Source of the DNA: Parcubacteria group bacterium
GTDB lineage: Bacteria; Patescibacteriota; Minisyncoccia; Moranbacterales; UBA2206
Direction: 5' to 3'
NCBI GenBank assembly: GCA_041664225.1
Contig: JBAYLE010000005.1
Coordinates: 1 to 60,171 of the forward strand
Length of the DNA stretch: 60,171 nt
Shown: one piece after another, positions 1 through 60,171 of the stretch
Layout of the letters: each line of letters opens with the position of its first letter
Numbering within the stretch: the first letter of the stretch is position 1
The notes under the pieces: generated by a model
What the model was told of the DNA's origin: nothing
The model's input: only the letters and a program-made list of their open reading frames with translations
Database searches by the model: none
Position numbers and translations under genes: made by a program

Positions 1-28
1 AAAAAATCCCGTTAAAAGGGATTTTTTT
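1..28 (-). terminator. Short hairpin flanked by A-run and T-run, immediately 3' of tRNA-Leu (could act in either direction)
   Basis: AAAAA-ATCCC-GTTAAAA-GGGAT-TTTTTT read directly. 5-bp stem only, so weak. Confidence 0.4.
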
Positions 29-29
29 G

Positions 30-113
30 TGCCCAAGGTGGGACTCGAACCCACACTCCCTTGCGAGAACACGATTTTGAGTCGTGCGCGTATACCAATT
101 CCGCCACTTGGGC
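30..113 (-). tRNA. tRNA-Leu (anticodon CAA), class II with long variable arm; CCA not encoded
   Basis: The reverse complement folds as a cloverleaf. Acceptor GCCCAAG/CTTGGGC, anticodon stem CACGA/TCGTG with loop CTCAAAA, T arm GTGGG-TTCGAGT-CCCAC, extra arm TCTCGCAAGGGAG. Confidence 0.9.
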
Positions 114-137
114 TTTTGTGTTATACTGAAAATAATT

Positions 138-923
138 ATGGCAAAGATTATCTCTTTAGTCAACCAAAAAGGGGGAGTGGGCAAAACTACTTCCGCGATC
201 AATCTGGCGACGTATCTGGCGGCGGCGGGCAAATTTGTTTTGCTAGTGGATCTTGACCCGCAGGGCAATGCGTCTTCAGGGCTGGGCATAGACATTCGAG
301 AAATTGGAAAAAGCCTGTATCACTCGATGATTTTGGGAGAACATCCTTCAAAGATAATTTTAAGAACCGAAACTTTAGGGCACGATATTATTCCATCTTC
401 ACAAGATTTGGCCGGAGCTGGCATAGAGCTAGTGCATATGGATAACCGCGAATTCAGGCTGTATAATGTTTTGCGCGAAATCAGAACCAATTACGATTAT
501 ATTATTATTGATTCTCCGCCGAGTTTGGGTCTTTTGACCATCAATGGACTGGTCGCGAGCGACGAGATAATCATCCCAGTGCAGACAGAATATTTTGCCC
601 TAGAGGGATTGAGCCAGCTTCTGAATACTATAAATTTGGTACGAGAAAATTTGCAGCCGGATTTGAAAATTATGGGAGCGATGCTGACCATGTATGATAA
701 AAGAAATCGGCTTTCCCGCCAAGTAATCAAAGAAGTGCAAGATCATTTTCCGGGGCATGTTTTTGACAGCATTATTCCGCGCTCCGTGCGCTTGGCGGAA
801 GCGCCAGGGTTTGGTAAATCAATTCTGAGCTTTGACTCTTTTTCTAAAGGCGCGCGCGCATACAAGAATCTGGCCAGGGAAATTATTGAGTTGGAAAAAG
901 GAGATAAAAATTTTTCAGTTTAA
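138..923 (+). CDS. parA: ParA/Soj chromosome-partitioning ATPase
   Basis: N-terminus MAKIISLVNQKGGVGKTT (deviant Walker A), DLDPQGN, IIIDSPPSLG. ATG at 138 is preferred over the in-frame start at 84, which would overlap the tRNA. Confidence 0.9.
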   Translation: MAKIISLVNQKGGVGKTTSAINLATYLAAAGKFVLLVDLDPQGNASSGLGIDIREIGKSLYHSMILGEHPSKIILRTETLGHDIIPSSQDLAGAGIELVHMDNREFRLYNVLREIRTNYDYIIIDSPPSLGLLTINGLVASDEIIIPVQTEYFALEGLSQLLNTINLVRENLQPDLKIMGAMLTMYDKRNRLSRQVIKEVQDHFPGHVFDSIIPRSVRLAEAPGFGKSILSFDSFSKGARAYKNLAREIIELEKGDKNFSV

Positions 924-947
924 ATAAAAATTAAAATTTCAAATAGC

Positions 948-1859
948 ATGGCGCAAAATTATGGCCTCGGCCGGGGATTATCTTCTCTCATTCCTCCAAA
1001 AAATCAAAAAATAACCGAACCCAAAACGGATTTTAATTATTTTGGAGCTGGAGACAAGAAAAGTGAATCAGCGCAACAACCAGTGAGTTCCGGTGGCGTG
1101 CAGGAAATAGAGCTGATGCGCATTGTTCCAAATCCGCACCAGCCACGGATGAATTTTGATGGAGAAAGAATGCAAGAACTCGCAGCGTCAATCAAGGAAC
1201 ACGGGATCATTCAGCCTTTAGTAGTGACAAAAAGCGAAAATGGCTATGAGATAATCGCTGGTGAGCGCAGATTTCAAGCGGCCAAACTGGCCGGCCTCAA
1301 AACCGTGCCGGCCATCGTGCGAAAAGCGACGGAGCAGCAAAAACTAGAGTTGGCGATTATTGAAAATATTCAAAGACATGATTTGAATCCGATTGAAGAA
1401 GCCAAGTCATATGTAAAACTGGTAACTGAATTTGATCTCAGTCAAGAAGCGGTCGCGCAAAAAGTGGGCAAGAGCCGCAGCGCCATCGCTAACAAGGAAA
1501 GACTCTTGAAATTGCCGGTGGAAATCCAAAAAGCATTGATTGAAAATAAAATTACGGAGGGTCATGCCAAGGCGATTCTGGCGATTGATCAGCCGGAAAA
1601 ACAAAGAGCGCTTTTTGAAATGATCTTAAAAAATAATCTGACTGTGCGCCAAACGGAAGATAAGACTAAGGAAATTTCTGTTAGAACCCATAAGCGCGTC
1701 ATCAGCGTCGATCCGGAGATTAAAAGGATAGAAGATATGTTGGCTGGAACATTAAAGACCAAAGTTAAAATTGCGAAGTCCGGAGACGGGGGGAAGATTA
1801 TAGTTGATTATTATTCAAAAGAAGAATTAAACAATATTTTGGATAAAATTCATTTATAG
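948..1859 (+). CDS. parB: ParB/Spo0J partition protein
   Basis: IVPNPHQPR and IIAGERRFQAA ParB-box motifs plus an HTH region (SQEAVAQKVGKSRSAIAN). Lies directly after parA. Confidence 0.9.
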   Translation: MAQNYGLGRGLSSLIPPKNQKITEPKTDFNYFGAGDKKSESAQQPVSSGGVQEIELMRIVPNPHQPRMNFDGERMQELAASIKEHGIIQPLVVTKSENGYEIIAGERRFQAAKLAGLKTVPAIVRKATEQQKLELAIIENIQRHDLNPIEEAKSYVKLVTEFDLSQEAVAQKVGKSRSAIANKERLLKLPVEIQKALIENKITEGHAKAILAIDQPEKQRALFEMILKNNLTVRQTEDKTKEISVRTHKRVISVDPEIKRIEDMLAGTLKTKVKIAKSGDGGKIIVDYYSKEELNNILDKIHL

Positions 1860-3338
1860 GATTCCGTCTTTTTTGAGCGCGCGTTTGATGTGAGTCTTAG
1901 CCAAAGTCGTGTGGACGAACTTCAGCCAGTCCCGGCTGGGGTTTTTGTGTTCTTTGGAAGTTATAATCTCGATCACATTGCCATTTCGTATTTTATAGTC
2001 AAGGGTGACCATTTTCCCGTCAGCTTTGGCGCCAACGGCGCGATGGCCAATTTCGCTGTGCACCTTGTAAGCAAAGTCGATTGGCGTAGCTTCTTCCGGC
2101 AGATCTATGACGTCGCCGCGAGGCGTAAAAGCAAAGATATGATTTTTGAAAAATTCAATCTTGAGCCCCTCCATAAATTCTGTGTCGTCTTTGCCGAGGT
2201 CAGTCTGCCATTCGCGAAGTTGTTTGACCCAATTCAATTCTTCGCCGGAGAACTTTTTGCTTGTTTTGCCAAACTTCAGAAAACTTATCCAGTCTTTGCT
2301 TTTTTCGGTATAAATCCAATGCGCGGCAATACCGAATTCAGCCTCGTCATGCATTTTTTGCGTGCGGATCTGGATTTCCATGATCTTGCCGTCTGGGCCG
2401 AAGACTGTTGTGTGGATGGATTGGTAGCCATTCGGCTTGGGGAGCGATATATAATCTTTGATCCGTCCAACGAGCGGGTGGTATTTGCGATGAGCGACGC
2501 CCAGCGTTTCATAGCAATCCGCCACTTCCGGAACGATAACGCGGATGCCGGCCAGATCGTAAATCTTGCTAATATCCATCTCGTGCCGCTGCAGTTTCTG
2601 AAAAAGCCGGTACAAGTGCTTGGTTCTTCCATAGATTTCGATGACCTGGATATTTTCTTTAAGCAATTCTTTTTTCAATTCTTCCACAGCTTTCTCCAAA
2701 TTCTTTTTACGCAAGCTGAATTCTTTCTCGGCAATATTTTTTACATACTCGTAATTTTCGCGGTCCAGATATTTGAAGGCCAAATCTTCCAGGCGCGCTT
2801 TGATGTCGCCGATTCCCAATCTGTTGGCCAGAGGCGCGAAAACCTCCATAGTTTCCAGGGCGATTCTCTGGCGTTTGTTTTCTGGGAGCGCGTCAAGGGT
2901 TTCCATATTATGCAAACGATCGGCCAGTTTAATGATGACCACGCGAATATCTGCCGCCATCGCTAAAAACATCTTGCGCATGTTTTCCAGATAGAATTCT
3001 TCTTTTTCCCCGCGCAACCTAATTTTTCCAACCTTGGTTACGCCGTCAACCAAAAAAGCGATTTCATGTCCAAAGGTTGCCTCGATTTCTTTCAAAGTGA
3101 CGCTGGTATCTTCTGAAACGTCGTGCAGCAATCCTGCGGAGATGGTTTTTGAACCTAATCCCAGATGGGCAATATTTAGCGCAGTGTGCAAAGAATGCTG
3201 GATATACGCCTCTCCCGATTTTCTCTTTTGCCCGCGATGGGCCTTTTCGGCGAATTCATAGGCGCTTCGAATCAACGCCTCGCGCTGGGGCGTTTTTTCA
3301 ACTCGCATATTCTTTAAGATATCTTCAATGGTTAGCAT
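1854..3338 (-). CDS. rel: RelA/SpoT-homologue (p)ppGpp synthetase/hydrolase, short form (HD + synthetase + TGS)
   Basis: HD region (HRGQKRKSGEAYIQH ... LLHDVSEDT), synthetase region (IYGRTKHLYRLFQKL ... DLAGIRVIV ... YQSIHTTV), TGS (IFAFTPRGDVIDLPEEATPIDFAYKVHSEIG). The 3' end overlaps the parB stop by 6 nt (convergent). Confidence 0.85.
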   Translation of the reverse strand: MLTIEDILKNMRVEKTPQREALIRSAYEFAEKAHRGQKRKSGEAYIQHSLHTALNIAHLGLGSKTISAGLLHDVSEDTSVTLKEIEATFGHEIAFLVDGVTKVGKIRLRGEKEEFYLENMRKMFLAMAADIRVVIIKLADRLHNMETLDALPENKRQRIALETMEVFAPLANRLGIGDIKARLEDLAFKYLDRENYEYVKNIAEKEFSLRKKNLEKAVEELKKELLKENIQVIEIYGRTKHLYRLFQKLQRHEMDISKIYDLAGIRVIVPEVADCYETLGVAHRKYHPLVGRIKDYISLPKPNGYQSIHTTVFGPDGKIMEIQIRTQKMHDEAEFGIAAHWIYTEKSKDWISFLKFGKTSKKFSGEELNWVKQLREWQTDLGKDDTEFMEGLKIEFFKNHIFAFTPRGDVIDLPEEATPIDFAYKVHSEIGHRAVGAKADGKMVTLDYKIRNGNVIEIITSKEHKNPSRDWLKFVHTTLAKTHIKRALKKDGIL

Positions 3339-3381
3339 ACTTTTGATAATACAAGCATATCTCAGAAAAATTCAGAGTAAA

Positions 3382-5607
3382 TTATTTCTCAAATTTACAT
3401 TCTTTCTTCGAGCATTTGATTTTGCCCTTGGCGGCGAAGACGAGCAGTGATTTGCAATCAGGACAAATTTCACCATTCGGTTTATTCCAGAGCGCGAAGT
3501 CACATTTGGGATAAGTGTTGCAACCATAAAAAGGCCGGCCACGCTTGGATTTTCGTTCAACTATATCGCCGATATTGCACTTGGGACACTTGATGCCGGT
3601 TTTATTTTCAATTTTTTTGATGCCCTTGCATTCCGGATAATTCGAACATCCGAGAAAAGTTCCGAATTTGCCCCGCTTCACCACCATCGGCGCACCGCAA
3701 ACTTCGCAAACTTCGCCCTTGTGTTCATCATCCACTTTCTTTTCCGCGTCGGTTTTTTCTGTGTGTTTGCAATTTGGATAATTGGAACAAGCAATAAACT
3801 TGCCAAAGCGGCCGAATTTCATGATCAAATCTCCGCCGCAATCCGGACACACTCGATCAAGTTTTTCCTGGAAATCTTCTTTTTTGACTTCTTTGGTTTT
3901 GGATTCCAGATTTTTGTGGAATGGTTTATAAAATTCACGGATAACCGGCACCCACTTGCGTTTGCCCTCGGCAATTTCGTCAAAATCCAGTTCGATAGTG
4001 GCGGTGAATTTGATATCCACAATTTCTGGAAAGTGTTCCACTAGAAGATCATTGACCAACTTGCCGATTTCTTCGGGGAATAATCTTTTCTCCTCGTTTT
4101 TATCGACATATTTTCTTTCAATGACGGTGGAAATTGTTGGCGCATAAGTTGATGGACGTCCGATACCATTTTCCTCCAGTACTTTAACCAAAGTTGCTTC
4201 ACTGTAACGCGGCGGCGGAGTCGTGGATTTTTGAGTTGTTGTTGCTTCGACTAAATCCAAAGCATCCGCGACTTTCAATGGCGGCAAAATATTTTCCGAA
4301 ATTGCGTCTTCGCCATAAACTTTTAAATAGCCATCAAACAATAATGTCGAACCATTGGCTCGCAGCAAATAATTATTTTTTCCTTTGGCTTCGATATCCA
4401 CTTTGACGGAATTAAATTTGGCGCCTTGCATTTGGCAAGCGATCATGCGATTCCAAATCAGGCGATACAAGCGGTATTGATTGTTGTCCAGTTTGCTTTT
4501 CAATTCGTCAGGCGTGCGTTCCGGATAAGCCGGTCGGATTGCTTCATGTGCTTCTTGCGCACCTTTGGAACGAGTTTTATAGAAACGCGGATTTTCCAAA
4601 GCGTAGTTTTTGCCAAAAAGTGACGTAATAATTTTTTGTGCCGTGAGCATGGATTCCATCGACAAGTTAGTCGAATCAGTTCGCATATAGGTGATCAAGC
4701 CTTCTTCGTAAAGTTTTTGCGCGATCATCATGGTCTGCTTGGAAGAAAAGCCTAAGCTATTAATGGCTGCCTGTTGCAGTGTTGAAGTTGTAAAAGGAGC
4801 AGGCGGAGTGCGCAAAGTTTCTTTTTTGACAACATCACTGACTTTGTATTTTGCGCTTTTAAGATCGGCCAGAATCGCATCGGCGCTTTTTTGGTCGGTG
4901 ATGACGGTTTTTTTAGTTTTATAGTCTCCGGTAAAAAGTTTCAGCGTGATCACTTGCTCGATCTTTTCGTCGCCTTTTTGGATCAGGTTGGCATCAAAGA
5001 TATTTTTGTCGCCTTGTTTTTTTAGTTTGGCGCCAATGGTCCAAAATTCTTCGGCTTTGAATTTTTCAATTTCACGTTCTCGTTCCACGATCAATCGCAC
5101 GGCCACGGATTGGACGCGCCCAGCCGAAAGGCCTCGTCTGATTTTTTTCCAAAGAAAGGGAGAGAGTTCATAGCCGACCAGTCGGTCTAGGATGCGGCGC
5201 GCCTGTTGCGCGTCGACCAGGTTTAAATCGAGCTTGCGGGGTTTTTCCAAAGCTTTTTCGATGGCGGCTTTGGTAATTTCGTGGAAAACAATTCTTTTGG
5301 CTGTGTCCGGATTCAGGTCGAGGGCGCTGACCAGATGCCAGGAGATCGCTTCACCCTCACGATCTTCGTCAGTCGCGAGGATAACTTCTTCCGCTTTTTG
5401 GGCCAACTCTTTCAGTTCGGAAACACGCTCCGCGGATTTAGCGGGAATGACATATTCCGGCGCAAAGTCGTGCTCGATATCAATGCCCATCTTCTTGGCC
5501 GGTAAATCGCGGATGTGTCCGTAGGAAGATTTCACGGTGAATTTTTTGCCGAGAAACTTTGAAATGGTTTTAGCCTTGGTGGGTGACTCAACGATAACTA
5601 ATTTCAT
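3382..5607 (-). CDS. topA: DNA topoisomerase I
   Basis: Toprim start MKLVIVESPTKAKTI, DEDREGE, active-site region ITYMRTDS, four C-terminal CxxC...CxxC zinc ribbons. Confidence 0.95.
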   Translation of the reverse strand: MKLVIVESPTKAKTISKFLGKKFTVKSSYGHIRDLPAKKMGIDIEHDFAPEYVIPAKSAERVSELKELAQKAEEVILATDEDREGEAISWHLVSALDLNPDTAKRIVFHEITKAAIEKALEKPRKLDLNLVDAQQARRILDRLVGYELSPFLWKKIRRGLSAGRVQSVAVRLIVEREREIEKFKAEEFWTIGAKLKKQGDKNIFDANLIQKGDEKIEQVITLKLFTGDYKTKKTVITDQKSADAILADLKSAKYKVSDVVKKETLRTPPAPFTTSTLQQAAINSLGFSSKQTMMIAQKLYEEGLITYMRTDSTNLSMESMLTAQKIITSLFGKNYALENPRFYKTRSKGAQEAHEAIRPAYPERTPDELKSKLDNNQYRLYRLIWNRMIACQMQGAKFNSVKVDIEAKGKNNYLLRANGSTLLFDGYLKVYGEDAISENILPPLKVADALDLVEATTTQKSTTPPPRYSEATLVKVLEENGIGRPSTYAPTISTVIERKYVDKNEEKRLFPEEIGKLVNDLLVEHFPEIVDIKFTATIELDFDEIAEGKRKWVPVIREFYKPFHKNLESKTKEVKKEDFQEKLDRVCPDCGGDLIMKFGRFGKFIACSNYPNCKHTEKTDAEKKVDDEHKGEVCEVCGAPMVVKRGKFGTFLGCSNYPECKGIKKIENKTGIKCPKCNIGDIVERKSKRGRPFYGCNTYPKCDFALWNKPNGEICPDCKSLLVFAAKGKIKCSKKECKFEK

Positions 5608-5614
5608 AAAAAAT

Positions 5615-6694
5615 TTAGATTAAAATATAATTTTGTCCGCCGATATTTTTTGTCCAGCCTTTTATTTCCATCATGGAAAGAGAAGCGCTAACGGCACTGG
5701 TATCCAGTTTAGACCTAAACGAAATATTGTCAATGTGAAGCGGGTCAGTGGATAATATTTTTAAAATAATTTCCTCCTCTTTTGTCTCGGGAATTTTTGC
5801 GATCGGAGCGGTTTTTTCTTGCATTTCATCCAAATCCAACTCTTCCAAAATATCCTTGACGCCGGTGACGATTTTGGCGCCGTTCCTGATCAGATTATGG
5901 GTGCCGATCGATTGCGGTGAAAAGATCGAGCCGGGTACGGCAAAAACTTCACGATTGAATTCCAGCGCCAGAGTAGCAGTGATGAGCGTCCCGCTTTTTT
6001 CACCGGCTTCCACCACTAGTGTGCCGAGCGACAAGCCGGCGATGATGCGATTGCGCGCGGGAAAATTTCCGGGGATGCCAGCCGGCGTTTCGATCGGATA
6101 ATCCGAAAGAAGCGCGCCCTGAACAATTATATCGCGCGAGAGATTAAAATTGTTTCTGGGATAAATATTTTTATCATCCAAGCTGCCGCCCAAAACGGCG
6201 ACAGTTTTTCCTCCTGCCAAAAGCGCTCCGGAATGGGCGATAGAATCGATGCCGAGCGCCATGCCGCTGACGACTGTGATGCCGGCCGCGGCCAAATCTT
6301 TGGCAAAAGATGTGGCGGCTTGCGCGCCATAGGAAGTGTACTTTCTCGAACCGACGATGGAAATCATAGGTGCCGCGTTGAGATCGATTTTTCCCTTCAT
6401 ATATATAATGTAGGGAGCGGGGGAAATTTCTTTCAAAAGGCGGGGGTAGGCCGGATCGTTTTGGGTAATCATGCGGATGTTTTCTTTTGCGAGCCTTTCC
6501 CATTCGGCGTCGGGGTTGATAGCCGGCCTTTCGGAAACTATTTTTTGGGTTATGGCTGGGCCGATGCCGCTTTTTTCTAAATCAACAATGCTGGCTTGCC
6601 AGATATTTTCCGGAGTTTCAAAAAAACTTAAAAGCGTCCGCATTTTCTGCGGACCGAGACCGTTAATCTTATTGAGAGCATTGAGATATTTCAT
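5615..6694 (-). CDS. dprA: DNA-processing protein DprA (Smf)
   Basis: Rossmann-like core ISIVGSRKYTSYG ... GMALGIDSIAH ... GTLITA. The conserved dprA-topA adjacency is present. Confidence 0.85.
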   Translation of the reverse strand: MKYLNALNKINGLGPQKMRTLLSFFETPENIWQASIVDLEKSGIGPAITQKIVSERPAINPDAEWERLAKENIRMITQNDPAYPRLLKEISPAPYIIYMKGKIDLNAAPMISIVGSRKYTSYGAQAATSFAKDLAAAGITVVSGMALGIDSIAHSGALLAGGKTVAVLGGSLDDKNIYPRNNFNLSRDIIVQGALLSDYPIETPAGIPGNFPARNRIIAGLSLGTLVVEAGEKSGTLITATLALEFNREVFAVPGSIFSPQSIGTHNLIRNGAKIVTGVKDILEELDLDEMQEKTAPIAKIPETKEEEIILKILSTDPLHIDNISFRSKLDTSAVSASLSMMEIKGWTKNIGGQNYILI

Positions 6695-6727
6695 AGCACT
6701 TTATAAATATAACAATATCCAGAGGTA

Positions 6728-6756
6728 TTGACAAAACTATTGGTTGTATCTATAAT
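6728..6756 (+). promoter_or_regulatory. Consensus sigma70-type promoter TTGACA-N17-TATAAT, followed by a leader hairpin
   Basis: Perfect hexamers with 17-nt spacing read directly. CCCAAATCC-TTA-GGATTTTTGGGG hairpin lies downstream. About 70 nt upstream of the 6826 CDS. Confidence 0.7.
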
Positions 6757-6825
6757 AGCAAATCCCAAATCCTTAGGATTTTTGGGGCTGTCATTTGACA
6801 AAAAAAGAACGAAAGGAGAGGAATT

Positions 6826-8658
6826 ATGATAAGGGGGTTTGATTCAAAAAAGGTCCTGGCTGTTTTGTTTGTTCTGATGATTGCTTTCGGTGCCTGGATG
6901 ACATTTATCCATCCCGGTCAGATAGCGACCAAGGAGCTCAAAAAAGCCGAGGTGGTTTTTACTGAAGCTCAGCAAAAACTGGCGGATGTTGAAAAACAAG
7001 CCATCAGTTTAAGGTGGTACAAAAAGAAGTACTTCGACGAATTAGCCATACTCTTTGATCAGGCTCGACGCGAGCTTTCAAGCACGGAAGGAGCGTTGAA
7101 ACTGGCGCAATCAGAAAAAAAGGCTAAAGACAAAAGAAGCCGTTCTGAAAGCGTGAGTCAAAGGTTGCGGCAAAAAACAGGTGCGTTGTCGGCCATTGAA
7201 AAGATACGGCAGAAAATTGCTGCGTATCAAAAAGTGACTGATGAGGCAAGGGCTGAATCTGAAGTTTTGCAGAAAACAATTTTAAGTCTCGGCAAAAAAC
7301 ATAACGAGACCGAAGCTGTTCTGGAAGTTGAAAAAAAATCATATCTCTCGAAATACGTAAAATCCATGGACGAACAGTTATCGGACGTGGAGAAAAAAGC
7401 AGTTGAAGCTTTCGAAATTTTGCATCAGGCCAGTAGTCTGCTTCCACCGAAGGATGATGTTTCAGGCAACGGCGACCCTATTGAAGCCGGCCGTTTTATC
7501 AAGGGATGCAAGGCCACATTGGAATCAGCGAAGAATACTTTGGATGCAGTTGGCAGTGAGCTTGTCTTACAGCACGATGCCCTCACTAAATCAGTACCGA
7601 GTGTGGCAGAGGCAGACGTCCAGCTGAAAGAAGCACGAGCTCATCTTGAGTCAATAAGACAAAGTTCAAGTCTATTACCCAATAAAGCCTTGAAGAATGC
7701 ATACCAAAAAAATGCTGAAGCCGAGAAAAAAATTGGTCAGGCAAAAAAAGCACTTACTGTTGTCGTGGAAAAAGGCAAAAAGGATCTGGCGCTGGCTTAT
7801 AGAAACGCACTGGCCGTGTCCGGATTGTCTTTGGAAGTCATCAAAGAAGCGGATTTTCAGGTTAAATTATTTGCGGAAGCGAAAACAAAACTTGAGAAGC
7901 ATGTGCTCAAACTGAACACTCAGGAAAAGGAATTTGTCAAGGCTGAAAATAGCCTGGTCATTCTAAAAGCGAATCATATCGTTTCGGCTTGGCAGGATGT
8001 TGCGTTGAACTTGGAAACAGCAAGACAGAAATATTCTTTGGCGCAAAAAACTTTGGCAGATGCCGAAACACTTTTTCTGGAGCAGATTTTTTCTGATGCC
8101 GTAAAGAGTTTCGATTTGGCAACTTCTGATTATGGTTACTCTTCCCAGTTATTAGCTGGGTTGATTGCTCGTACTGACAAGCTGGAGAGATACCGCGGGG
8201 AATGGCCTCGCGTCGAAAAAAAGGCGCAACGGACAATCAATGATGAGGAAGATAAAGTGAGCAAATACGGCAGTCATTCATCGTCGGCCAAAAGCGACTT
8301 TGATTCAGCCGTAAGTCTGCTTGCAAATGCCAAACGTTTAGCTTCTCAAAAGGATTATGCAAGCGCGGTTAAAAAAGCCCAAGAGGCAGATAAGCTTGCG
8401 GAAGGTACCGGAAGCCGGGCGTATGCCGCTTATGAAGATTATGAAGAAGGTCAGAGACGAGCCAGATCTTTTGATAGTGATGATTCATCACCAGGATTTG
8501 GCGGGGGCTTTGGTAGCGGAAGCGATTCCGGCAGTGGCGGTTTTGGTGGAAGTTCCGGCGGTAGCGATGGTGGAGGCTGGGGTGGAAGTTCCGGCGGTAG
8601 TGATGGTGGAGGCTGGGGCGGAAGTTCCGGTGGCAGTGACGGCGGCGGCTGGAATTAA
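6826..8658 (+). CDS. Membrane-anchored long coiled-coil protein with Gly/Ser-rich C-terminal tail (function unknown)
   Basis: SD AAAGGAGAGG upstream. One N-terminal TM (VLAVLFVLMIAFGAWMTFI), about 500 aa rich in K/E/A/L heptad-like sequence, tail GGFGGSSGGSDGGGW x3. Confidence 0.75.
   Translation: MIRGFDSKKVLAVLFVLMIAFGAWMTFIHPGQIATKELKKAEVVFTEAQQKLADVEKQAISLRWYKKKYFDELAILFDQARRELSSTEGALKLAQSEKKAKDKRSRSESVSQRLRQKTGALSAIEKIRQKIAAYQKVTDEARAESEVLQKTILSLGKKHNETEAVLEVEKKSYLSKYVKSMDEQLSDVEKKAVEAFEILHQASSLLPPKDDVSGNGDPIEAGRFIKGCKATLESAKNTLDAVGSELVLQHDALTKSVPSVAEADVQLKEARAHLESIRQSSSLLPNKALKNAYQKNAEAEKKIGQAKKALTVVVEKGKKDLALAYRNALAVSGLSLEVIKEADFQVKLFAEAKTKLEKHVLKLNTQEKEFVKAENSLVILKANHIVSAWQDVALNLETARQKYSLAQKTLADAETLFLEQIFSDAVKSFDLATSDYGYSSQLLAGLIARTDKLERYRGEWPRVEKKAQRTINDEEDKVSKYGSHSSSAKSDFDSAVSLLANAKRLASQKDYASAVKKAQEADKLAEGTGSRAYAAYEDYEEGQRRARSFDSDDSSPGFGGGFGSGSDSGSGGFGGSSGGSDGGGWGGSSGGSDGGGWGGSSGGSDGGGWN
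8545..8652 (+). repeat. Three tandem 36-nt repeats encoding GGSSGGSDGGGW
   Basis: ggtggaagttccggcggtagcgatggtggaggctgg repeated three times with a few synonymous or near-synonymous changes, at the 3' end of the 6826 CDS. Confidence 0.9.
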
Positions 8659-8685
8659 AAATCAAGAAAAAGGAAGAGAGGTAAT

Positions 8686-9435
8686 ATGGATATAATCGGT
8701 CCGATTTTATTAGTCGTGGGAGTCGTGGGTCTTGCTTTTATAATCTACACATTCATAAGGGATAAAAAGCAAGGTGGTATTTCACAGTATGTTCCTCCCA
8801 GGGAAGAAAAAGTCGAAATTCTACCAACTGACAGATCGGGAATGAAACCGGAAGATCGTTTGAAAGAGGTACGTTCTAAGCAGACAATCACTCTGGCTGG
8901 CGAAGGAGAGAGATCCGTGCTGGCTTCGGTGGCATTGCACGAGATGACTCAAACTTCGAAAGAAGCGCCCTGGTCAAGAACAGGAAACGTTTCAAAAGGA
9001 TTGGTTCTTTCGAAAGAAATATTTATTTTCAAAGTGCCTGGTCGTGAAGGAGGACAACCAAAATGGTTGCGGGCTCAAGAAATTGAAACTTATTCCCTAA
9101 AACAGTTTTATCGGGGAAAAGATGAAGAAAGCGGTCCCGCCAAACAGTTTCATTTGAATGGGCAGATAACTCCTGTTCCATATCAACTTCCTGGTGGTTT
9201 GACCCCGGGAGTTACTTGGAAAGTAGTTGACATTGGTACGTTTGATGTAGGTGTCGACGGAGAATCAGGAAATTTTGTTAGCGGTGACAGGTTGTATTTT
9301 GTTACATCAATTGAGGAAGGGGGTATGCGCTGGCTTCTGTATCTTGATGCCAGGAAGGGAGAGGCCAAGGGTTCCGGGGGCTTGTTTATTGGAGAGCCTT
9401 TTGAGCCTTCGGTAGAAGTGTCTGATTTGCTCTAA
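8686..9435 (+). CDS. Single-pass membrane protein, possibly DUF4178/YdjH-like PspA partner
   Basis: SD GGAAGAGAGG. N-terminal TM (IIGPILLVVGVVGLAFIIYTFI). C-terminal beta-rich region (VTWKVVDIGTFDVGVDGE ... RWLLYLDA) resembles DUF4178 from memory. Sits directly upstream of the PspA-like gene. Confidence 0.6.
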   Translation: MDIIGPILLVVGVVGLAFIIYTFIRDKKQGGISQYVPPREEKVEILPTDRSGMKPEDRLKEVRSKQTITLAGEGERSVLASVALHEMTQTSKEAPWSRTGNVSKGLVLSKEIFIFKVPGREGGQPKWLRAQEIETYSLKQFYRGKDEESGPAKQFHLNGQITPVPYQLPGGLTPGVTWKVVDIGTFDVGVDGESGNFVSGDRLYFVTSIEEGGMRWLLYLDARKGEAKGSGGLFIGEPFEPSVEVSDLL

Positions 9436-9468
9436 AAATAAAACCAGAAACGAAGAAGGAGGTTTAGT

Positions 9469-10200
9469 ATGAAGACAGGAATTGAATCATTAGACAAGAA
9501 AATTGATTTCGGAATGTTCATGAAGGCCATGATGGGCAGGTTTAAGAGCATTCTGGCGGGCGTGCTTGATCCGGAAGAAAAACTGGAGCAGATCATCCAA
9601 GTGCTCGAAAGGGAAGTCCAGGGGAAAAGGGTTCTCGCCCGCGAGATTGGCGGACAGATGAGAGCCATTGCTGATCCGGACACAAAAGAACTCGAGCCGC
9701 TGGAAGCACTCAAAGCCAGGCGTGCAAAACTCGTGAAGCTTGGCGGAACGATGATAGACGATGTTGCCAAGGCTACCCAGCTCGGGCAGATTCAACAGGA
9801 GATCAAATCGATTGATGCCTTGGTTGCGTCCCAGCAGGCAACATACGATACTCTTGCTGAAAGCTATACGCTCGCTAAGGGAAATTATCAGGAAGCCTTC
9901 TCGGCATTGGAAACGGTCCGCAGAAATGGTCCGGCCATGCTTAAGGCGATACAGGCACATAAGGACGCGCTTGCGCAGAGAGATAAAGCGAGAGACGAGG
10001 AGTCTATCGACACGAGTTTTCTCGCTGATCTTACTGCGGAGCTCAGCAAAACGAAGGCTGAGTTGCGTTCAGACACTGAGATCGAGAGGGATCTCGATGC
10101 ATCTGATACGCATGTGATCGACAGGGCACTTGCCGAAATGGACAAAGCTACAGTCGATGAGGGGCTGATGGCCGAGTTCAGAGCAGCGACCGGGAAATAA
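9469..10200 (+). CDS. PspA/IM30 (ESCRT-III-like) family protein
   Basis: FKSILAGVLDPEEKLEQIIQVLEREVQ aligns by eye with the PspA N-terminal helix ([27 protein letters not shown]). The remainder is coiled-coil. SD GAAGGAGG. Confidence 0.6.
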   Translation: MKTGIESLDKKIDFGMFMKAMMGRFKSILAGVLDPEEKLEQIIQVLEREVQGKRVLAREIGGQMRAIADPDTKELEPLEALKARRAKLVKLGGTMIDDVAKATQLGQIQQEIKSIDALVASQQATYDTLAESYTLAKGNYQEAFSALETVRRNGPAMLKAIQAHKDALAQRDKARDEESIDTSFLADLTAELSKTKAELRSDTEIERDLDASDTHVIDRALAEMDKATVDEGLMAEFRAATGK

Positions 10201-10220
10201 CGATTAATCATAAGCATATG

Positions 10221-10251
10221 GGGGGCAGAGGAAACTCTGCCCCGTTTTTTT
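10221..10251 (+). terminator. Intrinsic terminator after the PspA-like gene
   Basis: GGGGCAGAG-GAAA-CTCTGCCCC followed by T7. Confidence 0.8.
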
Positions 10252-10298
10252 ATCCTCTTTTTAGGACGTCCCCAAGGCTCTTTATTGGTCCGTTAGTC

Positions 10299-10327
10299 TT
10301 GACAAAAATTATCTTTTTTGCTACGCT
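10299..10327 (+). promoter_or_regulatory. Promoter-like TTGACA-N17-TACGCT (with TGC just upstream of -10) and no ORF downstream
   Basis: Hexamers read directly. Same tgcTAnnnT -10 style as three other promoters in this window. Confidence 0.45.
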
Positions 10328-10334
10328 CTAATGT

Positions 10335-10499
10335 CGTTAAAAATTTGGTTTTTACAGTCTCGCACGTAAGTTCAAATGCAAGCCTCCTCCTTGGTTTGCG
10401 TTTGAGTAAGCGCAATCCAAAGTGATAATTCACCGCGGGATGCCACTCACGCGCGGGACTGTGAAAAGCAAAGATGTTTGGAGCAAGAGCACTCTTTTT
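10335..10499 (+). ncRNA. Candidate small structured RNA (class unknown)
   Basis: 10-bp closing helix ACAGTCTCGC (10354-10363) / GCGGGACTGT (10453-10462). 12-bp hairpin 10373-10404 with loop TCCTCCTT (anti-SD-like). GTGA-TAAT-TCAC hairpin. T-run near 10495. No ORF of 60 aa or more. Confidence 0.3.
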
Positions 10500-10561
10500 G
10501 TTTATTTTGGCTTTAAAATACTTTTTTTAAGCCAAAAAAACTGAATTTTCGGGAAAGGGGC

Positions 10562-10590
10562 TTGACAAGACCTTTCTTTTCTGCTAGGAT
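10562..10590 (+). promoter_or_regulatory. Promoter TTGACA-N17-TAGGAT for the 10719 gene
   Basis: Hexamers and spacing read directly. Gives a leader of about 120 nt containing two hairpins. Confidence 0.55.
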
Positions 10591-10718
10591 GGACAGTTAT
10601 GGTTGAAAAAGGATAGAAGGTTGTTTCACAAGGGGATGAGAGACGTTTGATCTCTCAAATAAAAATATTTTAGTATATCTCTGGGACAAACGTCACCAGA
10701 GAAAAAGGAGGATTTGTT

Positions 10719-11213
10719 ATGAACACATCCGTAATCGTTGGTCTGTTGGCAGTTGTAGCAGCTTTGTTTATTGTCTACAAAATGGGCAAGGGTTCGGTCG
10801 TTGTGCCGGTTCAGACACTTGGTATCGATAAGGCCATCGGGATACACCAGGGGCTCATGAAACCGATTGAGACCATCGTCGAAGCAAACGGCGACGGGAT
10901 TGATGAGAAGACCAAGGTCTTCGTAAAGACAGTAGCCTCGGCTGTGGCTGCGTTGTCCATAAGAAACACAGCCGATTCATTCGGTATTGATGACAACATT
11001 GCTCCGGAAGGCAAGCAGCGGATCGATGAGCACAACGCGGTGATAAACACAGCGTTGAAAGCCCACGAGACAATGCGTAACGAGAAAGAAAGCATTATCG
11101 AAAAACTACAAACCGAGATTAAGGAACATGACGGTATAACGAAAAAGACCGTTGGAAATCAGACAGAGGCCATCAAGACAACAGAGGCCGCTATGTCGTT
11201 CTTCCAGGTCTAA
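10719..11213 (+). CDS. Single-pass membrane protein, function unknown
   Basis: Strong SD AAAGGAGG 7 nt upstream. N-terminal TM (VIVGLLAVVAALFIVY), helical C-terminal half. Confidence 0.7.
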   Translation: MNTSVIVGLLAVVAALFIVYKMGKGSVVVPVQTLGIDKAIGIHQGLMKPIETIVEANGDGIDEKTKVFVKTVASAVAALSIRNTADSFGIDDNIAPEGKQRIDEHNAVINTALKAHETMRNEKESIIEKLQTEIKEHDGITKKTVGNQTEAIKTTEAAMSFFQV

Positions 11214-11226
11214 CAGTCTCATCCCC

Positions 11227-11286
11227 AGAAGGGAGTTTTATGGAGGCGACAACAGTCACTTCCATAGAACCCCTTCTATTTTTTTA
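11227..11286 (+). terminator. Long hairpin plus T7 between convergent genes
   Basis: AGAAGGG ... CCCTTCT outer stem, TATGGA ... TCCATA inner stem, then TTTTTTT. Abuts the pth stop. Confidence 0.6.
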
Positions 11287-11814
11287 CAAAAGTTTTTTAA
11301 TCTCACTCAAAACATCGTTCTCGATGTTTTTTATTTTTTCTTTTTCCTCTTCTGAAAATTTATCCAGTACATAGTCGTGGGCGCCTAATCTGCAAGTATC
11401 TTCGTCACTATTATCTTCGCCAATTCCAATTCTGATGCGTTTGAATTTTTGGGTGCCGAGTTTTTCTATAATATTCTCGACGCCATGATGCCCGGCGGAA
11501 GAAGAGTCGGTGGCGACTTTGTATTTGCCAACAGGAATGTCCAGATCGTCATGGATAACAATAATGTCATCGGGTGTCAGTTTGTAAAAAGTTAAGATGC
11601 TTCGCACGGCCTCGCCTGAAAGATTCATGAAAGTTCGCGGCTTCACTAGCAACGTGTCATTGCCTTTAGAAATTTCTGCGTTAAATTTTTTATTGAATTC
11701 CCACGGCGAAAAATTCCAATCTCTTTGAAGTTTGTCCACAATTTCAAAACCCACATTGTGTCGGGTGTGTTCATATTCTTTTCCTGGATTACCGAGTCCG
11801 AAAATTAGTTTCAT
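11284..11814 (-). CDS. pth: Peptidyl-tRNA hydrolase
   Basis: MKLIFGLGNPGKEYEHTRHNVGF signature; GHHGVENI. Confidence 0.9.
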   Translation of the reverse strand: MKLIFGLGNPGKEYEHTRHNVGFEIVDKLQRDWNFSPWEFNKKFNAEISKGNDTLLVKPRTFMNLSGEAVRSILTFYKLTPDDIIVIHDDLDIPVGKYKVATDSSSAGHHGVENIIEKLGTQKFKRIRIGIGEDNSDEDTCRLGAHDYVLDKFSEEEKEKIKNIENDVLSEIKKLL

Positions 11815-11819
11815 ATAAA

Positions 11820-13304
11820 TTAATTTTTATTAAAATCAGCTGACTCTTGATCATCGCGCGCTTTATTCAAGTCCTCAAGTGTTCCTTCCTCCATATTATA
11901 CTTCGCTACTAAATCTTTTCCAAGGACGACGACGATGTCGAATTTGGAGCCGGAATATGACGGCAGGGAATAATCTGAATAGGAAATAACCGCTGGCAAT
12001 TTTGTCACCAACTCATTGGCAGTAAATGGTTTGGTGCCACTAGTGGAATCATAAACCATGGAAACATCGACAGGGGATTTATTGGAACTATTTATAGTAA
12101 TCACATTTTTGTAGGCCAAATTGACGTTCAGAAGCTTTCTGATTTTTTCAGAAAGTGAAAAATCCCCGCTTTGGTTCACAATCGCGATGCGCGCGCTTTC
12201 CTTTGCAATTTCATCGCGCGTTCTTTTTATTTTATCCAAATCAAAAATATTCTGGGCAAGATCCTGAACTTCGCTATAATTTCCAACACGCGGTATTAGG
12301 GCGGAAAATTGGGCGTCCGGATTGCCGGTGTGGATAATTTTCAAAAGACTGTCCTTGTTCCACGCGTCGAGCACGGCGTTGGTGATGTTTTGAGTGTCCA
12401 GTTTTTTGGAAAGTTCCAGGAAACTTCCAATTTCATCCGGAGTGATATTGGTGGATGCGTTGTTCCCCAAGGTATCAAGCAAATTATTTAAGGCAATCGG
12501 ATTAAAGATGGTTGTGGCGGAGAAAATTTTATTTTTAACCGCCTGCATAATTTCTTGCTGTCTTTTGGCGCGTCCGAAATCACTCTGGGGATCATTGTGC
12601 CGTTCGCGCGCGTATTTGAGTGCTGTGGCGCCATCGAGATGGTGGAAGCCTTTTTTAAGTTCAAAAATTTCATAGCTGTAATTCGGTCCCGGGTAACGGG
12701 CATCGTAAAGATCTTTTTCGTTTACGATGTTGATGCCGCCGATATCATCAATGGCTTTTCGAAATCCATCGAAATTAAGCACGGCCCAATAATCAATGTC
12801 GAGCGCAGTGATACTTTTAATGACTGCCAAAAGCGGGTCAATCGTATTTGTTCCGGAATTTTTCGCGCTGTTCATGCCAAGCTGATACACAGTGTTTATT
12901 TTGTTTTGGTAACCAGTATTTGGGATAGTGACATACAAATCGCGCGGGATGGAAAGCATGGCCACCCGGTTGGTTTTGCGGTCAATACTCATAATCATGA
13001 TAGTGTCGGTGAGATATTGGCCCGGTTTGCCTTTGCCCGCCATACCTAAAAGCAAAATATTGATACGGTTTGGATCAGCACTTCCGAGATCGATGGAATT
13101 ATCAGTAGTCAGTGATTTAACGGTTTCAAGGAAAGAGGGTTGTGAGGTTGCATTATCCACGCTTATTTTTTTACTGACAGAATAAATTTTATACATGAAA
13201 AAACCGCCATAGGAAAGCGCGGCGAGAAACACGACTGCCAATAGGATAAAAAATACTTTTTTGCCCGTATTTTTTTTGGGTGATCGGTAATAAATCGCAT
13301 CCAT
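11820..13304 (-). CDS. LytR-CpsA-Psr (LCP) family cell-envelope phosphotransferase
   Basis: N-terminal TM, then INILLLGMAG ... TDTIMIMSID ... MLSIPRDLYV ... ALKYARERH, typical of the LCP domain. Confidence 0.8.
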   Translation of the reverse strand: MDAIYYRSPKKNTGKKVFFILLAVVFLAALSYGGFFMYKIYSVSKKISVDNATSQPSFLETVKSLTTDNSIDLGSADPNRINILLLGMAGKGKPGQYLTDTIMIMSIDRKTNRVAMLSIPRDLYVTIPNTGYQNKINTVYQLGMNSAKNSGTNTIDPLLAVIKSITALDIDYWAVLNFDGFRKAIDDIGGINIVNEKDLYDARYPGPNYSYEIFELKKGFHHLDGATALKYARERHNDPQSDFGRAKRQQEIMQAVKNKIFSATTIFNPIALNNLLDTLGNNASTNITPDEIGSFLELSKKLDTQNITNAVLDAWNKDSLLKIIHTGNPDAQFSALIPRVGNYSEVQDLAQNIFDLDKIKRTRDEIAKESARIAIVNQSGDFSLSEKIRKLLNVNLAYKNVITINSSNKSPVDVSMVYDSTSGTKPFTANELVTKLPAVISYSDYSLPSYSGSKFDIVVVLGKDLVAKYNMEEGTLEDLNKARDDQESADFNKN

Positions 13305-13394
13305 AGGTTTATAATACTAAATAATGAACAGAATGGCGAATTTCAGAATTCGGGATGTTTTTATTTTTTGGCTTAAAACAGGCTTTGGTTACTA

Positions 13395-14102
13395 TTGCCA
13401 AATAGCCAATTTTCTGATAAAATGGAGAAGTTAAATCGCAAAAAATCTATAAAAATGGGTGATAATTTGGAAAAATGGGCTCCCCGAGAAACAAAAGAAG
13501 ACAATCTTGACGAGAAATATTACGGCGTCGGCGGGTTTATTTTGGAGATAATCAAAGTTTTCGTTCTGGCTTTCGTCATCATATTTCCCATCAGGGTTTT
13601 TTTATTCCAGCCCTTTTTTGTGCAAGGCGCCAGCATGGAACCAAATTTCGAAAATAATCAATATTTGATCGTGAATGAGTTTGGCTATAAAAAAACAGTC
13701 GCGGATATCAATGGCACGACGCTTTTCACTGTCAATCCTTTCAAGGAGATCCAAAGGCAAATGGTCGTCGTTTTCCGCTATCCGAAAAATCCATCCCAAT
13801 TTTTCATCAAGAGAGTAATCGGCCTGCCAGGAGAAAAGATCCAGATCAAGGATAACAAAATCACCATTTTCAATTCCGAGCATCCGGACGGATTTGTTTT
13901 GGATGAGAGTGCGTATCTTGCGTCGAAAGTCATAACTGCCGGCGATTTGATCATAAACCTAAAAGAAGATCAATATTTCGTATTGGGAGATAATCGCGGA
14001 GCCAGTTCTGATTCGAGATCGTGGGGGCCTGTTCCGGAGGCAGATGTGATTGGGAAAGTGTTACTGCGAGCGTGGCCGCTCAATCAGCTCTCTGTGTTTT
14101 AA
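13395..14102 (+). CDS. lepB: Signal peptidase I
   Basis: GASMEPNF (catalytic Ser box), IKRVIGLPGE, GDNRGASSDSRSWGPV. The start is uncertain: TTG at 13395, ATG at 13422 or 13455. Confidence 0.85.
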   Translation: MPNSQFSDKMEKLNRKKSIKMGDNLEKWAPRETKEDNLDEKYYGVGGFILEIIKVFVLAFVIIFPIRVFLFQPFFVQGASMEPNFENNQYLIVNEFGYKKTVADINGTTLFTVNPFKEIQRQMVVVFRYPKNPSQFFIKRVIGLPGEKIQIKDNKITIFNSEHPDGFVLDESAYLASKVITAGDLIINLKEDQYFVLGDNRGASSDSRSWGPVPEADVIGKVLLRAWPLNQLSVF

Positions 14103-14158
14103 AATTTGTAAATTAATATTTATTTATAAAATTACAAAATTAAAAATTACAAAATTTT

Positions 14159-15580
14159 ATGTCAATTAAGCAAAAAGTTAAAAAGACCAGTCGCAAGACT
14201 TTGAAACAAGAAAAAAAGAAAGTGGTGATGGAAAAGGAGCCCTTGCTTTTGCAGCCGCCGCGGGGCATGAAAGACATTTTGCCCAATGATCAATGCTACT
14301 GGGATCAGGTCAGGCGGTCGACGGAAAAGTTGGCGCGTGAATACGGATATTTGCGAATTGATACGCCACTAGTTGAATTTAGCAATCTTTTTGCCCGCGG
14401 GGTCGGAGAGGGAACGGATATCGTAGAAAAAGAAATGTATAATTTCGTGACGAAAGGCGGAGACAAGGTGGCGTTACGGCCGGAAATGACAGCTGGAACT
14501 TGCCGAGCGTATATCCAACACGGGATGAATGTTTTGCCGAAGCCGATTAAGCTTTTTTCAACTGGTCCGGTTTATCGTTATGATCGACCGCAAGAAGGCA
14601 GGTATCGAGAATTCTACCAAGTTAATTTTGATGTTTTTGGAGAACAGGACGCGATTTTGGATGCGCAAGTGATCCAGGTGGCGGCGCGCGTGGTGCAGAG
14701 TTTGGGCATCAAGGCGGTTCAGATCCAGGTTAATTCGATTGGTTGCGCAGCCTGCCGCAAGGAATATCGGGAATTGCTCATAAATTATTTAGAGTCTAAG
14801 AAACAAAAACTGTGTCAGGATTGTAAAAACAGATTAGAGAATAACCCGCTCAGAGTTTTGGATTGTAAGGAAGATAAATGTTCTCAAGTGGCGGCCACGG
14901 CGCCCCAATCAGTCGATCATCTTTGTGATGAATGCCGGGTGCATTTCAAGAGCCTTTTGGAATATCTGGATGAGTTGGAGTTGCCTTATGTTATCAATCC
15001 GCAATTGGTGCGTGGTCTGGATTATTACACTAAAACTGTTTTTGAAATTTGGTCGGCTGATGAAGAGGGCCGAAAAAGCGCCCTGGGCGGCGGCGGCAGA
15101 TATGACGGGCTGATCAAATTGCTGGGCGGGGAGGCGACGCCGGCTATCGGTTTCGGTCTGGGAGTTGAGAGACTAATCATTGAAATGAAAAGAGTCCAGG
15201 CTAAGCCGTATCGCGCGCCTAAGCCAAGAGTCTTTCTGGCGCAATTGGGCGATCTGGCCAAGAAGAAAAGTTTGAAACTGTTTTCTGAACTCGAAAAAAG
15301 CGGCATTTTGGTGGCGGAAAGTTTTGGCCGGGGAAGCCTCAAGTCGCAGTTACGCGTGGCGGACAGGCTGGGCGTGGAACTGACTTTGATCTTAGGCCAA
15401 AAGGAGGCGTTGGATAAGACGGCGATAATCAAAAACATGATTACCGGCGTCCAGGAAATTGTCAGCATGGATAAATTGATCGATCTGGTGAAAAGAAAAC
15501 TGAAGACAGACAATGTAGTGGTCTATCACGATAATAATCATCAGAATAACAATCACGATGGCGATCACGCCGCGCAGTAA
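14159..15580 (+). CDS. hisS: Histidyl-tRNA synthetase
   Basis: GMKDILP, class II motifs (LRPEMT, YRYDRPQEGRYREFYQ, GGGRYDGL), anticodon-binding domain. Short His/Asn-rich tail HDNNHQNNNHDGDH. Confidence 0.9.
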   Translation: MSIKQKVKKTSRKTLKQEKKKVVMEKEPLLLQPPRGMKDILPNDQCYWDQVRRSTEKLAREYGYLRIDTPLVEFSNLFARGVGEGTDIVEKEMYNFVTKGGDKVALRPEMTAGTCRAYIQHGMNVLPKPIKLFSTGPVYRYDRPQEGRYREFYQVNFDVFGEQDAILDAQVIQVAARVVQSLGIKAVQIQVNSIGCAACRKEYRELLINYLESKKQKLCQDCKNRLENNPLRVLDCKEDKCSQVAATAPQSVDHLCDECRVHFKSLLEYLDELELPYVINPQLVRGLDYYTKTVFEIWSADEEGRKSALGGGGRYDGLIKLLGGEATPAIGFGLGVERLIIEMKRVQAKPYRAPKPRVFLAQLGDLAKKKSLKLFSELEKSGILVAESFGRGSLKSQLRVADRLGVELTLILGQKEALDKTAIIKNMITGVQEIVSMDKLIDLVKRKLKTDNVVVYHDNNHQNNNHDGDHAAQ

Positions 15581-15585
15581 ATTTT

Positions 15586-15933
15586 ATGGATTGTATTTTT
15601 TGCAAAATTATTGCGAAGGAAATTCCAGCTGAAGTGGTCTATGAAGACGAGCAGATTCTGGCCTTCAAGGATGTCCATCCGTTGGCGCCGATCCATGTTT
15701 TGGTAATTCCCAAAAAACATATCGGAAGCATTAATGATCTCTCGGAAGCGGATGAGCAATTAGCTGGACACATGATTGTGGCGGCGAAAAAAATAGCGGA
15801 GGACTTGCAAACATCTGAGAAAGGGTATAAACTGCTATTTCGCGTGGGTGAATGGGGCGGGCAGGAAGTTGGGCATCTGCACCTGCATTTATTGGGGGGC
15901 GCCCAGTTGTATGAAGAAATAAGACCGATATAA
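15586..15933 (+). CDS. HIT-family (histidine triad) nucleotide hydrolase
   Basis: CIFCKI ... HLHLHLLGG histidine-triad motif. Confidence 0.85.
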   Translation: MDCIFCKIIAKEIPAEVVYEDEQILAFKDVHPLAPIHVLVIPKKHIGSINDLSEADEQLAGHMIVAAKKIAEDLQTSEKGYKLLFRVGEWGGQEVGHLHLHLLGGAQLYEEIRPI

Positions 15934-15968
15934 TTTTTTTTATATCTAATGTAGAGAGGAGGTTTTTT

Positions 15969-16229
15969 ATGATCGAGGTAAAAAAGAAAGACAGAGAAAC
16001 TTCTGAGAGTTTAATCAGAAGATTCAGCCGCCGGGTTCAACAGAGCGGTGTTTTGGTGCATGCCAGAAAGACCAGATTCAGAGTTGATGAAAAAAGCAAA
16101 ACCGAACTGCGCCAGGGCGCAATGTATAAGGCTAAAGTCAAAAAAGTTGTTGACCGTTTGAAAAAAATGGGCAAGTTTGACGAAGGCACTTTCAAAAACG
16201 TAAAGAAAAAATTAATTCCCAAAGAATAA
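15969..16229 (+). CDS. rpsU: 30S ribosomal protein S21
   Basis: Small basic protein with ESLIRRFSRRVQQSGVL ... ARKTRF. SD AGGAGG upstream. Confidence 0.75.
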   Translation: MIEVKKKDRETSESLIRRFSRRVQQSGVLVHARKTRFRVDEKSKTELRQGAMYKAKVKKVVDRLKKMGKFDEGTFKNVKKKLIPKE

Positions 16230-16233
16230 TTAT

Positions 16234-16686
16234 ATGTCTTTGAAACAAAAAATATTTTCGGATATGAAAGAAGCGATGAAGGCGGGAGATGCGATGAAGC
16301 GCGATACTTTGCGCATGCTGGACTCGATGATCAAAAATACCGAGATAGAGCTTAGGAAAAAAGAAGAAGGGCTAACTGACGCAGAAACGCAGGATGTGAT
16401 CGCGCGCGCGGTGAAGCAGAGAAAAGACGCGGTGGCGCAATACGAGGCCGGCGGGCGTCCGGAGTTGGCGGAAAAAGAAAATCAGGAAATCGAAATTCTG
16501 ATGCAATATATGCCGGAGCAGATGAGTGAAGAAAAAGTGCGGGAAATTATTCAGGAAGTTATTAAACAGACCGGTGCCGCCACCAAGGCTGACATTGGCA
16601 AAGTTATGGGGCAGGCGATGGGTAAGCTCAAAGGTCAGGCTGACGGTAATTTGGTCAAAAAGATCGTAGAAGAATTGCTGAAATAG
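16234..16686 (+). CDS. GatB/YqeY-domain protein
   Basis: MSLKQKIFSDMKEAMKAGD ... RDTLRML ... QRKDAVAQYEAGGRPELAEKE, typical of YqeY. The common rpsU-yqeY pairing is present. Confidence 0.8.
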   Translation: MSLKQKIFSDMKEAMKAGDAMKRDTLRMLDSMIKNTEIELRKKEEGLTDAETQDVIARAVKQRKDAVAQYEAGGRPELAEKENQEIEILMQYMPEQMSEEKVREIIQEVIKQTGAATKADIGKVMGQAMGKLKGQADGNLVKKIVEELLK

Positions 16687-16715
16687 ATTATTATTTGGGG
16701 TTGTATTATTCTTTG

Positions 16716-16816
16716 CGAGAGGGAAAGTTACTGGCTTAGGCGGCGCAATGCCGTTGTTCCGGATGCTTATTAGTAATCCGAGGTCTAGCCAGGGAGGGTT
16801 CTCTCTCGTGTTTTTT
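16716..16816 (+). other. About 95-nt multi-helix RNA structure ending in a T-run (complex terminator or unclassified cis-element)
   Basis: Outer helix CGAGAGGGAA/TTCTCTCTCG, second helix CTGGCT/AGCCAG, internal hairpins CGGC-GCAAT-GCCG and CGGAT-N11-ATCCG, then TGTTTTTT. Confidence 0.4.
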
Positions 16817-16840
16817 AGAGAAAAAATCTTTAGATAAAGC

Positions 16841-16877
16841 AAAAACCGCCATTTTAAAAACCGGGCGGTTTTTGTTT
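16841..16877 (+). terminator. Intrinsic terminator (second in tandem)
   Basis: AAAACCGCC ... GGCGGTTTTTGTTTT. Confidence 0.65.
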
Positions 16878-16888
16878 TGGCTCGGAAT

Positions 16889-16930
16889 TTGCTTTTTGAG
16901 GCTGGGCTTGCTACGATAAAATACTTTATC
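16889..16930 (+). promoter_or_regulatory. Promoter TTGCTT-N17-TACGAT overlapped by the inverted repeat GATAAA-N4-TTTATC
   Basis: The 23 nt TTGCTACGATAAAATACTTTATC are identical to a second copy at 19138-19160. Confidence 0.55.
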
Positions 16931-17027
16931 AAGGAGGGATAGAGTAAATTCTTTAACAATTTGGGTTTAGAAAAATAAAGGTATGTAGGAATAGATTGTT
17001 AACCAGAAAATAAATAGAGGGGGCGGA

Positions 17028-17408
17028 ATGGAAGAATTAAATGTTGAAAAAATGAATTGTCATGGCCACGTGGTGAAAATAAGATACTTAGGAACAGGCC
17101 GGTTTGAAAAAATCGTGATGTGCGACAAAGATGGAGAGGAACTTTATCATGTCCGTAAAGAAATATCCGGGCTGTCTTCTGATGAAGATTATCTCATCGA
17201 GCGGCGGGAATATTTTGAGGATGTGCTCCGTCGTAAGTATACGGGCTGGAGAAACAGTTTCATTGAGTTTTGCCGCGAGACGGCGAAACGCAAAAACTTT
17301 CCGAGACTTATTATCTATGGCTATGTAATGGTGAAGCTAAGATTAAGCATGAAAGCAACTAAAATTTATGCTGAGTATTACGAAAAGTTTTTCGGAAAGG
17401 GAAAATAG
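17028..17408 (+). CDS. Hypothetical protein, first gene of the guaA transcription unit
   Basis: SD GAGGGGG 6 nt upstream. 126 aa with no motif I recognise. Confidence 0.6.
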   Translation: MEELNVEKMNCHGHVVKIRYLGTGRFEKIVMCDKDGEELYHVRKEISGLSSDEDYLIERREYFEDVLRRKYTGWRNSFIEFCRETAKRKNFPRLIIYGYVMVKLRLSMKATKIYAEYYEKFFGKGK

Positions 17409-17443
17409 ATTATTAACCAGAAAGGGAAAGGAGAGGACAAGCA

Positions 17444-18997
17444 ATGGGAGAGATAAAAAATCCGGAAATACTCATTATCGATTTAAGTTCGCAACTGGCT
17501 GCGGTTATTGAAAGGACGATTCGTGAAACTGGTCATCGCTCAGCAATTTTTGGGCCGAAGGGAGCAAAAAAATGGCTCGAGAAAAACAAGCCGAAAGGCA
17601 TCTTTTTGTCAGGTGGTCAGCAAAGTGTATACGACGAAGATGCTTTGATGCCGCCGGATGAAATTCTTGAAATGGGGATTCCCATTTTCGGAATATGTTA
17701 CGGGATGCAGTGGATGGCTTACAAAATGGGTGGTCGGGTTGTCCCTAATATTGGCACCAAAGATATCAGCAACAAAAATTATGGAGAAACTTCCGTATAT
17801 TTTGAATCATCCGATCGGATCTTCAAAGACATAAGCCATAAAGAGCATAAGGTTTGGGCAAGCCATGGCGATAGTGTTCAGAGCGTGCCCTCGGGTTTTC
17901 GGGAGATAGGTTGGACAAATAAGGGACGGACTATAATGGCTATGCATGATTCCGGAAGAGGATATTATGCTGTGCAATTTCATCCTGAAGCTCCGGAAAC
18001 CGCAATTGGCAAGGAAATTCTGCGCCGGTTTGTCGAAGATGTCTGCGGGTGCGAAAAAGACTGGTCAGCAGAAAATTTTATTGGCCAAAAGAGAGACGAG
18101 ATTGCTTATGTAATGAAGGGCAAAAAAGCAGTCTTGGCCTACAGCGGAGGCGTAGACTCCTCAGTGACTCTCGGAATTGCTCATCCTGTACTCGGAGAAA
18201 GACTCGGAACCTTTTGTATAGATACCGGTGCGTTACGCGAAGGAGAGTTGCATGAGATCGTTTCTAACGCCAGGGAGATAGGAATCTCTAATTTGAGAGT
18301 TCTTTTTAGAAGCCGAGAGTTTTTTTCTGCTGTGGGTAATTCTATTGATGCGGAAGAGAAAAGAAAAGGCTTTCAGTCAATTTATGGACCGTTACTGGAT
18401 CACGAGGGCAAAGCTTTCGGCGCCAAATTTGTTTTTCAGGGGACAAACAAGGCTGACAGAGTTGAATCCGGGAAAGCTGGCAGGTCAGGGCATATAAAAA
18501 GTCATCACAATGAAGTGGAAATCGAACTTATTAAATATAATCCACTTCAGGATCTATTCAAATATGAAATTCGTGCACTGGCTTATAAGCTCGGACTTTC
18601 AGAAGAGATCGCTGAAAGAATGCCCTTCCCTGGTCCGGGGATTTTTCTGCGGGTAAATGGAATTTTAGTTACACCCGATAAGGTTGAAATTGTACGCTGG
18701 GCCGACAAGATGACCATGCAGATGTTTAAAAAACACAATATTTACAAAGAGATTTCTCAGTGTCCGGTCAGCCTTAATGGAGTTCCGACGGTTGGCGTCA
18801 GTGGCGATGGAAGAGTATATAAATATTCCATTGTCATACACCCCGTTCAGACAATAGACTTTATGACTTCGAGAGGGTTTCAGGTGCCTGCGCATATCAG
18901 AAGAGAAGTCACACGCGAATTGACAAAACATCATGAGATTGTTCGCGTTTATTGGGACGAAGGCGACAAACCGAAAGCCTCAACAGAACCGGAATAA
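17444..18997 (+). CDS. guaA: GMP synthase (glutamine-hydrolysing)
   Basis: GATase triad context (FGICYGMQ, HPE), ATP-PPase loop YSGGVDSSV, C-terminal PFPGPG. Confidence 0.85.
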   Translation: MGEIKNPEILIIDLSSQLAAVIERTIRETGHRSAIFGPKGAKKWLEKNKPKGIFLSGGQQSVYDEDALMPPDEILEMGIPIFGICYGMQWMAYKMGGRVVPNIGTKDISNKNYGETSVYFESSDRIFKDISHKEHKVWASHGDSVQSVPSGFREIGWTNKGRTIMAMHDSGRGYYAVQFHPEAPETAIGKEILRRFVEDVCGCEKDWSAENFIGQKRDEIAYVMKGKKAVLAYSGGVDSSVTLGIAHPVLGERLGTFCIDTGALREGELHEIVSNAREIGISNLRVLFRSREFFSAVGNSIDAEEKRKGFQSIYGPLLDHEGKAFGAKFVFQGTNKADRVESGKAGRSGHIKSHHNEVEIELIKYNPLQDLFKYEIRALAYKLGLSEEIAERMPFPGPGIFLRVNGILVTPDKVEIVRWADKMTMQMFKKHNIYKEISQCPVSLNGVPTVGVSGDGRVYKYSIVIHPVQTIDFMTSRGFQVPAHIRREVTRELTKHHEIVRVYWDEGDKPKASTEPE

Positions 18998-19019
18998 AAG
19001 AATTTCAAGATTTACTTTT

Positions 19020-19047
19020 GGCAGGGAACCCCACCCTGCCTTTTTTT
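19020..19047 (+). terminator. Intrinsic terminator after guaA
   Basis: GGCAGGG-AACCCC-ACCCTGCC followed by T7. Confidence 0.8.
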
Positions 19048-19066
19048 ATTTTAGGATTAATTTGTA

Positions 19067-19100
19067 TGTAAGTAATTAATTACGTAATTAATTACTTGCA
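19067..19100. promoter_or_regulatory. 34-bp near-perfect palindrome containing two tandem copies of the self-complementary 12-mer GTAATTAATTAC
   Basis: TGTAA-GTAATTAATTAC-GTAATTAATTAC-TTGCA read directly. Lies about 20 bp upstream of the purD promoter -35. Confidence 0.5.
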
Positions 19101-19119
19101 TAGGAGAACATTTTTGCGC

Positions 19120-19160
19120 TTGCATATTTCCGTAGATTTGCTACGATAAAATACTTTATC
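19120..19160 (+). promoter_or_regulatory. purD promoter TTGCAT-N16-TACGAT with the same GATAAA-N4-TTTATC operator-like repeat
   Basis: Second copy of the 23-nt block; see 16889-16930. Confidence 0.55.
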
Positions 19161-19269
19161 GAAGGAGAGATAAAGCGGTTTTTTGACAATAAGAAGATAA
19201 AAATATAACGGGTAAAAGGGATGAAGCATTGTATAAATCTGATATTTTTTGAGAAGGGAGAATACGGTT

Positions 19270-20595
19270 ATGTTTAAAATCAAGAGAAGAATGAAGAAGC
19301 CAAGAGGAAAAAAGGTTATTCTCGTAATTGGTAGCGGCGGTCGTGAACATGCTTTGGCTTGGAAGATAGCCAAGAGCGGTTCTGTCTGGAGAGTATATTG
19401 CGCCCCGGGCAACGCGGGTACGGAAAAAACAAAGAAATGCATAAACATCGACATTAAGCCTGATGAAGTCGCGGATCTTTTGGAATTTGCGAAAAGACAC
19501 GAAGTGGACCTGGTCGTTTTTGGATCTGAAGATACGCTGGCGGCTGGAAGTGCGGACATCTTCGAAAGAAATGGCATCAAGGTTTTCGGTCCTTCAATAC
19601 TCGGAGCCAAGATGGAAGCAAGTAAAAGGTTTGCCAAGGATCTGATGCTGAAATACGAAATTCCGACAGCTGCGTACAGAGCCTTTACCGATCCGGAAGA
19701 AGCCAAGAAGTATTTGGAAGAAATCGGATTAAAAGGCGTTCTTAAGGCAGATGGTCTCACCGGAGGAAAGGGAGTTTTCTTATACCCAGACCTTGAGCAG
19801 GGCTGCAAAATGATCGACAAGATGATGGTCGATTGCATATACGGGAAAGCCGGAAAGACAGTTTTGATCGAAGAGCGTCTCAGGGGGAAGGAAACATCAT
19901 ATCAATTCTTCACCGACGGACGAAACGTGATACCTTGCGCCTTGCTCGAAGATCACAAACAGTTGCTTGACGGTGACGAAGGGCCAAACACCGGAGGCAT
20001 GGGCATAGGCCCGGCAGATATCACGGCGGAAGAAGAAGCCAAGATGAATGCGATCGCAAGAAAGCTGGTCTGGGCAATGAGAATGGAAGGCATAGATTAT
20101 CGCGGACTTTGCTATATTGGTTTCATGATTGTGGATGGCCAGCCTTATGTTCTCGAAATCAACTGCCGTTTTGGAGATCCGGAAACTCAGCCGCTTATGC
20201 TGAAGATGAGAAGTGATATTGTTCCGATACTGTTTGCTTGCACTGACGGAACACTAAAGCAGCACAAAATTGAATGGGATGAACGTCCGGTGGTTTGTGT
20301 CGTACTGGCTGAGGACGGATACCCAGTCAAACCAAAAGATGGGCAAGTCGTTTCCGGTCTTAATCGCGTTGCTCGCATGAAAGACGTCGTTGTTTTTTAC
20401 GCCGGTGCAATCAAGGATGGCAAGGACGTCATAACAAAAGGAGGAAGAAATTTCGGTGTGGTAGCTTTCGGAAGAAAAAAGGGTGATGTTGCCTCAGCGG
20501 CTCGAAGGGCATACGAGGCCGCAGACAAGATTAACTATTGGGGTAAATATTGTCGGAAAGACATTCCGCGTATTTTACACCGTAAAGCGGCATAA
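19270..20595 (+). CDS. purD: Phosphoribosylamine-glycine ligase
   Basis: VILVIGSGGREHALAWK start region, ATP-grasp body. ATG at 19270 chosen for the SD GGGAGAA upstream; the ORF track begins at 19249. Confidence 0.9.
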   Translation: MFKIKRRMKKPRGKKVILVIGSGGREHALAWKIAKSGSVWRVYCAPGNAGTEKTKKCINIDIKPDEVADLLEFAKRHEVDLVVFGSEDTLAAGSADIFERNGIKVFGPSILGAKMEASKRFAKDLMLKYEIPTAAYRAFTDPEEAKKYLEEIGLKGVLKADGLTGGKGVFLYPDLEQGCKMIDKMMVDCIYGKAGKTVLIEERLRGKETSYQFFTDGRNVIPCALLEDHKQLLDGDEGPNTGGMGIGPADITAEEEAKMNAIARKLVWAMRMEGIDYRGLCYIGFMIVDGQPYVLEINCRFGDPETQPLMLKMRSDIVPILFACTDGTLKQHKIEWDERPVVCVVLAEDGYPVKPKDGQVVSGLNRVARMKDVVVFYAGAIKDGKDVITKGGRNFGVVAFGRKKGDVASAARRAYEAADKINYWGKYCRKDIPRILHRKAA

Positions 20596-20662
20596 CGTGC
20601 ATTATGATGAGAGGCGAGTCCGGAAATACCGGACTCCCTCTCAAAATTATTTGGGAGGTGAT

Positions 20663-21451
20663 ATGAAAAAAAGAATAGGATTGTTCACTTCTGGCTGGGA
20701 TAAGGTTGCCTGGAAATTGATCGACACCGTGTATCAAATGGCAACTTCGGGCATTATTCCCGATACAGAAATTGCCTTTATTTTCTCAAGCAGAACTGAA
20801 GGGGAAAATCCGGAAAGTGATCGTGTTATCAGAAACTGCCGGAAACTTGGCATTCCTCTGGTTACATTTTCAGCGGCGCAATTCAAAAAGCAGCTGCCTG
20901 ATAACAAAAAAGGCAAGTGGCGGGAGCTGTATGATAAAAAGATAATCAAAATTCTTCCGCCGACTGATTTTGATGTGCTTCTCGGTTATATGCTGATAGC
21001 TGGAGAAGATTTATGTGGAAAGCGAACGATGATTAATCTGCATCCCGCGCTTCCAGGTGGTCCACAAGGGACGTTCCGCGATGTAGTATGGAAATTGATA
21101 AAAATAGGCGCGAAAGAATCCGGAGTCATGATACATCTGGTTGTTCCCAAACTTGATAGCGGTCCGGTTATTTCTTATTGCCGGTATCCGATTAACGGCC
21201 AACGCGTTGATTGTCTGCGGAAAACAATGCAGGGGAGGCTCTTGTATCTAACTCTCGATGAAATCAAAAAGAGAGAGGGAGATTCAAATCAGTTTTTCCG
21301 GTTCATCCGCCAATGTGGGGTGCGCCGCGAATTCCCGTTGATTATACAGACTCTCAAAGCGATAGCTGAAGAAAGAATAGATATCACATGGCCTTCCAAT
21401 GTAAATTTGACAAAGGAAGTTGAAGGGGACATAGAGGGGGATATGACATGA
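20663..21451 (+). CDS. purN: Formyltransferase, PurN-like (GAR transformylase candidate)
   Basis: INLHPALP (Asn/His) and HLVVPKLDSGPV (Asp) match the PurN catalytic-triad context. ATG at 20663 follows SD GGGAGG. The upstream part of ORF 20483 is rejected. Confidence 0.6.
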   Translation: MKKRIGLFTSGWDKVAWKLIDTVYQMATSGIIPDTEIAFIFSSRTEGENPESDRVIRNCRKLGIPLVTFSAAQFKKQLPDNKKGKWRELYDKKIIKILPPTDFDVLLGYMLIAGEDLCGKRTMINLHPALPGGPQGTFRDVVWKLIKIGAKESGVMIHLVVPKLDSGPVISYCRYPINGQRVDCLRKTMQGRLLYLTLDEIKKREGDSNQFFRFIRQCGVRREFPLIIQTLKAIAEERIDITWPSNVNLTKEVEGDIEGDMT

Positions 21452-22527
21452 ACAAACAGAGAAAACCAACAAAGAGAAAAATTGCTATCATTACAGATCT
21501 CGAAGGTCCGTGGGTGACCAATGACAACGCGTACGAACTTTTCGTATGGTTCGCAATCCTGTGCGGATTGGGCGAGGAAGTTGGGCAGAAAGCCTATCAG
21601 CGTATAAGCGTTATCGACGATATATGGGGCGATTTCGGGAAAGTAAAAAAGTATGATGAAACTTATTCCTCAGGTCACACCCTGAAAGTTATCCTGCCTT
21701 TTCTGAAGGCTATGGGCGCTGTTGAGAGGGATCTGTATGATTTTTCGCGAAAAAGCATGCGAACGCTAAAGTCTACGGATAAAGTTTTCAGAAAACTGAG
21801 TGGTGCATATCCAACCTGGATCGTATCTACCTCTTACAGTTTTTTTGTGAGAGCTTTCTGCGATCTGGTCGGTTTCGATTCCGAGCGCGCACATTGTACG
21901 AAGGTATCGCGGTTCGACAAGATCGGGATCAAGGAGAAGGAAAGCAAAGAACTCCAGGATTTTATTGTCAGGCTGGCAGAAATGCCTGTGCTCGAGTATG
22001 ATCATGCGAACGGCGAGGTAATCGATGAGCACGTCCGCTATTACGAAGAAATGACCAGATTCATATGGGAAACCATAAGTAAAATGAAGGTTGGGCAATT
22101 TATGAAAGAAGTGGTGCCTGTCGGTCAGCTGCAAAAATATGTAGCCTTAGAGGAGATCTGCCGAAAAAACGATATTTCCTTGACTGATGTCGTGTGCATA
22201 GGTGATAGCCAAACTGATGTCACGATGGGAGGAAGAGCCGCAGGCAGAGGATTATTTATAGTTGTGAACGGTAAAGGTTGGGTCTGCGACCTTTCTGACA
22301 TCATGATCATCGGCAATGATACTCGGGCGATCAAAAAGGTTGTCGACATGTTCGCGAAGACTTCCAGGGAAGAGGTTATTAGGCATTTCTTCCATTGGGA
22401 CCATTGTTATGGATGCCGGATAGCCGCGACTCCGAAAAATAATCCGGACCTTCTCAAGCAACTGAAAAAAGAAAGCGAACGGGTCCGCAAGTTAGTGAGG
22501 GGCGTCAGCATTGGAGGACTGACGTAG
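21448..22527 (+). CDS. HAD-like protein of unknown function (EhaR-like by memory)
   Basis: N-terminal IITDLEGPW (DxEGP-type motif I) and distal CIGDSQTDV (motif IV-like). Start overlaps the purN-like stop (ATGA). Confidence 0.5.
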   Translation: MNKQRKPTKRKIAIITDLEGPWVTNDNAYELFVWFAILCGLGEEVGQKAYQRISVIDDIWGDFGKVKKYDETYSSGHTLKVILPFLKAMGAVERDLYDFSRKSMRTLKSTDKVFRKLSGAYPTWIVSTSYSFFVRAFCDLVGFDSERAHCTKVSRFDKIGIKEKESKELQDFIVRLAEMPVLEYDHANGEVIDEHVRYYEEMTRFIWETISKMKVGQFMKEVVPVGQLQKYVALEEICRKNDISLTDVVCIGDSQTDVTMGGRAAGRGLFIVVNGKGWVCDLSDIMIIGNDTRAIKKVVDMFAKTSREEVIRHFFHWDHCYGCRIAATPKNNPDLLKQLKKESERVRKLVRGVSIGGLT

Positions 22528-22542
22528 ACCTTATAATGCGAT

Positions 22543-22599
22543 AAAAAAAATAGGAGGTAACTTTGATGCCAAGCGTGGCACTTGAGTTACCTCCTTTTA
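22543..22599. terminator. Bidirectional hairpin between convergent genes
   Basis: A8-AGGAGGTAACT ... AGTTACCTCCT-TTT, with nested TGCCA-AGCG-TGGCA. Confidence 0.7.
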
Positions 22600-22606
22600 A
22601 ATTTCT

Positions 22607-23524
22607 TTATGCTATGCCGAAAATCTCCCGCATGGATTTTCCTGCCAGCATATCGACAAAAGTTTCTTCATCACGCAGGTGATTAGCAATGACCTGCCAA
22701 TCGCTGAATCGGATGCCATTATCAATCGCTTGGAATATTGTGCCGGGAGTGAACCAGCCGAAAGGGATTCCGGCTCGGCGAGCAAGCTCGCCGTCTCTTT
22801 CGAGATCATCGCCGAAGTAGGCCATTTTCAGACGCATTTCTTTCGCATCTTTGAGGGGCAGATTAATCTTTCCATGGAGCCGTGCCAACCGCTTCTGGAC
22901 AAGATAGAGCAAGAAGGTCGAGGGCTTAATTTTTCTCTCTATAGGACAGTTTATATAGCGAACTTCGTCATCAGAAAGAACGACTTTTGGCAGCGGGTAA
23001 CCCCACGCTTTGAAGGTTTTTTTAATGAAGGGAGTGTGGCCAGCAGAAAGAATGGCCAGATCTATCGGGATGCCTTTTTCTTTGAGTTCGCGCAGGGAAT
23101 CTAAGAGAGACAGAAACCCCTTGCAAGGTTCCGGCCAGATTACACCGCCTGGATGTTTACCTAGTTCGCTTGCGTACACGAACATTTTTTCTGTCACAAA
23201 TACCTCTGTGACGCTACCGATTGGATCGTCATCTTTCCATTGGATATTTTTAAGCCGTCCGCAATTGCGTATGAAATACATCTTGGCTGTTTCTTGCAAT
23301 CTTAAATCCTGTGATAGCAAGGCGGATACAAGTTCCAAAGGCGCTCTGTTTTGCAATCCGCCGATCGCTTGAAATGAATCTGCTCCCCTTTCACCGAAGA
23401 TTCTTTTTATGGAAATCTGATGCGCGTCTCTCAGTCCTATATTGTGGGGACCAGGCTTTTTTGTTGCGGCCATTGTTTCATCAAAATCGAAGACTAATAA
23501 ATACTGATTGTGTTTCATGTTCAA
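22607..23524 (-). CDS. HAD-superfamily hydrolase (only minus-strand gene in the purine block)
   Basis: Motif I VFDFDETM, motif II ILSAGHT, motif IV YFGDDLERD. Confidence 0.7.
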   Translation of the reverse strand: MNMKHNQYLLVFDFDETMAATKKPGPHNIGLRDAHQISIKRIFGERGADSFQAIGGLQNRAPLELVSALLSQDLRLQETAKMYFIRNCGRLKNIQWKDDDPIGSVTEVFVTEKMFVYASELGKHPGGVIWPEPCKGFLSLLDSLRELKEKGIPIDLAILSAGHTPFIKKTFKAWGYPLPKVVLSDDEVRYINCPIERKIKPSTFLLYLVQKRLARLHGKINLPLKDAKEMRLKMAYFGDDLERDGELARRAGIPFGWFTPGTIFQAIDNGIRFSDWQVIANHLRDEETFVDMLAGKSMREIFGIA

Positions 23525-23625
23525 TATCCTCCATGTAAAAATGTCGGGGTTAATAATGACAAAGGACTAACATCCTCCCTAAAATCTTATCCCCATATAA
23601 CCACACAACTTACGATCAGGCAAAT

Positions 23626-23654
23626 TTGATTCCCCCGTGGTTTATTGTTATTAT
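23626..23654 (+). promoter_or_regulatory. Promoter TTGATT-N17-TATTAT placed 8 nt before the purL ATG (possible leaderless mRNA)
   Basis: Hexamers read directly. There is no convincing SD between the -10 and the ATG at 23663. Confidence 0.4.
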
Positions 23655-23662
23655 AAAGGCGT

Positions 23663-26638
23663 ATGATAACGCGCATAAACGTAAAATATGCCACTCCAGA
23701 CGCCCGGGCAAAAGTAAAACAGAAAAATTTTGCAGAGCTGGGTCTGTGGGGGAAAATAAAAGCTGTTGAAATTGTGGATTCTTACGCTATAGATGCGAAG
23801 TTAAACTTTGCTGATATTAAGCGCGTGGCAAAAATTTTGACGAACCCTTTGATGGAGAAATCAACGATCAACAGGCTTGAAGTTTCCGGAAAATTTGATT
23901 GGATGATTGAAATCGGATTTCTGCCGGGGGTTACGGACAATGTCGGCGCGACAGCGAAAGAAACAATCGAAGATCTCCTGAAGAAAAAATTTAAAAACGG
24001 CGAAGGCGTCTATGTCTCGCAGGTTTTTTTTATTTCCGGAAAATTAAAACTCGAAGATATCCAAAAGATCGCTGACAGCCTCTATAACCCCCTGATTCAA
24101 AGCGCCAGGATAAAAAGTTACGCAGAATTTAGAAAACAAAAAGGAACAGAAAAAGACGTGCCAAAAGTCCGGCTGAGCTCGTCGCAAAATGTGGGGCAAG
24201 TGGATCTGGAGGTAAATGACGAAGAACTGATCAAGATCGGGAAACAGGGGATTGCCAACGCGGATGGAACCAGAAGAGGTCCCTTGGCGATGGATTTGGA
24301 TTATATGCTGACAATCCAAAAGTATTTTCGTAAAATTGGCAGACAGCCGACTGATTTGGAACTGGAATCGATAGCGCAAACATGGTCGGAACATTGTAAG
24401 CACACGATATTCGCCAATTCGATGGATGAAATCAAAGATGGTTTGTATAAGACATACATCAAAGGAGCGACAAATTTAATCAGAAAAAAGAAAGGTAGAA
24501 AGGATTTTTGTGTTTCAGTTTTTACCGATAATTCCGGCGGAATAGAATTTGATGAAAAATATATAATTACGCACAAAGCTGAAACTCACAATAGCCCCTC
24601 AGCTCTCGATCCTTTTGGCGGGGCGATTACCGGAATCGTTGGGGTAAATCGCGATGCTATGGGTTTTGGGTTAGGCGCGAAGCCGGTAGTGAATATCTAC
24701 GGATTTTGTCTGGCCGATCCAAAAGAAAAGAGAGTTCTATACAAAGATGAGGATCTCAAACAAAAAATACTTTCTCCTAAAAGAATTATGCAGGGAGTTA
24801 TCCAGGGCGTAAATGTCGGCGGCAATTGTTCCGGCATTCCGACAGCCCAAGGATTTTTGTTTTTTGATGAAAGATACCGAGGAAAGCCACTGGTGTTTGT
24901 GGGTACGGTCGGATTAATTCCGAAAAAAATCAGAGGAAAAGACTCCTGGAAAAAGAAAGCTATGCCAGGCGATTTAATTGTCATGGTAGGCGGCAGAGTC
25001 GGGCAGGATGGAATTCATGGAGCAACTTTTTCTTCTGAGGCGATGGATTCCGGCAGTCCGGCGACAGCGGTGCAAATCGGCGATCCGATTACGCAGAAAA
25101 AAATGAGTGATGCCATTATAAAAGAAGCGAGAGATGCCGGCTTGTATAACAGCATAACTGATAATGGCGCGGGCGGATTGTCATGCTCGGTCGCGGAAAT
25201 GGCCAAAGAATCTCATGGATGTTTTGTAGAATTAGAAAAGGTTCCAGTAAAATATCCCGGACTCGAACCTTGGAAAATTTGGATATCTGAGTCTCAAGAA
25301 AGAATGACGTTGTCTGTGCCGAAAAAGAAATGGCCGGCCTTTTTGAAATTAATGCAGAGAAGAGGAGTTGAGGCGACTGTGATCGGCGAATTTACGAATT
25401 CGGGCAAGTGTGTGGTGAAAAATAACGGGCGGGTTGTTATGGACATAGATCTGGATTTTTTGCATAACGGCTTGCCGGAAAAAAAGTTGCAGACCAAGGA
25501 GGTAAAGATTAAAAATCTTGAGCCTCCGAAACAGAAAGAGAAAAATTTAAACAAGGCGGTTATTCAAATGTTAAAACGTTTGAACATAACCAGTTCCGAA
25601 TTTATTTCCAAGCAGTACGACCACGAGGTTCAGGCCGGTTCCGTGCTGAAACCGCTCATGGGGAGAGGACGCGTCAATGGCGATACAGCAGTTATGTGCC
25701 CGGTGCTAAATTCAAAAAAGGGAATAGTTTTGTCCTATGGAATTAACCCTAATTATTCAGATATCAGCACATATCACATGGCGGCTTGCGCCATTGACTC
25801 TGCTATCCGCGGCGCAGTCGCTGGCGGTGCGGACATTGAAAGACTGGCGCTTCTGGATAATTTTTGTTGGTGCAGTTCCAATGAGCCGGAACGTTTATGG
25901 CAGCTCAAGCAGGCAGTAAAAGCTTGCCATGATTACGCGATTGCCTTCGGTACGCCATTTATCTCCGGAAAAGATAGTATGTTCAATGATTTCAAAGGCT
26001 TTGATGAAAACAAAAAGCCGCTCAAAATTTCTGTGCCGCCCACACTGCTCATTTCAGCGATTGGAGTCGTGCCGGATGTTGCCAGGACTGTTTCATTGGA
26101 CGCGAAATTTCCCGGTGATTTGATCTATATCCTCGGCGAAACTTTCGATGAGCTGGGTGCTTCTGAATATTTCGCACAAATAAGTGAAAAAGAAAATAAA
26201 AAATATATCGGTAATAATATTCCAAAAGTTGATGCCAGAAAAAACAAAAAAATCTACGCGGATCTTTGCAGATGTATTCAACGAGAACTGGTCGCTTCAT
26301 CAGTGAGCGTCGGCCGCGGAGGAATCGCAGTCGCGCTTTTGAAAACTGCCATGGCGGGCAAGCTGGGCGTCGATGTGGCGCTCGCAAAAATTCCCGGCAA
26401 CGTTTTGCAAAATGATTTGGCGCTTTTCTCCGAGAGCCAGGGGAGAATCATTGTGACTGTTTCGCCAAAAAATCAAAAAGAATTTGAGAAAAAGATGAAA
26501 GGCAATAAGGCCGAGCTTATCGGGAAAGTTACCAATAAGAATTTCGTGGAAATTAAAGGGCTGGATGGGAAAAATATCGTGAATCTCAATTTAAATTTCG
26601 CGCTATTGGCTTATCGATCAACATTTAAGGATTTTTAA
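23663..26638 (+). CDS. purL: FGAM synthase subunit PurL with N-terminal PurS-like extension
   Basis: 991 aa. AIR-synthase-like duplicated body (HNSPSALDPFGGA, GVNRD, DNGAGGL). The first roughly 90 aa resemble PurS. No separate purS ORF is seen. Confidence 0.85.
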   Translation: MITRINVKYATPDARAKVKQKNFAELGLWGKIKAVEIVDSYAIDAKLNFADIKRVAKILTNPLMEKSTINRLEVSGKFDWMIEIGFLPGVTDNVGATAKETIEDLLKKKFKNGEGVYVSQVFFISGKLKLEDIQKIADSLYNPLIQSARIKSYAEFRKQKGTEKDVPKVRLSSSQNVGQVDLEVNDEELIKIGKQGIANADGTRRGPLAMDLDYMLTIQKYFRKIGRQPTDLELESIAQTWSEHCKHTIFANSMDEIKDGLYKTYIKGATNLIRKKKGRKDFCVSVFTDNSGGIEFDEKYIITHKAETHNSPSALDPFGGAITGIVGVNRDAMGFGLGAKPVVNIYGFCLADPKEKRVLYKDEDLKQKILSPKRIMQGVIQGVNVGGNCSGIPTAQGFLFFDERYRGKPLVFVGTVGLIPKKIRGKDSWKKKAMPGDLIVMVGGRVGQDGIHGATFSSEAMDSGSPATAVQIGDPITQKKMSDAIIKEARDAGLYNSITDNGAGGLSCSVAEMAKESHGCFVELEKVPVKYPGLEPWKIWISESQERMTLSVPKKKWPAFLKLMQRRGVEATVIGEFTNSGKCVVKNNGRVVMDIDLDFLHNGLPEKKLQTKEVKIKNLEPPKQKEKNLNKAVIQMLKRLNITSSEFISKQYDHEVQAGSVLKPLMGRGRVNGDTAVMCPVLNSKKGIVLSYGINPNYSDISTYHMAACAIDSAIRGAVAGGADIERLALLDNFCWCSSNEPERLWQLKQAVKACHDYAIAFGTPFISGKDSMFNDFKGFDENKKPLKISVPPTLLISAIGVVPDVARTVSLDAKFPGDLIYILGETFDELGASEYFAQISEKENKKYIGNNIPKVDARKNKKIYADLCRCIQRELVASSVSVGRGGIAVALLKTAMAGKLGVDVALAKIPGNVLQNDLALFSESQGRIIVTVSPKNQKEFEKKMKGNKAELIGKVTNKNFVEIKGLDGKNIVNLNLNFALLAYRSTFKDF

Positions 26639-26639
26639 T

Positions 26640-27410
26640 ATGAGAAAACCAAAAGTTTTAATTCTTTCCGGCTATGGACTCAACTGTGAAGAGGAAACGA
26701 AGTTTGCTTTTGAATTGGCGGGAGCAGAAGGCCGGATCGTCCATATCAACGACCTGATTGATGGAAGTGTAAAACTTAAAAATTTTCAAATACTCGCGAT
26801 CCCGGGTGGATTTTCGTATGGCGATGATACCGGTTCCGGCAAGGCGTATGCCAATAAAATCAAGAATCATCTTCAGAAAGAAATTAATGATTTTGTGAAA
26901 GAGGACAAACTGGTCATCGGGATCTGCAATGGTTTTCAGATTCTTACCAATCTTGGCCTCTTGCCGGGAGCTTTGAACTTCAATGACTCCGCGCGCTATA
27001 CGGATCGCTGGGTGGATATCAAAATAGAGGGAGAGAGTCCGTGGCTTGTTGGAATCAAAACACTTTCTGTCCCGATTGCCCATGGAGAAGGAAAATATTT
27101 TACCGACAAAAAAACGCTGGCCAAATTGAAAAAAGAAAAAAGAATTACGGCAAAATATTTTAAGGGCGAAATTTGCCGCTATCAGGATTATCCGGCCAAT
27201 CCCAACGGAGCACTGGAGGATATCGCCGGAGTTCTGGGAGCAGGCGGAAAAATCTTAGGCATGATGCCGCATCCGGAAAGAGCGATGTTTTTCACTCAGC
27301 TGCCAAACTGGCCCTATTTGAAGGAAAAATACAAACGGGAAGGCAAAAAAATTCCGATCTATGGTCCAGGCCTCAAAATTTTCCAAAACGCCGTAAAATA
27401 TTTTCAATAA
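26640..27410 (+). CDS. purQ: FGAM synthase glutaminase subunit
   Basis: GICNGFQ (nucleophile Cys), MMPHPER. Confidence 0.9.
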   Translation: MRKPKVLILSGYGLNCEEETKFAFELAGAEGRIVHINDLIDGSVKLKNFQILAIPGGFSYGDDTGSGKAYANKIKNHLQKEINDFVKEDKLVIGICNGFQILTNLGLLPGALNFNDSARYTDRWVDIKIEGESPWLVGIKTLSVPIAHGEGKYFTDKKTLAKLKKEKRITAKYFKGEICRYQDYPANPNGALEDIAGVLGAGGKILGMMPHPERAMFFTQLPNWPYLKEKYKREGKKIPIYGPGLKIFQNAVKYFQ

Positions 27411-27411
27411 T

Positions 27412-27945
27412 ATGAAATCAAAAAATAACTGGTACGTTATTACTGGCGCACCATCTTCCGGGAAAACCACACTGATTAAACAACTTGAAGAAAAAGGCTA
27501 CTACGTCATTCATGAAGTAGCTAGGGAGTATATTGACAAAGAAATGGCTAAAGGCAAGACGATTGAGGAAATACGCAAAAATGAGCGACATTTTCAAGAT
27601 GAAGTGTTGAAAATGAAGATTGATTTAGAAAAAAAGCTTTCTAAAAATAAAATCATTTTTTTTGACCGCGGAATTCCTGACAGTCTGGCATATTACAAGC
27701 TTTATGGCTGGAAGGTAAGCCAGGATCTTCAAAAAGCAGTGGACGAGTGCTGGTATAAAAAAATATTTTTGCTGGATTTCTATGATTTTAAAAAAGATTA
27801 CGCGCGAACCGAGAGCAGGGAACAGCAGGTGAAAATCCATGACCTTATGGAAAAAACTTATCGAGAAACTAAAATTCCATTGGAAATAATTCCTAAGATG
27901 GAAATAAAAGAGCATAGAGCCAAACATATATTAAAAAATTTATAA
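27412..27945 (+). CDS. P-loop NTPase/kinase-like protein (AAA_28/NadR-ATPase-like)
   Basis: Walker A ITGAPSSGKTTL, FFDRG (Walker B/lid-like). Start is 1 nt after the purQ stop. Confidence 0.6.
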   Translation: MKSKNNWYVITGAPSSGKTTLIKQLEEKGYYVIHEVAREYIDKEMAKGKTIEEIRKNERHFQDEVLKMKIDLEKKLSKNKIIFFDRGIPDSLAYYKLYGWKVSQDLQKAVDECWYKKIFLLDFYDFKKDYARTESREQQVKIHDLMEKTYRETKIPLEIIPKMEIKEHRAKHILKNL

Positions 27946-27963
27946 AAATTAATTTGTATTCTT

Positions 27964-28482
27964 ATGGACAAAGCAACAGTGGGAATTATTATGGGTTCAG
28001 ATTCTGATTTAGAGGTGATGCAGGGAGCAGCCAAGGTCATGGAAGAATTCGGAGTGCCGTATGAAATTACGGTCTGTTCGGCCCATCGCACACCAGAAGC
28101 GGCGCATAATTTTGCAGCTTCTGCCAAGGAACGCGGCCTCAAGGTTATAATTGCTAGCGCGGGGGGCGCCGCGCATCTGGCCGGCGCGATGGCTGGCAGT
28201 ACCATCTTGCCGGTGATTGGCGTGCCGATTAATTGGAAACTGAATGGCTTGGATGCTTTGCTGGCCACTGTGCAGATGCCGCCGGGCGTTCCTGTAGCCA
28301 CAGTTGGAATTGATAACGCAAAAAATGCGGGCTTGCTGGCCGTTCAAATTTTAGCCACGGCCGATGCTGCTCTTGCGGGCAAGATGGATGAGTATAAGAA
28401 AAAAATGGCCGATGAAGTTTTGGCCAAAGCCAAAAAATTGGAAGAAGAAGGATATAAAAAATATCTATCTGATAAAAAATAA
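27964..28482 (+). CDS. purE: N5-CAIR mutase (class I PurE signature)
   Basis: GSDSDL, CSAHRTP, SAGGAAHLAG, matching the class I pattern (SAHRTP / AGGAAHL) rather than class II. Confidence 0.85.
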   Translation: MDKATVGIIMGSDSDLEVMQGAAKVMEEFGVPYEITVCSAHRTPEAAHNFAASAKERGLKVIIASAGGAAHLAGAMAGSTILPVIGVPINWKLNGLDALLATVQMPPGVPVATVGIDNAKNAGLLAVQILATADAALAGKMDEYKKKMADEVLAKAKKLEEEGYKKYLSDKK

Positions 28483-28483
28483 A

Positions 28484-29629
28484 ATGAGCGAAGAACAAAA
28501 AAGCTTATATGCGCAAGACGGCGTAGATGTTATCGAAGAAGCTGATTTCAGTAAATACGCAGCTTCGATTTGTAAAACTAGCTATGAAAATTCTTTTTTT
28601 GTAGATGTGCATGATCTTTCTCTGGGGCAATTTCGCGGACCCAGGCCCTTTAGTTTCAAAAATTTACCTGAAGGATTTTTTATTGAAGCTTCAACTGATG
28701 GAATCGGGACCAAAGGAATAATTATTGATGCAGCTAAGACTCATGCTGACGCGGCTTATGATCTTATTGCTATGACAGCGAGCGATATAACTCGCTATGG
28801 AGGCGTACCTTTAGTTTTTGTTAACGCTCTGGATATTGTTTCAGTAGGTGAAGATAATGATGAAGCCAGACTTGCTTATAAAAGCGTATTGGACGGGCTA
28901 GGTAAGGTTGCCAAAGATTCAAATATAGTTATTTTGAAGGGCGAAACTGCACAGATGGGAGTTTGTATCGGGTCAGAGATAGCAGACTCCAAAACTAAAC
29001 TTAATTGGACTGGTGCGATGATTGGCGCTTACCATAAAGACAAAATGATTACGGGGGAAACCATAAGGCCCGGACAGATTATTTTAGCCTTAAAAGAAAA
29101 TGGTTTTCGCTGCAATGGGATTAGTTCTTTGCGTAAAGCTTTAGCGAATAAATTCGGAGAACAGTGGTGGAAAAATCCCGAAGCCAAAAAAAGTATAAAG
29201 CTGGCTGCGACTCCATCTGTTCTTTATGATAAGTATGTGACCACTCTTCATGGCTGGTACAATAGCGATTTTAAACCGAAAGTTAAGCTTCATGCAGTAG
29301 TTCATGTTTCCGGGGGAGCTATAAAAGAAAAATTGGCTAAAGATATTTTATTTTCTCAAGGAATGGGCGCAGATATTGATGATCTCTGGGATCCGCCGAA
29401 AATAATGAAGGAATGTGCACAATGGCGTGGAATAAAAGACGAAGAATTTTATGAAACTTGGAATGGTGGGCAAGGAATGATGTTGATTGTGGATGAGAAA
29501 GATGCAGAAAAATGTCTAAATTTAGCCAAGGACTTTGGAATTGAAGCTAAAATTTCTGGTAAAGTTACAAATATTCCAAAAGTAAAAATATTTTCCAAAT
29601 TATCAAATAAAGAAATTATTTATTCTTGA
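28484..29629 (+). CDS. purM: AIR synthase (PurM-like)
   Basis: STDGIGTK, PurM-type N and C domains. ATG at 28484 is 1 nt after the purE stop. The ORF-track start at 28364 overlaps purE and is rejected. Confidence 0.75.
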   Translation: MSEEQKSLYAQDGVDVIEEADFSKYAASICKTSYENSFFVDVHDLSLGQFRGPRPFSFKNLPEGFFIEASTDGIGTKGIIIDAAKTHADAAYDLIAMTASDITRYGGVPLVFVNALDIVSVGEDNDEARLAYKSVLDGLGKVAKDSNIVILKGETAQMGVCIGSEIADSKTKLNWTGAMIGAYHKDKMITGETIRPGQIILALKENGFRCNGISSLRKALANKFGEQWWKNPEAKKSIKLAATPSVLYDKYVTTLHGWYNSDFKPKVKLHAVVHVSGGAIKEKLAKDILFSQGMGADIDDLWDPPKIMKECAQWRGIKDEEFYETWNGGQGMMLIVDEKDAEKCLNLAKDFGIEAKISGKVTNIPKVKIFSKLSNKEIIYS

Positions 29630-29662
29630 TAAAATTAAAAAATAATTAATTAAAATAAACAA

Positions 29663-30631
29663 ATGGACAAAGAATTTATAGCGCAAAACATCAAAAATGT
29701 TTTGAAGGAAACCGACCTGCCTGAATTAGGGCAAAAAAGAAAGGGCAAGGTGCGGGATATTTATGATCAAGGAGATAAGCTGATTCTCATTTCTACGGAC
29801 CGTCATTCTTCATTTGATCGGATTATTGCTCACATTCCTTTTAAAGGACAAGTCCTGACCGGAACCAGCCGGTGGTGGTTTGAAAAAGTTAAAGATATTA
29901 TCCCTAATCATGTCATAGATTATCCCGATCCTAATGTGGTTGTGGGGAAAAAATATAAAATTGTTCCGATTGAGGTTGTCCCGCGTGCATATATTACCGG
30001 ATCGACTAATACCTCTCTCTGGACGCATTATCAAAACGGAAAAAGAGATTTTGGTGATTTTATTCTACCAGAAGGATTAAAGAAAAATCAGAAATTAGAA
30101 AAAACTGTCCTGACTATCACAACCAAACTAGAAGAACACGACAGGAGCCTGAGTTCGGGGGAAGCTGTGGCAGAAGGGCTGATATCGGCAGAAATTATGG
30201 AAAAAGTTAAGGAAGCAGCTCTCCGAATTTTTGAAAGAGGGCAGCGAATCGCTAATGAAAAGGGGCTGATCCTAGTTGACACCAAATTTGAATTCGGTCT
30301 GGATGAAAATAATGATTTGGTGCTTATCGATGAGCTTCTCACCCCAGACTCGGCTCGTTGGTGGATGCTGGGCAGTTATGAAGAAAGATTTAGGAATGGA
30401 CAAGATCCGGAATATTTTGACAAAGAATTTTTGCGGTTGTGGTTCAAGGATAAATGTGATCCGTATAAAGATGAGGTTCTACCTGAGCTTCCAGAGGACA
30501 TGATAGTGGAAATGGCGTCCAGGTATATCCAGATATATGAACAGATAGTTGGAGAAAAATTCGAAGTGGACGTTACTATTCCAATTGAAGAGAGGATAAA
30601 GAATAATCTTAGAAAATATGCAAAGGCTTAA
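29663..30631 (+). CDS. purC: SAICAR synthase
   Basis: GKVRDIY, STDRHSSFD, LVDTKFEFG. Confidence 0.9.
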   Translation: MDKEFIAQNIKNVLKETDLPELGQKRKGKVRDIYDQGDKLILISTDRHSSFDRIIAHIPFKGQVLTGTSRWWFEKVKDIIPNHVIDYPDPNVVVGKKYKIVPIEVVPRAYITGSTNTSLWTHYQNGKRDFGDFILPEGLKKNQKLEKTVLTITTKLEEHDRSLSSGEAVAEGLISAEIMEKVKEAALRIFERGQRIANEKGLILVDTKFEFGLDENNDLVLIDELLTPDSARWWMLGSYEERFRNGQDPEYFDKEFLRLWFKDKCDPYKDEVLPELPEDMIVEMASRYIQIYEQIVGEKFEVDVTIPIEERIKNNLRKYAKA

Positions 30632-32000
30632 GGCAATTAGCCCGATTGACGGACGGTACCATGAAAAAACAGAAATCCTCTCCCAATTTTTTAGTGAGGA
30701 GGCTCTTATTAAATATAGAATTATTATTGAGGGAGAATATCTCTTAGGTCTGTCGAATACGCCAGGAGTGGGACTTCGAAAATTTTCTGCAAAAGAAAAA
30801 AATATTATCCGGACGCTTTCCAATTTGAAAGAAAAAGATATTTCGAGGGTCAAAGAAATCGAAGCTGCGACCAATCATGATGTAAAAGCAATCGAATATT
30901 TTATAAAAGAAAAACTTAAAAAAACAACGCTAAGTGATTCTTTGGAGTGGATTCATTTCGCGCTAACTTCGGAGGACACTAATAATATGTCCTATGCGTT
31001 GATGCTTTCCGACTCTCTGGCGCAAGTTATCTTGCCAGTTCTGGAAGAAATTAACGCAAAAATGGAAAACTTTGCCGTAAAAAATAAAGCTGTAGTTGCC
31101 ATTGCTCGAACGCATGGCCAAGCAGCATCGCCTACGACAATCGGAAAAGAGTTCAAGGTATTTGCTGCTCGTTTGGCAAGGCAAATAAAGCAACTTAAGA
31201 ATTTTAAAATCCAGGCCAAGCTTAATGGCGCTACGGGTAATTATAATGCTCATCGCGCAGCCTATCCAAAAGTAAACTGGATGAGGTTTACAGAGACTTT
31301 TGTTGCAGGTTTTAATACGTCAAGAAAAGTTAAGCTTAAAACTAATTTAATTACAACGCAAATTGAATCGCATGACACCTATGCCGAACTTTTCAGTATC
31401 ATGCAAAGAATCAATACTATCTTGATCGATTTCGATCAGGACATCTGGCGATATATCAGTGATAATTGGATCATCCAAAAACTCAAAAAGGGAGAGGTTG
31501 GGTCTTCGACAATGCCACACAAGGTAAATCCTATAGACTTTGAAAATAGCGAAGGTAATTTGGGTATTGCTAATGTGCTTTTTTCTTTTTTTGCCAACAA
31601 GCTTCCGATTTCAAGATTACAAAGAGATTTATCTGACTCGACTGTCGAAAGAAATTTTGGTGTAGCTCTGGCGCACAGCCTAATTGCTTACAAATCTATC
31701 TTAAAAGGGCTGGAAAAGATAAATTTGAATTATAAAAAGATGGCGGAAGAAGTTGAAAATCATCCCGAGGTTGTAGCTGAAGCAATCCAAACAATTTTGC
31801 GAAGGGAAAAATACCCCATTCCGTATGAGCAATTAAAAGAATTAACTAGGGGGAAAAAATGTACTTTGCAGGATTTTGAAAAGTTTATTAATGGATTGCA
31901 CATCTCTAAAAAAATTAAGCAGGAACTTCATTCCACAGCTCCTCAAAATTACACGGGAATTGCTGAAAAATTGGCGATATTGAATAAGAGCGACCTATGA
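30618..32000 (+). CDS. purB: Adenylosuccinate lyase
   Basis: SPIDGRY, TSEDTNN, GSSTMPHKVNP signature loop. Confidence 0.9.
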   Translation: MQRLKAISPIDGRYHEKTEILSQFFSEEALIKYRIIIEGEYLLGLSNTPGVGLRKFSAKEKNIIRTLSNLKEKDISRVKEIEAATNHDVKAIEYFIKEKLKKTTLSDSLEWIHFALTSEDTNNMSYALMLSDSLAQVILPVLEEINAKMENFAVKNKAVVAIARTHGQAASPTTIGKEFKVFAARLARQIKQLKNFKIQAKLNGATGNYNAHRAAYPKVNWMRFTETFVAGFNTSRKVKLKTNLITTQIESHDTYAELFSIMQRINTILIDFDQDIWRYISDNWIIQKLKKGEVGSSTMPHKVNPIDFENSEGNLGIANVLFSFFANKLPISRLQRDLSDSTVERNFGVALAHSLIAYKSILKGLEKINLNYKKMAEEVENHPEVVAEAIQTILRREKYPIPYEQLKELTRGKKCTLQDFEKFINGLHISKKIKQELHSTAPQNYTGIAEKLAILNKSDL

Positions 32001-32440
32001 AAATTAATCTCGAAATCAACAACACAACCCAAAGCCCCGTGGAGGATGATTTTTTTATTTCTGTTGCGGAAAAAACTTTTGCGGAATTAAGACTCAATTT
32101 TTTAGAAGAAAAAGAAGTGACTGTCAGTCTTGCGCTGGTAAAGCCTGAGGAAATTCAGAAACTTAATAGAGTTCATAGAAAAAACAATAGCGTAACTGAC
32201 ATTTTGTCTTTTGCGGAATATAGAGAAATCGAAGAAATAAAAAAAGATGTGGATAAGGAAATATTTCTCGGCGAGCTGATTTTATGTTATGATGATATAA
32301 AGGAATATGCGGCCGATGAAGGCATAAAATTGGAAAAAGAGCTGGCCAATGTTGTTTCGCATGGCATCTTGCATCTTTTGGGTTTTGAGCATGGAGAAAA
32401 AATGTTTGAACTGCAAAATAGAATAAAAAACAAAATTTAA
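31997..32440 (+). CDS. ybeY: rRNA maturation endoribonuclease YbeY
   Basis: HGILHLLGFEH zinc motif. ATGA overlap with purB. Confidence 0.9.
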   Translation: MKINLEINNTTQSPVEDDFFISVAEKTFAELRLNFLEEKEVTVSLALVKPEEIQKLNRVHRKNNSVTDILSFAEYREIEEIKKDVDKEIFLGELILCYDDIKEYAADEGIKLEKELANVVSHGILHLLGFEHGEKMFELQNRIKNKI

Positions 32441-32451
32441 GAAATAAAACA

Positions 32452-32832
32452 ATGAAAAGATTTAGAGAATTTTCACACAGTTGCCGGCATGCCGTGCGCG
32501 GCCTGGTGTACGCGCTCAAATTTGAAAAGAATTTTCAGAACGAAGTGGCAATTGGGCTTTTAGTTGTTTTTTGTATGTTTTATTTTCACGTTACTCGTGC
32601 TGAAATGGTTGTTTTGTTTATTGTCATCATGGAGGTTCTAGTGTTCGAATTATTGAATACTATCATGGAGAGAATAGTGGATATATTGAAACCTAGGGTG
32701 CATCCCTATGCCAAGCTGATCAAAGATTTGATGGCGGGCACAGTACTCCTTTCTTCGATTTTGGCTCTGATCATCGGCTTGATAATCTTCCTGCCCTATG
32801 TAGTGCCGAAAATTCAGGCGTTGATGGGGTAG
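32452..32832 (+). CDS. dgkA: Diacylglycerol/undecaprenol kinase (DgkA family)
   Basis: Three TM segments, ELLNTIMERIVD motif. Confidence 0.8.
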   Translation: MKRFREFSHSCRHAVRGLVYALKFEKNFQNEVAIGLLVVFCMFYFHVTRAEMVVLFIVIMEVLVFELLNTIMERIVDILKPRVHPYAKLIKDLMAGTVLLSSILALIIGLIIFLPYVVPKIQALMG

Positions 32833-32907
32833 GTGTAGAGGTAAAATCATTGTCAAATGTCGTTTTTTAGCCTATTATTTATCTAATCAGTATTTAAGGT
32901 AAAATTC

Positions 32908-34167
32908 ATGCCCAAAGGAGACATAGTTGTGGGAATTGATGTCGGCTCATCACAAGTGAGAACTGTTATCGTACAATCTTTTCCTGAAGAAGAATTGCCG
33001 CGCGTCATTGGCGTGGGCGTGGCGTCTTCGGCGGGCCTACGTAAAGGCATGATTGTTGATTTGGAAGAAGCGATCAAGGCGGTCAATGAATCGGTGGAAA
33101 ACGCGGAAAGAAGCTCAGGCGTGGCCGTGAACAGCGCTGTGGTAAGTTTGGGCGGCAATCATATCAGCTCACAAAGCTCCAAAGGAGTGATTGCGGTTGG
33201 ACGTGCGGACGGTGAAGTGACCGAGGATGATATCGCGCGCGTAATCAACGCGGCTCAGGCGATTTCGGTTCCTGCCAACAAAGAGATAGTGCATATTATT
33301 CCGAAAAATTATTCTTTGGATGATCAAAAAAATATCAAGGATCCGTCAGGCATGAATGGGGTGCGCTTGGAAGTGGACGCGACCATCATTGAAGGCTCGA
33401 CTCCGGTTATCAAAAATCTGACCAAATGCGTGGAGCAAGCCGGCATCAAAATCGATGATTTTGTTTTAGCGCCGCTGGCCGCCGCGAAAGCCTGCCTTTC
33501 CAAAAGGCAAAGAGAACTGGGAGTTATTTTGGTGGACATCGGCGGCGGAACTACTTCGGTGGTTGTTTATGAAGAAAATGATCTGTTGCATACGGCTATT
33601 TTGCCGATCGGCGGCAACCATATTACTAACGACATTGCGATCGGACTGCGCACTTCAATTGATGTGGCCGAGCGGGTAAAAATCGAATACGGCAACGCGC
33701 TGCCGAGAGAAATTGGCAAAAAGGAAGACATAAATTTGTCCGAGATTGATTCACAGGAAGAGGGGATTGTTTCGCGCTATCATGTAGCCGAAATTATTGA
33801 AGCCAGACTTGAAGAAATTTTTAGCATGGTTAACAAGGAATTGCGGACGATCGGGCGGGACAAGCTGTTGCCAGCCGGCGTAATACTTACCGGCGGAACA
33901 GCCAAATTGCCAGGAGCGGTTGATTTGGCCAAAAACACTCTAGGACTTCCGGCGCAAACTGGCTTTCCGTCTCCATTGGGCGGTTTGGTGGATAAAGTTG
34001 ATGATCCTTCCTTTGCGACTGCGGTCGGACTGGTTTTATGGGGATTGGAAGGCTTGGCGAGCGGCCGGGGCGGCGGTATCGGCAACCGGCTGGTGGGCAG
34101 TATTACTGACAGCATGGGCGGCACGGTGGGCAGCATGAAAAAATGGCTGGGCAAGTTTTTGCCGTAA
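32908..34167 (+). CDS. ftsA: Cell-division protein FtsA
   Basis: Actin-fold motifs VGIDVGSS, VDIGGGTT, LTGGTAKLPG. Confidence 0.9.
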   Translation: MPKGDIVVGIDVGSSQVRTVIVQSFPEEELPRVIGVGVASSAGLRKGMIVDLEEAIKAVNESVENAERSSGVAVNSAVVSLGGNHISSQSSKGVIAVGRADGEVTEDDIARVINAAQAISVPANKEIVHIIPKNYSLDDQKNIKDPSGMNGVRLEVDATIIEGSTPVIKNLTKCVEQAGIKIDDFVLAPLAAAKACLSKRQRELGVILVDIGGGTTSVVVYEENDLLHTAILPIGGNHITNDIAIGLRTSIDVAERVKIEYGNALPREIGKKEDINLSEIDSQEEGIVSRYHVAEIIEARLEEIFSMVNKELRTIGRDKLLPAGVILTGGTAKLPGAVDLAKNTLGLPAQTGFPSPLGGLVDKVDDPSFATAVGLVLWGLEGLASGRGGGIGNRLVGSITDSMGGTVGSMKKWLGKFLP

Positions 34168-34406
34168 AAACGCCGTAAAATCACATTTGACATAATAGAC
34201 GGCGATATGATAGATTTAAGTACTGGAAAAAAGCCGATTTTACCAAGGAATCAGGCACGACTGGAAAACCAAAACGAAAACGAAAAACTCAAAATAAAAA
34301 TTTAAAGAGAGTGGCGAACAAAACAGTCGCGCGTTTAAATTTTTGTGTTTTGAGTTTATTTTTTTACTGAATTTTTTAAATTTTTTCAAAATTAGCAAAA
34401 AAACAT

Positions 34407-35612
34407 ATGGCAGAAATAAAACCACCCGTAGAAACTTTTGCGAGAATCAAAGTCGTTGGTGTTGGAGGATCAGGCGGAAACGCCATCAGCCGGATGATTG
34501 AAACCAAACTCAAAGGCGTTGAATTTGTGGCGATTAACACGGATGCGCAAGATTTGCATCACAACAAAGCTTCGGAGAAAGTGCACATCGGAAAAAATCT
34601 GACCAAAGGGTTGGGAGCCGGAATGAACCCAGACATCGGACGCCAGGCGGCTGAGGAAAATCGCGATGAAATCCAGGAAGTTTTGAAGGGGGCGGATATG
34701 GTTTTTGTAACTTGCGGTCTGGGCGGTGGCACAGGATCCGGCGCGGCGCCGATTGTAGCGGAAACTGCCAAAGAATTGGGAGCGCTTACCGTAGCGGTGG
34801 TGACCAAACCGTTTGCTTTTGAGGGCGCGCAAAGAAGAGCGATCGCCGATGAAGCTCTGGAAAATTTGCGGGAACGCGTGGACACCTTGATCACCATCCC
34901 AAATGATAAATTACTCCAGATTATCGACAAAAAAACGACTTTGATAAATTCCTTCAAGATTGTAGATGATGTTCTGCGTCAAGGTGTGCAGGGTATTTCT
35001 GACCTGATTACTAAGCCTGGCATCGTCAATGTGGACTTTGCGGACGTGCGGGCGATTATGTCGAACAGCGGTTCGGCTTTGATGGGCATCGGCATCGGCG
35101 GAGGAGAAAACCGCGCGGCCGACGCGGCCAAAGCAGCGATCAATAGTCCGCTTCTGGAACTTTCCATCGATGGCGCCAAGGGCGTGCTTTTCAATGTCAG
35201 CGGTTGCAGCGATCTAACAATGCTCGAAATCAATGAAGCGGCTAATATCATCACTGAATCAATTGACCCGAATGCGAAGGTTATTTTCGGCGCCGTGGTG
35301 GATGATTCAATCAAAAAAGGTGAAGTGCAGATTACGGTAGTGGCGACTGGTTTTGACGCGGAAAGAGTCAAGGAATCACCATTGGAAAAAATGTCGCGTA
35401 TGACGATTGAATCCAGGAGAAAAGAAGATGAGGAAGATAATCAAGAAATTTCAAAAATAACTTTTCCGGGCAAAAACGAGCCCAAGATGATTATTGAAGA
35501 AAAAGTGCCGCCAAAATCGCAGAGAACTTTCACGCAAGTGGATAAGGATTTGCAGGATGAAGATGATGAGTTGGAAATCCCAGCCTTTATCCGCAGGAAG
35601 ATGGGTAAATAA
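34407..35612 (+). CDS. ftsZ: Cell-division GTPase FtsZ
   Basis: GVGGSGGNA, GGGTGSGAAP tubulin signature, C-terminal DDELEIPAFIRRK peptide. Confidence 0.95.
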   Translation: MAEIKPPVETFARIKVVGVGGSGGNAISRMIETKLKGVEFVAINTDAQDLHHNKASEKVHIGKNLTKGLGAGMNPDIGRQAAEENRDEIQEVLKGADMVFVTCGLGGGTGSGAAPIVAETAKELGALTVAVVTKPFAFEGAQRRAIADEALENLRERVDTLITIPNDKLLQIIDKKTTLINSFKIVDDVLRQGVQGISDLITKPGIVNVDFADVRAIMSNSGSALMGIGIGGGENRAADAAKAAINSPLLELSIDGAKGVLFNVSGCSDLTMLEINEAANIITESIDPNAKVIFGAVVDDSIKKGEVQITVVATGFDAERVKESPLEKMSRMTIESRRKEDEEDNQEISKITFPGKNEPKMIIEEKVPPKSQRTFTQVDKDLQDEDDELEIPAFIRRKMGK

Positions 35613-35650
35613 GTTGTTCGTGAATTGGTGCTAATGTATTGTTTTATATA

Positions 35651-35675
35651 AAGCGGGGAAACCCGCTTTTTTTTA
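35651..35675 (+). terminator. Intrinsic terminator after ftsZ
   Basis: AGCGGGG-AAA-CCCGCT followed by T8. Confidence 0.8.
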
Positions 35676-35701
35676 ATGATGTATTGGTGTAAAATATACC
35701 C

Positions 35702-36943
35702 ATGGATAATATAAACAGGAAATTTCCGCAAGGTTTTTTGTGGGGCGTAGCCGCTTCGTCTTATCAGATCGAAGGCAATAATTCTAAATCTGATTGGTGG
35801 GAATGGGAAAAACAGGGGAGAGCGGACAATGAGTCCGGGCTGGCTTGCGATTACTGGAATCGTTATGAAAAAGATCATGATTTGCTTTCCGAGCTCGGCG
35901 TAAATATTTTTCGAACATCGATTGAATGGTCGCGGGTGGAACCGGAAGAGGGTGTTTTTTCCGAGGAGGCGATTGCGCACTATCGTGAAATTTTTCAAGA
36001 CTTGAAAAGGCGCAACATAAAAACACAGGTTACTTTGTGGTGGTGGACCAGTCCGATTTGGTTTCAAAAAAAATACGGCTGGCATAAAAAAGCTTCAGTC
36101 AAAATTTTTGCTGAATATGTGGAAAAAGTTACGCAGGAACTGGGGGATCTGATTGACATATTCACGGTTCTTAATGAGCCGATGGTACCCTTGGGGCAAG
36201 GTTTTTTGGCGGGCGTTTTTCCTCCCGGCTTTCGCAACCCGTGCAAATTTATCCGGGCAGTAAACAATGTCGCTCACGCATACAAAGAATCATATAAAAT
36301 AATTCATAAAATCAAGCCCGAAGCGCAAGTCGGCATAACCTACCTTTATAATTGGTATGAATCAGAAGGGTTTGGATTTTTGCTCAAGGCTATCAATAGG
36401 ATCGCGCAGTGGTACAGGATAGATCTGCTGGGCAATAAGATAAGGGGCTTTCAGGATTACATTGGTGTCAATTACTATCGCTTAGGTAAGATTAAATTTG
36501 ACCGAAAAAATATCAGAATGGATTCTCGAAACCAGATTTATTTAGGATTTACGATCGAAGAAGATAAAGAGAATGTGATGAAATGGATAACCTACCCGGA
36601 GGGAATTTATAAAGTGCTCAAAGAAGCCAGCGGAAAATTCAAGCTGCCGATCTATATCACGGAAAATGGCGGGCCGACCAGGGCGGGCCTTGAAGATGAA
36701 GATCGAATTAAATTTATTCAGGAGCACCTGGTTTTTGTCCATAAGGCGGTTGAGGAGGGGATTGATGTACGCGGTTACAATTTTTGGTCGCTGATGGATA
36801 ACTTGGAATGGCTGTATGGCTATGATCCGAAATTCGGGCTTATTGAGATGGATTATAAAACTTTGGAACGCAAACCGCGCAAGAGCTTTTATGCGTATAA
36901 AAAAATAATAAAAAATGGAAACGTCAATAATTATCAGGACTAA
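35702..36943 (+). CDS. Glycoside hydrolase family 1 (beta-glucosidase-like)
   Basis: FPQGFLWGVAASSYQIEGN, LNEP (acid/base Glu), ITENG (nucleophile Glu). Confidence 0.85.
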   Translation: MDNINRKFPQGFLWGVAASSYQIEGNNSKSDWWEWEKQGRADNESGLACDYWNRYEKDHDLLSELGVNIFRTSIEWSRVEPEEGVFSEEAIAHYREIFQDLKRRNIKTQVTLWWWTSPIWFQKKYGWHKKASVKIFAEYVEKVTQELGDLIDIFTVLNEPMVPLGQGFLAGVFPPGFRNPCKFIRAVNNVAHAYKESYKIIHKIKPEAQVGITYLYNWYESEGFGFLLKAINRIAQWYRIDLLGNKIRGFQDYIGVNYYRLGKIKFDRKNIRMDSRNQIYLGFTIEEDKENVMKWITYPEGIYKVLKEASGKFKLPIYITENGGPTRAGLEDEDRIKFIQEHLVFVHKAVEEGIDVRGYNFWSLMDNLEWLYGYDPKFGLIEMDYKTLERKPRKSFYAYKKIIKNGNVNNYQD

Positions 36944-37634
36944 AAACGAAGAAAAGTGGATTGGCGAAGTTTTAGAAAAGCTTTTTGATCAAACATATAA
37001 AGATTTCGAAATAATTATTGTGGATTCTGGTTCTATAGACATGACTCTTGAGATAGTTAAGAAGTATCCTGTCAGGCTATTTGAAATTAAGCCTGAAGAT
37101 TTCTCTTATCCATACGCGCTTAACTTTGGGTGCAGGCAAGCCAAAGCCGAAAAATATTTTCTTTTTTTGAGCGCTCACTCACTGCCCATTTCCAATACCT
37201 GGTTGCGAGATGGAATAAGCGGGTTCTCTGTGGGCAAAAATATTTTAGGAGTTTATGGAAATGTGCGCGCTCTTCCTGATGCAACAATCTGGGAAAAATT
37301 ATACTTTAACAGTTTTTGGGACAATATTTTTAATCTATTTAAGCGCAGAACAATATTTAAAAAATCAAAAATGGGAGTTCTGGGTTTTACTAACGCAATA
37401 ATTAGAAAGGATCTTTGGGAAAGGCGAGGCTTGAATGAAGATTATGGGGGCGGAGGTGAAGACGGAGAATGGTGTAAATATTGGATCAAGAAAGGATATG
37501 TGGCTGTTAGGGACCGTCGTTTTTCAGTGTGTCATTCGCATAGCCTGGGTTTAGTTGGTCTAATTAAGCAATTGAAGCACTGGAAAAGCAATACAAAGCC
37601 CAAGCCTTTCAAAAAACTGGAATATAGAAAATGA
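36915..37634 (+). CDS. Family 2 glycosyltransferase
   Basis: IIIRTKNEEKWI ... FEIIIVDSGSID, GT-A DxD context. Overlaps the GH1 3' end by 29 nt. Confidence 0.75.
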   Translation: METSIIIRTKNEEKWIGEVLEKLFDQTYKDFEIIIVDSGSIDMTLEIVKKYPVRLFEIKPEDFSYPYALNFGCRQAKAEKYFLFLSAHSLPISNTWLRDGISGFSVGKNILGVYGNVRALPDATIWEKLYFNSFWDNIFNLFKRRTIFKKSKMGVLGFTNAIIRKDLWERRGLNEDYGGGGEDGEWCKYWIKKGYVAVRDRRFSVCHSHSLGLVGLIKQLKHWKSNTKPKPFKKLEYRK

Positions 37635-38197
37635 TAATGAAAATTAAAAAAATCAGAATAAAGGACAAGGATTTTCATTATAGTTTGCGCAAAAAAAGAG
37701 GCATGCGATCGATGCGGCTGGCTATTTATCCAGACGGGGCCTTTGTGGTAACGGCACCAAAATGGTATCCGGCTTATATTATCAATAAGTTTCTGGCGGA
37801 AAAGGCCGAGTGGATCTATAATAAGCTACAGCATATCGATTTTGCGGAGCTGGAACTCAGGCAGAAAGCGGAAAAAAATGATTACCAGGCGCAAAAAGAG
37901 CTGGCGCGTGAAATAATTCAGAGCCGGGTGGAGTTTTTCAACCAATGCTATCAACTTGCTTATAATCGCGTTTCAATTAAAAATCAAAAATCTTGCTGGG
38001 GAAGCGCGAGCCGCAAGGGGAATCTTAATTTTAACTACAAGGTTGCTTTTTTGCCGGAAGAGTTGCGTGACTATGTTGTTGTCCATGAGCTTTGCCATTT
38101 ACTGGAGCTGAATCACGGCAAAAAATTTTGGGAGCTGGTTGCCAGAACAATTCCGCAGTATAAAAATATAAGACAAAAATTAAAAATTAAAAAATGA
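37631..38197 (+). CDS. YgjP-like (DUF45/M48-type) metal-dependent hydrolase
   Basis: HELCHLLELNHGKKFW zinc motif. ATGA overlap with the upstream gene. Confidence 0.75.
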   Translation: MIMKIKKIRIKDKDFHYSLRKKRGMRSMRLAIYPDGAFVVTAPKWYPAYIINKFLAEKAEWIYNKLQHIDFAELELRQKAEKNDYQAQKELAREIIQSRVEFFNQCYQLAYNRVSIKNQKSCWGSASRKGNLNFNYKVAFLPEELRDYVVVHELCHLLELNHGKKFWELVARTIPQYKNIRQKLKIKK

Positions 38198-39129
38198 ACT
38201 TTATTGTTATTGCCATCGTTTCATATTTTCTGGTCGCTCTCGAGATTATTCTTGACAAATTTCTGCTGACCTCCAAAAGGGTATCACACCCGGCGGTGTA
38301 TGCTTTTTATTCAGGTGTTTTGAGCTTGGGGGCGCTTTTGATTTTTGCGCCGTTTGGTTTTCACTGGATAAGTTTTTCCAGCGCAATTCTTTCTTTCTTG
38401 GCAGGTCTGATCTTCACTTATGGTATCCTCTGCCTTTTTTTTGCTATCAACAAGAGTGAGGCTAGCCAGGCGATACCGGTGGTTACGGCCATGACAGCGC
38501 TCATGACTTACTTCTTGTCACTTATTTTTTTGCATGAACATTTGCTGGGTCATCAACTGATCGGGGTGGCCACCTTGATTCTTGGCGGCCTTTTGATTTC
38601 TTTTGATCTGCCGCTGAAAATAAGCAAGCGGAAATTTTTTTCCGGTTTCTATTATTCAATCGGAGCCGGAGTTCTCTTGGCGGTTGCTTTCATTTCTTTC
38701 AAACATTTTTACGAACGAGACAATTTTTTGAACGTGTTTATTTGGACGCGCATCGGACTTTTCATCGGCGCCCTGACTCTTTTGGCCATACCCGCCTGGC
38801 GCCTGATTATTTCGAATTCTTTTACGGGACTCAAAAAGGATAAAAAAGAAAAAAAGGAGAATCTCAAAACAAGCGGGCTGTTTATCCTGAATAAGGCGTT
38901 GGGCGGAACCGGATCAATTCTAACCAATTGGGCCATATCTTTAGGCAGCGTTACTATCGTGAACGCGCTTGTTTCAACGGAATATGCCTTCATTCTTTTG
39001 ATGGGCATAATTTTTTCTGTCTGGTTTCCGCAGATTTTCCAAGAAAAGCGGGATGTAAAAAGCCTGATTGAAAAAATAGTGGCTATAATTTTGATCACGA
39101 CCGGGGTTGTCCTGATCTCTCTAAAATAA
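38194..39129 (+). CDS. Polytopic membrane protein, DMT/EamA-like transporter
   Basis: About 10 predicted TM helices in two halves. ATGA overlap upstream. Confidence 0.5.
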   Translation: MNFIVIAIVSYFLVALEIILDKFLLTSKRVSHPAVYAFYSGVLSLGALLIFAPFGFHWISFSSAILSFLAGLIFTYGILCLFFAINKSEASQAIPVVTAMTALMTYFLSLIFLHEHLLGHQLIGVATLILGGLLISFDLPLKISKRKFFSGFYYSIGAGVLLAVAFISFKHFYERDNFLNVFIWTRIGLFIGALTLLAIPAWRLIISNSFTGLKKDKKEKKENLKTSGLFILNKALGGTGSILTNWAISLGSVTIVNALVSTEYAFILLMGIIFSVWFPQIFQEKRDVKSLIEKIVAIILITTGVVLISLK

Positions 39130-39132
39130 AAA

Positions 39133-40158
39133 ATGACTATTATTAAAAATTTTTTCAAAGTACTGCTTGTGGCAGTTTCATTGATCATCTCTTTAATTAT
39201 CGGAATATTCATCTATTTTAACCTGCCAGTCAACGTAGCCAACGGCGATGCTAAACTGGGTGTGACATATTCCGCGAGATACGCAAAGGACATCGGTGTG
39301 GATTGGAAAGAAAATTATTTAGCTATCTTGGATGATCTTGGCATTAAAAAAATCAGAATTCCGGTTTATTGGGATCTGATTGAGCCAAAAGAGGGGGAGT
39401 ATAATTTTGATGATTTGGATTGGCAGTTGAATGAGGCGCGCCAAAGAGACGCAGAAATAATTCTGACGGTCGGGCAAAAGGTTCCGCGCTGGCCGGAATG
39501 TTTCATCCCCGACTGGACGAAAAATGATCCGGAGAAGAAAAACCCTGCCTTGCTTCGGATGGTTAATACGGTCGTGGAGAGATATAAAAATAATCCGGAA
39601 GTCAAATATTGGCAGGTTGAGAATGAGCCATTTTTGGATTTTGGAATTTGTCCCATTCCAGATACTGATTTATTGGGCAGTGAAGTGGCACTGGTTCGAA
39701 ATCTTGATCCATCTAGAAAAGTTATTGTTACAGACAGCGGCGAGTTGAGTTTATGGTACAAGGCGGCTTCATATGCGGATGTTTTCGGCACGACAATGTA
39801 TCGCACCATTTGGAAAGAAGGCTTCGGTTATTTTGACTATCCGATCGGACCCAGGTTTTTTCAAGCGAAGTTAGGGCTAGTTAATTTGATAAACAATAAA
39901 AATGAAGCGATTGTGGTTGAATTGCAGGCTGAGCCTTGGATCAATGGCTGGACGACCAGCGGTGAGCTTTCCGAGCAATTTAAATCCATGAACGCGCAAA
40001 AACTTCAGGAGAATGTCGAATTTGCCAGGAAAGTCGGTTTTCCAGAAATATATCTTTGGGGAGCAGAATGGTGGTATTGGCTGAAAACCACCCAAGACCA
40101 TCCGGAATTGTGGGACACGGCTAGAACTTTGTTTGACCAGAATAATGTGTTAAAATAA
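39133..40158 (+). CDS. Membrane-anchored TIM-barrel glycoside hydrolase (GH5/GH42-like)
   Basis: N-terminal TM. IRIPVYWDLIEPKEG ... WQVENEP (NEP acid/base motif) ... LQAEPW. Confidence 0.55.
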   Translation: MTIIKNFFKVLLVAVSLIISLIIGIFIYFNLPVNVANGDAKLGVTYSARYAKDIGVDWKENYLAILDDLGIKKIRIPVYWDLIEPKEGEYNFDDLDWQLNEARQRDAEIILTVGQKVPRWPECFIPDWTKNDPEKKNPALLRMVNTVVERYKNNPEVKYWQVENEPFLDFGICPIPDTDLLGSEVALVRNLDPSRKVIVTDSGELSLWYKAASYADVFGTTMYRTIWKEGFGYFDYPIGPRFFQAKLGLVNLINNKNEAIVVELQAEPWINGWTTSGELSEQFKSMNAQKLQENVEFARKVGFPEIYLWGAEWWYWLKTTQDHPELWDTARTLFDQNNVLK

Positions 40159-40230
40159 AAGTAGGTAGGCATGTATTTTTGTTCCTTGGTATATTTTATA
40201 AATTTTTATAAAAAATAGAGGGGAGGGATT

Positions 40231-40422
40231 ATGCTTCAGGACGAAAAAGATAAACCGTTAACTGTGGAAGGTGTTGTTGCGGAACTTGGTATCACCGAGG
40301 AAGAATATGCAACAAAAGTGCTTGAGGAGCAGAGTGCTCGCTTGGGAGAAGGGGTTTCTCCATACGAAATGATGATGAAAATCAGCGAAGTTTGCCGTAT
40401 GGAAAGGGCTATGGGAAGGTGA
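40231..40422 (+). CDS. Small acidic hypothetical protein
   Basis: SD GGGGAGGG 6 nt upstream and a terminator immediately downstream. No recognisable motif. Confidence 0.45.
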   Translation: MLQDEKDKPLTVEGVVAELGITEEEYATKVLEEQSARLGEGVSPYEMMMKISEVCRMERAMGR

Positions 40423-40432
40423 AAATGCTATT

Positions 40433-40465
40433 GAGAGGACAGACGCCTGTCCTCTCATATTTTTT
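40433..40465 (+). terminator. Intrinsic terminator
   Basis: GAGAGGACAG-ACGC-CTGTCCTCTC followed by ATATTTTTT. Confidence 0.8.
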
Positions 40466-40470
40466 AGACT

Positions 40471-41607
40471 ATGGCGGATAAAATAAAAAAATCAATAGAA
40501 ATATTTTTATTGCTGGTAATTATAGTACTGGGTGTTTTCGGCGTTATTTTGGTAATTCAAAATGAATATGCGGTTGCAAGCGCGGATATTTTTTTGGAGA
40601 AAAATCGAGATGTTGCTCCAGAGGAAGCGGTAGTAGTGGATTTGCCGATGGCGACTTGGTCGAAGAATTATGCGAATGAAGTGCGTATTGTTCCGGCCAT
40701 TGCAGTAAATTTTCAGTGGCAAGACAAGAAAAAACTGGCCATCACTCCCAAAAAATTCTGGATTCCGGAAACAGAATATAAAATTATTTTGCCGCAAGGC
40801 AGGACTGTTTTATTGTCTAAAATAGAGGGAAACGAATTAATTTTTAAAACGGTGAGATTTCCGCGGGTCACAAGTATATCTCCAAATGACGGGGCCAAGG
40901 ATTCGATTGTGGATGCCGAGAGCCCGATTATCGTTGATTTTGATAAATCAACCAGCGGTTTTTTCATTAATTTTGTCTTAGATCCGCAGAGTACGGTTGT
41001 TTATCAGCATAATCCAGAAAAAACTGAGTTTAAACTACTCCCGAAAGAAAATGTGCAAGACGGTCAGCGCTATGAGATAAAAATTTACGCTAAATATGCA
41101 AAGGCTGATGACACTAGCTATTTTGAAATTTTCAAAAGCAGTTTTGAGACATTTGTGCCGGCCAACATTGTTTGGGATAAGGATTTTAGCATAAGATTAA
41201 CACAGGCTCACAGATTTACTCGGCCACTGGTAGCTATTGGTAAATATATTGACATCAACCTAGCAAATCAGGTAATGACTATTTTTCAGGATGGAAAACC
41301 TCTAGATTCTTTCATGATTTCTTCCGGCAAGGCAGGTATGCCGACGCCGAAAGGAACTTTCGAAATAGAGAATAAAACTCCGCGTGCTTGGTCTAAGGAA
41401 TATGGTTTGTATATGCCATACTGGAACGCTTTGGTGCCTAGCGGAAAATATGGTATTCATGAGTTGCCGGAATGGCCAGGGGGATATAAAGAAGGCGCTA
41501 ATCATTTGGGCACTCCGGTTTCGCATGGCTGTGTCCGGTTGGGTGTCGGTCCGGCCAAAATTGTCTATGACTGGGCGCCGATTGGCACGCCTGTCGTCAT
41601 ACATTAG
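40471..41607 (+). CDS. L,D-transpeptidase (YkuD domain) with N-terminal TM and Ig-like region
   Basis: C-terminal GIHELP ... SHGCVRL catalytic motif. Confidence 0.85.
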   Translation: MADKIKKSIEIFLLLVIIVLGVFGVILVIQNEYAVASADIFLEKNRDVAPEEAVVVDLPMATWSKNYANEVRIVPAIAVNFQWQDKKKLAITPKKFWIPETEYKIILPQGRTVLLSKIEGNELIFKTVRFPRVTSISPNDGAKDSIVDAESPIIVDFDKSTSGFFINFVLDPQSTVVYQHNPEKTEFKLLPKENVQDGQRYEIKIYAKYAKADDTSYFEIFKSSFETFVPANIVWDKDFSIRLTQAHRFTRPLVAIGKYIDINLANQVMTIFQDGKPLDSFMISSGKAGMPTPKGTFEIENKTPRAWSKEYGLYMPYWNALVPSGKYGIHELPEWPGGYKEGANHLGTPVSHGCVRLGVGPAKIVYDWAPIGTPVVIH

Positions 41608-41656
41608 TTCTTGGTTTATAGTCTATAGTTCTTGGTAATTAATTTGCAAATCCTGT

Positions 41657-42481
41657 ATGGCTAAATTTTCAAAATACCTATATATTATCAGCGCGCTAGC
41701 AATTATTATTGGCGGCTTTTTTGTTTTATCCAAAAAAAGCGCGGAGGCGCCGGTTGGAGAAAAGACCCAAATCCTGCAGGATTTGCCGGTGGGTAATAAT
41801 GCCAAGGAAGAAACAAATGCGCCAGCGCCTGCCTCGACTAGCAGAGACGCAACGCCTCTGCGAGGCGGGGAAAATATTTTGCCGGAAAAGAATAAAGATG
41901 GTGAAAAAAATATTCCCGATAAAATTTTAATCAAGGTTCCCTTCACAACGCAAGCGCCGTTTGCCAATTGGGACATGCTGCATGAAGAATCTTGTGAAGA
42001 AGCATCACTTATCATGCTCAAATATTATTTGGACAAAAAACCGCTGACGCCGGATATCGCCGAAAAAGAAATTCAAAAGATGGTAAAGTTTGAAATCAAA
42101 AATTATGGCGATTATAAAGATACGACTGCTAGCGAAACTGTGAAACTGGCCGAAGATTTTTACAAAATCGGTAATCTGAAAGTAGTTTATGATTTTCAAA
42201 AAGAAGATTTGAAAAAACACTTGGCCAAAGGCAATCCCGTAATCGTGCCGGCGGCAGGGAGACTCTTGGGTAATCCCAATTTTACTGCGCCGGGACCACT
42301 ATATCACAACTTGGTTCTGGTTGGGTATGATGGAAACACTGTAATTACCAATGACCCTGGCACGCGCAAGGGTCAAGGATATATCTACAATATTGATGTT
42401 TTGTACAATGCCATTCATGATTTTCCTGGCAGGCCGGAAAACATAAATCAGGGCAGGAAAGCGATGATTGTTTTAGAATAA
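41657..42481 (+). CDS. Membrane-anchored C39-like cysteine peptidase domain protein
   Basis: VPFTTQAPFANWDMLHEESCEEASLIM, then HNLVLVGYDG (Cys/His dyad context of Peptidase_C39_2-like proteins). Confidence 0.6.
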   Translation: MAKFSKYLYIISALAIIIGGFFVLSKKSAEAPVGEKTQILQDLPVGNNAKEETNAPAPASTSRDATPLRGGENILPEKNKDGEKNIPDKILIKVPFTTQAPFANWDMLHEESCEEASLIMLKYYLDKKPLTPDIAEKEIQKMVKFEIKNYGDYKDTTASETVKLAEDFYKIGNLKVVYDFQKEDLKKHLAKGNPVIVPAAGRLLGNPNFTAPGPLYHNLVLVGYDGNTVITNDPGTRKGQGYIYNIDVLYNAIHDFPGRPENINQGRKAMIVLE

Positions 42482-42560
42482 CCATTTTTATGGTATTATT
42501 TAAGTAGAAAATAAAAAACAATCCGGATAGGGGCGGGTGGCTAGAAAGCGGGGTGTTATT

Positions 42561-42764
42561 ATGAAAAACAAGGAAAATTTATCAAAAATCGCTATGGCCC
42601 TTTCTGTTGTCGCGGTTGTATTGGCTGCAATTGATACTTTAGCTGGAACTGACGTGTTGGGATTGGCCGGAACGCAATGGATTTTGGTTGGCATTGTTAT
42701 GGCGATTTATGCCGTATATCTCGGAACTTGCAGTTGCGGATGCTGCACTGACAAAAAAGAATAA
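42561..42764 (+). CDS. Small two-TM membrane protein with Cys-cluster tail (CSCGCC)
   Basis: Hydrophobic segments IAMALSVVAVVLAAI and WILVGIVMAIYAVYL. Tail GTCSCGCCTDKKE. The alternative GTG start is at 42537. Confidence 0.5.
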   Translation: MKNKENLSKIAMALSVVAVVLAAIDTLAGTDVLGLAGTQWILVGIVMAIYAVYLGTCSCGCCTDKKE

Positions 42765-42778
42765 TTTTGAAGAGTAAG

Positions 42779-42829
42779 AAGAGGTTCGACCTCTTTTGGT
42801 CGTTGCGGTCGAGAGAGGTCGAACCTCTA
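42779..42829 (+). terminator. Pair of mutually reverse-complementary mini-hairpins (AGAGGTTCGACCTCT / AGAGGTCGAACCTCT)
   Basis: Each unit is self-complementary, and the two units are exact reverse complements about 18 nt apart. The first is followed by TTTT. Confidence 0.5.
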
Positions 42830-42837
42830 GATTAATA

Positions 42838-43545
42838 ATGAGCAATAAAAAAAGATTAGCCGTTTTTGATATTGATGGCACGATTTTTCGCAAAAATCTG
42901 GCTTTTGAATTGATTGACGAATTGGCTTGGATGAAAGTTTTTGATCACAAAGTGAGAAAAGACTTGACCACTCTTTATTCCAAGTGGTTGGACCATAAAG
43001 GCACTTACGAAGACTATCGGCGGGAATTGGTTCAGCTTTATTGCCAGAATATCAAAGGTTGCTCCAAGCAGGAGGTTTTGGCGGCGAGCAAGATTGTTGT
43101 GCCTTTTTATAAAGACAGGACATATATTTTTGCCAATAATCTCATAGCTAAATTAAGAGAAGAAAATTATACGATCATTGCTATTTCCGGTTCGCCGCTG
43201 GAAATTGTGGAAGAATACAACAAGTATTTGAAATTTAACGCGGTATTCGGTTCTGTTTATGAAATAGATGCGAATGGAATTTATACCGGGAAAGCGATCT
43301 TTGAGCCGACGATTGATAAGGGGCAAGTTGTGCGTCAATATCTTACTGAAAATAATTTAAGTTTTACCGGGTCTTTTGGGGTGGGGGATACTGAATCTGA
43401 CGCGTCGTTTCTTAAAATAGTGGAAAATCCGATTGCTTTCAACCCCAACTATAATCTTAAAAAAATAGCCGAAGAAAATGGATGGCGCATCGTGGTGGAA
43501 AAAAAGGACGTGATTTATGAGTTTAATCCGCAAACTAATCATTAA
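42838..43545 (+). CDS. HAD-IB family hydrolase (SerB-like)
   Basis: LAVFDIDGTIF motif I, ISGSP motif II, GVGDTESD motif IV. ATG at 42838 preferred over the ORF-track start at 42796, which runs through the hairpins. Confidence 0.75.
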   Translation: MSNKKRLAVFDIDGTIFRKNLAFELIDELAWMKVFDHKVRKDLTTLYSKWLDHKGTYEDYRRELVQLYCQNIKGCSKQEVLAASKIVVPFYKDRTYIFANNLIAKLREENYTIIAISGSPLEIVEEYNKYLKFNAVFGSVYEIDANGIYTGKAIFEPTIDKGQVVRQYLTENNLSFTGSFGVGDTESDASFLKIVENPIAFNPNYNLKKIAEENGWRIVVEKKDVIYEFNPQTNH

Positions 43546-43556
43546 AATAAAAACAT

Positions 43557-43748
43557 ATGGCTCTTGGTTTGATCCTTATTTTTATCGGAATATTTTTTTT
43601 GTATTTGGTCATTGATTTTTTGCTTGTGTGCGGAGCGGATATCAATAAATTCGGGAACAAATGGACGAAAAAAACCCTTTGGCTTTGGTTGCCGATTTAT
43701 GCTCTGCATAGACTGATCAAGGAAGTGATTTTCAAAAAAGGAAGATAA
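43557..43748 (+). CDS. Small membrane protein, unknown
   Basis: 63 aa with two hydrophobic segments. Followed directly by a terminator. Confidence 0.4.
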   Translation: MALGLILIFIGIFFLYLVIDFLLVCGADINKFGNKWTKKTLWLWLPIYALHRLIKEVIFKKGR

Positions 43749-43750
43749 AG

Positions 43751-43775
43751 AAAAAAGCCCGAAAGGGCTTTTTTG
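43751..43775. terminator. Bidirectional terminator
   Basis: AAAAAA-GCCC-GAAA-GGGC-TTTTTT between convergent genes. Confidence 0.75.
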
Positions 43776-43817
43776 TCATTTCAAACAGAGAAGAATATCT
43801 CTGGTTTTTTGCGAGGA

Positions 43818-44162
43818 TTATTTGATGCTTTCAATAAATTTTACGAATACTTTCGGATCTTCAACGGCCATTTGGGAAAGCACCTTGCGATCCGTGGCAA
43901 TCTTTTTTGTTTTCATAATCTGGACTAACTGACTGTATTTCAGGCCCAATTCGCGCACGGCGATGTTAAGTCTGGTAATCCAAAGCGCGCGCATAGTTCT
44001 TTTCTTGGTCCGGCGGTCCCGGTAAGCGTATTGGCCGGCTTTAATGACGGCCTGTTTGGCTTCACGAAAAAGATTTTTGCGGTTCCAGCGATAGCCCTTG
44101 GCATCTTCCAAAAGATTATTCCTGCGTTTTACATGAGTTGTTCCTCTTTTTACCCTAGTCAT
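43818..44162 (-). CDS. rplT: 50S ribosomal protein L20
   Basis: MTRVKRGTTHVKRRN ... AYRDRR. Confidence 0.95.
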   Translation of the reverse strand: MTRVKRGTTHVKRRNNLLEDAKGYRWNRKNLFREAKQAVIKAGQYAYRDRRTKKRTMRALWITRLNIAVRELGLKYSQLVQIMKTKKIATDRKVLSQMAVEDPKVFVKFIESIK

Positions 44163-44183
44163 GGTATTTAGAAATTAGTGAGT

Positions 44184-44384
44184 TTAGTTAATATATGGCA
44201 TTCCTTTTAGGACGTTTTGTTCATCAGTTTTAAAAAGTCTGACATCGCCTCTTTTCTTTTGGCCTTCGGATCCGGTTTCTTTGGAATTGTAATGATTCTG
44301 GCCGGTTTTTCGGCGAGTAACTTTTCTGTTCTTGGTAACTTTGAATTTTTTTACCAAGGCTTTCTTGGTCTTTAATTTTGGCAT
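44184..44384 (-). CDS. rpmI: 50S ribosomal protein L35
   Basis: MPKLKTKKALVKKFKVT ... H. Confidence 0.95.
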   Translation of the reverse strand: MPKLKTKKALVKKFKVTKNRKVTRRKTGQNHYNSKETGSEGQKKRGDVRLFKTDEQNVLKGMPYIN

Positions 44385-44404
44385 ATAATCGGTAATTTTA
44401 AAAT

Positions 44405-44965
44405 TTATAACGAAGGAGTTATAACAACATTGAAACCGCCGGGGAATCTTTTGATGTCTTGTTCAACCTTGTAATCAATAGCAATGCTTTTGAGAAAATT
44501 AACCAGATTGGTCCTGGCCAGCTCCGCGTGGGCTTTCTCTCGGCCCCGAAGAACGATTTCAATCTTCACTTTGTCGCCTTTTGTCAAAAATTTTTCTGTC
44601 TGGTCCTTTTTAAAATTAAGATCATGGTCATCTGTTCGCACACCGATTCTTATTCCTTTGACCTCGGTCTTTTTCTGTTTGGCCTTGCTTTGGCGGTCTT
44701 GTTTGGATTGCTGATATTGAAACTTGCCATAGTCCATGATGCGGCAGACTGGCGGCTGGGCCGTTGGCGCCACTTCAACCAGGTCTATTTCGCGTTCACG
44801 CGCAATCTGCAAGGCTTCAAACGGGGTCATGATGCCCAATTGATTTCCTTGGTCATCAATGACCCGGATCTGGGGAACCCTGATTTGCTCGTTGATCCTT
44901 TCACGCGGAACTTTCTTAGGGAATACTCTTTTGATCGGTCCTCTTCTTATGGTTTTAGTATTAAT
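44405..44965 (-). CDS. infC: Translation initiation factor IF-3, probable ATT (or ATA) start
   Basis: The ORF track begins at an internal TTG (44839). The upstream in-frame translation reads INTKTIRRGPIKRVFPKKVPRERINEQIRVPQIRVIDDQGNQLG, which is the conserved IF-3 N-domain. Candidate starts are ATT at 44963-44965 and ATA at 44966-44968 or 44948-44950. Confidence 0.8.
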   Translation of the reverse strand: MNTKTIRRGPIKRVFPKKVPRERINEQIRVPQIRVIDDQGNQLGIMTPFEALQIAREREIDLVEVAPTAQPPVCRIMDYGKFQYQQSKQDRQSKAKQKKTEVKGIRIGVRTDDHDLNFKKDQTEKFLTKGDKVKIEIVLRGREKAHAELARTNLVNFLKSIAIDYKVEQDIKRFPGGFNVVITPSL

Positions 44966-44973
44966 TATTACGC

Positions 44974-45391
44974 GGTGGAGTTGATGGGAATCGCACCCAT
45001 GTCCAAAATTGTTATATTAAAATAATCTACAAGCGTAGTTTATTTATTTCCGCCGAGGCGGATCAATTAAAAAGTGATAAATAAACAAAATCTTTTTAAT
45101 CTATGTCTAAATTAGTTTTGAAAATATGGCTTAAACAAAATCATATTTTCTATCTCAATAATATGACACCGGAGACTGCTTATTGAGAATCAACAGTCCG
45201 ATGGCTCTAGGTAATCGCCTGAAGAGGCAATTTAAGCTAAAGCGGGAGCAAAACTTGCAAATGCTTGCGCAAATGTAGCCTTCGCTTTTGTTATGAAGTT
45301 TGCACTTATAACTTTGATACGAGTTTAACGAGTAAGTATCATGCTCGGCTTGCATATTTTAAAAGTACAACCTGTCGAAACTAGGCAACCC
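44974..45391 (-). ncRNA. ssrA: tmRNA (SsrA), about 418 nt
   Basis: 5' GGGGTTGCCTAGTTTCGACAGG pairs with 3' CAACTCCACC, giving a G3:U70 alanine-identity pair. T arm ATGGG-TGCGATT-CCCAT. Tag frame GCA AAC TTC ... GCT TTA GCT TAA (45303 down to 45232) encodes ANFITKAKATFAQAFASFAPALA. Adjacent to smpB. Confidence 0.85.
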
Positions 45392-45392
45392 C

Positions 45393-45857
45393 CTAGTAAT
45401 TTTTCAGCGCCCTTTTTATCCTTCTTTCGCTTTCTTTTTTGGCGAGGTCTTCGCGCTTATCAAACTTCTTTTTTCCTTTACCAACGCCAAACTCTAACTT
45501 CAATAGTCGCTTTTTAGTATACACTCGAATTGGCACCAGTGTCAAGCCTTCTGTGCGCACTTTGCCGATTAAACGGCGGATTTCCGCTTTGCGGAGCAAA
45601 AGCTTCCTCGGGCGGGTCGGTTCGTAGTTTTTTATCTCACCGGCGTGTTTCCAAGGCGTGATATGGGCGTTAGTCAGGTATAATTCTGCGCCCTTAACTG
45701 TGACAAAGCTTTCTTTGAGGCTGATATGGCCGGCTTTGACCGATTTCACTTCTTGGCCGGTCAAAACCAAGCCAGCCTCGTATTTGTCCGAAATTTGGTA
45801 GTCAAAATTAGCGCGCTTGTTGTAGGCTGCAGTTGTCATGTTTAAAGTATAGAGCAT
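45393..45857 (-). CDS. smpB: SsrA-binding protein SmpB
   Basis: NKRANFDY ... EAGLVLTGQEVKS ... YEPTRPRKLLL ... GKGKKKFDKRE. Confidence 0.95.
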   Translation of the reverse strand: MLYTLNMTTAAYNKRANFDYQISDKYEAGLVLTGQEVKSVKAGHISLKESFVTVKGAELYLTNAHITPWKHAGEIKNYEPTRPRKLLLRKAEIRRLIGKVRTEGLTLVPIRVYTKKRLLKLEFGVGKGKKKFDKREDLAKKESERRIKRALKNY

Positions 45858-45915
45858 TAATCAGAAAGTATAAAGTTTCTACGTTTCCTAAAGCAAAAAT
45901 ACAAAAAACAGTTTC

Positions 45916-45944
45916 TTGACAAGAGTTTTTATCTGAATTAGCAT
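45916..45944 (+). promoter_or_regulatory. Promoter TTGACA-N17-TAGCAT heading the Hxs-like cluster
   Basis: Hexamers read directly, about 30 nt upstream of the first cluster gene. Confidence 0.55.
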
Positions 45945-45977
45945 TAATAGGACTTTAAATAAAATTTTACTGAATTT

Positions 45978-46436
45978 ATGAAGAAAAACTTAGGAGATAA
46001 TGCTATCACTTTTTCATTAAATACAAACATTTACACGCCGGAGATAATTTATAAAACGTGCTATGTTTTCATTGATCGGATGTATATTTATCTTGATCAG
46101 CCAGAAAAAAATCTAATCACGGCATCTCTTAGGGGTAAACGTGAACTAAATCAAGGGGAGCTAAAAAAGCTAGAAGGAGAGTTTTTCAATGAGCTTTTGA
46201 ACACAAAACTGCGGGAAGAAATTTCCAGGAAAAACGCGAAACTTTTAGAATATATAGTGGGAGGGGCAATAAACGCTGCGCTGGAAAAGGATGAAAATTC
46301 CGGCAAAGATGAATTCGCCGATATTGAAAAGGAAATAAGGCAGCTGGATGAAGAATTGGCAGAAATGGACAAGGCGGATTATAAAAAAGACTCTCTTAAT
46401 ATCAGGCAAATCAAGAAGATTAATAAAAAGAAATAA
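45978..46436 (+). CDS. hxsD: HxsD-like protein (His-Xaa-Ser system)
   Basis: EFFNELLNTKLREEI resembles the LLNDYxLRE signature I recall for the HxsD family. Acidic coiled-coil tail. Confidence 0.55.
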   Translation: MKKNLGDNAITFSLNTNIYTPEIIYKTCYVFIDRMYIYLDQPEKNLITASLRGKRELNQGELKKLEGEFFNELLNTKLREEISRKNAKLLEYIVGGAINAALEKDENSGKDEFADIEKEIRQLDEELAEMDKADYKKDSLNIRQIKKINKKK

Positions 46437-46663
46437 TGGCAAAGTATCAAAAATCAATAAACTTTTGCAGCAGCTTGTATTCAGAAAAAAGCATCAAGGA
46501 GGCCACAAATGAATACAAAAAAGCCTATGGCGGAAAAATCGGCTTTGAAATTTTAAAGGAAAAGGGATATACACAAATAAAGTTATTATTAAACGATAAT
46601 AATTTGGGTGACAATATTGCGGATGAATTTTCCAATTATTTGTTGTTTTTGAACATACAATGA
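46436..46663 (+). CDS. Short HxsD-like paralogue (ends just after the EFxNYLL motif)
   Basis: The template SINFCSSLYSEKSIKEA ... IKLLL ... ADEFSNYLLFL parallels the N-terminal half of the 45978 protein. TAATG and ATGA overlaps with both neighbours. Confidence 0.45.
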   Translation: MAKYQKSINFCSSLYSEKSIKEATNEYKKAYGGKIGFEILKEKGYTQIKLLLNDNNLGDNIADEFSNYLLFLNIQ

Positions 46664-48126
46664 AAAAAGATGAATCTTTTTTAGTAAAAAATAGGAAGCT
46701 GGATAAATTTTATTTCAGGCAGCTTCGGGAAAAAACTCTCATTACTAATGATGGCGGAAATTGGATTTCTTTGCCGAATGATGATTTTAGGCGTTTTATT
46801 TCAGGAAAAATAAAGAACACAGAAAAGCTGTACCAGGAACTTGAAAAAAAAGGATTCATAAATGTCGGAAAGAAAAAACTTTCTGAATTAGCCAGCCAGT
46901 ATTTAAAATTAAACTACTCGCTTTCTCAGGGGCCTTCTCTTTTTATCATTGTTCTTACGCTGCGGTGCAACCACCGCTGTTTGTATTGCCAGGTTATTCC
47001 GGAAAATCCCAAGCAGAAAGGTTTTGATATGGGCAAAGCAACTGCCAAGAAAACGGTTGATTTGATTTTCCGGACTCCCTCAGAAAGTGTCCGTCTTGAA
47101 TTTCAAGGCGGAGAGCCACTACTCAACTGGCCAGTGTTGAAATACGTTGTGAAATATGCCAAAGAAGTGAATAAAAAGAAGAAAAAAAATTTAAAAATAA
47201 GCATTGTTTCCAATCTTTCCTTGATGGATGACGAAAAATTGAAATTTCTGCTGGACGAGGAAGTTGACATTGCTTGCTCGTTGGATGGGCCGGCTAAAGT
47301 GCATGATAAGAACAGAACATATTTGGACGGCGCTAGCAGCCATAAAGTTGTATCCGTCAAAATAAAAAAAATTCAAAAAGAAATCAAAAAAAAGCAAGAA
47401 AAAACAAAAGAAAAGACGGACAAATTGAATGCAATACTTACAGTTACTAAATTTTCCCTCCCGTACTATAAAGAAATTATTGACGAATATATGAGCTATG
47501 GCCTGGATAATGTTTTTATCAGGCCGCTGAGCCCTTTCGGCCTGGAACGAAAAACAACTGACCTAATCGGTTATACGGCGGAAGAGTTTTTGGAATTTTA
47601 CAAAAAATCCTTGGATTACATAGTGGAATTGAACTTAAAGGGGAAACTTTTTGCGGAAAGAGGAACATTCAATATCCTAAGAAAAATATTAAAGCAAGAG
47701 GATCCCAATTTTCTGGAATTGCGTTCGCCATGCGGGGCAGGAATCGGGCAGATGGCTTTTGACTATGACGGAAAAATATTTACTTGCGATGAGGGCAGGA
47801 TGGCGCGCCGGATGAGCCATGATAACTTTATGATAGGCGAGGTAGATGATAATGACTATAACCGGCTGATTGATAATGAAGTTGTAAAAACTATGTGCCT
47901 GGCATCCTCTCTGGATAATCATGCCGGCTGTCAAGATTGCGTCTATAAACCATATTGCGGAGTTTGTCCCTTGGCTAATTATATCGAGTGCGGAACGATT
48001 TTTCCCCAGTTAGCCAATACGTTGCGATGCCGGATAAATAAGGGCATCTTTGACTATATATTCCGAAAGATGGGGGACAAAAAATACCGAACCGTTTTTG
48101 AAAGCTGGGTGGGTAAGGGGTTATAA
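46660..48126 (+). CDS. hxsB: Radical SAM / SPASM-domain maturase, HxsB-like
   Basis: CNHRCLYC (CxxxCxxC), FQGGEPLL, C-terminal CGAG ... CDEG ... CQDCVYKPYCGVCP (SPASM-type Cys pattern). Confidence 0.7.
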   Translation: MKKDESFLVKNRKLDKFYFRQLREKTLITNDGGNWISLPNDDFRRFISGKIKNTEKLYQELEKKGFINVGKKKLSELASQYLKLNYSLSQGPSLFIIVLTLRCNHRCLYCQVIPENPKQKGFDMGKATAKKTVDLIFRTPSESVRLEFQGGEPLLNWPVLKYVVKYAKEVNKKKKKNLKISIVSNLSLMDDEKLKFLLDEEVDIACSLDGPAKVHDKNRTYLDGASSHKVVSVKIKKIQKEIKKKQEKTKEKTDKLNAILTVTKFSLPYYKEIIDEYMSYGLDNVFIRPLSPFGLERKTTDLIGYTAEEFLEFYKKSLDYIVELNLKGKLFAERGTFNILRKILKQEDPNFLELRSPCGAGIGQMAFDYDGKIFTCDEGRMARRMSHDNFMIGEVDDNDYNRLIDNEVVKTMCLASSLDNHAGCQDCVYKPYCGVCPLANYIECGTIFPQLANTLRCRINKGIFDYIFRKMGDKKYRTVFESWVGKGL

Positions 48127-48165
48127 TTCTTTTTAGGGGCTGTGGACAACATGGTGGGCGGTGTA

Positions 48166-48195
48166 TTTACATAATTATGCGGGTTATGGTATAAT
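48166..48195 (+). promoter_or_regulatory. Internal promoter TTTACA-N18-(TG)G-TATAAT in front of the precursor gene
   Basis: Extended -10 TGGTATAAT read directly. Short AT-rich leader with no SD. Confidence 0.5.
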
Positions 48196-48222
48196 ATAAA
48201 CATAAAAATTTCTTATAAAAAA

Positions 48223-48477
48223 ATGGCAAGGAATAAAAAAATCCCTCAAATTAAAAAAAACATTAAAGTATTTTTGCAAAGTGAGGAAGGAAAGATTGTC
48301 GAAAAAGATGCCGTCAAGCTGGGCATAGCTTTAATCGCGGCGGCGGGCATTATAAGCGGGATAGCCAAGCCGGACGCAACCCAGGCAGGATGCCACTCTT
48401 CCCACTCTTCCCATGGCTCGCATGGCTCCCATGGCTCGCATGGCTCCGGCAGCGGGTGCCAGATCGGCGGGTGGTAA
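48223..48477 (+). CDS. hxsA: His-Xaa-Ser repeat peptide (HxsA-like candidate precursor)
   Basis: C-terminal C-HSS-HSS-HGS-HGS-HGS-HGS-GSGC-QIGGW. N-terminal basic segment followed by a hydrophobic helix (KLGIALIAAAGIISGIA). Confidence 0.7.
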   Translation: MARNKKIPQIKKNIKVFLQSEEGKIVEKDAVKLGIALIAAAGIISGIAKPDATQAGCHSSHSSHGSHGSHGSHGSGSGCQIGGW

Positions 48478-48496
48478 TAAAGTTTAATAACATATT

Positions 48497-49273
48497 ATGG
48501 CAAAAAAAATAATACTTGCATTAATTGTTGTTGTGATCTTGGTTGTCATAGCCTTAGTTGGTGGCAACATCTCAAAAAATAAAAAAGCAAGCGAGGTGAA
48601 CCAACAAAATAATGATTTGAAGGTGGTGAAAAACGTTCCTTGTCCAGAGGCTTTTAATCCTGAAAAAGCATCAGAAAATTTTGACAAGCTTGCTCCTTCT
48701 ACTAAAGATCTGCTTGGCCAGTACTCTTTTTGTAAGGCTGCTTTGGACGGCGATAAGACAATTTGTGGCAAGTTGCCGCCCAGCTATGAAAAATCAACTT
48801 GTGAGGACGATTATGGTACCGGAGTTGATGTGTTTTTGACGAAAATATTGGGGAAGAAAAATTTTACCGATGATGACGTTAAATATTGCGTTGATAAAAA
48901 TATTTTTGGCGTAGCCGATTTGGAACAAAGGGGGAATCGATGCCGGACAACGCTTACAGCCATATTCAGCCAAGATGTCAAAATTTGCGACCAGGAAACC
49001 AGTGATTATGGAAAGGCCAATTGCATCAATGTTGTCTCGGGCAAGCCAAGCGCTGGCAACTGCGATAATGTCTCAAATGAAGAGAGCAAAGAAATGTGCA
49101 AAATCAGGGCTAAATTCATCCAGACTCTTAAGTTCGAAAAAACAGCTGTCAATTGTGATGCTATATCGGAGCAATATATCAAATTTAATACCCTCTGCCG
49201 GTTGCATTTTCTCTCCTCGTGCGATGATTTTTTGAAGCAATTGCGGGATAATTACTTTTGCGTGGGAAATTAA
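48497..49273 (+). CDS. Membrane-anchored exported protein with 14 spaced cysteines
   Basis: N-terminal TM IILALIVVVILVVIALV. Cysteines recur every 10-25 aa (for example CPEAF, FCKAAL, ICGKL, TCEDD, YCVDK). Confidence 0.65.
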   Translation: MAKKIILALIVVVILVVIALVGGNISKNKKASEVNQQNNDLKVVKNVPCPEAFNPEKASENFDKLAPSTKDLLGQYSFCKAALDGDKTICGKLPPSYEKSTCEDDYGTGVDVFLTKILGKKNFTDDDVKYCVDKNIFGVADLEQRGNRCRTTLTAIFSQDVKICDQETSDYGKANCINVVSGKPSAGNCDNVSNEESKEMCKIRAKFIQTLKFEKTAVNCDAISEQYIKFNTLCRLHFLSSCDDFLKQLRDNYFCVGN

Positions 49274-50317
49274 ATGGAAATAGTCCTGGTTGTTACAAAG
49301 CAATGCAACTTTGCTTGCCGGTATTGCTATGAAAAAAACAAAAAAATAGCGGGGGGAAAAATGCCTTTCGAAACAGCCAGAAAAATTCTGGATTTTTTTT
49401 TACCGCATTTACGCGCTGGTGATGCGGTGCATTTATTCGGCGGCGAGCCGCTTCTGGTTTTCCCTCTAATCAAAAAAATTATCAGCCATATCAAATCAGA
49501 AAATAGCAAGGTTCAAATCAGATTAGATACAAACGGCTCTCTGCTTTCCGGCAGAATCCTCGATTTTCTAAGGAAAAATAAAGTCAGCCTGACACTCAGT
49601 ATGGATGGCGGTCCGGAAACGCAAAACTGCAACCGCTGCGCTCAAGACAAAGCTGTGGACACTTATGATATTATTGCCAAAAGCAATTTTTTTAAAAAAA
49701 TTGTCAGTTATCCGCAACTGCAGATTAATCAAGTTGCCGCTATGAATAGGATTAACTTTTTGGCTCAGGATTTTTTCCACCTGGTTAAATTGGGCTTTAG
49801 AAATATAAATATTAAGGAAGAGAAGGGGAAAATTTGGCCGAAGACAAAACTGGAGGTACTGGAAAAAGAGCTGCGCAAAATTAATTATTACTGCCTGAAA
49901 CACCGGCAGAATATTAAGATAAAACATCTGAGCGGATATTTGGACAATCCCAAAAGCGGATTGCGGAAGAGCATGGAATGCCATCCTGAGCAGATGGTCG
50001 TCGCCCTGCCTAGCGGAGATATTTTTCCGTGCTCGGCAGTGTTGAGCGTGACAAAAAAACTCTATCTGGAAAGCATGAAGGTAATCTCTGCCACCGATTT
50101 GGAAAAGATCAAGCATAAAGAATTTTTCAAAATCAAGCGTCAAGCCTACTTGAAGGCTTATGATAAAATGAAACAAGATACGATGTTTATGGGCAAGAAA
50201 GTGCTATGCGCCGCTTTGCTTAAGAATCAAGACAATTTGAATTTAAAGAAGATGCATGAAAATGAAAAACAGAAAGCTAGTGTTTTCAACCGCAGCATAA
50301 AATATTTTCTCAAATAA
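49274..50317 (+). CDS. Radical SAM enzyme (possible HxsC counterpart)
   Basis: CNFACRYC, FGGEPLL. The start abuts the previous stop. Confidence 0.7.
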   Translation: MEIVLVVTKQCNFACRYCYEKNKKIAGGKMPFETARKILDFFLPHLRAGDAVHLFGGEPLLVFPLIKKIISHIKSENSKVQIRLDTNGSLLSGRILDFLRKNKVSLTLSMDGGPETQNCNRCAQDKAVDTYDIIAKSNFFKKIVSYPQLQINQVAAMNRINFLAQDFFHLVKLGFRNINIKEEKGKIWPKTKLEVLEKELRKINYYCLKHRQNIKIKHLSGYLDNPKSGLRKSMECHPEQMVVALPSGDIFPCSAVLSVTKKLYLESMKVISATDLEKIKHKEFFKIKRQAYLKAYDKMKQDTMFMGKKVLCAALLKNQDNLNLKKMHENEKQKASVFNRSIKYFLK

Positions 50318-50331
50318 AAATATTTATCCTT

Positions 50332-51369
50332 ATGGCAGAAAAAAAGAAAGAAATCAGCTTGTTTATTGTCTTGACGCATAATTGCAATTTTCATTGCCGT
50401 TATTGCGAAATATGCAGCCATTTTTGCAAGGTTTGCAAAGGCAACTGCGTGATGACCGGAGAGACGATCAATAAAATCGAGGAATTATTGAAAAGATCGG
50501 AAAATGATTTTAAAAAAATCAACCTGTCTTTTTTTGGAGGCGAACCGTTGTTGCATTTTGACAAAATGAAGAAGTTAGTAGATAGGGTGAGAAAATCAAA
50601 AAATAGTAACAAATATGAAATTTATCTTTATACCAACGGGTATCTGCTGGATAAGAAAAAGATCGAGTATCTTAAAAAAAACAAGGTGCAAGTCAGTTTA
50701 AGTTTCGACGGCAGAGAAAAAACACAGAATTTAAATCGCCCGTTAAGAGAAAATAATGGAGAGACATATAAAACAGTGCTTGAAAACATTAAAACTTTAC
50801 GCTCCAGAAACAAAATTTTTTCCGATGTGAATTTGTACATGACATCATTTCCATCTTTGGCAAAAGATCTTTTTGAAGATTTCAAACACATGCTACGCTT
50901 GGGATTTCGCAGATTTGAATTAGTGCCGGCGGTTTCAGGCAGGGGATCATGGGACTGGAATGAAGAACAATTAAAGGTGTTTGAAAAAGAGCTAGAAAAA
51001 ATAAAAAAATTAGCGGTAAGGCTCCATAAGGCTGGAATAAATTTGATTTTTCAGGAAGTATCTGAAATCAAGAATCCCGAACGCTACTTTGAAAACTTCG
51101 GCCAAAATATTTTCAGCATTGATTCAAATGGCAGTGTTTATTCCTCGCCATATTATTTGGTCCTGACTGAACCGCATCGGGGAAAATACAGAATTGGGCA
51201 TGTAACAACGGCCAAAAATATCAAGGATGATTTTTTGGGTAAAAAAGATCTGCTCAATTCAGGGGATTTATTTAAATTATATTATATCAACAAGGGGAAT
51301 AATCTCAGAAGCATGGTTATCTGCAATAAAAAATTATGCGAAATAAGAAAATTGATAAAATATACCTGA
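50332..51369 (+). CDS. Radical SAM enzyme with an extra Cys cluster directly after the SAM motif
   Basis: CNFHCRYCEICSHFCKVCKGNC, FFGGEPLL. Confidence 0.7.
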   Translation: MAEKKKEISLFIVLTHNCNFHCRYCEICSHFCKVCKGNCVMTGETINKIEELLKRSENDFKKINLSFFGGEPLLHFDKMKKLVDRVRKSKNSNKYEIYLYTNGYLLDKKKIEYLKKNKVQVSLSFDGREKTQNLNRPLRENNGETYKTVLENIKTLRSRNKIFSDVNLYMTSFPSLAKDLFEDFKHMLRLGFRRFELVPAVSGRGSWDWNEEQLKVFEKELEKIKKLAVRLHKAGINLIFQEVSEIKNPERYFENFGQNIFSIDSNGSVYSSPYYLVLTEPHRGKYRIGHVTTAKNIKDDFLGKKDLLNSGDLFKLYYINKGNNLRSMVICNKKLCEIRKLIKYT

Positions 51370-52343
51370 AAAATGTTTGCCGATCGATTTCCGGGCTTTC
51401 CGGCATAAGCCGGCCTGGAAAGTTAGCAATGCAAAAAGCGAAAAAATTTGTTTCGCTTTTATATTTGGCAAATTCGCAAAACAGCAATTTTTTGTCCGAC
51501 GATTTTTACTTTGGTTTTTCGCTAAAAATAAAGAGAGGCAATGGAAAAATAATTCCGTCAATCAGGATACTGAACCACAATTATTATCCCAGGGTGACAA
51601 GCGAGCTGCAAAGGGAAAAAATTTATAAAAAGAGAGGACAGATCATAAAGCACATTTTCAAGGCCCTGAATTTTTCAACCGAAAAAAATCTCACGACCAT
51701 CGATTATTTGCTGGAAAAAACTTACGATAAGAATGTCCTCTTGCCGGTGCAATTCGATGCTAATTTTGAGAAAAATAAGAATGCGCTCAAGGTTTATTTT
51801 TGGTGCGGGATCAAATATTCCACGCGGGAGCATAAGTACGCAGTATTGAAGGAAATTCTAGGGAAAGAAAAAATGGCAGATGACATTCTTTTTCTTCGCA
51901 ACAGAAACATCGAATTATTCAGTTTTGATTTTGGGGAAAAAAAGAAAGGCGCCAAAATTTACGTGCGTTACCGCATGAATTCGAGGGAATTTTACGCGGA
52001 TTTAAAAAAGTTTAATTTTAAAAAAGAAACGATCGCGGATATCAATAAATTCTTCTTTGCTCACAAGGAGTATTTGCAGCCAGATGTCACAATTTGTTAT
52101 AATGTCGCGGGCAGGGCTCTCTCTATGAAAAAAATCGAGCTTTTTTTGGATAAAAAAGTAGAAAGAAAAACCGTAATAGCAAAAAAAGTGGCGGCGGATT
52201 TCACCCGTAAATTCTCAGAAAAATTCATCGCTCCTCTTGAAACGGAAGACTTTTTTGGGGAATCATATGCTTACGCGGTAGGAGAAAATTTTATAGCCGT
52301 CTATTTCCAGAAAATAAAATCAGAAAGAAATAGGTCTGGTTAA
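51336..52343 (+). CDS. Unknown beta-strand-rich protein (speculative ABBA-prenyltransferase-like fold)
   Basis: Recurrent strand-like segments FGFSLKI, ALKVYFWCG, LFSFDFG..GAKIYVRY, DVTICYNV, FIAVYFQ. The start is uncertain: 51336 overlaps the upstream gene by 34 nt, and the next ATG is at 51429. Confidence 0.5.
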   Translation: MRNKKIDKIYLKNVCRSISGLSGISRPGKLAMQKAKKFVSLLYLANSQNSNFLSDDFYFGFSLKIKRGNGKIIPSIRILNHNYYPRVTSELQREKIYKKRGQIIKHIFKALNFSTEKNLTTIDYLLEKTYDKNVLLPVQFDANFEKNKNALKVYFWCGIKYSTREHKYAVLKEILGKEKMADDILFLRNRNIELFSFDFGEKKKGAKIYVRYRMNSREFYADLKKFNFKKETIADINKFFFAHKEYLQPDVTICYNVAGRALSMKKIELFLDKKVERKTVIAKKVAADFTRKFSEKFIAPLETEDFFGESYAYAVGENFIAVYFQKIKSERNRSG

Positions 52344-52363
52344 GCAAATAATCTTTATAAAAA

Positions 52364-53254
52364 ATGAAAAAAGCCGACATTAAAACAGGATTTTTGTGCA
52401 ATAATGATTGTCTTTTTTGCGTGCAGGGCAGTGAGAAGAAAAAATTTGGCAACAAAAAAACCGCGGAAATAAAAAAAATTATGGATGAGGCCAAGCGTGA
52501 TTGTCAGATCGTCGTTTTTACCGGTGGTGAGCCGACTATCCGCCAGGATATTATTGAGTTGGTGGGGTACGCGAAAAAGCTGGGTTTTGCGATGATTCAG
52601 ATCCAGTCCAATGGCAGAATGTTCGCCTACAAAGATTTTTGCAAAAAAATAATCAAGGCAGGAGCCAATGAATTCGCCTTAGCTTTGCATGGCCACATTC
52701 CTGAGTTGCACGATTATCTCACGCAAAGCGAAAGTTTTCTGCAAACGGTAAGAGGAATAAAAAATCTTAAAAAACTCAAACAAACCGTGATTATGAATAC
52801 CGTAATCACCAAATCCAATTATCGCCACTTGCCGGAAATTGCCAAGCTTTTGGTGAGCCTCGATGTTGATCAGTTCCAATTTGCATTTGTCCACGCCATT
52901 GGTTCGGCTGGCAAAAATTTTCAAAGCATCGTTCCGCGGATGACAATGGTTATGCCGTATCTTAAAAAGGCGATAAGTATCGGCAAGCATTTCAATAAGA
53001 GCGCTATGGTCGAGGCCGTGCCTCGTTGTCTTTTAGAAGGCTATGAAGACAATATATCGGAAAATATGATGCCGGAAATGAAGATATATGACCAGGATTT
53101 TATAATTAAAAGTTACACTCAAGCTAGAATTACTAAAGGCAAAGCCAGAGGACCGCGATGCAAAAAATGCAAATATTTCCATGTTTGTGAAGGATCTTGG
53201 AAAGAATATCCGGATCATTTTGGGTGGGATGAATTTGAACCGTTGTTAACATAA
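52364..53254 (+). CDS. Radical SAM enzyme, CNNDCLFC subgroup, C-terminal CxxCxxxxxC
   Basis: FLCNNDCLFCVQG, FTGGEPT, QSNGRMF, RCKKCKYFHVCEG. Confidence 0.7.
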   Translation: MKKADIKTGFLCNNDCLFCVQGSEKKKFGNKKTAEIKKIMDEAKRDCQIVVFTGGEPTIRQDIIELVGYAKKLGFAMIQIQSNGRMFAYKDFCKKIIKAGANEFALALHGHIPELHDYLTQSESFLQTVRGIKNLKKLKQTVIMNTVITKSNYRHLPEIAKLLVSLDVDQFQFAFVHAIGSAGKNFQSIVPRMTMVMPYLKKAISIGKHFNKSAMVEAVPRCLLEGYEDNISENMMPEMKIYDQDFIIKSYTQARITKGKARGPRCKKCKYFHVCEGSWKEYPDHFGWDEFEPLLT

Positions 53255-53260
53255 CTTTTT

Positions 53261-54220
53261 ATGATAAAGGCGGAGAAAATAATAAGTATTTTGCGAAATG
53301 TTCCAAAAAATAAAGACGGTGCTATTTCCAGAAAAAACCTAGACAGACATATCCTAAAAAGAGGAACGGATCTGGAAAAATTACTTGGTTTTTTGGCTAA
53401 AAAAGAATATATTTTTCACGGCTCGAAGAAGCTTTATAAAATTATCAAACCGCAAAAAAGCCATAGAATTTCGGGAGAAACAATATCAGCTATTTACGCT
53501 ACAAAAATACCCTCAATAGCTATTTATTATGCTATGATTAGCCGCAGTACGCATAAGATAGTTCATGGAAAAAAGTTTTACAATAAGCATAAAAATAACA
53601 ATAAGGGGTATATTTATATTTTGAGAAGAAATGACTTTGAAAAAAACAATGATGAGAATTTCCTTTGCCGCAAAAAGGTCGAACCAGAGTTTATTTTTGA
53701 ATGCCGATTTGATGATTTTTATAATAATCTTAAAAAAGAAAAAATTAACTGGAAAAAAGCCGGAGAAATAATTTTGCAAAATTACATCCATTCAAGCGCG
53801 GTTCACAACGTGAAACATGTCTTGAAAACCGTTAGAAATTCTTCTATCATTGCGAAATCGGTATGCCCGGAAAAAATAGATGATGTCAAGATGGGAGCCT
53901 TACTACATGATATTGGGAGAGTGGATGATTTCGACAGGGAATCGACGCATGCACAGAAGGGGGCGGCTATCGCTTATGAAATTCTGGCGAAATATTTCAG
54001 AAATGCACCCCTTGATTTCAAAAAAATTTTATTTGCCGTAAAATACCATTCGCGGGGCAAAATATCCCGAGATCCGGTTATTGGAGCGATTTGGGATGGA
54101 GACAGGCTTGATTTAGAGAGAGTCGGAATGAAAGTTAATCCAAAATATCTTTCCACTAAAAAAGCTAAAGAAATTATGCGTTCTAGGCTTATCGAAAAGC
54201 TTAAAAATATATCTTCTTAA
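53261..54220 (+). CDS. HD-domain phosphohydrolase-like protein with unknown N-terminal domain
   Basis: H ... LLHDIGRVDD ... HAQKGA ... KYHS in the C-terminal half. Confidence 0.6.
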   Translation: MIKAEKIISILRNVPKNKDGAISRKNLDRHILKRGTDLEKLLGFLAKKEYIFHGSKKLYKIIKPQKSHRISGETISAIYATKIPSIAIYYAMISRSTHKIVHGKKFYNKHKNNNKGYIYILRRNDFEKNNDENFLCRKKVEPEFIFECRFDDFYNNLKKEKINWKKAGEIILQNYIHSSAVHNVKHVLKTVRNSSIIAKSVCPEKIDDVKMGALLHDIGRVDDFDRESTHAQKGAAIAYEILAKYFRNAPLDFKKILFAVKYHSRGKISRDPVIGAIWDGDRLDLERVGMKVNPKYLSTKKAKEIMRSRLIEKLKNISS

Positions 54221-54228
54221 CAACCGTC

Positions 54229-55362
54229 ATGCTAAAAAACAATTTAAAACTAAGAGAAAAAGCCGCGGAAGAAAAAAGGCAGTGGGTGAGAATCACCAGA
54301 GCGTGCAACAATGATTGCCTTTTTTGTTTGGATCAAGAAGCCCATAACGGGAAACTTGTTCCGATAACAGAAGTGGTGAGAGTTTTGAAGCAGGGGGGAA
54401 AGGAAGGAGCGGCCAGAGCTATCATTTCCGGCGGAGAGCCGACTCTTCATCCGCAAGTTTTTGAAATAATTAGAAAAGCAAGGCAATTGGGCTACAAGCA
54501 TGTTCAGATGATCAGCAATGGCCGGATGCTGGCTTATGAAAATTTTGTCCAAAAGCTCAAAGAGGCTGGTTTAGATGAGGTTACCCTCTCCTTGCATAGC
54601 CATAAAAAAAATGATTTTGAAAAAATGTCAGGCGTGAAAGGAAGCTACTTACAGGCGATGCGGGGGCTCAAGAACGCTTTGGACAATAATTTCATTGTGA
54701 GCGTGGACATCGTGATCAATAAGATAAATTACAAGACACTCAAAGAAACAATGATTTTTTTTGAAAAAATGGGAGTATCTGAATTCGATCTTTTGCACCT
54801 AGTTCCATTTGGAAGTGCCTGGAAAAACAAGGATCAGTTGTTCTTTTCTTCAGCAGAGGCAAAAAAATATTTGCACCGGGCTTTTCAATTAGGGAAAAGA
54901 AAAAATTTATTCATCTGGACCAATCGTTTGCCGGCAGCATATTTGGAGGGCTTTGAAGAATTGATCCAGCATCCTATCAAAATGTCCGGTGAGATCAAGG
55001 GGATGGAAAGAAACTTTTTAGAATTTGTGAAAAGCGGCAAAAAAATGCCATGTTTTGGCGAAAGATGCGAATTTTGCTTTCTCCATGATTTTTGCGCTGA
55101 TCTTTCCGAGTTACGGGACAAAAAATTTTTGGAAGCCAAGCTGGCGCCTCCGTGTTTTGTGCAAAAAAAGGCTCCAAAAAAAGTGTTTAAATTCACGAAA
55201 AATTTTGATATCTATGAATTTTTGAAATTTTTTATTGACCATCGTTATTTTATTAAGAGTACTGGTTGCAGTAATTGCAAATACGACCAGCTTTGCCAGG
55301 GCGCCCAAATCAACGAGATCAGGAGCAAGGGATTCAAAATTTTAAAATCCATTAAAAAATAG
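54229..55362 (+). CDS. Radical SAM enzyme, CNNDCLFC subgroup
   Basis: RACNNDCLFCLD, ISGGEPT, ISNGRML, SLHSH, C-terminal CSNCKYDQLCQG. Confidence 0.7.
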   Translation: MLKNNLKLREKAAEEKRQWVRITRACNNDCLFCLDQEAHNGKLVPITEVVRVLKQGGKEGAARAIISGGEPTLHPQVFEIIRKARQLGYKHVQMISNGRMLAYENFVQKLKEAGLDEVTLSLHSHKKNDFEKMSGVKGSYLQAMRGLKNALDNNFIVSVDIVINKINYKTLKETMIFFEKMGVSEFDLLHLVPFGSAWKNKDQLFFSSAEAKKYLHRAFQLGKRKNLFIWTNRLPAAYLEGFEELIQHPIKMSGEIKGMERNFLEFVKSGKKMPCFGERCEFCFLHDFCADLSELRDKKFLEAKLAPPCFVQKKAPKKVFKFTKNFDIYEFLKFFIDHRYFIKSTGCSNCKYDQLCQGAQINEIRSKGFKILKSIKK

Positions 55363-55371
55363 TTACTGTTT

Positions 55372-56307
55372 ATGGCAAATATTGGATATATTCAAATCAC
55401 GCGCGAATGCAACCAGAAATGCATCATATGTTCCAATCCGCCGACGGACCAGTTTCTTGAATTTGCTCAAGCTAAAAAAGAAATAGACGGTCTAAAAGCG
55501 AAGGGATGCAGCGGAGTTATTTTTACCGGCGGGGAACCGACTCTTTACGCAAAACTTCCAGAACTTATCAAATATGCTTCGCGCGCCGGATTATTTCCCA
55601 GAATCATCACCAATGGCCAAAAGATTGCCAAGATTGCTTATTTGAAAGAACTCAAAAAAGCCGGGCTCAAGCATTTGCATCTTTCGGTTTATTCTGGCGA
55701 GGAAGGAATCCAAAGCCGGCTTTCCGGCAATAAAAATTCGCTGAAAAACATAAAGAAAGCTCTGGATAATTTGAAAAAAATCGGGGGGATCAGTGTGGAT
55801 GTCAATACAGCCATCAGCCGATACAATGCCGGGCACCTTTCAAAAACAGCAAGCTGGCTAATTGAGAGGTATCCCTTTATCAGCCATTTTGTTTTTAACA
55901 ATCTGGATCCTTTCATGAACCGGGTATCAGAGAATCCGGAAGTCGTGCCCAAGCTAGCTGACTTTGAGCTAGAACTGCATAAAACTTTAAAAATGCTGGA
56001 GCAAAACAAAAAGACATTCCGAGTCGAACGCGTGCCCCTGTGCTATCTGCCGGAATTTGAGCATATTGCCACGGAAACCAGAAAAATTATCAAAAGCGAA
56101 AGCCGTATGATTTTCTTTTTGGACCGGCGGGGTAAATTTGAGCAGACTGGTTTTCGTGAATACAAAAAATTTCCGCCCTGTCAGGCTTGTTCGCTTAAAA
56201 AAATTTGCGCCGGTCTTTATGCCAAGGGCGGGTATTATAGCGAAAAAGAACTTTTTCCGGTCTTTGTTGATCCTCAAAATATAATCGATAAAATCTCCAA
56301 AGGCTGA
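55372..56307 (+). CDS. Radical SAM enzyme, related subgroup
   Basis: RECNQKCIICSN, FTGGEPT, ITNGQK, C-terminal CQACSLKKICAG. Confidence 0.7.
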   Translation: MANIGYIQITRECNQKCIICSNPPTDQFLEFAQAKKEIDGLKAKGCSGVIFTGGEPTLYAKLPELIKYASRAGLFPRIITNGQKIAKIAYLKELKKAGLKHLHLSVYSGEEGIQSRLSGNKNSLKNIKKALDNLKKIGGISVDVNTAISRYNAGHLSKTASWLIERYPFISHFVFNNLDPFMNRVSENPEVVPKLADFELELHKTLKMLEQNKKTFRVERVPLCYLPEFEHIATETRKIIKSESRMIFFLDRRGKFEQTGFREYKKFPPCQACSLKKICAGLYAKGGYYSEKELFPVFVDPQNIIDKISKG

Positions 56308-56336
56308 CACTGGCAACTCAACAGTAATAAAAAAAT

Positions 56337-57263
56337 ATGGCGCTCAATTACATTCCATTGGCAATAATATTTTTCATCAGTTTTTTTGTATTAAAAGAAG
56401 ATTGGCAATATAAAAAAATCAGAAACAAATGGATAATGCTAGGTTTTTCGGCCGGAGCCGTATATCTTGTCATTTCTTATTTATTTGGAATAGTCAGCAT
56501 TGAGTATTTGGGAAAAATTGTTGCCAACACCGCCATTTCATTTTTAGTTGGTTTTCTTATTTGGCAATTCGGCTTCTGGCCTTCGGGAGACGCTAAGTTT
56601 TTTACGCTTATCGCTTTCTTGTTGCCGCTGGATCTTTACGCCCAGGCATATCTTTTTTATTTTCCTTCCTTTTGGTTGCTCTTCTATTCCTTTGCGGCGT
56701 TCTTGGTCTTCATCTTTTTTAAAGCGCTGATATTTTTTGTAAAATATTTATTTTCCCATCGGGGCAAGAGCGGCCGGACAAATGAATTGATAGCTGAGGT
56801 CATCAATTCCAAAAAATTATTAAATTTAAATTTTTGGGTAAAAATCGGCAAGCGGCTTGCGATTGGGCTGTTAATTTACTTTATCGCAGTCAAATTTTTT
56901 TTGAAAACCGACTTCAATTTTTGGAGGTTTATTATTTCGCTGGTTGTCTTCGCGGTCGTTCTGGCTCTCCTGGATTTTTATGTGGATCATAATTCCAGAT
57001 ATAAAATAAAAACGCTTGAGCTGAAAAAAGGCATGAATATATCCAAAGAAACTTTAGCTGAGATCAAGAAAGACAATAACTTTCCTGAATTAGCGGGGAA
57101 AATTTTTCCGGAAGGACTGACTGAAAAACAGGCGTCAGCAATTAAAAATTACTTGGCAGGCAGAGATATTCAAGAAATTTATATTTTCAAGACTATTCCT
57201 TTTGCCTGGTGGATAGTCTTGGGAGCCTTTTGGGTGGCGGTCTCATCCCAAAGATTATTCTGA
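56337..57263 (+). CDS. Polytopic membrane protein, A24 (prepilin/preflagellin peptidase)-like aspartic peptidase with inserted soluble domain
   Basis: Two Asp contexts as in the A24 family: LKEDWQYKKIRNKW and FWPSGDAKFFTLIA (GxGD-like). C-terminal IPFAWWIVLGA resembles the PilD-type ending. Confidence 0.55.
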   Translation: MALNYIPLAIIFFISFFVLKEDWQYKKIRNKWIMLGFSAGAVYLVISYLFGIVSIEYLGKIVANTAISFLVGFLIWQFGFWPSGDAKFFTLIAFLLPLDLYAQAYLFYFPSFWLLFYSFAAFLVFIFFKALIFFVKYLFSHRGKSGRTNELIAEVINSKKLLNLNFWVKIGKRLAIGLLIYFIAVKFFLKTDFNFWRFIISLVVFAVVLALLDFYVDHNSRYKIKTLELKKGMNISKETLAEIKKDNNFPELAGKIFPEGLTEKQASAIKNYLAGRDIQEIYIFKTIPFAWWIVLGAFWVAVSSQRLF

Positions 57264-57284
57264 GCACCTGTGGATAACGTGACT

Positions 57285-57314
57285 TTGGCAATTTGTATTG
57301 TTTTGTGGTATAAT
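57285..57314 (+). promoter_or_regulatory. Promoter TTGGCA-N18-(TG)G-TATAAT for the 916-aa gene
   Basis: Same extended -10 TGGTATAAT as at 48187-48195. SD-less AT-rich leader. Confidence 0.5.
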
Positions 57315-57358
57315 CAAAATGTTTGAAACTGCCCAAAACAATTTAAGTAAAACAAAAA

Positions 57359-60109
57359 ATGAAAAATTTATTTTCACAAAAAAAGGGCTGGGCTTTGATT
57401 TTCTTCCTCTTAGTTTTTTTAGTTACTTTTAGTTTCAGTGAAAAGGCGGAAGCTGCAATTTGTGGCTGTCCTAATAATAAAAACTGTCCTGCATCCTCCT
57501 CCTGCTACGACGATGGATATGGCAATTATAGTTGCTATTCATACTCAGGGGGTGACGGGTGTGTTGCCTGTACGCCATCTTTTCCTATTACCATTAATAG
57601 TTTTTATGCCAGCCCTCCTGCTGTTTTAAAAAATACCTCAACTACCCTGTATTGGAGTACCAGCGGTTCTGGAACCTATTCTTGCAAGGTGCAGTATTTA
57701 GTATACTGGCTTCCACCATCTTATCGCGTATTGTCTGCCACAGCGACAAGCGGTTCAGTAGTAATGGATCTTGATACTGAGGCAAAAAACGTGTCTTTAA
57801 TTTGTTGGCAGACGGCAGGGACGGGCCATACTACTTGTAATTCTGGGGCCAATGCCAAGATTACTGTTGATGTGCACAAAACCGAAACTAACAGCACAAC
57901 TACCACTTGCACATGCGATGGTTCGATTCCGGGTGGGAGTGTCACTTGCCCGGGAGCCGGTAATCCTTGGACATCCGGAGTTCCAGCTTCCTGGCACAAT
58001 GTAGGTTCTTGCACGGGACAGCCCTGTGAATACACGACGCCGGCGCCTACCTGCAGTATCTCATATTCCCCAGGTACAATTACCTCTCCGGGCAGTTCCA
58101 CAGCCACGGTGACTATGAATAATGTTACCAGCGCCACCTATGGCTGTACCGGCCCTCAACCGGTTGCATCTGGAAGCGGCTTGGGTGTTGCCGCCAGTGC
58201 TACTTATGTATTTACCTTTCCTGCTGGCCAAACCGGCACGGAAACATGCACAGCGTCCGTGTCAGGTCCTGGTGGTTCAAGCTCTTGCAGCGGTTCAGTT
58301 GTTGTTAACGCTCCCGCCAACCAAGATCCTGAAGGCGGAGTAGAGTCTGGAGGAACTTGTACTAATGGCACCATACATCTTTGGGGCTGGGCTATTGACC
58401 GAGACGCACTCACTACCAGCATACCCGTCCATTTTTACGAAGGCGGAACCTACAAAGGTCAATGTAATACCACTACGCTTAGATCCGATATCAATACCGC
58501 CTATGGTACCACTGGCAACCATGGCTTTGACTGCTATATTTCTGGATTTTCTGCTGGCAACCATACCATTACAACGTATGCAATCAATACTCCAGCTGGC
58601 AATAATCCGGCTTTGCCTTGGGGGACCAATCCGCAAACTGTCAATTGCCCCGTAACTGACTGCGCCCTCCCCTGGGGCGGCACGCTAGCCAATGGTTCCA
58701 GCGTTACTGCCTATCAGGCCAGCTCGGTTCCATGCGGATCCACTTGCACCAGCCAAACTAGAACCTGCAACAGCGGTACCTTAAGCGGCACCTACACCAG
58801 CCAGACCTGTTCGGTATCCGGTTGTCTTTCCTGCAACCGTCCTTGTGGCGGATCAACCATCAGTGGCAACTGGGGCGCTTTATGCTATCAATCCGCCTCC
58901 GTACCGTGCGGATCCAGTTGTTCCTCATCCCAGGGTTACTGTAATAATGGTCTCTGGACAACCCCATATGCGGCTGGTTCTACCGCAGCCAGTTGTAGCG
59001 TAGCGGCTTGCGTTTCTTGTGCCTCTCCTTGCGGACTTTCCGCCACGACTAGTGGTAATTGGGGGCCTTTCTGTTATCTGGCCAGTTCAGTGCCTTGCGG
59101 ATCCAGTTGTTCCTCATCCCAAGGTTATTGTTTTAATGGTAACTGGATAACTCCATATACGGCTGGCTCTACCGCAGCCAGTTGTAGCGTAGCGGCTTGT
59201 CCGACTTGCACCCTCCCATGGGGCGGCACGATTGCCAATGGCTCCAGTGTCACCGCCTACCAAAACAGCTCTGTTGCTTGTGGCAGTAGTTGCGTCAGTC
59301 AAACCCGTACCTGTAACAGCGGAGTTCTGAGCGGCACTTACACTAATCAGAATTGTTCTGTGGCGGCTTGTTCCTGCAATTTGCCGTGGGGCGGTACTCT
59401 AGCCAATGGCTCTAGTGTCACTGCCTACCAAGCCAGCTCCGTGCCTTGCGGTTCCAGCTGTTCTAGTCAAACCAGAACATGCAATAGCGGAGTTCTCTCT
59501 GGCAGCTACACCAGTCAGACTTGCAGCGTGGCGGGCTGTACTTCCTGCGTCTCTCCTTGCGGACTGGCTGCTACGGCCAGCGGCAATTGGGGAGCCTTCT
59601 GCTATCTGGCCGGTTCTGTCCCTTGTGGATCAAATTGTCTTTTGATTGCATCAGAGGGTTACTGTCAAAACGGTGTCTGGACAACACCTTACGCTGTTGG
59701 CGCCACTAGTGGGTCTTGTAGTGTAGCAGCTTGCGCTTCCTGCGTCTTGCCATGGGGTGGCAGCATTCCTTCCGGCAACAACGTTGTTGCTTATCAAGCT
59801 AGTTCCGTTCCGTGCGGATCCAGTTGCTCTCCCCAAGTGAGAACCTGCACCAACGGCTTCCTGAGCGGCAGCTATGCCAATCAAAATTGCTCGGCCACCG
59901 GTTGCCTCGGCTGCACTGCGCCGTGGGGAACAGCAATGGTTTCTGGCGGAGCAGTCACTGCCTGCCAATCCGCTTCCGTCCCGTGTGGGTCAAGCTGTGC
60001 CTGTGAAACTCGCACCTGTACCAACGGCGTTCTTTCTGGCAGCTTCACTGTTCAAGGACCTTGCAGCGTCCAAGTTTGTGACAAAAATTGGAAAGAAGTG
60101 GCCCCTTAA
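57359..60109 (+). CDS. Large exported Cys/Ser/Thr/Gly-rich modular repeat protein
   Basis: N-terminal KKG-WALIFFLLVFLVTF hydrophobic segment, a central GW...HGF beta-domain, and eight C-terminal Cys-rich modules of two types. Confidence 0.8.
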   Translation: MKNLFSQKKGWALIFFLLVFLVTFSFSEKAEAAICGCPNNKNCPASSSCYDDGYGNYSCYSYSGGDGCVACTPSFPITINSFYASPPAVLKNTSTTLYWSTSGSGTYSCKVQYLVYWLPPSYRVLSATATSGSVVMDLDTEAKNVSLICWQTAGTGHTTCNSGANAKITVDVHKTETNSTTTTCTCDGSIPGGSVTCPGAGNPWTSGVPASWHNVGSCTGQPCEYTTPAPTCSISYSPGTITSPGSSTATVTMNNVTSATYGCTGPQPVASGSGLGVAASATYVFTFPAGQTGTETCTASVSGPGGSSSCSGSVVVNAPANQDPEGGVESGGTCTNGTIHLWGWAIDRDALTTSIPVHFYEGGTYKGQCNTTTLRSDINTAYGTTGNHGFDCYISGFSAGNHTITTYAINTPAGNNPALPWGTNPQTVNCPVTDCALPWGGTLANGSSVTAYQASSVPCGSTCTSQTRTCNSGTLSGTYTSQTCSVSGCLSCNRPCGGSTISGNWGALCYQSASVPCGSSCSSSQGYCNNGLWTTPYAAGSTAASCSVAACVSCASPCGLSATTSGNWGPFCYLASSVPCGSSCSSSQGYCFNGNWITPYTAGSTAASCSVAACPTCTLPWGGTIANGSSVTAYQNSSVACGSSCVSQTRTCNSGVLSGTYTNQNCSVAACSCNLPWGGTLANGSSVTAYQASSVPCGSSCSSQTRTCNSGVLSGSYTSQTCSVAGCTSCVSPCGLAATASGNWGAFCYLAGSVPCGSNCLLIASEGYCQNGVWTTPYAVGATSGSCSVAACASCVLPWGGSIPSGNNVVAYQASSVPCGSSCSPQVRTCTNGFLSGSYANQNCSATGCLGCTAPWGTAMVSGGAVTACQSASVPCGSSCACETRTCTNGVLSGSFTVQGPCSVQVCDKNWKEVAP
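58661..60078 (+). repeat. Eight tandem coding modules (about 55-65 aa each) of two alternating types, order A-B-B-A-A-B-A-A
   Basis: Type A: C.LPWGG.(I/L)ANGSSVTAYQ.SSV.CGS.C.SQTRTCNSG.LSG.YT.Q.CSV..C. Type B: C.SC..PCG....SGNWG..CY...SVPCGS.C....GYC.NG.W.TPY..G....SCSVAAC. Confidence 0.85.
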
Positions 60110-60171
60110 CCTTATAGGTAACAACTAATTTTTAATAAACATAAAAAAATGGAAAACAAAAAAATCACCAC

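Follow-up and report, generated by a model that had tools for sequence, protein, structure and literature searches.

The gene at positions 56337..57263 of the window (the whole stretch of 60,171 nt analysed here) encodes a diverged A24-type (GxGD-class) polytopic aspartic peptidase, whose catalytic activity is putative and assigned from its sequence. With a probability of roughly one half, we read it as an active FlaK-type A24 peptidase of an unnamed subfamily that is accessory to extended HxsA3/HxsA4-type clusters with multiple radical SAM (rSAM) genes. Its relatives are almost always found among rSAM/Hxs genes and not among pilus genes; the enzyme therefore probably trims some product of such a cluster.

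Motifs, family assignment and predicted topology of the peptidase

The gene and its features are as follows:

56337..57263, + strand: A24-type (FlaK-like) polytopic aspartic peptidase; ORF of 308 aa with ATG start and about 8 TM helices
56400..56402, + strand: codon of D22, the first putative catalytic Asp, in the context E-D-x5-I-R-N; invariant in alignment A1
56580..56597, + strand: W-P-S-G-D-A motif, aa 82-87, with D85 as the second putative catalytic Asp; from conservation in relatives
56991..57197, + strand: soluble alpha/beta domain, Arc_PepC-like, predicted cytoplasmic (aa 219-287)
57198..57263, + strand: C-terminal TM helix with conserved P288-F289...G296; from the alignment of relatives

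The reading frame is real, since homologues with 82% and 73% identity share the same start Met. All three sequence motifs singled out in the earlier note lie within the protein as described there: EDWQYKKIRNKW corresponds to aa 21-32 and contains D22, PSGDAKFFTLIA to aa 82-93 with D85, and IPFAWWIVLGA to aa 287-297. In an alignment of 27 bacterial relatives (A1), residues D22, I28, N30, W81, G84, D85, K87, F289 and G296 do not vary, and conservation reaches at least 90% at P82 and A83. The earlier note had made its proposal depend on conservation of the two Asp residues in homologues; D22 and D85 are invariant in the 27 bacterial and also in 8 archaeal relatives. The family consensus at the second Asp is WPAGDAK, a motif equally invariant among the archaeal relatives. 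As the first Gly is replaced by Pro across the whole family, this motif is PxGD and not GxGD. Hallmarks of the subfamily are thus D-x5-I-x-N after TM1, W-P-A/S-G-D-A-K before TM4, an Arc_PepC-like cytoplasmic domain before the last TM helix and a terminal P-F...G helix.

The assignment to A24 is carried by the family more than by the single protein. The window peptidase does match the Peptidase_A24 model PF01478 (aa 10-118, E 0.0024), but its 18.7 bits stay below the cut-off of 26.5. The same model matches 24 of the 27 relatives, with a best E-value of 5e-8, and the archaeal relatives reach 28-42 bits, above the cut-off; the latter can be aligned over their whole length with the bacterial relatives (hhalign 99.9%, E 7e-36). 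In a Foldseek search against the PDB, the preflagellin peptidase FlaK (3s0x_A) ranked top, which is a weak match (probability 0.93, E 0.036, TM 0.34/0.43), followed by an entry with an E-value of 1.7. When the PDB was searched with sequence profiles of the bacterial (A1) and the archaeal (A2) alignment, neither FlaK nor any other peptidase was returned. Taken together, the family-level HMM matches, the invariant Asp pair, the top-ranking (weak) FlaK fold match and the predicted cytoplasmic location of the Asp residues uphold the initial proposal of an A24-like aspartic peptidase. Family members are labelled "hypothetical protein" at NCBI, and NCBIfam holds no model for the family.

TM1 begins at residue 2. 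Based on the helices of the AF2 model (pLDDT 87) and a positive-inside count, 23 K and R residues are predicted to lie inside versus 2 outside, and the D22 loop with its 5 K/R is predicted to be cytoplasmic. Both Asp residues fall into predicted inside loops, i.e. at the cytoplasmic face, which agrees with the expectation in the earlier note. Accordingly, the model depicts a polytopic membrane protein with its putative active site predicted at the cytoplasmic face of the membrane.

The soluble insert of about 70 aa mentioned in the earlier note is located at aa 219-287, carries 13 K/R and is predicted with good confidence to be alpha/beta (secondary structure, pLDDT). A Pfam search gave no direct PF06819 (Arc_PepC) match for the window peptidase; five archaeal relatives score 23.7-40.3 bits against this model (cut-off 23.4), and the window domain aligns with theirs over its full length, column for column (hhalign 99.9%). 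These alignments suggest that the peptidase carries an Arc_PepC-type soluble domain before its last TM helix. Weak matches to Arc_PepC_II were seen over the C-terminal TM region of peptidase relatives, and one relative (P0004) is devoid of the soluble domain. Modelled alone, the domain had no meaningful match in the PDB, and a relationship to a known RiPP-recognition fold is, on the model, neither supported nor excluded.

A domain without PDB match, together with the tight coupling of the gene to flanking rSAM genes described below, would also fit a non-proteolytic role, in which the protein might, for example, tether the rSAM maturases or an exporter as a membrane anchor or scaffold. However, invariance of the catalytic Asp pair and its motif contexts in bacterial as well as archaeal members is unexpected for a pure scaffold, and we give this idea hardly any credence.

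Linkage to radical SAM and Hxs genes

The gene cluster to which the peptidase belongs comprises:

45978..46663, + strand: HxsD (152 aa) and an HxsD-related protein (75 aa); TIGR03976 54.2 (>50), NF038315 37.9 (<41)
46660..48126, + strand: HxsB radical SAM/SPASM maturase; TIGR03978 508 bits, above the cut-off of 370
48223..48477, + strand: HxsA3-like precursor, 84 aa; NF038309 48.6 bits, below the cut-off of 65
48497..49273, + strand: Cys-rich exported or anchored protein, 258 aa; jackhmmer
49274..51369, + strand: two PapB-like radical SAM proteins, 347 and 345 aa; profile matches
52364..53254, + strand: HxsC4-like radical SAM protein, 296 aa; NF038332 178 bits, below the cut-off of 500
53261..54220, + strand: HD-domain protein, 319 aa, within the operon-like array
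54229..55362, + strand: HxsC/MoaA-like radical SAM protein, 377 aa; orthologues in L010-L023, L001, L100 and L103
55372..56307, + strand: HxsC-like radical SAM protein, 311 aa, 29 bp upstream of the peptidase gene

Membership in the Hxs type is indicated by HxsB and HxsD at curated cut-offs, a visible HxS/HGS-repeat precursor and the presence of HxsC-like rSAM proteins. Since the precursor scores below the HxsA3 cut-off and all HxsC-like rSAM proteins of the window below those of HxsC and HxsC4, we regard the system, with its six rSAM genes plus the A24-like peptidase, as a divergent, extended variant. Among the neighbours of the peptidase, the 311-aa HxsC-like protein is the most constant, with orthologues directly upstream in loci L004 and L010-L023. 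In L001, the stop and start codons of this orthologue and of the peptidase overlap, and the peptidase start and stop codons overlap those of the flanking rSAM genes. Orthologues of the 296-aa HxsC4-like protein were found in nearly all loci; the 319-aa HD-domain protein was not detected in any other locus surveyed.

Members of the peptidase family, most of them bacterial, are found among CPR bacteria, Omnitrophota, Elusimicrobia and DPANN archaea, and we found 799 cluster representatives of the subfamily. Sequencing runs holding the window sequence were groundwater DNA metagenomes only. An rSAM gene lies within 300 bp of the peptidase in 69 of 75 non-redundant genome loci, with a median of five rSAM genes per locus. 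Where full 10-kb flanks were available (27 loci), 24 loci contain at least three rSAM genes, 21 any Hxs marker and 19 HxsB. An HxsA-type precursor was present within 10 kb in just nine of these 27 loci, and several Elusimicrobia loci that encode HxsB and the peptidase have no HxsA and no HxS-type or His-rich precursor within 10 kb. The linkage to rSAM genes survives changes in gene order (L011, L015 and L030). The co-occurrence with Hxs-like genes that the earlier note had suggested surveying thus emerged as a conserved rSAM/Hxs synteny that four bacterial phyla share with DPANN archaea.

Family membership in A24 would be in line with a general prepilin peptidase, serving type IV pili or class III proteins encoded elsewhere, whose position next to Hxs genes is incidental. 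Several observations make this highly unlikely: the rSAM/Hxs synteny has outlasted rearrangements in CPR, Omnitrophota, Elusimicrobia and DPANN archaea, the proteins form a distinct sequence family that bears no NCBIfam name, and the flanks are essentially free of pilin-like ORFs, of which we saw one in 88 peptidase loci. Within the 60-kb window, neither pilin nor secretion ATPase genes were detected (Pfam on the larger ORFs; pilin-motif scan of ORFs of at least 40 aa), as the earlier note had stated for the vicinity of the gene. Owing to the linkage to rSAM/Hxs genes and the near absence of pilin-like ORFs, a role dedicated to the cluster and not to pili is well supported. The idea of a protease dedicated to the cluster therefore holds with respect to the synteny, but not with respect to the class III junctions on which it had been based (see next section). 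Searching the literature, we found nothing relevant that joins prepilin/A24 peptidases with radical SAM enzymes or RiPPs, and PADLOC reported nothing for the peptidase and, for the rSAM proteins, no more than a generic viperin-like similarity.

Many HxsA3-type loci do without the peptidase, so that it has to be viewed as an accessory part. About a dozen long loci lacking the peptidase encode HxsA with the same N-terminus, and hence the enzyme is not needed for HxsA maturation in general. When HxsA precursors from loci with and without the peptidase were compared, no difference was found.

Candidate substrates and a possible maturation pathway

According to the earlier note, the 84-aa HxsA and the 916-aa protein downstream of the peptidase both carry basic-Gly-hydrophobic junctions resembling class III signal peptides. 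In class III signals, a hydrophilic leader of 6-26 aa has a conserved Gly as its last residue and is followed by about 21 hydrophobic residues, usually with Glu5 (PMC4471445). HxsA begins with a conserved leader (aa 1-34) that includes FLxSEEGK, continues with a hydrophobic stretch (aa 35-48) and an AxA-like site near aa 53-56, and ends with the core and its HxS/HGS repeats. Its uncharged tract comprises 14 residues; in the HxsA family, the hydrophobic region has 10-15 residues and the uncharged tract 12-17, counted from two residues before the junction. At the proposed -1 Gly, 18 relatives have G (6), A (8) or T (4), the window protein having G, and the +5 residue is Ala, not Glu. The proposed string is therefore present in HxsA, but with a 34-aa leader, a short tract, no Glu5, a variable -1 residue and an AxA-like site it does not constitute a class III junction. 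It resembles a leader of the RiPP type joined to a Sec-type signal that has an AxA site, a reading of the sequence that extends to other members: HxsA3/A4 precursors in peptidase loci have a basic leader, a small residue and then a hydrophobic stretch, and the AxA-like motif after the short hydrophobic region is conserved among them.

Nonetheless, we infer that HxsA is most likely the substrate, as the best candidate at hand; what argues for it is not a class III motif but genomic context and topology, namely a positively charged leader, a hydrophobic stretch and a small residue at the junction. In the pathway we propose, HxsB- and HxsC-like rSAM enzymes would modify HxsA in the cytoplasm while holding its conserved FLxSEEGK leader, and the short hydrophobic stretch of the precursor would insert into the membrane N-in/C-out. 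The Asp pair of the peptidase, at the cytoplasmic membrane face, could then cut at or near the junction of leader and hydrophobic stretch, i.e. behind K-x-[G/A/T] and in front of the hydrophobic residues (G34|I35 in the window HxsA), which would set free the leader and the maturases bound to it. The Arc_PepC-like cytoplasmic domain may serve as a docking site for the leader or for an rSAM partner. On the outer side, the AxA-like site might be cut by signal peptidase I, encoded as follows:

13395-14102: S26 signal peptidase I (window annotation)

The conserved AxA-like motif and this S26 enzyme also allow for another order of events, in which signal peptidase I releases the HxS core at AxA and the A24-like enzyme subsequently cleaves the leftover N-in leader-signal fragment. 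The outcome would be a presenilin/SPP-like clearance of the fragment from the membrane with recycling of leader-bound maturases. Signal peptide peptidases indeed belong to the GxGD proteases (PMC4343526), and such a role would account for the accessory status of the peptidase gene. Characterised A24 enzymes, however, cut full-length precursors at the cytoplasmic boundary and not leftover fragments (PMC4471445), and both this order of events and its outcome appear unlikely to us.

The second protein with a proposed class III junction is encoded further downstream, behind a promoter-like site:

57285..57314, + strand: promoter-like site TTGGCA-18-TATAAT with TG; 11 of 12 consensus positions, consensus match only
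57359..60109, + strand: Cys-rich repeat protein of 916 aa with Sec/SPase I-type signal; ORF and signal reading

Its N-terminus has an n-region or 10-aa leader ending in Gly, a 17-residue hydrophobic tract and then SEKAEA|A, with Phe at +5. As for HxsA, the string is there, but it belongs to something other than a class III signal, in this case a standard Sec/SPase I signal (AEA|A). The promoter-like site lies between the peptidase gene and the 916-aa gene, no terminator was found between the two, and the 916-aa gene looks like a separate transcription unit. As a conserved partner, the 916-aa protein was ruled out by the lack of homologues in other loci, and it is probably outside the system.

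These results bear on the proposal that the substrate is not HxsA but another exported neighbour, be it the 916-aa protein, one of the recurring downstream secreted Cys-rich CPR proteins or the 258-aa protein. A gene for a secreted Cys-rich protein lies 3' of the peptidase in the window and in loci L010, L016-L021 and L023, and the Cys-rich anchored family of the 258-aa protein adjoins HxsA in many loci (jackhmmer). On the other hand, the signal peptides of all candidates are of the ordinary kind with AxA-type sites, the downstream proteins do not form a single family and are missing from the Elusimicrobia and archaeal loci, the 916-aa gene is preceded by a promoter-like site of its own, and the 258-aa family occurs in loci without the peptidase too. 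We thus rate this proposal as decidedly unlikely.

To our knowledge, the processing targets of A24 peptidases are almost exclusively pilins, pseudopilins and archaellins. An A24 subfamily wired into radical SAM/Hxs clusters would extend this enzyme class to the maturation of RiPP-like peptides or defence effectors, and the peptidase described here is a concrete candidate for leader removal in Hxs-type systems. We consider it possible, though rather doubtful, that the subfamily represents the first A24/GxGD peptidase with an rSAM-modified HxS-repeat peptide as natural substrate and thus the membrane-embedded leader peptidase of an Hxs-type system. If this were true, enzymes of this class could account for the N-terminal processing of HxsA that the HXS defence paper of 2026 calls non-canonical. 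After such a cut, the hydrophobic stretch might keep the HxS peptide of CPR and DPANN cells tethered to the membrane, in the manner of a pilin. There may also be consequences for the rSAM-rich "nitrogenase-paralogue" loci of groundwater Elusimicrobia, for which cofactor synthesis has reportedly been proposed. These loci contain an HxsA4 precursor, HxsB, HxsD and the peptidase, a gene content that points to peptide maturation, instead of or besides cofactor synthesis.

Comparison with known systems

FlaK (preflagellin peptidase, MEROPS A24B, PDB 3S0X) and the archaeal A24 enzymes with Arc_PepC are likewise polytopic GxGD-class aspartic peptidases. Shared features are the first Asp after TM1, the second in an xGD motif at the cytoplasmic face (predicted in our case), a soluble cytoplasmic domain and the absence of a methyltransferase domain. 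Unlike FlaK, the window peptidase has about 8 TM helices and a PxGD motif, and its neighbours are rSAM/Hxs genes instead of archaellin or pilin genes; moreover, its subfamily is mostly bacterial (CPR, Omnitrophota, Elusimicrobia) and shows no sequence-level match to the FlaK chain. With PilD/GspO-type prepilin peptidases it has the catalytic core family PF01478 in common, but it differs from them by the extra Arc_PepC-like domain and by the lack of pilus or T2SS neighbours in the window. The N-terminal Cys-rich methyltransferase region of the PilD type is missing, as the protein starts directly with TM1, and the Pfam search of the window peptidase did not bring up a domain of this kind.

Precedents for A24 paralogues that are devoted to one substrate class or have non-pilin substrates come from archaea, with EppA acting on DUF361 pilins and PibD on sugar-binding proteins (PMC4343526). 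Their substrates carry class III signal peptides, whereas the candidate HxsA has an N-terminus of a different kind.

The HXS antiphage system of E. coli and Klebsiella (HxsABCD) consists of four genes, none of them for a peptidase, and 99.7% of the known cases come from Pseudomonadota (PMC13128918). In E. coli HXS, the N-terminal cleavage of HxsA is non-canonical, with no protease assigned to it (PMC13128918). Like HXS, the window has genes for HxsB, HxsD, an HxS-repeat precursor and HxsC-like rSAM proteins. In contrast to HXS, however, the HxsA of the window is only 84 aa long and has no peptidoglycan-binding domain, and the cluster combines six rSAM genes with an A24-like peptidase.

The peptidase gene and its array

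The 308-aa ORF described in the earlier note is present at 56337-57263 (+), with an ATG start whose methionine is common to two metagenomic homologues (82% and 73% identity); the three motifs singled out there lie at aa 21-32, 82-93 and 287-297. Its gene is the final member of a tight same-strand array (45978-57263, gaps of -34 to 96 bp).

Gene array ending with the peptidase gene
from 45978, +, HxsD, an HxsD-related protein and HxsB (array start)
48223-48477, +, 84-aa HxS-repeat peptide (HxsA)
48497-49273, +, 258-aa Cys-rich protein
before the 335-aa ORF, +, two PapB-like radical SAM (rSAM) genes
51336-52343, +, 335-aa ORF of no detectable family, overlapping the preceding rSAM gene by 34 nt
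before the HD-domain protein gene, +, HxsC4-like rSAM gene
53261-54220, +, HD-domain protein with a weak NarE-like N-terminal match
end at 57263, +, two further HxsC-like rSAM genes, then the peptidase gene

For the 335-aa ORF and the HD-domain protein, no counterpart was detected in the other surveyed loci. Elsewhere the window carries housekeeping genes (ParAB, topoisomerase, purine synthesis, FtsA/FtsZ, signal peptidase I), and pilus, Tad and secretion-ATPase genes were sought in it and not found, as the earlier note had it for pilin and secretion ATPase genes nearby. The signal peptidase I (13395-14102; Peptidase_S26, E 1e-43) could serve AxA sites. A Peptidase_C39_2-like protein is encoded at 41657-42481, 4 kb upstream of the Hxs cluster. 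Inside the cluster, directly 5' of the HxsA gene, two strong promoter-like sites (11/12 consensus positions each) fall within 48098-48195; judged from their sequence, they would fit a precursor that is expressed separately and at a higher level. The source organism stems from a groundwater metagenome (GC ~40%), its closest relatives being Parcubacteria and Moranbacteria.

Family assignment of the peptidase

Against Pfam Peptidase_A24, the window protein alone scores 18.7 bits (E 0.0024, aa 10-118), under the cut-off of 26.5, and an NCBIfam search gave no match; NCBI records label family members 'hypothetical protein'. The relatives do match: an exhaustive HMMER search returned 799 cluster representatives at E <= 1e-3 (264 at <= 1e-10), and PF01478 is matched by 24 of 27 relatives (best E 5e-8). 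Members from DPANN archaea exceed the curated PF01478 cut-off (28-42 bits) and also that of PF06819, the 'Archaeal Peptidase A24 C-terminal domain' (23.7-40 bits vs 23.4). The archaeal and the bacterial set can be aligned over their full length, including the soluble domain (hhalign 99.9%, E 7e-36, 308 columns). In an alignment of 27 full-length relatives, the putative catalytic pair D22 and D85 is invariant, as are I28, N30, W81, G84, K87, F289 and G296.

The AF2 model (pLDDT 87, pTM 0.81) has as its best PDB match FlaK, the only solved A24 enzyme that we found (probability 0.93), but this match is weak (E 0.036, TM 0.34/0.43); the second best has an E of 1.7. Along the modelled helices, Lys and Arg number 23 on one membrane side vs 2 on the other, and both Asp residues, in loops, and the 69-aa soluble domain (aa 219-287) fall on the positive, predicted cytoplasmic, side. 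This agrees with the known location of A24 active sites (PMC4343526, PMC4471445). The PF01478 matches of the relatives, the invariant Asp pair, the predicted topology and the archaeal relatives bear out the A24-like aspartic peptidase proposed in the earlier note, and we assign the protein to the FlaK-type A24 peptidases; its GxGD motif has the variant form PxGD, and its cytoplasmic domain is Arc_PepC-like. A PilD-type bifunctional enzyme was rejected because the N-terminal methyltransferase region is absent.

One 239-aa relative (P0004, L004:1385-2104; 41% identity) has no soluble domain at all but retains both Asp motifs and the terminal PF...G helix; its gene, too, comes after an orthologue of the 311-aa rSAM gene.

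Linkage to radical SAM and Hxs genes

A scan of species-representative genomes yielded 80 loci in Omnitrophota, Parcubacteria/Moranbacteria, Elusimicrobia and DPANN archaea, whose ORFs were called and then searched with the window's cluster proteins. Among the 75 non-redundant loci with a peptidase ORF, 69 have an rSAM gene at most 300 bp from it, 72 at least one and 59 at least three rSAM genes (median 5 per locus). For the 27 loci with full 10-kb flanks, we found at least three rSAM genes in 24, any Hxs marker in 21, an HxsB orthologue (>=200 bits) in 19 and an HxsA-type precursor in 9. The linkage with the Hxs core is kept although gene order varies by lineage: the core is upstream of the peptidase gene in the window but downstream of it in L011, and in L015 the two diverge. 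CPR and Omnitrophota relatives have a constant block of HxsC4-like, 377-aa rSAM, 311-aa rSAM and peptidase genes. An Elusimicrobia homologue (31% identity) is flanked by rSAM genes with which its start and stop codons overlap, in a cluster including HxsD, HxsB, an HxsA4 precursor and NifH/NifDK-like genes; two further relatives (383 aa and 239 aa) likewise adjoin rSAM genes. A pilin-type N-terminus (GFTxIE) occurs in a single ORF across all 88 loci. Dedication of the peptidase to the rSAM/Hxs cluster, as suggested in the earlier note, is therefore well supported.

The Elusimicrobiota loci L001-L003 (positions 723-13163), rich in rSAM genes and NifH/NifDK-like paralogues, were published as putative tetrapyrrole-cofactor clusters; that study mentions neither a peptidase nor HxS peptides. 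Their HxsD, HxsB, A24-like peptidase and HxsA4 precursor (84 bits vs a cut-off of 55) suggest a peptide substrate.

HxsA precursor, candidate cleavage and known systems

The earlier note had also read class III signals on two neighbours, a part that did not stand in an otherwise largely correct observation. In such signals a conserved Gly closes a hydrophilic leader of 6-26 aa and is followed by ~21 mostly hydrophobic residues, usually with Glu5; they are cut on the cytoplasmic side (PMC4471445). HxsA has a 34-aa leader with an invariant F-L-x-S-E-E-G motif and an uncharged tract of 14 residues (10-15 in relatives), lacks Glu5, and continues with an AxA-like site and Cys; at the presumed Gly position, relatives have G (6), A (8) or T (4). 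With prepilins it shares only the general layout of basic leader, small residue, hydrophobic stretch and N-in orientation. By its sequence features, the N-terminus is a putative RiPP-style leader fused to a Sec-type signal. The 916-aa protein bears a textbook Sec/SPase I signal (MKNLFSQKKG-WALIFFLLVFLVTFSFS-EKAEA|A), its gene is preceded by a strong promoter-like site (57285-57314), and no homologue adjoins the peptidase in other surveyed loci. Secreted Cys-rich proteins of several unrelated families recur 3' of the peptidase in CPR loci, all with type I signals.

The 916-aa protein (57359-60109) is secreted, with 8.6% Cys and repeats of ~56 aa (168-bp period), and Pfam and NCBIfam searches gave no match; its gene has a GC of ~55% vs ~40% for the genome. 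Another contig (L090) matches it at 99% identity over the C-terminal 473 aa and diverges in the 5' part, which reflects strain variation or else an artefact of assembly. HxsA3/A4 precursors (window; L010-L087, L092-L171) share the leader motif, with Cys just past the AxA-like site and, in many, a C-terminal G-G-W-C; these features suggest that the core is small (~25-30 aa), His-rich and cyclised or cross-linked. At its N-terminus the Cys-rich 258-aa protein has an anchor or signal; members of its family (two converging jackhmmer searches; L020:846-1772, L011:17107-18012, L028:7260-8129, L129:9231-9941) directly adjoin HxsA in many HxsA3/A4-type loci, whether or not the peptidase is present, and the family may be a core component of these systems so far overlooked.

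The analysis itself shows the family membership, the conservation of the catalytic residues and of the synteny, and the predicted topology; from these we infer HxsA as the substrate, together with the cleavage site, the order of cleavages and a role for the soluble domain. In the simplest reading, the peptidase, whose catalytic residues and extra domain are predicted to face the cytoplasm, would cut the precursor at or near the leader-hydrophobic junction and free the leader with its bound maturases; signal peptidase I would act outside, at the AxA site. In the main rival reading, the peptidase would clear the leader-signal remnant in the manner of a signal peptide peptidase. Against HxsA as substrate of the peptidase stand the many HxsA loci without it, the many peptidase loci, chiefly in Elusimicrobia, with no HxS precursor within 10 kb, and the missing soluble domain of P0004. 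Among 80 HxsA3-like loci collected from metagenome contigs by the conserved HxsA leader, only five contain the peptidase, and it is absent from about a dozen with 8-10 kb downstream of HxsA, whose precursors share the leader, the hydrophobic stretch and the AxA-like site. It thus belongs to a subset of HxsA3-like systems as an accessory module and is not universally required.

What is new is the conserved functional context of a known protease family, whose substrate here is probably not a pilin. The association is broad and can be tested directly; in the literature that could be searched, no paper ties A24 peptidases to clusters of rSAM, RiPP or Hxs genes. Among known proteins, FlaK and other archaeal A24 peptidases bearing an Arc_PepC domain come closest, with EppA and PibD as precedents for substrates that are dedicated or not pilins; among known systems, HxsABCD does. 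In E. coli, HXS is an antiphage system with HxsA as its effector, and the 'non-canonical' N-terminal cleavage of HxsA depends on HxsB, HxsC and HxsD; the protease was not identified, the four-gene system containing none (Nature Communications 2026, PMC13128918). The putative ~25-30-aa core of HxsA3/A4 is quite unlike E. coli HxsA (214 aa), and the extended clusters differ from the four-gene system in having a membrane aspartic peptidase among their maturases.
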